A stretch of 34,634 nt of DNA from Octopus bimaculoides. Its lineage: Eukaryota. Under the pieces are notes generated by a model. The model made no database searches, had not been told where the DNA came from, and was given only the letters and a program-made list of their open reading frames with translations. The stretch spans positions 3,642,171 to 3,676,804 of the forward strand of contig NC_068997.1 in the NCBI RefSeq assembly GCF_001194135.2, written 5' to 3'. A program made the position numbers and the translations under genes. This document shows positions 1 to 34,634 of this stretch, piece by piece. Each line of letters starts with the position of its first letter. Within the stretch, counting starts at the first letter, position 1.

Positions 1-69
1 TTCTTCTTATTATTATTATTGTTAGTTTTATAACTACCCTTATTGCTATTATTCACATTATCAATTTTA

Positions 70-112
<43 letters not shown>

Positions 113-509
113 CGGGCTAGTGAGAAAATATTTAAAAAAGACTCCACATTAATTGCGAATTAGCTAATTTCAAGATTAAAAACTTAAATAGATTTTTTTC
201 CCATCATCAACGCAATAAATGCCAAAATATACGAAGAAATGTTAGTACATACCCATAACAAAGCGAGTTTGCACGTCTATATACAAACACTTGCAAGTAT
301 AGATTCGAAAATGTCAGATTTAAATCTTCTCACAACGACCATAGGTATTTATATTGAAATACGACCGCAGAAAATGCGAGGTTTTTATGAGGAGTAAAAA
401 TATAATACTAATATTTCATTTATCTATTTATATTCATAAAACAAGGATAAAATCACGTTAATGATAATTATCAGGTAGTCAGCATACACATCTTCTGACT
501 AGCTTTCTC

Positions 510-547
<38 letters not shown>

Positions 548-793
548 CACTATTTAAAACAAATTTTATCTTTCAGAAACAAATGCCACTTCCTATTTGG
601 TTAGCTCTAGAGACTATGAATAATGGCTATTATTTACTTCAAACTTTGTTTTTGTAGCCAGGATAAAGATAATTCTTAAGTCTAACTAATACCACTGGGA
701 AAACCTGAAAATTTCAGGTAGGATCAAAACAACATATAATTCAAAAGTGGAATTTATTTATTCTATGATTGCAGAAAAAATACCAACAAATAT

Positions 794-1350
794 TTAGAAG
801 CGAGTAGTTTTCCGTGTTTTACGCTTATACTGTAAATGACTTTCACGAATAAGCGACCAAATATAGTCTCCCATCGTGTTTTCGTTATACGATCCATGCT
901 CACGGCTTTCAAAGTCCATTATATCTTGGTGGAATTGCTCGCCTTGCTCCTCCGGGTACGCTCCCACGTTCTCCTTAAATTTATCACGATGAGCATCAAG
1001 GATGTGCACTTTGAGGGACATCTTGCAGCCCATTTTGCCGTACAATTTCTGCAACGTCTCAACAAGTTCTACATAGTTTACGGCTTTGGGATTTCCCAGG
1101 AACCATCGGACCACTGCAACATAGCTGCTCCGCGCTGATTCCTCCGTTTCAGTGAGCTTCTTGGGGAATTTCTTGCACTCTTCTTTATTTGTGGTCCGAC
1201 GAAGACACTGGCTTTCACTTTTACCTCAGACAGCTTAGTCTTTAAGATATCTGAAGGCGGCAGACTCTAGAGCCGAAACATACTGTCTATAATACCCAAT
1301 TTTATGTGCAGTGGAGGAAACATTACTTTCAGGGGGTCCAACCAGATGTA
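794..1350 (-). mobile_element. Decayed DNA transposase C-terminal part, Chapaev3 (CMC)-type
   Basis: Minus strand reads LDPLKVMFPPLHIKLG (frameshifts) ...FVGPQI...FLGN...MSLKVHILDAH..FKENVGAYPEEQGEQFHQDI, motifs I recognise from Chapaev3 transposases. Confidence 0.8.
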
Positions 1351-1431
1351 TTAGTATAACGCTCGGGAAGTGAAAACGTCTTTAACGTTTCGAGCCTACG
1401 CTCTTCCACAGAAAGGAACATAGAAAGAAAC

Positions 1432-1700
1432 AACCACCGCTTGAGAACCGAAGTTTGTGTGTTTACGTCCCTGTATCTTACTGGTTCGGCAAAAGAGACT
1501 CATAGAATAAGTACCAGAATTTTAAAAAAGTACTGCTGGTGGTTCATGCAACAAAAATTCCTGGAGCTGTTGCTTCAGCATAGCACACAGTCAAATGACT
1601 GAAATAAGTAAAAGATAAGGCCTGCAATTTCGAGAGAGCGTGGTTAGTTGATTACATCGACCTTAGTACCCAACTGGTGCTTATCCTATCGACCCCGAAA

Positions 1701-1701
<1 letters not shown>
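1432..1701. mobile_element. SINE 3' tail (+, ~1432-1618) abutting a SINE fragment on the minus strand (~1620-1701)
   Basis: Shares gtgtttacgtccc...ggttcggcaaaagagac..atagaataagtaccag...gtcaaatgactgaaa..agtaaaaga with 23072-23468; the RC of 1620-1701 matches the core at 33700-33800. Confidence 0.75.
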
Positions 1702-1735
<34 letters not shown>

Positions 1736-1791
1736 NNNNNNNNNNNNNNNNNNNNNNNNNNNNNNNNNNNNNNNNNNNNNNNNNNNNNNNN

Positions 1792-1841
<50 letters not shown>

Positions 1842-2237
1842 ACACACCCATAAGAAAAAGAGGAAAGAAAAGAATCAAAGATTCTCATTAGGCCGGTTTC
1901 CCCAGATTCTGTGGTATGCATATTTCCTTGCATCACCACTGGATGAGAGGCCAGTCCATTGCAGAATTACTTAATTTTATCATGTGATTCGACATGAAAT
2001 GATTCTTCTCACACCACTTTGCATATAGTCATAGACAGCGATTTAGCTTGCATCTGGCTTCGTTTGGGGTATGCGGTATTGACAGGTCACAACAATGACT
2101 AAACATTGATGTCTATGGCTACCGTAACGAGACTTGATGCGAGTTATTTTGCTTATCTATGACTTCCAGGTGTTTTAACACGAGACAGATTGATGACAAT
2201 ATATTCTCTTACACCTGTAAACGCAGCCTGCCCACGA

Positions 2238-2368
2238 AGCGGCAAAACGTCTTGTGTGCGTCTTTGTGTTTGTGTTCTTCCCCATCACTACTTGACGACA
2301 AGTGTTGGTTTCTTCACGATGCCCCAGCATGGCTGCAGTCTAATGAGTGAAACAAGTAAAAGATAAGG
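2238..2368 (+). mobile_element. SINE tail fragment
   Basis: gatgccccagcatggctgcagtctaatgagtgaaacaagtaaaagataag matches the tails at 23420 and 31230. Confidence 0.7.
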
Positions 2369-3734
2369 ACACATGTGTATCTGTATAATTATATTTACAT
2401 ATATGTATATAGGCATACACACATACACACACACACACACATATTGTTTTTAAAATAACATGACGCTTTATTTTCTGTTAATACTGAGAATTTCGTTATC
2501 AGTGATAATACTCGAAAATCTGAGTAATCTTCTCGGGTCTGAAATAAATGCTATAAATAGTTACAATACTTTAGTATTGATTCCTTTTGTTTTATGCCCA
2601 TACATATACAGGTGTCTGTGTGTTCAATGTTACGTACGTGTGTACATGAATGCGAATGCATGCGTGCATGTAACTTTTAAATATATTTTTTTCCTCTTTG
2701 AAATTCACTCAACGAGAGATTACCGATCTCCTGCTTACGAGGCGACTAGTAGCGTATAACTATTTATAGTAAATACAAGCCACCACACACTTAAACCGGA
2801 ATGTCTGATTTGCATAGCAGTGCAAGTAGACACTTCGTTGCTCGCTCGACATGCAAGAAGTAGCAGTTAAATTCTCAAACCAATTACATATGATTTTTAA
2901 GAACCTAGAAGTATTCACACGTGTATTTCTTGAGGTAAAGATCAGATGATTATGATTGTAATTGTTTTAATCATAGACTTTCGCAAAATATATGTGAAGT
3001 GATTTTAGACAACAGCAACAGCAGCAGCAAGAATTAATTATCTGACAGTGTTACTTGTAATAACAGGCACACCTTAAGGTGATCGTGTTGCGATTATCTA
3101 ATCATTTAATACTAGCTAGTTATACGACAGCTGATTAAATATGTAGTTTATCTAATCAAAATTCTTTAGCTTAATTCTATTTGACATATCAAGATTAATG
3201 GGTCTGTTCTCAAAATCAGATAAATTCTACATTATTCAAACTTTTTGTGAGTGCATAATAGGTGGTAATCATCAACTTCCCGACATTGTATTATGTCAAT
3301 TTACTTGTTAATTTCTTTACTAAAAGGACAATCATAACAATATACAAACACGTGATATATTATGTCATATCAGTAATTATAAAAATGACATATAGTAACA
3401 GAAAAAGGGGATAATATCTTAGAGCTGTTTCAGTCCAGAGGTGACAGGTCTCATTCTATCTTTATCACTCGAGTAGACTGGAGTCATTAATAGATGGAAT
3501 AGCTGAAATAGAGGTACATGGACAATTCTCTAGGCCTCTTCAGAGATTATAAAATTCATAAGGTTAAGTTATAAATATACCCGCACCCATTTATTGCACT
3601 TGGTAATATAATTGCACTTGGCAATATAAAAAGCACTAGTGTAATAATAATTGGGTATTCTTCCAGCAGTATATTAGATAGATATTATCCCATAGTGGGT
3701 TGGATTCAGAACTCCTAACTTTCTTGCATATATA

Positions 3735-4268
3735 NNNNNNNNNNNNNNNNNNNNNNNNNNNNNNNNNNNNNNNNNNNNNNNNNNNNNNNNNNNNNNNNNN
3801 NNNNNNNNNNNNNNNNNNNNNNNNNNNNNNNNNNNNNNNNNNNNNNNNNNNNNNNNNNNNNNNNNNNNNNNNNNNNNNNNNNNNNNNNNNNNNNNNNNNN
3901 NNNNNNNNNNNNNNNNNNNNNNNNNNNNNNNNNNNNNNNNNNNNNNNNNNNNNNNNNNNNNNNNNNNNNNNNNNNNNNNNNNNNNNNNNNNNNNNNNNNN
4001 NNNNNNNNNNNNNNNNNNNNNNNNNNNNNNNNNNNNNNNNNNNNNNNNNNNNNNNNNNNNNNNNNNNNNNNNNNNNNNNNNNNNNNNNNNNNNNNNNNNN
4101 NNNNNNNNNNNNNNNNNNNNNNNNNNNNNNNNNNNNNNNNNNNNNNNNNNNNNNNNNNNNNNNNNNNNNNNNNNNNNNNNNNNNNNNNNNNNNNNNNNNN
4201 NNNNNNNNNNNNNNNNNNNNNNNNNNNNNNNNNNNNNNNNNNNNNNNNNNNNNNNNNNNNNNNNNNNN
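3735..4268. other. Scaffold gap (others: 1736-1791, 5634-6048, 12598-12859, 16295-16970, 24868-25401, 27254-27557)
   Basis: Runs of N, most bordered by microsatellites. Confidence 0.99.
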
Positions 4269-4419
4269 TATATATATATATATATATATATGTGTGTATG
4301 TATATATGTGTTTGTAAGAATGTGTGTGCGCACACGCTCACACTCTTTGGATGATGTAATATCTGATAACAGCTGAGTACCGTGCGTGTGTGCTGAAGTC
4401 GGGTCTTTACTCATATGAG

Positions 4420-4730
4420 ACATGAACGTTTTGCATCTACCACCTAAGGGCTGTTGAACGCTTCAGTCAGGGATATCTGCGACACATTCTGATTGTTGGT
4501 TGGTCCTTGTAGACTCCAAGTACAGATGTCTGGAGGGGAGCTGACGTCCTGGGCATTGAGACGATGGTACATAAGCACCAATTATGCTGGACTAGACGCC
4601 ATGTTTGGACGCATCTCCAGTTTCAGGAATATGGGAAGTTTTGTCTGTAGTATCTGCAAACGTGTATGCTCACCAAAACCTGAACAGAGTTACATGTGTA
4701 GAGTAGAAATTTCCAGTCATTTTTTTAATG
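4420..4730 (+). mobile_element. Possible degenerate RTE-type LINE 3' end
   Basis: FVCSICKRVCS resembles the C-terminal CxxCxRxC knuckle of RTE/BovB ORFs; heavily decayed. Confidence 0.35.
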
Positions 4731-4971
4731 ATAGTAACGGTCTTCCTCGGCCGTGAGTAGACAGCTATCACACACATACACACACATACACACACACACA
4801 CACACACACCACACACACACCACACACACACACACACACGCTCATACAAACACTCACATGCACATACACACACGCACGGACACACACGCACACACACACA
4901 CACACATACACTCACGTTTTATTTCAAGATATCTTGCCAATAGAGGAGAGCTGTGTATGTATGTATGTTTG

Positions 4972-5029
<58 letters not shown>

Positions 5030-5090
5030 CGTATGTATGCATGTATATTATACCTATGTATATTATATATATATATTGTTCTTTTTTCAG

Positions 5091-5157
5091 TTAATGTTGG
5101 TTGTCGATGTGGTACTTCCAGAGATTGTGTGGAAGAAAACGGAATTGCTGTATGCAG
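5091..5157 (+). CDS. Exon: Cys module 1 ([23 protein letters not shown])
   Basis: ttgttcttttttcag|TT...TGCAG|gtaaat; 67 nt, phase 1-2; 4 Cys; paralogous to 18630-18693. Confidence 0.85.
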
Positions 5158-6885
5158 GTAAATATAGAATACTATCGTCATTTTTGTTATTGTTTTCATC
5201 ATTCTTTTTCATTTTTATCTACTTTTCTTTCTCTTCTGTCTTTACCATCTTGTTTAACACCAGCTCAACACTAGTAGAACAGATCTCGTGCCAAAGTCTT
5301 TGGCATTACAGACTTATTTTCACTCATAGCTTTTCTCTGACTGCTTTATTTGATGTGTTCTCCCTGTTTCTGTATGCAATTATTTAAACACAAGCCAGCA
5401 CTGAATCAGCAGGATTAGCATTAATGACGTGCTAGTCATGGCCATCTCCCCTTTTCTGACAAATGTATCATTCTCTTTCTCTCTTTCTCTCTTTCTCTCT
5501 CTTTCTCTCTGTCTGGCTATCTATCTATCTATCTATCTATCTCGTTATTTACCTTCGTATCTATCTATCAAAAATATACAATTACATGGATGCATACATA
5601 TATCTGTGTTTATATATGTATATATATATATATNNNNNNNNNNNNNNNNNNNNNNNNNNNNNNNNNNNNNNNNNNNNNNNNNNNNNNNNNNNNNNNNNNN
5701 NNNNNNNNNNNNNNNNNNNNNNNNNNNNNNNNNNNNNNNNNNNNNNNNNNNNNNNNNNNNNNNNNNNNNNNNNNNNNNNNNNNNNNNNNNNNNNNNNNNN
5801 NNNNNNNNNNNNNNNNNNNNNNNNNNNNNNNNNNNNNNNNNNNNNNNNNNNNNNNNNNNNNNNNNNNNNNNNNNNNNNNNNNNNNNNNNNNNNNNNNNNN
5901 NNNNNNNNNNNNNNNNNNNNNNNNNNNNNNNNNNNNNNNNNNNNNNNNNNNNNNNNNNNNNNNNNNNNNNNNNNNNNNNNNNNNNNNNNNNNNNNNNNNN
6001 NNNNNNNNNNNNNNNNNNNNNNNNNNNNNNNNNNNNNNNNNNNNNNNNGTACGGTAAACAAGTAATACTTTAGAAGATATGAGAAATTTTTAAGCAATCC
6101 TTCTCAGAATAATCTTTCAACTGTAAAATGTATACAATATATTAAAGTGGCCCTATATTCCCCTCTTTCTTCTTCTTCTTCTTCTTCTTCTTCTTCTTCT
6201 TCTTCTTCTTCTTCTTCTTCTTCTTCTTCTTCTTCTTCTTCTTCTTCTTCTTCTTCTTCTCTCTCCCTTTTCCCCCCTTTCTTTCTCTCTCATTCGTTAT
6301 GCCTCTCCGTCTACTCTGTTCTTCCAACCACAAATTTCCTCCTTACATTTGACATGAATGTGTGCATTCTGATATATTGATGTGAAATTCAAAATATGCG
6401 TGAAAACAGGAATGTATGAATGAATATAAGCATACTCATTTTTGTATCATACTTAACGTATAATATACACTGTTAAAGACAAGCTACTACGGGTTTCGTT
6501 CAAGATAACAACTCTTCTGAACGTGCTGTGTTTAAAAACACAACATATATCGTATGCGGACGAGTCCATGTCTCAGGTTTTGTGAAAGCATGTTTTCAGG
6601 AGAAGAGTCTACCGTATCTACATCTAGACCGGTGGTATACCTTGGTATACGATCTAGGAACAGCAACCCTAGGCAAAACACACCGATATAATAAGGCTCA
6701 GACTATTTTCTACTATTTTTAGTTCAGCACACCGAGTGACAGTGTAACCTTCATTTCATTAAGGTTATCTCAGCTTGATGATAAGCTACATAAGTATTAC
6801 ATCATCAGGTTCAGCTAGCTAAGAAACGTATGGAGCGTGCATTTTACCTGTTACAATCCCTCAATTTGGACATGTATATAAATAA

Positions 6886-6965
<80 letters not shown>

Positions 6966-7205
6966 TGTGTGTATATATATACATATATATATATATTTGT
7001 GTCTATATATTTGTGTGTATATTTATGTGTGTATGTATATATATGTATATATGTCTGTATATAAATATGTGTATATATGTGTGTGCATATATATATATGC
7101 ATACATGTTTATATACGTATATATATATACATACACAATCATACATAGAAGACAGAAGAGGAAAAGAATACGTGACCGCGAGACAGAGAAAGAAGAGCGA
7201 GAGCT

Positions 7206-7241
<36 letters not shown>

Positions 7242-7522
7242 AGGGAACGACAGCAAGAAAGAGTGATAGTGGGAGATAATAAAGTGGGAAAAGAATGCCT
7301 GCGTACAATAAATGCCAAGTTTCTCGATTGTATATGTTAGCGAAAAAAAAACAGTTTAAAGTTTATGAATATGTAACAATAGGCAAATTAGTGGACAGGC
7401 TATTATCATGAACTGAATGCAATTAAATATGCTCAAACATGCATACATACCTATTTACATACCTACCTACATACGTACAAATAGGCAGACAAGACAGACA
7501 CACACATACATATACACATATG

Positions 7523-7561
<39 letters not shown>

Positions 7562-9772
7562 ATGGATGTATATACACGCGCATGCATACACGCAAAGATT
7601 TATGTGCGTGTATGTGTATGTAGGTTAGTATTTTATATATGTATGTGTATGTGTGTATGTGTCTGTGTCTGCCTATGTTTGTATGTGTGCACGCACATAT
7701 GTATGTATGTGAGTGAAAGGGTCTTTAGTTCAAGACAAGGCAGCTATTGGTGATTGCGACTACTTGAACTGGCTGGCACATGCAAGGATATGCAAGTATT
7801 GGGAGTACGCTTGTGCGTGTGTTTCATTACTGTTTCTGTGCTTGCATATGCTTTCCATACCTGGGACATTAAATGGAAAATCTCTGAAATTTCTTGTTTA
7901 AATTTTCATTATTCGTCTAATCGAATGGGTCTGAAAAATATGTATATGTATTTTCTCTGCAGATATGTTGTTGCGTAACATATTTGCTCCGAAAATAGCT
8001 GGAATAAACGAAAATTTATAGCCTTGATATATGAGTTGTATTTTCATCATCAGATCTCTATTGATGTTCTCTGTTTCCCCGACTTTTGAGGAGTCATTCT
8101 AACCCGCTGGGCAACAGATAGCCACAATGGTGCTCAACACTTGTTCCATGTGCTATACAACTATATCTGGCCAAATGTATTTATTGCGGGTTGCTGTTCT
8201 TACTGAAATATTCGACCAATATTGTTTAATTTAAAAAATGTGGATACTCTTTGGTTCTGGTGTGCCTTTGGTATGGCCGTCAGGACAGTTCTTTCTGCGT
8301 ATGACATTGTCGACTGTCTTGGCAAGTGTTTCATGTGCCATACGAAGTTACTATCTTTTAGGATACTACGGACTGTTACTAATGATAAGAGTGATATCTT
8401 CCATGCTGATATGGCACGTTCGACACTTTCGAAACATTCTCAATTCCTTTCTTGACTAGATATTTGGCAGCTGTCTCCTGTTCATGGATAGCACAGACAT
8501 AGCTTTCTAGGTGAAATGTAATGTACTTCTCACAGGAGAGGCTACAATTCCTGTAGATGCTCTTGTTGCCTCTAGCTCGCAGGTTATGTATTCATGCATC
8601 ACTTTCATCTGGCGTAATGTGTATTTCACTTCTAAGTCTCTAAATAAGTCATTCCAGCCACACTTGGTTCACGTGGACGAAACGTAAGCTTAGAATACTT
8701 GTCCAAGAGTTATTCGTCTAATCTCTACTGTTGAGGATACATGTGATGTAGTCATTTCTCTTTTTACTATTTAGTAGACGTTGTCGAAGTGAAATTATGT
8801 AGCACTCAAAGACATCTGGATTGACGTTATGCCTCAACATCCACCCCTTAGTATAACATAGATCTTCTCAATGGCATTTCTACAGTTACCAGTCACTGTT
8901 ACCATCTTCCCTGTCCTGATGTCCAAGTTGCGAACTTCTTCAAGTGTCCAGTCTAATATCCGAAATATTGGTACTAGTGCTGGCATTGCGGAAGAATATT
9001 GGAATATGGTTTTATAGAATGTAGACAGCCCTGTATCTTCCGATGTCTTCTGGAGTATATTTTCGTAATTCTACCTAATATGTATGTATGCATCTATGTA
9101 TGTATGAATGTTATGTACGCAGCAACAGACAGAGAAACAACAGCCAAGGAGATGGCTTTTAATATTCTGTTGATGTTGGAACATCCATTTTAGTGGTAAC
9201 GCACCGCTATAACCAATATTCTCACATTTCTTGCAAAATCAATCTACCAATATCTTGTAAAGTACCTTTCATACAATAACTTTTAACAGTACCTTGTCAC
9301 ACTCACTTGTAATAATACTGTCTTGTGGCGCTGTCTTGCAGCTTAATCGTGTTACACAGTCTTGAAACGTTATAGCTTGATGTACTGAATCATTATTGTA
9401 ACATTGTCTTGCAACTGTACCTTGTAACAAACATTTTATAACAAATCAATGTAACAAGAATATGTCACAATGACTGGTAATACAGAAAATATGTAAAATA
9501 TACAAAAAGTAACCTTTATGAAAATAAACTTTTATTTTCAGAACAATTGAATCTAATACAACTGAAACAGTTGGTAGCACACATCCAGTCCAAAATGCAA
9601 GCCATGTCGTAGACACTACATCCACTGTCAAGACATCAACTTTGAGAAGTTCCCTGAAAACAAAAACAGATGAAACAGCAATGACAACAGTAAGAACATC
9701 AACAACACCAACAACAGTAACAACAAAAACAACAGCGTCAGACGCTAGAGCAACAAGGATTCCAAGAACAAC

Positions 9773-9848
<76 letters not shown>

Positions 9849-11828
9849 CCATCACCATTGATATCGACGTCGTCGTCATCAATAACAACAACATCGTCTT
9901 CCTCATCATCAGCAACGGATGCAACACGCATATCAAGTCTAGATAGTATGTAGATGTTTTTAAAATATTTTAACCATCATATTCCTATCATTGTATATAT
10001 ATCTAAAAATAAGGTTATATAAATTGTATTAAAAAATATTCGAATTATTTATTTAAGAATAAATAAATTAATATAATAAATATAATAAATACATTAAATA
10101 TAATTATGTAGAAATCGTCTAAATTAAATACGATTAATTATTTTAAAGAATCTTAATGATCCTTGTTTATGATTATTTAAAAACTAGATACAATGTACTG
10201 ATTAAGAAAATTACATTTAAGCAATTCAATTTTCTATACCTAAAATATATATGTTTGATAGAACAAACAGGAAAAATATGACTCAATACAGGAGGGTATA
10301 TACATTTTATTATTTTTAATCGGCAGAAAGTTGTAAATGGCACTCAAGTGCGGGAAGTTTCGTGCTTTGATTTTATAAGTCTATACTTGAAACTTTCAGC
10401 CTTTGAGTCACTTTTGTATCATTCTGCCGATCGGAAATAATTAAAAAAAAGTAAATTAGATATATCTAAATGTTTATAAATTTCAAAAATATTTAAATAT
10501 TTATATATTTCAAAAAATATTTAAATGTTTATAAATTTCAAATATATATAAATGTTTATAAATCTCGATGTTTATAAATTAAAGCAATTTCATTTCCAAT
10601 GTTTTTAAAGTATAGAAAAATTTGTGGAGCAGAGAGTAGCTGACTAGTATTTTATTTTATCGATCTTGAGACAATGAAAGATAAAGTTAATCTCGGTAGG
10701 TTTGGAACGCAGAGACTTGTTACTTTTACTTTGTCTTAGAGTGAACATCAAGTTGCTTAGAGTAGCGTAGAAAAAGGCGTGAGTAGTAAGTTGGATCATT
10801 GGGTTTAACTGACAAACTAGTGACTGACAAATCCACCTCGAGGAAGGCAAGGAAAAGCAACATTTATGTATTCTCATGCAAGTCCTGGGAGTCAGTAACC
10901 AGAGATTTTTCGCCGATCTAAAGCCGCAAAGGCATTCTATCATTTCGAATGTTTTTTTAGAGAATTGTCTGAAGGAAGAGGTTGTATATAAGACTGATGA
11001 GATCGATGTGGTTTATGCTTAATCTGAACATCTATAAATTAATGTCTGCATCAGAGACGTGGGCACTTAGAGAATACCATAGGGTTGACGTTCTAGTGAA
11101 AAGAAGTTGCGTACAGTTGTTAAAGAAGGTACACGAAGGTGAGGCTGGGTAGGGATGACAACAGAAGAGATATGTGTACCATGTAGATTTGGATTAAGGC
11201 GATACGAAACTAAATAATTAAGGTGAAGTGTTTTGTATGAAACACAGCATGGCTGAATGCCGGAAAGTTTTGCGAAGGTGTTTTTACCAGATATTTCGAC
11301 GCCCCCAATTTAGGATGTTTCAAGAAATATAGCATACTTATAATTAGACTTACTTCCTGTAGAAATTTAAAACCATCTTTAAGAGATGGATGAGAAAATA
11401 TCATTCAGCCTTATTTTCTTTCTAGGTAGAGTTTTCATTCTTTATAACTGTTATATCATCGGCTCTTCAACTGAACTTAACCTCATTTCGGGAACTTAGC
11501 GGAAAATTTGTTAAATCTTTTGTACTGTCATTATGTCCAGTGGTAAATTACACTCCCCTTCTGTTGACTTCCCCTTCCTAACTTAGTTCCAAAATGTGAA
11601 AACATTATCTTTCATTAACATTTTGAATAAAGTTTTATAGTCAAATTTTCATCAAAATGTATTTCTTATGCTTTATTTTATATCCAATCAGATAAGTCTA
11701 TCTCGGTGACAATCAGCTTTCAAGATATTATCCCGAAGTTGCTTCAAAAGGTAGTAAGTTCTTCCGTTTCTAAACTAAATTCTTTTCTTGGTATTCAAAA
11801 TTTAAAAAGAAAAACGTTCTTTTAATGA

Positions 11829-11900
<72 letters not shown>

Positions 11901-12454
11901 ATGCATGTGTGTGTGTCTGTGTTTGCGTTTGTGTACACACACATACAATATGTGTGTTTATGTGTATAAAGTATGTATATACGATTATTACATCGTATAT
12001 ATGAAACGCACGTGATATAAATAGACGCAAACACACATATATATGATATTAGATTTATATGTATATTTATATGCGAGTGTGTGTATACTTATATACATAG
12101 GCACATCTATCCATCCATCAATAGCTACATACATGCAGACATACACACATACATACATACATACATACATACATACATACATACATAAATACATACATAC
12201 ATACATATATGCACACATGCTTGCATAGATATATATAGTCCATCCTATTTCAAGTAATAGCGTGATATTTACTGTCTGAGAGAAGTCAATGAACGCTACG
12301 CATGATTAAGCTTGTGTGTTGCAGACAAGAAAAAAAAGTGTAGTATTTTGTTTTGAAAGACAGTCTCCCAAATATAGAATGTTATGCAACAGAAGAATGG
12401 GCAGAATACGTATGCATACTTATTACCCTAGTTATATATGTTTCTAGTTCAGAG

Positions 12455-12487
<33 letters not shown>

Positions 12488-12551
12488 GTGTGTTTGTGTG
12501 CATGTATGTGTCTCTGCGAGTGTGTGTATGTCTGTGTGTGTGTGTTTGTGG

Positions 12552-12597
<46 letters not shown>

Positions 12598-13455
12598 NNN
12601 NNNNNNNNNNNNNNNNNNNNNNNNNNNNNNNNNNNNNNNNNNNNNNNNNNNNNNNNNNNNNNNNNNNNNNNNNNNNNNNNNNNNNNNNNNNNNNNNNNNN
12701 NNNNNNNNNNNNNNNNNNNNNNNNNNNNNNNNNNNNNNNNNNNNNNNNNNNNNNNNNNNNNNNNNNNNNNNNNNNNNNNNNNNNNNNNNNNNNNNNNNNN
12801 NNNNNNNNNNNNNNNNNNNNNNNNNNNNNNNNNNNNNNNNNNNNNNNNNNNNNNNNNNNTATATATACATATATATATATGCATGTCTATATATATAATA
12901 ATGATGACAGTATTAGGGATGAAAATCCAAATTTACAGGGAAAAATTCAATTTAATTTAAATTATCAAAATTAAAATTAAATTAAATTTCACAATATATA
13001 ATATATAAATATATAATTTAGAGAGAAAAAAAACAGAATTATTGAATTCATCCATGAAAATCCACAATCACATGTAGAAAAATTTGATAAGTAAATACAC
13101 TAAAAAGACCTATAATAAAAATCAAAACAGTACAAAGTAATAAATATTATTTTATTTTAACATATATTATTTTATTATCTTAATATTTATTATTTCGACT
13201 TTTTTGATTTTTATTATAGGTCTTTTTAGTGTCTTTACTTATTAAATTTTTCTATAGGCGCTTCATTCAGTATATGTGTGTGTACATACACAGTCAAAGA
13301 TCGGTTGTATGTCTAAGGCTCTCATTACAACTAAGAGGGAGAACCAAACAATATGTTGTGTAATGGTATCGTTTGTAGGGAAACTTTGTGTGAATCATTT
13401 ATTGAAATGTGTTACAGATCCCTAGCTGCCTATTCATATATGCGTCTGTAAATCC

Positions 13456-13486
<31 letters not shown>

Positions 13487-15846
13487 TGTATATTTTGGTA
13501 AAGACACAAATCGAACAGGGGAAATAATACAGTTGGACAACATGAGAGCTTACAAGATGTAGACAAAAAAATGCGAAAATCCACGGACAAAATATAAACC
13601 CTGAAAAATACGTTAAACATAAAATGTTTTACATAGTGAATAGTACCCCGAAATAGTACCGACGTGTCAGATGAACACTTCGTTAAAGCAAAATAAATAA
13701 TAAGGAGAAAGAAACAAGGAAAGAAATTTTAGATTACATGTTTATCGTTCGAATGCATGCTGCAAAATATTTTCACATATACATATTCTTTTTCAGTATA
13801 CTTTTGATTTCAAAGAATTTTTTATAATTTTTTACAGCTTGACCAATTCTACAAAAGTCAGAATCTGCCAGGCTATGTTGATGTACAATTAGAAAATATA
13901 TCGTGAGTTAATTTTTTAAAATAATTATCTTGGCGTAGCCCTATCCCAGCACTCATCCAGGAAACATATCTATAATCCAGGCATATATATGTAATATTTC
14001 AATGAGCAATTATTTGATCCTAGCAGCCGTTAATCTGCCGTATGCGTGTATGTTTTATAGAGCATAAAATAATCTATAATTTTCGTATTTTATTAATGCT
14101 ATAAATGCACACAATTACACGTACGCACACGCAAGCAAACACACAGATACACATCCGTGAGCGCGTGACAGAACATCCTTCAACAGAAAACATTTATTTA
14201 CACGTCACAGACTTTCTTTTTATTTAGTTATAGGTTGGCGGATGGATTCTAGTCCTTGTTTTTCTGAACGTTTGATTGCATCACATTAAATATTTTGTGA
14301 TATTCAATGAAAATACTCGTAGTTGTGTTAAACATACCCAGCAATATGTCCAAGTAATTTTCTTTGAGACACCAACATATTTTTTATCTGATAAAATCAA
14401 ATGAATGTATTGTCAGTTTTAAATATGTTACTGACATTCTAAGCTTAACTCTTCGTTATACTTCTCGTACTAACTATGTATTTTGGAGATAATCATAATT
14501 GGTTAATGGCTATCAAGCAGCAGAATAGAAGAGATACAGAAATCTATGTTGCACGTATTGCCTGGACCATTTGAAAGCTTGAGCCTACTGGGCAATTGGC
14601 CGTGGAGTGGGGCCGCATTTAAGGACCCAATTCAAATTTGTGTTTAGTGTAGTTATGTTATAGAAGCCTCAGAGCATTTCTCTGCTTGGGAAGCTATAGT
14701 AATGTTGAAGTGAGCCTGCCTACTGCTGAGGCTTTATTCTATTATATTACTAAAAGAAGAATCTCCAGATATCTTGACCGTGTCCTTGCCCTCCTAGTGG
14801 CTTCCCTCCTCTCTCACATCCAAGACACCAACCATGCGCTTCGTTTGTTCAACTCTTTCTCCTTCCTTCCTGGCCCCTCTAAACTTCTCTTCACTCTCGA
14901 CATCCAGAACCTTTACACGGTGATCCCTCACCACGAGGGGATGAGTGAACTCCAGTATTTCCTTGACTTTCGAACCAACCCCCAACCCGACACATCCACA
15001 CTCGTTCGTCTGGCCGAACTTACCTTCTCACTCAACTGCTTCCCGTTCGCTGGTGATTTTTACCAGAATCTCGGAAGTAGCCATGGGAACTAGAATGGGC
15101 CCCAATTATGCGAGCTTGTTCGTTGGCTACGTTCAAGCCCAAATATTCTCTGAACCCGGAACCATGTGACTAGGAAATAAACGTCTTACCATACAGACAC
15201 ACCTGCGTTTGTATGCGTTTTGTATTAATTTATGAAGAATGTTCTTCCTTCTTTAACATCGTACAGTTTTGTTTCAGAGGGAGTTTTAGAAGGATTTCTA
15301 GCAGGTCAAGCTACCGTACATAGCTTTCTCTGTTGTGATCAGGTTTCAGTAAATGCTCAAAATTGTCAAGTTGAAGCCTCTACACAGTCGTTCGGCAGGC
15401 TAGAAATAACAGCCTAATCTCCTTCAGATCATTCTCTACAGTCTTACATAAGATACCACATATTAGATAATGTGGTAAAGTAGATCTAAAAACTACAAAA
15501 GAGTCGGGATGTTCATATTGTTGGAATACTTTTGATCGTAAGTTTGCTCGATCAGGTTTCACCGAGGCTACCCAAGAACAGCTCTGTTAGAAACAAATAT
15601 GGAAGCCTCCACATGATCACTAGTCCTGCTCAATCTGCTTAAACATTGTAACGGAATCTCCCTCAAATTCCACACACTGTCATTGTATATATAACAGCTA
15701 CAAAAACAAAAACAGCCATGAAGTATAATTTATACAACAATTATTACCTGATACACCTTTCTTGTTACATACAGACACATACACACACAAACAAAAATTC
15801 AAACACACATACTCACACACAAACCTTTTCTCCCCTTCCTTCTTCA

Positions 15847-15877
<31 letters not shown>

Positions 15878-17621
15878 GTCTCTCTCAAACACTCACGCAC
15901 AAGCACGTATAATAAATTTTAATTTTGATTTTTGCAGGAAACATGCCAACGATATAACAGTGAAACACCGCGTTAACTTCGATCGTTTTGTTGATGAAGA
16001 CACTTTACGAAGGATAAGTCAAGTTCTTTTCCAAGCTTATCGCAACGAATCTCTCACAGGAATTGTGTGGAAAATGATCAGTATACCGCATATTCATTAC
16101 AAAAATATCACTTGTAAGCAATACCTCAGTGTTCAAAATTTTCATTCTGTGATTCCTATATTCTTCTGCACTTTTATTCACTTACTGCGTGCGCCCATGT
16201 TGTCAATTGTATATCGAATCTAGCCCCTTTTTCTGTATATGTATGTATTTATAGTATATATATATATATATATATGTATGTATATATATATATANNNNNN
16301 NNNNNNNNNNNNNNNNNNNNNNNNNNNNNNNNNNNNNNNNNNNNNNNNNNNNNNNNNNNNNNNNNNNNNNNNNNNNNNNNNNNNNNNNNNNNNNNNNNNN
16401 NNNNNNNNNNNNNNNNNNNNNNNNNNNNNNNNNNNNNNNNNNNNNNNNNNNNNNNNNNNNNNNNNNNNNNNNNNNNNNNNNNNNNNNNNNNNNNNNNNNN
16501 NNNNNNNNNNNNNNNNNNNNNNNNNNNNNNNNNNNNNNNNNNNNNNNNNNNNNNNNNNNNNNNNNNNNNNNNNNNNNNNNNNNNNNNNNNNNNNNNNNNN
16601 NNNNNNNNNNNNNNNNNNNNNNNNNNNNNNNNNNNNNNNNNNNNNNNNNNNNNNNNNNNNNNNNNNNNNNNNNNNNNNNNNNNNNNNNNNNNNNNNNNNN
16701 NNNNNNNNNNNNNNNNNNNNNNNNNNNNNNNNNNNNNNNNNNNNNNNNNNNNNNNNNNNNNNNNNNNNNNNNNNNNNNNNNNNNNNNNNNNNNNNNNNNN
16801 NNNNNNNNNNNNNNNNNNNNNNNNNNNNNNNNNNNNNNNNNNNNNNNNNNNNNNNNNNNNNNNNNNNNNNNNNNNNNNNNNNNNNNNNNNNNNNNNNNNN
16901 NNNNNNNNNNNNNNNNNNNNNNNNNNNNNNNNNNNNNNNNNNNNNNNNNNNNNNNNNNNNNNNNNNNNNNATATTCATTACAAAAATATCACTTGTAAGC
17001 AATACCTCAGTGTTCAAAATTTTCATTCTGTGATTCCTATATTCTTCTGCACTTTTATTCACTTACTGCGTGCGCCCATGTTGTCAATTGTATATCGAAT
17101 CTAGCCCCTTTTTCTGTATATGTATGTATTTATAGTATATATATATATATATATATGTAGACATGTGTGTGCGTGTGCGTTTGTATGTATGTATGTGTGT
17201 TTGTATGTGTGTGTCTGTGAGTGTGTCTGTGAGTGTGCGCGCGAGATGGTGCGAATGTAGATCTGCGCACACATGCAGATTCGTGTGAGTACATACACGC
17301 AGATATAAAGGCATATAGATACACACATATATACATAAATACTTGTACATCTACCGGCCCTTCCTACTTGCCCCCAACCACGCGACCGATGTCTTGGACG
17401 ATTTCGTGTCCACCATGTGGTATTTTTCCTGCAATTGCTGTCGCTGCAATATCATAATCAAACTGCGACACCACATGACCTTTCTTGACCAATCGCTGGC
17501 TAACATCTAGTAGCAAACATTAACTTTCTTCCATCGAACTTTCATTCAAACTCAATGGCCAACGACTAGCGATACGCTTGAAACACAGAGTACCAAGAAG
17601 TTTAAATCAAACTGTTTTGAT

Positions 17622-17657
<36 letters not shown>

Positions 17658-18333
17658 CAAAAAAGGAAAAAGACAAAAAAACAACAACAAAAAACAACAA
17701 CGTGAGGACGTGATACAGATTGTGTTACTAGACGCTCGGGAAAGGAAAGAGAGAGAATATGACGTTTCGAGCGGAGCTCTTCTTCGGAAACAAGGAAAGT
17801 CCACAGAAGGGGAAAACGGAGGAAGAAAAAATCGCCAGCAATGTCCGACCGACCATATTATCAGATGTTGTTACGCATCATTGATCACAATGCATTTTTG
17901 CATTGTCTTAGCCTTCAAATGACGCCACTCAACTAGTTAGGCGAGCAGGTCAACATTCCCCGCTGACCGAAACAGGGAGCAACGTGTAATGAAGTGTTTT
18001 GCTGACGAGCAAAACACGCCACCCAATCAGTAAATCGAACCCACCATCTAGGGATCGTGAGTGCAAGTGCCTAACCATTAGGTATATACTTTTTATTAAA
18101 CCTGAAATAATTTCACAGACTGTTACTCAGAGTTTCACATTAGCCTTCGTCGGACATTTGTGAACATACGTATGATCATACAACTCTCCGGCGAACGGTA
18201 TTGTGAAACTCTGAGTAACAGTTTGTTACGCATATTACTCTGTCTACAGCCTTCGAGTACATTTTTCCACCTTGCTTCGCACTTATGTGCTTCCTTGCGT
18301 ATGTATGTATGTGTATATATATACATATATATC

Positions 18334-18370
<37 letters not shown>

Positions 18371-18371
18371 T

Positions 18372-18413
<42 letters not shown>

Positions 18414-21124
18414 CATGCATTTATATACGTATGCATGTATGTATAATTGTATGTATAGTTGTATTTATGTGAATTTAAACTTCTCCCTAATTCCAACAAT
18501 TTTATATTGTACATGAGCCATATGCCTCTATGTAGCTATCAAAATTATTTGTTCTTAATATCCAAACGCTCACCGTATTCAATTTGATGAATATTAAATC
18601 ACTTTATTTTTTATTTAAATTCATATCAGCCGTTGTCTTTTGTTTCTGTGGAAGCTACACTTGTATACAAATAAAAGATGGATTCCTATGCAGGTTTGTG
18701 AAAAATATATACATACTTATATAGCTACATACATACATACATACACACATACATACATACATGCATACATACATACATGCATGCATGCATACATGCATAC
18801 ATGCATACATACATATACACACACGCATATGTACTTATGTATATAGGAGGGATGCTGAAAAGTTCCTGGCTTTAAGGGAGTCACGAAAGGCCTGGCTGGA
18901 GGCCCAAACTTCAGATTTATCTTACAGGGCTCAGAAAAACTGAGGACCGATGCAATAAGTATGTGAATCTCGGAATGGAATATGTTGAATAAAATCATAA
19001 TTAACTGATCCTCCTGTATTTTCTTTTACCTCAAGCTATGAACTTTTCAGCACCTTTTCGTAAAGATACATACAGACATTTCACTTCCGAGACAAATAGG
19101 ACACAGAGATATATTATAACACCAGACTTGAGACGAGTGGCGTTGCACCCGCAAAACGGGAGAATGAGTTCGGGAATGCAACAGAGTATTACCCGATAGC
19201 CATACTGTAAAACAAAGTAAGGGTTTTACTCTATCTATCACAGACTCTAAATGTAGCTCTGACGTATGCCATATCGTTTGAGTCTATTCAATCTTCACTC
19301 ACAGCACTTGAGACTGCGTAGATATCACTTGTACAAGATGCAGTGTATTCAGATTGAACTTGAAATCATGTTGTTACGAGTTGAATGTCTTAAGCACACC
19401 GCCACACTTACATCCATTTTATTCCAAACAGAAACTCAATATCCTCTCAGATGTCATATATGAAGTTAACATTGTCGTTGTATCTCTATGTCAGCAGACG
19501 TTACATCCACTTGTGAAACTGGCATTTAAAGATTGAGACATTTAGCTACATAAGTAATATGTAATACGTGAGTTAGAGATGAAAAATAACAGAATTAATC
19601 ATTGAATACGGAAAGAAAACAATATTACTCAACGGCTGGTAATATTTTAATCACTTCAGAAAGTGCAGGAGACAAAGCACAACATGTTTTAGTTTTGTTA
19701 TGACCTCATTAGCCAAAGCTACACTTTGTCTCTACTTGTCTAAGTAGCAATGAGAGAAGCATTTCCATGTCGAGCAGTTAAGCAGTTTGAGTAGGTTTTT
19801 TTTCTTCCAGATGGACACAAAAGTATGTGTCTTTGTACAACAACTAGCATTCCGTCGGTTACGACGATGAGAGTTCCAGTTGATCCGATCAACGTAACAG
19901 CATGTACATGTGGCTGAACACTCCACAGACACGTGCATCCTTAACGTAATTCTCAGGGGGATTCAGCGTGGCACAGAATGTGACAGGGCTGGCCCTCTGA
20001 AATACAGAAACTACTCATTTTTACCAGACGAGTGGACTGGAGCACCGTAAAATAAAGTGTCTTGATCACGGGCACAACGCTCCGCCGGGAATCGAGCTCA
20101 TGATCGTAGGATCGCGAACCGAATACCCTAACCACTAAGCCACGCCCCCTCACTGTATTTTTATAACACCCGATAGACGTCATTGTTCTCGACACAAAAC
20201 TTTCCGCAGTTGAAAACTTGCTATCGGGTAAGACCACGCATATTTCAATGATATTGTGTATCCGATAGTTAGCTCTTTCCGTTTTTTCCTTCACTCTGTA
20301 GATTTGGGTTCCACATCCAAATAATTTATAATTTGGTACGTTTGATGAGAAATAACTCATTTAAACTGACGGTGGCGAGTGCCATGTATATCGTTACCGT
20401 ATAAGTAAATACACAAGTCCTTGCGTTGCTTCGGGATTAACTTTGCCTGTAATTTCCCCGGATCGATAAAATAAAGCACCAGTCCAGGTCTGAGGTGAAT
20501 GATATCAATTAATCCCCTCTCTCAACCTAGCTGGCGTTGTACCTATATTAGAAACCATTATTAATTATAACACGTTCTTCTTTGTAGGAATACAACCGAA
20601 AACGTCCCCAGCGGCTCCAGTAAGTGAAATAAATATATTCTTATTCATTCTATGATTAGCCTCAGACTAAATATGTTCATTACCTTTGAAGGAATTCCAA
20701 ATAAGGCACACTTTTAATAGTTCGAATAATTACCCAACTTTGAAATTTGCATAAATTCTTCCTTTGGTCGGTCAATATAAAAATATTTTACGAATAAGCG
20801 CAAATTCAACGGGAACTTAACCTGACACGCAAGAAAAAAATTACCAGCATAACTCATTGGAGTAAAACCCATAAAACATATAGAAACTAGTTTTATACTG
20901 AGTCGATTTCTTCCGACTACAACCAAGAGCAGGCACGATGCTGTGTCTGCAAGTATTTCCGAAATCCGTTGAAATCCGATTCGTTATATTTCAGATACTG
21001 TGACAGTAGTGCTGTCGGTGTTGTTATCATTGGCCACAGTAATAGCAATCGTTCTGGGAGGACTCTGGTATTATCGAAGACATTATTCATATCGAAACAA
21101 TTATCAAAGAACTGACCTAGACAC
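5091..21124 (+). CDS. Partial multi-exon gene (8 exons, 997 nt): mucin-like type I transmembrane glycoprotein with a divergent SEA-like domain and two 4-Cys modules
   Basis: Exons 5091-5157, 9542-9945, 11692-11750, 13838-13902, 15938-16113, 18630-18693, 20588-20619 and 20995-21124 all have AG/GT boundaries. Phases chain 1-2, 2-1, 1-0, 0-2, 2-1, 1-2, 2-1, 1-2 with no stop. The protein gives a coherent mucin/SEA-like/Cys/TM order with 7 N-glycosylation sequons. Confidence 0.85.
6167..6260. repeat. (TTC)n microsatellite, ~30 units
   Basis: Direct reading. Confidence 0.95.
8040..9255 (-). mobile_element. Decayed R4/Dong-like (RLE) LINE, RT C-terminus to zinc-knuckle region
   Basis: Minus-strand fragments [22 protein letters not shown] and [19 protein letters not shown] match the fragments at 28276-29350; many stops. 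Confidence 0.65.
9542..9945 (+). CDS. Exon: Ser/Thr-rich mucin stalk ([10 protein letters not shown]...TTS25PSP...SSLD)
   Basis: tttattttcag|A ACA ATT ... GAT A|gtatgt; 404 nt, phase 2-1; open S/T-rich frame, overlapping track ORF 9642..9953. Confidence 0.85.
9774..9848 (+). repeat. (TCA)25 microsatellite inside the mucin exon (poly-Ser)
   Basis: 75 nt of uninterrupted TCA in frame. Confidence 0.95.
10468..10575. repeat. AT-rich minisatellite (~25-28 bp, aaatgtttataaatttcaaaaatattt)
   Basis: About 4 imperfect tandem copies. Confidence 0.7.
10880..11210 (+). mobile_element. Decayed RTE-type LINE RT fragment
   Basis: [16 protein letters not shown]...LYKT...[10 protein letters not shown] resembles the RTE RI.KA..AF / LY.SETW motifs. 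Confidence 0.5.
11692..11750 (+). CDS. Exon: SEA-like domain part 1 ([20 protein letters not shown])
   Basis: tttattttatatccaatcag|AT...AAG|gtagtaagt; 59 nt, phase 1-0; it is the best candidate found that bridges the flanking phases. Confidence 0.7.
13075..13254. repeat. Inverted repeat / hairpin
   Basis: 13075-13127 matches the RC of 13202-13254 at 51/53; an inner taataaatatta pair extends the stem. Confidence 0.9.
13838..13902 (+). CDS. Exon: SEA-like domain part 2 ([22 protein letters not shown])
   Basis: ttttttacag|CTT...ATA TC|gtgagt; 65 nt, phase 0-2; L..FY and GY.xVxV pattern typical of SEA helix/strand. Confidence 0.8.
14755..15165 (+). mobile_element. Penelope-like element reverse transcriptase fragment (frameshifted)
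   Basis: ISRYLD..L...[10 protein letters not shown]...[16 protein letters not shown]...[12 protein letters not shown] / [18 protein letters not shown], characteristic Penelope RT motifs; frameshift near 15070. Confidence 0.88.
15938..16113 (+). CDS. Exon: SEA-like domain part 3 ([58 protein letters not shown])
   Basis: ttttgatttttgcag|G AAA...ACT T|gtaagc; 176 nt, phase 2-1; beta strand (ITVKHRVNF) followed by an amphipathic helix. Confidence 0.85.
16971..17159 (+). other. Exact 189-bp duplicate of 16090-16278 across an N-gap (probable assembly overlap)
   Basis: Identical sequence on both sides of gap 16295-16970, ending in a TA repeat. Confidence 0.8.
17370..17580 (+). mobile_element. Possible Penelope N-terminal ORF remnant
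   Basis: [15 protein letters not shown] resembles the PLE N-terminal H..FL..C motif; a PLE-terminus-like gacgtttcgagcggagctcttc lies nearby at ~17760. Confidence 0.35.
17918..18082 (-). mobile_element. tRNA-derived SINE 5' part
   Basis: The RC contains a tRNA-like head (A box ctaatggttagg, B box ggttcgatt); homologous to 19955-20153 and 22207-22528. Confidence 0.7.
18116..18225. repeat. 110-nt hairpin (MITE-like or pre-miRNA-like)
   Basis: cagactgttactcagagtttcaca matches the RC of tgtgaaactctgagtaacagtttg at 23/24, with imperfect pairing continuing inward. Confidence 0.85.
18630..18693 (+). CDS. Exon: Cys module 2 ([22 protein letters not shown])
   Basis: tttaaattcatatcag|CC...TGCAG|gtttgt; 64 nt, phase 1-2; same CxCG..C..CR pattern and phases as 5091-5157. 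Confidence 0.85.
18844..19062. mobile_element. Mariner-derived MITE (~215 bp)
   Basis: TIRs gatgctgaaaagttcctggctt / aagctatgaacttttcagcacc, flanked by TA; the interior encodes the mariner C-terminal remnant [18 protein letters not shown]. Confidence 0.75.
19955..20153 (-). mobile_element. tRNA-derived SINE
   Basis: RC: gtggcttagtggttagggtattcgg...gagctcgattccc...gtgcccgtgatcaagacactttatttt; tRNA A/B boxes. Confidence 0.8.
20365..20556 (+). mobile_element. Degenerate SINE
   Basis: ggtggcgag head, gatcgataaaataaagcaccag core and gtacctatattagaaacc tail, as at 33616-33806. Confidence 0.6.
20588..20619 (+). CDS. Exon: juxtamembrane linker ([10 protein letters not shown])
   Basis: ttcttctttgtag|G AAT...TCC A|gtaagt; 32 nt, phase 2-1. 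Confidence 0.8.
20995..21124 (+). CDS. Exon: transmembrane helix and start of cytoplasmic tail ([43 protein letters not shown])
   Basis: gttatatttcag|AT ACT...GAC AC|gtaagt; 130 nt, phase 1-2; about 23 hydrophobic residues followed by an aromatic/RR stop-transfer. Confidence 0.9.
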
Positions 21125-21465
21125 GTAAGTTCAATCTATCTTCTACTTTATTCCTTCTAACTTTAGTTTCAGATCTGCTAGATTACAATAAACCTAGTTT
21201 CAAACGATAACGATAACAAAATTATTTACCTATTTGAAGCCTGTTGAACTTCACGTCTCTATACCAATTACTAAAAGTGGTATGGCCTGCTCTTTTGCAT
21301 AGCACCAGATAAATGTTTACTAATGTGGTGGACTGGCAAAGCTGTCAGAGACTCACAAAATGTGTAGGGGTATTTATTTTGGCTGTATGAGCTCAAATGC
21401 CATCGATGTCAGGTTCGATCTTCCTTCGTCCGGGGTCAATAAAAATGTACCAGTTTTTATTTCCC

Positions 21466-21602
<137 letters not shown>

Positions 21603-22206
21603 ACTTTCTCCTAACTGGATACAGCCAATAAGATTGTATTTTGTAAAACTAACACTCAAACGAATGCAGCAAAGAACCCCCCGATATATATAGTCCCAGG
21701 ACAATTCTATTTAGTTAATTCAATTTTCAACATCGATAAATTATATTTCTATGGTAACAATTTTCATATCAAGAGGTTGTGTTATTTATTGATATTGAAA
21801 CCATAATACTGACTGCGAGTTATAATGATATCATACAAGACGGCAAATTGGCAAAGCGGTCAATAAAATGGCTTGCGATAATCGTTCCGGCGGTTCTCAG
21901 TCATCTAAATTCAAATCCCAAAGATATCAGGTTTGCACCTTCACAAATCCGAAAACACATGTGAAGTGTCTCACAAAACAACCTGTATATTGTCTCGCGA
22001 AACTACTTCTGTAGTGACCTACAAAAACACCTCTGTAATATCCCACGAAATTACCAGCGTATTGTCCCATGAATCTACCCAAAATACAATGTGTATCTTA
22101 TGAAAATCACTATAGGTCGTTGATTGACCCAGTGGTGTAAAGAAGAAAGACAGAAGCGACCACAAAAGTGTAAGTTGTTAACTATAGTGAGGTGAGGTGA
22201 GAGGTG

Positions 22207-22528
22207 AGACCCCTTTGGTCATGAATGACCATGGGATTGCGCTTAGAAAGTTACCCTCCGAGGCACAAGTCCGAGCAAGGTTATTTATGGAAGGCCAGCA
22301 GTCACCCATGCATACCAGCCTCCCCTCTCCACACCACTGATGTTATCCAATGGAAAGGCAAAGGGGTCGATACAACTTGGCACCAGTGACGTCGCAACTC
22401 ATTTCTACAGCTGAGTAAACTGTAGTAACGTGAAATAAAGTGTCTTGCTCAAGAATACAACACGCAGCCCGGTCCGGGAATCGAACTCGCAACCTCACGA
22501 TCGTAACCACTGAGCCATGCGCCTTCAC
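22207..22528 (-). mobile_element. Near full-length tRNA-derived SINE
   Basis: The RC begins gtgaaggcgcatggctcagtggtta...gagttcgattcccgg and ends in gaccaaagggg plus a (ctcac)n tail. Confidence 0.85.
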
Positions 22529-23018
22529 TATAGTATATGCTATTTTTTATGATGAAACAAGTCTTAAGTGCGGCTCAAATAATTCAGTGCACAGAAGAAA
22601 AAATGATTTTTAATCATTTTAAAATTCCTTCCTTAATATGAAGTAAATCTATTTCGTGTTAACAACAATTCTTATCAAGATTGAGAAGGAAAAGGAATTC
22701 GAAAATTCAAATTCATTCAAAAATGGGGATGTGTATCTGATTCTAGACGAGCTCCAGTCCACTAACACCTTTTCGGCAAAGTATACTTAGAAACAGCACT
22801 AACAAAGGTGAGAATGATTTCAGATGACACATAATGCATGCTTGCACGTATACATGCTTACATATATGTATGTGTCTATGTCGGTATGTATGTACATATG
22901 AGTGTGTCTAAATATATGTATATATATATATTTATCTATCCAACTCTCTTTTTCTCTCCCACTCTCTCTCTCTCTTTCTCTGTGTGTGTGTGTGTGTGTG
23001 TACATATATATATATATC

Positions 23019-23071
<53 letters not shown>

Positions 23072-23073
<2 letters not shown>

Positions 23074-23468
23074 GCAAAGGCGTAGCATTGTGGTAAGAAA
23101 TTTGCATCCCTACTATAAGGTTCTCCGCTGTGTGTCCCTCTGGACCGATCAAAGCCTTGTGGATGGATTTGGATTTGGTAGACAGAAACTTAAGGAAGCA
23201 CATTTTATATATTTGTGTGCATTTGTATGTGTTTGTGTTTGTGTGTGTGTGTGGATTTGTGTCTGTGTTTGCTTTCCTTCACCGCTTGACAACCGGTGTT
23301 AGTGTGTTTACCTCCACGTAACCTAGCGGTTTGGCAAAAAAAAAAGCGACCATAGAATTAGTACCAGTCTAAAAAAAGGATAAAAGTTCTGGGATATATT
23401 CGTTGGATTAAACTTCTTCAAGATGCCCCAGCTTGGCCGCGGTCTAATGACCAAAACGATTTAAAAAT
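23072..23468 (+). mobile_element. SINE with internal (GT)-rich microsatellite
   Basis: gtggtaagaaatttgc head, caaagccttgtgg..gatttggtagacagaaact body, tail shared with 1432 and 31130. Confidence 0.8.
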
Positions 23469-24832
23469 AATATATGTATATATATATGTATATATATATA
23501 GGTGAGAATAAATTTCGAATATGTACATAGGCAACGACATGCGATACAAAACAGAAAGAAGTTAAAAACAACATGCTGGATTATCTAGAAAAATTCTAAA
23601 ATATGGCGTTTTATTGTTTAAATATACAATAAAGTCAATTTAATTAGTCTAAATAATCTCAGGCTGCCTTATTGACTCATAAAGTTCCATTTACGCTACA
23701 CCTGTGAAATCTCAGAATGTCCGCAGAACATTTTATGGTGTATTGTGTCTATAAAACATACTATAAAACAGCAATTAACTCAGATTAATTAATCTTAAAT
23801 GTCGTTAATGTTAAATGCTGGTTTATTTGTAATTTGGGTGAATGTAGCATATCGTTTGTATCATATTGTTAATTTTACCAGAGGCCGTTGTTTACGTATA
23901 TTTTCGACAACTCTACTATGCTATATGCATGTATATATGTATATACAGGATGTCCATATATTATCATTAAAATATGAAACTTCAAACAAAGAAGAAAATT
24001 AAGGGTTTATTTGGAAAGCAAAAGCAAGCAAATAAATGCTTTAATCATATTTACTTTACATGCAAAGATATAGATTGATATATCTCAACTTTAATGGATA
24101 CAAGAAAATGTGGAAGTTGTAAAGCTAATTTATGAACATCCTTTATATATACATACTTAAATACTTAAATAAGTATCGGTTAGATTTGGCCCAGGCCACG
24201 ACTAACTTAATAGCACATTGTGGAAATGACTTTTAATGATGTTTCATATTACAATCACTCTTTAGGCACCATAGCTCAATTCGGGTAAAGCGTTATTCTT
24301 TGCACAAATATATTCAGTTGTACGTGGTTTATCTGTAATTTGTTGGAAGTATCTATTCATCCAGGAACTGTTTGAATGTTATGATATCTTTATTTCCCTT
24401 TATGTGTCTTGGCATGATACTAACGAGAACACGATCAGCTGAGGTGAAACACTTCTTTCTTAGTGTTGTGATGTGATGTGAGCATGATTTTTGCAGAGGA
24501 AGGATGGCACGGGTTGCAAGCCTTGGGTGTATTTTAAATTTCATGGCATCAACATTTGAAAAATACTCTTAGGATATCTTCTACAAATATATACAAATGA
24601 CATAGCACTCTCAGCAGTGTTGGAAGGAAAAAGACTTCAGCTTCTCGAGTCGACCCCAGTAGACGAGATCTGCCATGACGTCTATTTTGTTTGTGATCTT
24701 TTGGGTACTTCAATTGTTATTTTTTGTTTTATGTAGGGACACAGCGGGCACAGTATTAATATGTATGTGTATGTGTGTGTATGTGAGTGTGTGTGCAGGT
24801 GTGTGTGTGGTGTGTACGCATGTATGTTATTA

Positions 24833-24867
<35 letters not shown>

Positions 24868-25735
24868 NNNNNNNNNNNNNNNNNNNNNNNNNNNNNNNNN
24901 NNNNNNNNNNNNNNNNNNNNNNNNNNNNNNNNNNNNNNNNNNNNNNNNNNNNNNNNNNNNNNNNNNNNNNNNNNNNNNNNNNNNNNNNNNNNNNNNNNNN
25001 NNNNNNNNNNNNNNNNNNNNNNNNNNNNNNNNNNNNNNNNNNNNNNNNNNNNNNNNNNNNNNNNNNNNNNNNNNNNNNNNNNNNNNNNNNNNNNNNNNNN
25101 NNNNNNNNNNNNNNNNNNNNNNNNNNNNNNNNNNNNNNNNNNNNNNNNNNNNNNNNNNNNNNNNNNNNNNNNNNNNNNNNNNNNNNNNNNNNNNNNNNNN
25201 NNNNNNNNNNNNNNNNNNNNNNNNNNNNNNNNNNNNNNNNNNNNNNNNNNNNNNNNNNNNNNNNNNNNNNNNNNNNNNNNNNNNNNNNNNNNNNNNNNNN
25301 NNNNNNNNNNNNNNNNNNNNNNNNNNNNNNNNNNNNNNNNNNNNNNNNNNNNNNNNNNNNNNNNNNNNNNNNNNNNNNNNNNNNNNNNNNNNNNNNNNNN
25401 NATATATATATATATATATACTATGTATAAGTATGTATGTTTACATACATACTTATGAATATGTGTACGTGTAAAGGTAAGATCCAAGGATCAAGGTGTA
25501 ATAAGTTAGTGAGTTTCAAGTAATCTGCAGAAGATAGAAGAAAAGAACAACTTTCAGGAACAATTGTGGTTTATTGATGCAGAAGGTTTCCTATATCGAA
25601 GTACGATAAGCTGAAAAAAAGGTACTTTTGTAGTTCACGGTTAGCAACAGAGGATGTTGTATATTCAAATAAGGAATGGAGCGGACAAATTCTAGGCTAC
25701 ATACATTTCATAGTTAGCGGAACCTCGGTGATAGT

Positions 25736-26185
25736 AAATTTCAGATAAACTCTTCTTTAGTAACCTCACTTTTCCGCCAAAGAAATAACAGATTAAAACG
25801 AAAATAACAAAAATTCTTTGCTTGAATGGACAAAAGTCCATTAATTATCCTGCCCAGTGTCCATTGACTAGTAAGGAGCTAGTGAGTCACAGGATACTGA
25901 AAACAATCATAAAAATTTTTGACGATTTGAATAAAAGAAGTTTGAAATCTAGATAAAATAAGTGGTAATAAATTCCAGCTGTCATCTTCATAGATCTTAT
26001 AGATCCCGTGTTCGAATCGCCGATTTAACACGGGGTCGCCTAACAACAATGTAAGCTTCATATAAATCAAGGTAACCTTGGCTTGAAGAGTAGACACCTC
26101 TCGTTTGAATATTTTACTGCTTCTGACGTTCTGCTTATTAAGAAACATATGTAACCTAGATTTTATCTACTGTATTCCCTAATTT

Positions 26186-26227
<42 letters not shown>

Positions 26228-26271
26228 CAAACGCACATGCACGCACACACGCGCGTACACATACACATACA

Positions 26272-26311
<40 letters not shown>

Positions 26312-26746
26312 CGCACATGCGCGCAGGCGTCACATACACATATGTATGTATATATGTATGTATATATTTCCATACATATTTTCCAAAAATGCTACCATGT
26401 CTCTTCAATGCAATGCAAGTAAAAATATAAATAAAAGCCTAGAAACTCGATTGTTTTAAAGTCTGTTGTTAACATGCCGTTTAGTCTTTGAAGATGACAG
26501 CTGGAATTTATTACCACTTATTTTATCTAGATTTCAAAAACTGCTTTTATTTCAAATGGTCAAAAATCTTGAGAATTGTTTTCAGTATCTTGTGATTCTC
26601 TAGCTCCATACTAGTCAATGGACACTGGGTAGGATAATTAATGGACTTTTGTCCATTCAAGCCAGGAATTGTTGCTATTTTCGTTTTAATCTGTTATTTC
26701 TTTGGCTGAAAAGTGAGGTAACTTAAGAAGAGTTTATCTCAAATTT
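25736..26746. repeat. Long inverted repeat, ~258-bp arms and ~490-bp spacer
   Basis: 25736-25993 is the RC of 26485-26746 with scattered mismatches; the spacer contains TA/CA microsatellites. Confidence 0.9.
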
Positions 26747-28181
26747 CGGTGAGTTATTTATAACATTTTGGCATTTACTTTGACCCTTTCATTTCGGTAT
26801 TTCTGTTGAAACACACAGATTTTGTCGTAATTAATTCTGAAAATATAGAAGAATATATTACAAGAGCTATATGAATATTAGGCGGGTGGTTGAAAAAAAA
26901 AAGTTAAAAGGCAATGTTGATGAATAGTTTTAGCTTAGGGAACGTCACATAAGAAGTTAGCATTACGGAGTTAGGCTGGATTAGTATCAAAAGGGCAAAA
27001 AGAAGTTGAAGTGTGAAGAGAAAATTGCTCTGGTGGTTAATTTCATGTGTGTGTATATATATATATATATATTTCGTTTTGGGATTTGGTTTGCAAGGTT
27101 TTTTAATGTGATTTCGTGTGTTGAAGCATATTCTGTTGTGTCTGGGGAGAGTCATTTTCTTTTCGTGCCTTAAAATTTAACACACTCACCGTTAAAATTT
27201 CCACTTATTTTTATTTTCCTAAAATTTTCGTTCCGTCTTGCAATCTTTTCAATNNNNNNNNNNNNNNNNNNNNNNNNNNNNNNNNNNNNNNNNNNNNNNN
27301 NNNNNNNNNNNNNNNNNNNNNNNNNNNNNNNNNNNNNNNNNNNNNNNNNNNNNNNNNNNNNNNNNNNNNNNNNNNNNNNNNNNNNNNNNNNNNNNNNNNN
27401 NNNNNNNNNNNNNNNNNNNNNNNNNNNNNNNNNNNNNNNNNNNNNNNNNNNNNNNNNNNNNNNNNNNNNNNNNNNNNNNNNNNNNNNNNNNNNNNNNNNN
27501 NNNNNNNNNNNNNNNNNNNNNNNNNNNNNNNNNNNNNNNNNNNNNNNNNNNNNNNNNTATATATTTACGACTCTACTTATTTCTGTGTCTCTGTACCTTT
27601 TTCCCCCTCTCGTTCTTCCTTCTGTCACTACTATATCTCTCTCTTCCTCTCTTTCTCTCGTTGCTCACCTATTTTCTACTTCCACCCCTTTTTTCTCCCT
27701 CTACCACCCTTTCTCCTTACCCCTCGCTGGTCACATGTGTCCAGCTACTTATTATTTTCTTCCTTAGCTATCGACAAGCAAACATAGTACTACTTCGTCC
27801 CGTTTCTTTCCAGTTCGTTGTTTCACAGCATTCAATATACACATAATTTTTCACGTCTGGCCGTATAGCCTTTTCCGTTTGTTTTCCTGTCTTGTTTTCT
27901 GTCCGCCACTACATTCCTGCATGGTACAAATTTAATCTGTGGTCCGTGGGAAGAGCCACTTTAACGAAGCCTCCTGCCCTAACTCTTTGAAACGCCTGTG
28001 TTAGAATGGTTTGCAACGTCCTGTACCCAGATATGCACCTATATATGCAGGTAGATGTAGGTATGTACATAGTTGTACGTATATATGCATATACTCATTT
28101 ATTATTTGTTATATATATATATATATACATATATACATATATATTTGTTTATATTTATATATATGTAGATATGTATGTATA

Positions 28182-28283
28182 TGTGGCTGTGTGGTAGGTA
28201 GCTTGCTTACCAAGCACATGGTTTCGGCCGGTTCATGCCCGCTGCGTGGCACCTTGGGCAAATATCTTCTACTACAGCCTCTG
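28182..28283 (+). mobile_element. SINE 5' half, truncated at the inverted LINE
   Basis: tgtggctgtgtggtaggtagcttgctt...ggttcatgcccgctgcgtggcaccttgggcaaatatcttctactacagcctc. Confidence 0.8.
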
Positions 28284-28940
28284 CCGACTTGTTTACATTT
28301 TAGGTAGAGGAGGTCTATATCATTGTTTATGTGAAAACTATGCGTGCTTGTTTGTATTTTTCGGGTTTTCTCATCAATGGCTCGGATCTCATCAATGGCT
28401 CGGATCTCATCAATGGCTCGGATCTCATCAAGCGTCCAATCAAGCAACTTAAATGTTGTTATGAGTACTGGCACTGCAAACACACTGTGGCGCGCTGTTT
28501 CATTGAATACAGAGAGTTCTGAGGTCCAAATTTTCTTTATTCGGCTGTAATATTCTTTAGTGACACATCTTTTGTTACAGGTGCCACTGTAAGATATGTT
28601 TTTATCCACCCCTAGATACATGTTACATTTCTCATCAGATACAGGAGAAATAGCTAAATCATTGACGGAGATGCTATTAGTCTTGTTTATAGTTTCCCAC
28701 CTTTTCACAACCATATAACATTTATCCTGACAAAACTCCAAACCAGCATCCTGTAAGAATGTTGTAACTATGTCAAGGCTCTTTTTCATCTCATGCATAT
28801 TCTTTGCATAAAGTTTTTAAGTTATCCACAAAGAAACAGTGTTTAATTTTGGTATTTCTGTTTCCTTGTGATCCAGTGCGATACCCTTCAGACTTCCTTA
28901 ACATGAATGACAAGGGGTTTACAGAAAGTATAAACATCTT
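28276..28940 (-). mobile_element. R4/Dong-like LINE RT segment (inverted part)
   Basis: MFILSVNPLSFMLRK..GY...HCFFVDNLK (YMDD equivalent)...YLG...KEYYSRIKKIWTSELS...FAVPVL...LDWT...DIDLLYL...GRG. Confidence 0.85.
28370..28431. repeat. 18-bp tandem triplication (ctcatcaatggctcggat)x3.4
   Basis: Three exact copies plus a partial; encodes DEIRAI x3 in the LINE frame. Confidence 0.95.
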
Positions 28941-29350
28941 AACCCTTCGGCAGCATCTTTTAACCACCAAGCGTCGAAGTGCATCCCTTGACTACGTTTG
29001 CATACATGAAACTGATGACATCGTAAGACATGGAAGACAGCTCCTTGAGTAACACTCCTTGTCTGATAACGTAGAATACATTCCCAAAGAAGCTGCACGA
29101 CTCTACCGCAACATATCATCGCATGAAAGGATGAGACTATATGAGCAGAGGACTATGCATGGAAATGTTAGTAGAGAGCTCCTTGATGATAGTAACATCG
29201 ATCATCAAAGCAGTTCATCATGGCCAAATAGCCGGATTATTACCTCTCACTTTGAAGGGTATGCGTTTGCAATCCAAGAGGAGGATATATCAACCAAGTA
29301 CCTGATGCACACAAAAAATAGAGACTCAGGAAAAGCTGCAAAATGTGACA
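28941..29350 (+). mobile_element. R4/Dong-like LINE segment downstream of RT (sense part)
   Basis: TLRQHL...MHGNVSRELLD...SSSWPNS..ITSHFEGYAFAIQEEDISTKYL...KCDN, stopping just before the CCHC knuckle. Confidence 0.8.
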
Positions 29351-29732
29351 ATTTCGAATTTTCGGCTTGCGTTTTCGGCTGATAAAGTTGAGTAGACCGA
29401 AATTTTGAAGTCACTGTCAACTTGTTCCTCGTAAAACTTCAATAAACAATTACTCTACTAAAATGTATTGAGCAATCCTTCAGTTTAAGCTTGACATAAA
29501 AACAAACATCAATATATATCAATGTGTGAGTGTGTGTGTATATGTTTATATGTATGTGTATATATATATATATATGTGTGTGTTTTGCAAACAATTGAAC
29601 ATGCAAGTGCTACCAGTCGAAAGCTCCACATACCGGAAACCAGTAAGTGTATGAGGTTATCAGGGGAAAATGAGCGCCGTCTCGGGGCCTACCTCTCGAC
29701 GGCATCATTGCGTACCGGCCCGCGAAATTTTG

Positions 29733-30259
29733 TTTTCCCACAAAAGCTCCGGACCCCAGTAATGAACTCATTTACATACAGCCAATCAGAGCTCACCTTG
29801 ACCTTGTTGTAAGTTAACAGAAACACTGTACCGATCATTTGTAAATCAAAACACTTGTAAATCAAAACACTTGTAAATCGACCGATCGCCAAATTATGCC
29901 TGATTTTAGAAGGAGAAAAGTAATTAGGTAGATTTGTATCTATACCTATTATCAGATTTTATTGGGGCCCCATATGGTAAAGATGTGGATGTGAAAAATG
30001 TGGGTAGTGGGAGATGTGCTAGCAACTCTCTCTCCTTACAGTTTTAGGAAGTAAGCAACAGGGCAGCCATGGTTGAAACAACTACAAGATCAAGGAGCAT
30101 TATTAAAAGTGTAAAGAAAGTTGGTCATTCCCTACCCAAATGAATTTATCTTATCGCCCATCACTTGTTATGCCCTCATGAATTAGTTTTAATAGTTGAG
30201 CTCCGATTGGCTGTATGCAAATGAGGTCATAACTGGGATCCGGAACTGTCGTGGGAAAA
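29733..30259. repeat. 63-bp inverted repeat pair
   Basis: 29733-29795 matches the RC of 30197-30259 at 55/63. Confidence 0.85.
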
Positions 30260-30262
30260 AAA

Positions 30263-30325
<63 letters not shown>

Positions 30326-31035
30326 GTGTGTATCGTGAAGTATGTCTTCATCGTATCTTTGCAATACATTTGACTTTGAAGATTGAGTCACCCTATCAAT
30401 AAATGTTGCATTGTACGTTTTAAATATCATTAATTTAACATTTACACACGCTCTCGCAAACAAACAGAGAAACACTCACACAATCACACACACACACACA
30501 TTGACACAAGCTCGGAAACACTTTATTGCAACCTTTGATTTATTTCTTTAACAACAGGAGCTGTGCAGTTTCGGTTGCAAGTAACGACACATCCATCTCC
30601 AAGAGTACCTGTTCAAGTAACTATAGTAATAAACACCTGCCCCTGAAGTACAAACGGAACTGGCAGAAAATCAATAACGACAGCATCAGACGTGTCAGCC
30701 AAGAAATCTTCTCTTCCGAAGGCGATTATATTTTTATTCCACGCAAACCAAGTAAGATATTAAAATCATTCTTCTTCCTGTACCTTTTTTTTTACTGATG
30801 TGTATTTTTCTGGGCTTTCTTCGTCTTCATTTTACCATTCTTTTCGTAATTCTATGGTACAATGCGACCACGTGGTTTCGTTTACTTTTTCATAAACACA
30901 CACTTTACAGGAAGTACAGAATTAATGTGGATGTAGTAAGCAATCATGTATATGTATATGAGCATGTGTGTGTGCGTGCGCGTGTGTGTCTGCGTGCGTG
31001 TGTCTATACACTCATGCCTACATATGTGTGCATAT

Positions 31036-31089
<54 letters not shown>

Positions 31090-31129
31090 GTGTGTATATA
31101 TATGTGTGTATGTGTGTGTGTCCGTGCTC

Positions 31130-31288
31130 TCTCCGTCTTTTCGTTCATAAAAGATCGATAGAATAAGGACTAGGCCTCTGAAAAATCTCCTGGTTCGATG
31201 TCTTTGACTAAGACCCATTCAAGGCGGAGCAGTGCCCCAGTATGGCCACAGTCAAATGGCTGAAACGAGTAAAAGATGAAAGATAAAA
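31130..31288 (+). mobile_element. SINE tail
   Basis: gatagaataaggactaggc...aaggcggagcagtgccccagtatggccacagtcaaatggctgaaacgagtaaaagat. Confidence 0.7.
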
Positions 31289-31344
31289 GACACAATCTCA
31301 TTGAACATCTAATATTTGATTTTCGTTTCTTTTTCAGAACGAAC

Positions 31345-31580
31345 AAATCATCAGCCAGACCAAACACCGAACATTTCTTGGGACTATACTTTCTGAATTT
31401 CATGTATTTGGTAAAAGAAAATTTACTGCTTCCATGTATATTCCATCAAAAGCCATTTGCCACTTCGCTTTGAGTTCCGCGATTGGGTTATTGATAATTG
31501 GTTCACATGCCAAAAAACCCTTGTCTCAAGTGAAATATGCAAAAGCTTTTCATTGTCTTCCAAAGACTGAGCTGATCCTG
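31345..31580 (-). mobile_element. Possible Penelope (Neptune-like) N-terminal ORF remnant
   Basis: Minus-strand frames KSFCIFHLRQGFFG and EPIINNPIAELKAKWQMAFDGIYMEAVNFLL resemble PLE N-termini; frameshifted. Confidence 0.35.
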
Positions 31581-32043
31581 GCGGAGCTGCTCGTTGCTTC
31601 CGGTCGAGGGATAACTTGTAGTCGCATCCGGCCCAACACTGGAACTCGTCGTTCCTTCCAGTCTGTAATTGCTCGTTACTTCGAGTCCAGAAAAAGCTGG
31701 TAGTTGCTTCCGATTCAATGTTTGGGCTCGAGATTATTTGCGGTCCAGGAATAGAGCCCCTCGTTGCTTCCGGGTCAAGATGAGAACCGAGTAAAAGGTT
31801 ACTTATTGAAAATAAATGAAAAAGACTGAAGATAAGAAAATAAAGTATGAAAAGCAGAGAGAAAAGGAAATAAAATACTTTGAAGAAATTTGTTTTATCC
31901 ATTCATTTAAACAAATTCTACAGTGAAGTCGACGCTCGGTTAAAGAAACAGACAGGAAAATGACAACTTAAAGAAATTTCTAGAAGTCTAATTTGGAAAA
32001 TTCCGTATTAAACAGCGGTTAACAATGAATTGACTGCCATTAA

Positions 32044-32248
32044 GACGATGAGCTGGAAGAATCGTTACCAAATCGCACAAACTATTTCGTCTGTCTTTGT
32101 GTTCTGAGTTCTAATTCCTCCGAGATCGACTTCACCTTTTATCCTTTAAAGCTTGATGAAATAAGTACCAGTCGAGCAGTCGGGTCGACGTTATCGACCA
32201 GCCCCTCACACAAAATTGCAGGTCTTGCACCTATAATAGAAAGGACTA
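32044..32248 (+). mobile_element. tRNA-derived SINE
   Basis: gagctggaagaatcgtta head, gagttctaattcc B box, gatgaaataagtaccagtcgagc..gggtcgac core. Confidence 0.8.
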
Positions 32249-33615
32249 TCGTTGTTGTCATTTATTTGCACTGTCATGTCTGTGACAAATTTTGAAATCT
32301 TTGTTTACTTTGGAATTATTTTCCCGCATTAAACAGGAAAACAAGAACCGTATCTCAGTTCTTTACAGATTTTCAGATAGTTGAAATGAAACTTCGTAGA
32401 ATGAAAACAGAGTTTTATTCTAAAGAATATGGTGCGTAAATGAGAAATAAGAACTATTAATCACTCCAATCAATTAATACAGATCGAGTTGGAGAGGAAA
32501 TATTTTCCGCCCTGCTAACCAGACTACATATACCTTGATATGGAGTTAAAGACTAAACTGTCTTCTCTAATGAGTAACCCAAACTGCTGTTTCACCTTAC
32601 AGAATCTCCAATGAGTATGGAACAAAGATCCGTGCTAATACTGAAACATCATCTGCAGGCCTACAATAGGAAAGCGATGAATGACTGGATGGCCATTGGA
32701 CAAGCATCCTGGAAATCAGTGGTTTCCTTTCTGGTCACGGGCACTGTACTGTGCCTATAACCGAGGTACTCAACATTGACCGGCTAAATACTCCTAACTA
32801 AATGTACGTAACAGCAAATGGAATGGTACATTGTTTCAAGCTGGATCAAACACTCTACATTATTGACAATTGCTTCTCAAATTAACGATGCTGAGTTCAC
32901 TTCGCCATAGAAGCCAAACAACCGAGAATTACCACGAAATAAATGGTGCACCAAACTTTTGAACTTCTCAATAAACTTCTGAATTCACGCTGTGAAAAAT
33001 GTTTTCGTTCTTCGTCCAGATTTGATTAGATTATAAGAGAAAAATCGTCTACTATTGTAAAACCAAATCATCGTGCACGTAACGCTCTAAATGTTTACAA
33101 TATAACGGCATGTATTCTTTACCAGTACTGAAAGTATTGTCTATATTAAGAACTCTGTTATATCTTTGATTTTATGTGTATAATTAGTGTTTATATATGT
33201 AATGAATATTATAACGTTCTGAGGTCGGCCAATTCTATGCTGTAACAACTAAAGTGACCAGACAAAATAACTACATTTTCTGTATGTCTGTACCTTTACT
33301 ACGAAACTGCTATAGAGTGGCCCATCTTGAAACTTTAAAGATTATAAGCACTTTAAAAAAATTATAACAAAGAAAAAACTTACTTAGATTTGACTTTTGC
33401 TATTACACATCATCTTTGTTACTTCCTTTGAATACCTGATCACAATATAACGGACAGGAATAAGTAACAGAAACTGTAATGATCATGAAGAACAATGCTA
33501 TAACAACTGATAGTTAGCATGATTTACCAAAACCTAAATGGATCATCTAAAGAATGTCACACAGGAGCAGAAAAAAAATTGGTAAATATAACATTTTAAT
33601 ATTATGTAGCTTTCT

Positions 33616-33806
33616 AAGGTGGCGAGCTGGCAGAATCGTTAGCAATCCGAGCAGAACGCTAGGCAGCATTTCATCCGTCTTTGCGTTTGAGCTCAAATCC
33701 CGTCGGGGTCGATAAAATAAGTACCAATCGAGCCCTAGGGTCGATGTAATCGACTTAGCCCCTTCCCTGTATCTGCTGCACTTGTGTCAAAATTTGAAAC
33801 CAATGT
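33616..33806 (+). mobile_element. tRNA-derived SINE
   Basis: aaggtggcgagctggcagaatcgttagc...ggggtcgataaaataagtacc...gggtcgatgtaatcgactta...aaatttgaaaccaat. Confidence 0.85.
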
Positions 33807-34272
33807 TAAGTAACTTTCCAGAGAAAGTTGGTTTGCAGAGGTAATGGAACACAGAATAACATATCTAGTAGTACTGTTTTAAAGGGTAGATAAAGGTGGA
33901 GGTTGGTAGCGCTTATGATACCTTTTCATTGAAACACTGACACAAATGGATGTGTGGGCAACGGAAGAAAGAACTGTAACCTGTAGATTACCCTCAGGCA
34001 AGAGACAGAACTTTCATATTTACAGCATAGTAAACTCTGCTGAAGATATTCAAAACTTACTGGGTGTGAAAGTTGAACAAAGGGTGAGGGAAAGAACTAG
34101 TGTATAGGAACGTTTAACCTGAAGATCACAATGGCGGAGAAAATGTCCATATATATAATTAATAATTAATAAATATCAGGGTAAGAAAAAATTTTAGAAA
34201 TTTTTACTACCAGTCGCCTAGCATGTAGAAAACTAGCCAATAGATTATATATTATTCATATAAATACAGTGT

Positions 34273-34634
34273 ACATTTAAATACATAAGTGGTGACCATC
34301 ATAGGACACCTAGCACACTAGAAGGAGTAGCCTAAATCCAAACCACTATTAGGGATAAATCTCGAAGGGAATGAAAAATAAAAACATTTACCATCTATCT
34401 GTTGGACCATGGTTTCTAGCTCTATATTAGCAAATAAAATAATTTTTATTTGCTAATAAATAAATAAATTTTATTTTCTAATATAGAGCTAGAAACCATG
34501 GTCCAGGAGATAGATGGTAAATGTTTTTATTTTTCATTCCCTTCGAAATTTATCCCTAATAGTGGTTTGGATTTTGACTATTCCTTCTAGCGTACTAAGT
34601 ATCCTATGATGGACACCTTAAGTGTTTAAATGTT
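34273..34634. repeat. Foldback palindrome with ~168-bp arms, running to the window edge
   Basis: 34273-34441 is the RC of 34468-34634; the short AT-rich centre holds a nested hairpin (attagcaaataaaa...ttttatttgctaat). Confidence 0.92.

What the first reader, a model, noticed from the sequence alone, without database searches (positions are those of the whole stretch)
5091..21124. Hidden 8-exon gene for a mucin / SEA-like / 4-Cys single-pass receptor, mostly invisible to the ORF track
Seen: eight small exons spread over 16 kb splice with canonical AG/GT sites and full phase compatibility into ~332 aa: [30 protein letters not shown]..(S/T stalk)..[169 protein letters not shown]. It has 7 N-X-S/T sequons, two of them (NKS, NIS) created only by the splice junctions. 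Known: mucin+SEA+Cys+TM is the layout of vertebrate membrane mucins (MUC1/MUC13 type), and the CD34/podocalyxin family carries divergent SEA domains. Inference: a possibly lineage-specific cephalopod membrane mucin or adhesion receptor (skin, mucus or sucker glycocalyx); I do not recognise an orthologue.
Basis: partly seen in the sequence, partly recalled or inferred. Interest (0 to 1): 0.78.

Follow-up and report, generated by a model that had tools for sequence, protein, structure and literature searches.

The report
Unannotated octopus membrane mucin-like gene
Eight small exons in this octopus-like DNA join cleanly into a probable, so far unannotated, cell-surface glycoprotein (sugar-rich stalk, a weakly SEA-like domain, one membrane anchor), but no transcript or relative in another species could be found to prove it is a working gene.

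Summary
All exons have AG/GT sites and compatible phases. The product is 332 aa and ends at TAA 21126-21128, with AATAAA 59 nt downstream. The three assembly gaps lie in introns. The gap at 16295-16970 is probably false, because it is flanked by a 189-bp exact duplication.

A frame-compatible chain alone is not surprising here: the window holds about 14,000 open AG..GT pseudo-exons, and exon composition is not an outlier. The protein-level signal is better than chance:
- The spliced E3-E5 product, and neither E5 alone nor E3+E4 alone, gives a sub-threshold Pfam SEA match (13.5 bits, E 0.08). No shuffle hit SEA.
- My own SEA HMM scores it above 99.9% of pseudo-exon chains.
- Cysteines occur only in two 4-Cys modules (P about 0.003).

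No homologue or annotation exists in databases that do hold Octopus bimaculoides proteins. No signal-peptide exon lies in the window. There is no EGF match and no GSVVV cleavage motif.

Verdict: probably a real, 5'-partial, lineage-restricted membrane mucin-like gene with a divergent, non-cleaving SEA-like domain. It is a new variant of a known kind, of moderate interest, and unproven without RNA or cross-species data.

The parts
5091..5157 (+). Exon 1 of the model (not the true first exon). It encodes 4-Cys module 1, [21 protein letters not shown](R). It starts with 2 nt of a split codon, so upstream exon(s) are missing.
   Evidence: Acceptor ttttttcag|TT and donor CAG|GTAAAT, the best donor score at 4.6. 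The weakest-attached exon: it lies 4.4 kb and one gap away from E2. Its similarity to E6 is only SW 32, which is not an outlier.
9542..9945 (+). Exon 2: S/T-rich (mucin-like) stalk of 134 aa. S+T is 60% and Pro 3.7%. It has two sequons and includes a perfect (TCA)25 microsatellite (9774-9848) that encodes 25 Ser.
   Evidence: Its donor ATA|GTATGT is the weakest of the set (score -1.0, roughly the 85th percentile). Half of the exon is trinucleotide-repeat DNA, so its open frame alone is weak evidence.
11692..11750 (+). Exon 3: start of the SEA-like domain. It holds strand b1 (SISVTISF) and the first half of helix a1. The NKS sequon is created by the E2/E3 junction.
   Evidence: Amphipathic periodicity: b1 P 0.03; a1 P 0.012, continuing across the E3/E4 junction. 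It contributes to the SEA HMM score.
13838..13902 (+). Exon 4: second half of helix a1 and strand b2 ([22 protein letters not shown]).
   Evidence: Acceptor tttttacag|C and donor ATC|GTGAGT. It lies inside the Pfam SEA match. Skipping it lowers the SEA HMM score from 6.7 to 3.7 bits.
15938..16113 (+). Exon 5: strand b3, helix a2 and strand b4 of the SEA-like domain (58 aa), with sequons NES and NIT. It has no G-S-V-V-V autoproteolysis motif.
   Evidence: Its last 24 nt and its donor are repeated at 16971-17000 by the assembly duplication.
16090..17159 (.). Assembly artefact inside intron 5: an exact 189-bp duplication (16090-16278 = 16971-17159) around gap 16295-16970.
   Evidence: Both copies continue into the same (TA)n, so the two contigs overlap and the gap is probably not real. 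The protein is unaffected.
18630..18693 (+). Exon 6: 4-Cys module 2, (S)[20 protein letters not shown](R). It has the same intron phases (in 1, out 2) and nearly the same length as exon 1.
   Evidence: No Pfam EGF or other hit.
20588..20619 (+). Exon 7: 32-nt micro-exon, (R)[10 protein letters not shown]. It carries a sequon and restores the frame between E6 and E8.
   Evidence: Acceptor ttctttgtag|G and donor CCA|GTAAGT, score 3.4. GC is 56%, the 99th percentile of pseudo-exons.
20995..21128 (+). Exon 8: transmembrane segment [23 protein letters not shown], then cytoplasmic tail [19 protein letters not shown] and stop TAA (21126-21128).
Evidence: Mean Kyte-Doolittle hydropathy is 2.5 over 21 aa, followed by RR.
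21187..21192 (+). AATAAA, a possible poly(A) signal 59 nt after the stop.
   Evidence: It is weak evidence, because the hexamer is expected by chance about once per kb in this AT-rich DNA.

Best explanation
The span holds the 3' two-thirds or more of a real but unannotated protein-coding gene of an octopus-like genome.

The product is inferred to be a type I single-pass membrane glycoprotein. Outside the cell it would carry:
- a small 4-Cys knot;
- a 134-aa Ser/Thr-rich stalk, expected to be densely O-glycosylated, whose length can vary by slippage of a (TCA)25 run;
- a compact ~95-aa beta-alpha-beta-beta-alpha-beta domain that is a very divergent, non-autoproteolytic relative of the SEA domain;
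- a second 4-Cys knot and a short N-glycosylated linker.

Then come one transmembrane helix and a 20-aa Arg/Tyr-rich tail.

It would work like a membrane-tethered mucin. The glycosylated stalk is held away from the membrane by a rigid juxtamembrane module and forms part of the glycocalyx, as a barrier, lubricant or anti-adhesive or adhesive layer. The SEA-like module lacks the G/SVVV site, so the protein stays a single chain unless it is shed by a protease.

Shown: exon structure, reading frame, sequence features, and weak but specific SEA similarity.

Inferred: expression, topology, glycosylation, fold and function.
For: - Exact AG/GT, phase-compatible chain ending in a stop codon followed by AATAAA.
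- Pfam SEA was the hypothesis stated beforehand, and it is matched by the spliced E3-E5 product: 13.5 bits, E 0.08, protein 10-79 against profile 26-99 of 106.
- The match is stable to changed borders. It is absent from 15 shuffles and from E5 alone or E3+E4 alone.
- An independent HMM built from 7 PDB-verified SEA sequences gives the same register. It scores 6.7 bits, reached by 0.10% of 5000 pseudo-exon chains from this window and 0.56% of 5000 shuffles.
- The correct exon order and the full exon set score highest.
- Five of six predicted elements have the right amphipathic period, and helix a1 keeps its period across the E3/E4 junction.
- All 8 Cys sit in two short modules with equal intron phases and none elsewhere. 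P is 0.003 for the Cys-free remainder.
- Codon-position asymmetry is of the coding type, G1 27% > G2 19% > G3 14%, P 0.06.
- Sequons and Cys lie before the TM segment and an RR cluster lies after it.
- A possible decayed paralogous exon lies 9.4 kb downstream and is colinear with the spliced E3-E5 product.
Against: - No transcript evidence could be obtained.
- No homologue or annotated protein was found for the C-terminal 180 aa or the N-terminal 99 aa among 5.8 billion clusters. The exon-5 peptide found none among 1.84 billion representatives. That collection does contain O. bimaculoides GCA_001194135.2 proteins.
- Exon composition and GC are not distinguishable from chance open AG..GT segments. 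TM-like hydrophobic runs are common in this DNA. A global amphipathicity score is not significant.
- The SEA score is half the Pfam gathering score and lies at a level where shuffles also hit random families (4 of 15).
- hhalign gave 1.5% probability.
- No signal peptide or first exon lies in the window.
- The attachment of E1 is weakly supported.
- The fold is untested.
Confidence: 0.6

Rival explanations
1. There is no gene. The eight 'exons' are a chance chain of open AG..GT segments picked from AT-rich, microsatellite-rich non-coding DNA, and the protein-like features are selection by eye.
For: - There are 14,212 open pseudo-exons in 34.6 kb, so some frame-compatible chain always exists.
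- Exon amino-acid composition and GC are not outliers.
- There are 65 hydrophobic 21-mers in the six-frame translation.
- Half of exon 2 is trinucleotide repeat.
- No annotation and no homologue exist.
- Noise-level Pfam hits occur in 4 of 15 shuffles.
Against: - The noise-level hit is to the one family predicted in advance, out of 24,736. It needs all three exons spliced in the right order.
- Empirical P is 0.001 against pseudo-exon chains.
- Cys distribution, P 0.003.
- Coding-type codon-position asymmetry.
- The TM segment is built of V/L/A/S/G/I rather than the F/I/Y typical of AT-rich noise, and is followed by RR, a stop and AATAAA.
Confidence: 0.2
2. The exons are real, but the locus is a decaying or silent duplicate (pseudogene), or part of a larger or differently spliced gene. 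The 332-aa product as drawn would then never be made.
For: - The 5' end and signal peptide are missing from the window.
- E1 is loosely attached.
- The locus is not annotated, although many O. bimaculoides tissues have been sequenced. That is my own knowledge of the genome project; the absence itself is shown.
- A possible relic copy lies at 30511-30751.
- The stop codon overlaps a consensus donor.
- Three unread gaps lie in introns.
Against: All eight exons are open and in phase, with intact splice sites and no frameshift. The assembly problems, namely gaps and a duplicated exon end, are enough on their own to explain a missed annotation.
Confidence: 0.15
3. The gene is real, but the ~95-aa domain is not related to SEA. 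It is an unrelated or novel small alpha/beta fold, and the SEA match is a secondary-structure-pattern coincidence.
For: - The score is far below the Pfam gathering score (13.5 against 26.4 bits).
- hhalign gave 1.5% probability and aligned helix a2 to SEA helix a1 instead.
- The Pfam match misses strand b1 and profile positions 1-25.
- There is no GSVVV motif.
- DUF5367 scores equally well.
Against: - Two independently built SEA HMMs agree on one colinear register.
- The context is the classic SEA context: next to an O-glycosylated S/T region and next to the membrane (Lang 2006, PMC1552070; Hayward 2019, PMC6586460).
- SEA folds are known for low sequence conservation (PMC6586460).
- One of three true SEA families also failed the hhalign control.
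Confidence: 0.2

Closest known systems
SEA-type transmembrane mucins MUC3/MUC12/MUC13/MUC17 (PTS - EGF - SEA - EGF - TM - tail)
   Same: - Same order of parts: an O-glycosylation-type S/T-rich region, then a small Cys module on each side of a ~100-aa SEA(-like) domain next to the membrane.
- A single TM segment and a short tail.
- A multi-exon ectodomain.
The MUC13 layout (PTS, EGF, SEA, TM) is described in PMC1552070.
   Different: - No detectable sequence homology.
- The Cys modules have 4 Cys (C-x-C-x4/5-C-x8-C), not the 6 of EGF, and hit no EGF model.
- The S/T region is short (134 aa), Pro-poor (3.7%) and lacks tandem repeats other than a poly-Ser microsatellite.
- One Cys module lies before the stalk instead of after it.
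- SEA similarity is only sub-threshold, and there is no G/SVVV cleavage site.
MUC1
   Same: A mucin stalk followed directly by a juxtamembrane SEA domain, a TM segment and a short Tyr-containing tail. It has no structured neighbour domain of any size (PMC6586460).
   Different: - The MUC1 SEA autocleaves at GSVVV (PMC9564314). The octopus sequence has SKHANDITV at that position in the alignment.
- MUC1 has no Cys modules.
- phmmer against PDB SEA chains found nothing.
63-kDa sea urchin sperm flagellar membrane protein (founding 'S' of SEA; from my own knowledge, not checked here)
   Same: An invertebrate single-pass membrane glycoprotein that combines an S/T-rich region, a SEA module, Cys-rich EGF-type modules and a TM anchor.
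   Different: I could not retrieve its sequence for comparison, and no similarity surfaced in any search. It has true 6-Cys EGF domains.
CD34 / podocalyxin / endoglycan sialomucins
   Same: A mucin domain, then a Cys-containing globular domain, a juxtamembrane stalk, a TM segment, and a gene of about 8 exons. They are reported to hold a divergent SEA-like domain (Pei and Grishin 2017; I recall this, but the paper is not held).
   Different: That family is defined by a conserved ~70-aa cytoplasmic tail ending in the PDZ ligand DTEL or DTHL. Here the tail is 20 aa and ends in DLDT. There is no sequence similarity.
CD164 / endolyn (MGC-24 sialomucin; from my own knowledge)
   Same: A small sialomucin with a Cys-rich module between S/T-rich regions, a TM segment and a very short tail.
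   Different: Its tail ends in the lysosomal YHTL signal, which is absent here. Pfam MGC-24 was not hit. CD164 has no SEA-like domain.

Membership tests
SEA domain (Pfam PF01390) | Match to the family profile at or above the curated gathering score (26.4 bits) | tested here: not met
   The match scores 13.2-13.7 bits, E 0.07-0.10, with the 94-107-aa domain constructs. There is no hit with the 144-aa, 180-aa or 332-aa constructs.
SEA domain (Pfam PF01390) | Specific, colinear similarity to SEA profiles beyond chance (sub-threshold homology signal) | tested here: met
   - The Pfam match covers protein 10-79 against profile 26-99 of 106.
- None of 15 shuffles hit SEA, and neither E5 alone nor E3+E4 alone did.
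- My own 7-sequence SEA HMM gives the same register at 6.7 bits. Empirical P is 0.001 against pseudo-exon chains and 0.006 against shuffles.
- Against this, hhalign gave 1.5% probability, with controls at 88%, 92% and 2.6%.
SEA domain (Pfam PF01390) | Ferredoxin-like beta-alpha-beta-beta-alpha-beta sandwich fold | not testable with these tools
   Structure prediction refuses spliced sequences. Exon 5 alone gave pLDDT 58 and an all-helix model, which is uninformative. The only indirect support is amphipathic periodicity that fits b1, a1, b3 and a2 (P 0.01-0.03), with b4 uniformly hydrophobic.
SEA domain (autoproteolytic subgroup: MUC1, MUC3, MUC12, MUC13, MUC17 type) | G/S-[VI]-V-V cleavage motif in the b2-b3 turn | tested here: not met
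   The aligned turn reads [12 protein letters not shown], with no G-S. This excludes the self-cleaving subgroup, not SEA as such.
SEA-type transmembrane mucin (PTS + SEA + TM; criterion of Lang et al. 2006, PMC1552070) | PTS (Pro/Thr/Ser-rich) domain | tested here: inconclusive
   The region is 134 aa with 60% S+T but only 3.7% Pro. About half of it is (ACA)n, (TCA)25 and (TCG)n repeat DNA, and there is no protein-level tandem repeat unit.
SEA-type transmembrane mucin | EGF-like domains flanking the SEA domain (MUC3/12/13/17) | tested here: not met
   The two modules have 4 Cys each (C-x-C-x4/5-C-x8-C) and hit no Pfam family at E up to 10.
SEA-type transmembrane mucin | Signal peptide, type I topology, single TM segment and cytoplasmic tail | tested here: inconclusive
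   A TM segment (KD 2.5 over 21 aa) with RR on its C-terminal side and sequons and Cys on its N-terminal side is present. No signal-peptide exon is found in the window, so the model is 5'-partial.
SEA-type transmembrane mucin | Orthology or phylogenetic grouping of the SEA domain with known mucin SEA domains | tested here: not met
   No homologue was found at all.
CD34 / podocalyxin family | Conserved long cytoplasmic tail ending in the DTEL/DTHL PDZ ligand (from my own knowledge) | tested here: not met
   The tail is 20 aa, [19 protein letters not shown], then a stop. A longer tail through the donor at 21124|21125 is not excluded, but no candidate exon was found.

The most novel reading that the evidence does not exclude
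This would be an octopod-restricted, never-annotated family of membrane-tethered mucins. It is built on an extremely divergent, non-cleaving SEA fold bracketed by a previously undescribed 4-Cys module, each module encoded by its own phase 1-2 exon. A decayed tandem copy lies 9.4 kb downstream. That would amount to independent assembly, or very deep divergence, of the 'mucin - Cys module - SEA - Cys module - TM' layout otherwise known mainly from vertebrate MUC3/12/13/17.
Probability: 0.3. Interest if true: 0.5.

Novelty: new variant of a known kind. Interest (0 to 1): 0.38.

Why it matters
If the gene is real, it adds a membrane-tethered, SEA-like mucin to cephalopods. Their skin, sucker and gut surfaces depend on mucus and glycocalyx, yet their cell-surface mucins are essentially uncharacterised.

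It would also be an example of a gene that both annotation pipelines and homology searches miss. The likely reasons are small exons, an exon made partly of microsatellite, assembly gaps, a duplicated exon end, and no detectable relatives.

It would further show that the layout of stalk, Cys module, SEA, Cys module and TM anchor is not confined to vertebrate MUC3/12/13/17-type mucins.

If it is not real, it is a useful caution. In AT-rich, repeat-rich genomes a frame-compatible AG/GT chain with a 'transmembrane' end can be assembled almost anywhere.

Tried and rejected
- **Exon-5 search.** Exhaustive phmmer with the exon-5 peptide returned only a spurious tandem-repeat protein, P0001.
- **AlphaFold and Foldseek.** AlphaFold on exon 5 alone (pLDDT 58) and on the candidate paralogue ORF (pLDDT 55) was uninformative. 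Foldseek of the latter found nothing with E below 7.
- **PDB.** phmmer of the domain against PDB gave no hit.
- **hhalign.** Against 7 SEA sequences it gave 1.5% probability. The method itself missed one of three true SEA families.
- **Coding potential.** Amino-acid composition, GC and a global amphipathicity score do not separate the exons from pseudo-exons.
- **TM segment as evidence.** Rejected, because such runs are common here.
- **E1/E6 similarity as proof of internal duplication.** The score of 32 is the best non-self hit for E1 but not an outlier.
- **Missing or additional exons.** The search for upstream signal-peptide exons found nothing. The search for a second Cys module or stalk belonging to the downstream paralogue also found nothing.
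- **Other long ORFs.** Pfam on ten of them gave no significant family match; one noise-level hit (NDC10_II, E 0.019, below its cutoff). Exact-protein look-ups of two window ORFs found no record.
- **RNA genes.** Rfam and tRNA scans found none.
- **Literature.** A search for an octopus SEA mucin found no paper. Pei and Grishin 2017 is not held.
- **DUF5367 hit.** E 0.04, a 33-residue stretch. I treated it as noise, because shuffles reach the same level against random families.

Full report
**1. What is in the sequence**

The window is 34,634 bp with 36% G+C and seven N-gaps, nearly all abutting (TA)n or (TG)n runs. Reading the DNA around them gives eight exons:
- E1 5091-5157
- E2 9542-9945
- E3 11692-11750
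- E4 13838-13902
- E5 15938-16113
- E6 18630-18693
- E7 20588-20619
- E8 20995-21128

Every acceptor is YAG behind a T-rich tract and every donor is GT. Donor scores lie roughly between the 85th and 99th percentile of all GT sites in the window. The phases fit, and the 1001 nt read as 332 codons ending in TAA at 21126-21128. An AATAAA lies 59 nt further on.

A longer tail through further splicing is therefore not excluded.

The seven sequons are there. NKS is created by the E2/E3 junction. NIS is not junction-dependent, because the intron begins with G and the codon is TCG either way.

E1 begins inside a codon, and no upstream exon with a start codon and signal peptide could be found in the window. 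The model is therefore 5'-partial.

**2. The gaps**

The three gaps inside the span lie in introns 1, 3 and 5. No exon or reading frame has to cross unread sequence, although unread exons inside the gaps cannot be excluded.

Gap 16295-16970 is flanked by a 189-bp exact duplication (16090-16278 = 16971-17159). Both copies run into the same (TA)n. The two contigs overlap and the gap is most likely false. It duplicates the last 24 nt of E5 and its donor, and does not change the protein.

**3. Is it more than chance?**

A frame-compatible AG/GT chain alone is not more than chance:
- The window contains 14,212 open AG..GT segments of 55-184 nt.
- The exons are not outliers in amino-acid composition or G+C.
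- 65 hydrophobic 21-mers occur in the six-frame translation.
- Half of E2 is (ACA)n, (TCA)25 or (TCG)n repeat.
- A global amphipathicity score is not significant.
- The E1/E6 similarity is suggestive only (SW 32).

Other features do exceed chance:
- All eight Cys lie in two 18-residue modules, and the rest outside the repeat-rich E2 has none. That happens in 0.27% of comparable pseudo-exon chains, whose Cys content is 5%.
- Base composition by codon position has the coding pattern, G1 27% > G2 19% > G3 14%. Chi-square is 16.5 against a null of 8.7 +/- 4.6, P 0.06.
- The spliced E3-E5 product carries a specific SEA signal, described next.

**4. The SEA question**

The full-length and 180-aa constructs hit nothing sensible in Pfam. 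The 100-aa domain alone (NKSISV...KNIT) hits PF01390 SEA with 13.5 bits and E 0.08. The match runs from protein 10-79 to profile 26-99 of 106. Two other border choices give 13.2 and 13.7 bits.

This is far below the gathering score of 26.4. It is also at a level where 4 of 15 shuffles hit some random family. Neither E5 alone nor E3+E4 alone gives the match.

I built an independent HMM from seven SEA sequences whose letters I verified against PDB chains: MUC1 2ACM; TMPRSS11D 8VIS and 2E7V; TMPRSS11A 9P1C; MUC16 7SA9, 8VM1 and 1IVZ. With filters off it scores the domain at 6.7 bits in the same register: [51 protein letters not shown] against helix a1, strand b2, turn and strand b3. That score is reached by 0.56% of 5000 shuffles and by 0.10% of 5000 three-exon pseudo-chains drawn from this window. 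The complete, correctly ordered E3+E4+E5 scores highest. Dropping or reordering exons lowers the score.

Hydrophobic-moment analysis fits the proposed elements:

| Element | Fit |
|---|---|
| b1 | P 0.03 |
| a1 | P 0.012, with the period kept across the E3/E4 junction |
| b2 | P 0.25, not significant |
| b3 | P 0.02 |
| a2 | P 0.014 |
| b4 | uniformly hydrophobic |

Against this, hhalign gave 1.5% probability. The same test missed one of three genuine SEA families. The fold itself could not be tested. The structure tool refuses spliced sequences, and exon 5 alone folds uninformatively. The G/SVVV autoproteolysis motif is absent.

**5. Relatives and annotation**

No protein similar to the C-terminal 180 aa or the N-terminal 99 aa exists among 5.8 billion clusters. 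The exon-5 peptide found only a spurious repeat protein among 1.84 billion representatives.

As a control, a repeat-derived ORF of the window hit 'uncharacterized protein LOC106878562 [Octopus bimaculoides]'. That protein lies on GCA_001194135.2 chromosome CM046628.1, and its locus shares 84% DNA identity over 416 bp with window 28936-29351. So the window is octopod, from O. bimaculoides or a near relative. The database does hold that proteome. The gene is therefore unannotated there.

Literature searches found no octopus SEA mucin.

**6. Mechanism (inferred)**

The product would be a type I single-pass glycoprotein. Sequons, Cys modules and the S/T-rich stalk are N-terminal to the TM helix, and YYRRHY follows it. 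The stalk is 60% S+T and includes 25 Ser from a perfect (TCA)25, so it is probably length-polymorphic. It would be O-glycosylated and held off the membrane by the compact SEA-like domain and two small disulfide knots.

Without the cleavage motif the protein stays a single chain. Juxtamembrane SEA-like domains often house protease sites for shedding (PMC6586460).

In function it would resemble a membrane-tethered mucin or sialomucin. The closest layout is MUC3/12/13/17 (PTS, EGF, SEA, EGF, TM; PMC1552070). Membership fails or is unproven on the profile threshold, on EGF, on orthology and on the signal peptide.

**7. Verdict**

I put about 0.6 on a real, 5'-partial, lineage-restricted membrane mucin-like gene with a divergent, non-cleaving SEA-like domain. 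Rivals overlap and are scored separately:
- chance chain, 0.2;
- pseudogene or a different gene structure, 0.15;
- the domain is not SEA, 0.2, which overlaps with the main reading.

It is a new variant of a known kind, of moderate interest. RNA-seq junction reads, a structure prediction of the spliced domain, and tBLASTn against other cephalopod genomes would settle it.

Noticed in passing
window 16090-17159: An exact 189-bp duplication (16090-16278 = 16971-17159) brackets gap 16295-16970, and both copies run into the same (TA)n. The gap is probably false, made by two overlapping contigs. It duplicates the 3' end of exon 5 and its donor, which may be one reason gene predictors miss this locus.
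   Followed up: yes
window 30511-30751 (+): A contiguous ORF (LGNTLLQPLIYFF...INNDSIRRVSQEIF...IPRKP) resembles the spliced E3-E5 domain. SW is 55, and 0 of 150 shuffles reach it (Gumbel P about 0.008). It ends at a phase-1 donor CCAA|GTAAGA, the same phase as exon 5. It may be a decayed tandem paralogue or a fused exon. It has no SEA signal of its own, AF2 gives pLDDT 55, and no matching Cys or TM exons lie downstream in the window.
   Followed up: partly
window 21123-21131: The stop codon TAA (21126-21128) overlaps a consensus donor AC|GTAAGT (score 4.0). An isoform with a longer cytoplasmic tail, spliced to an exon further downstream, cannot be excluded. AATAAA at 21187 favours termination here.
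   Followed up: partly
window 9774-9848: A perfect (TCA)25 microsatellite inside exon 2 encodes 25 consecutive Ser. It is flanked by imperfect (ACA)n and (TCG)n. The run preserves the frame and is slippage-prone, so it is a likely source of stalk-length polymorphism.
   Followed up: no
window 28109-29382 (both strands): There are long non-repetitive ORFs at 28109-28798(-), 28804-29052(+) and 29059-29382(+). Part of the region (28936-29351) is 84% identical in DNA to an O. bimaculoides locus annotated LOC106878562, presumably a transposable-element family. It has no Pfam hit. It contains a small in-frame tandem repeat (DEIRAI x3).
   Followed up: partly
window 14686-15169 (+), in intron 4; 794-1114 (-): These are further long ORFs that look transposon-derived by eye (reverse-transcriptase-like and transposase-C-terminal-like motifs). 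Pfam gave nothing significant for them (only a noise-level NDC10_II hit, E 0.019, for 794-1114).
   Followed up: partly
window 20025-20089 and 22408-22472: A short interspersed repeat (65 nt, 74% identity) occurs once in intron 6 and once downstream of the gene. It lies inside longer minus-strand ORFs (19953-20360 and 22343-22528).
   Followed up: no
whole window: Nearly all of the seven assembly gaps abut (TA)n or (TG)n runs, and about 5% of the read bases are di- or trinucleotide runs of at least 12-15 nt. Six-frame translations are therefore full of CVCV, YIYI and LSLS strings that mimic Cys-rich or hydrophobic peptides.
   Followed up: yes
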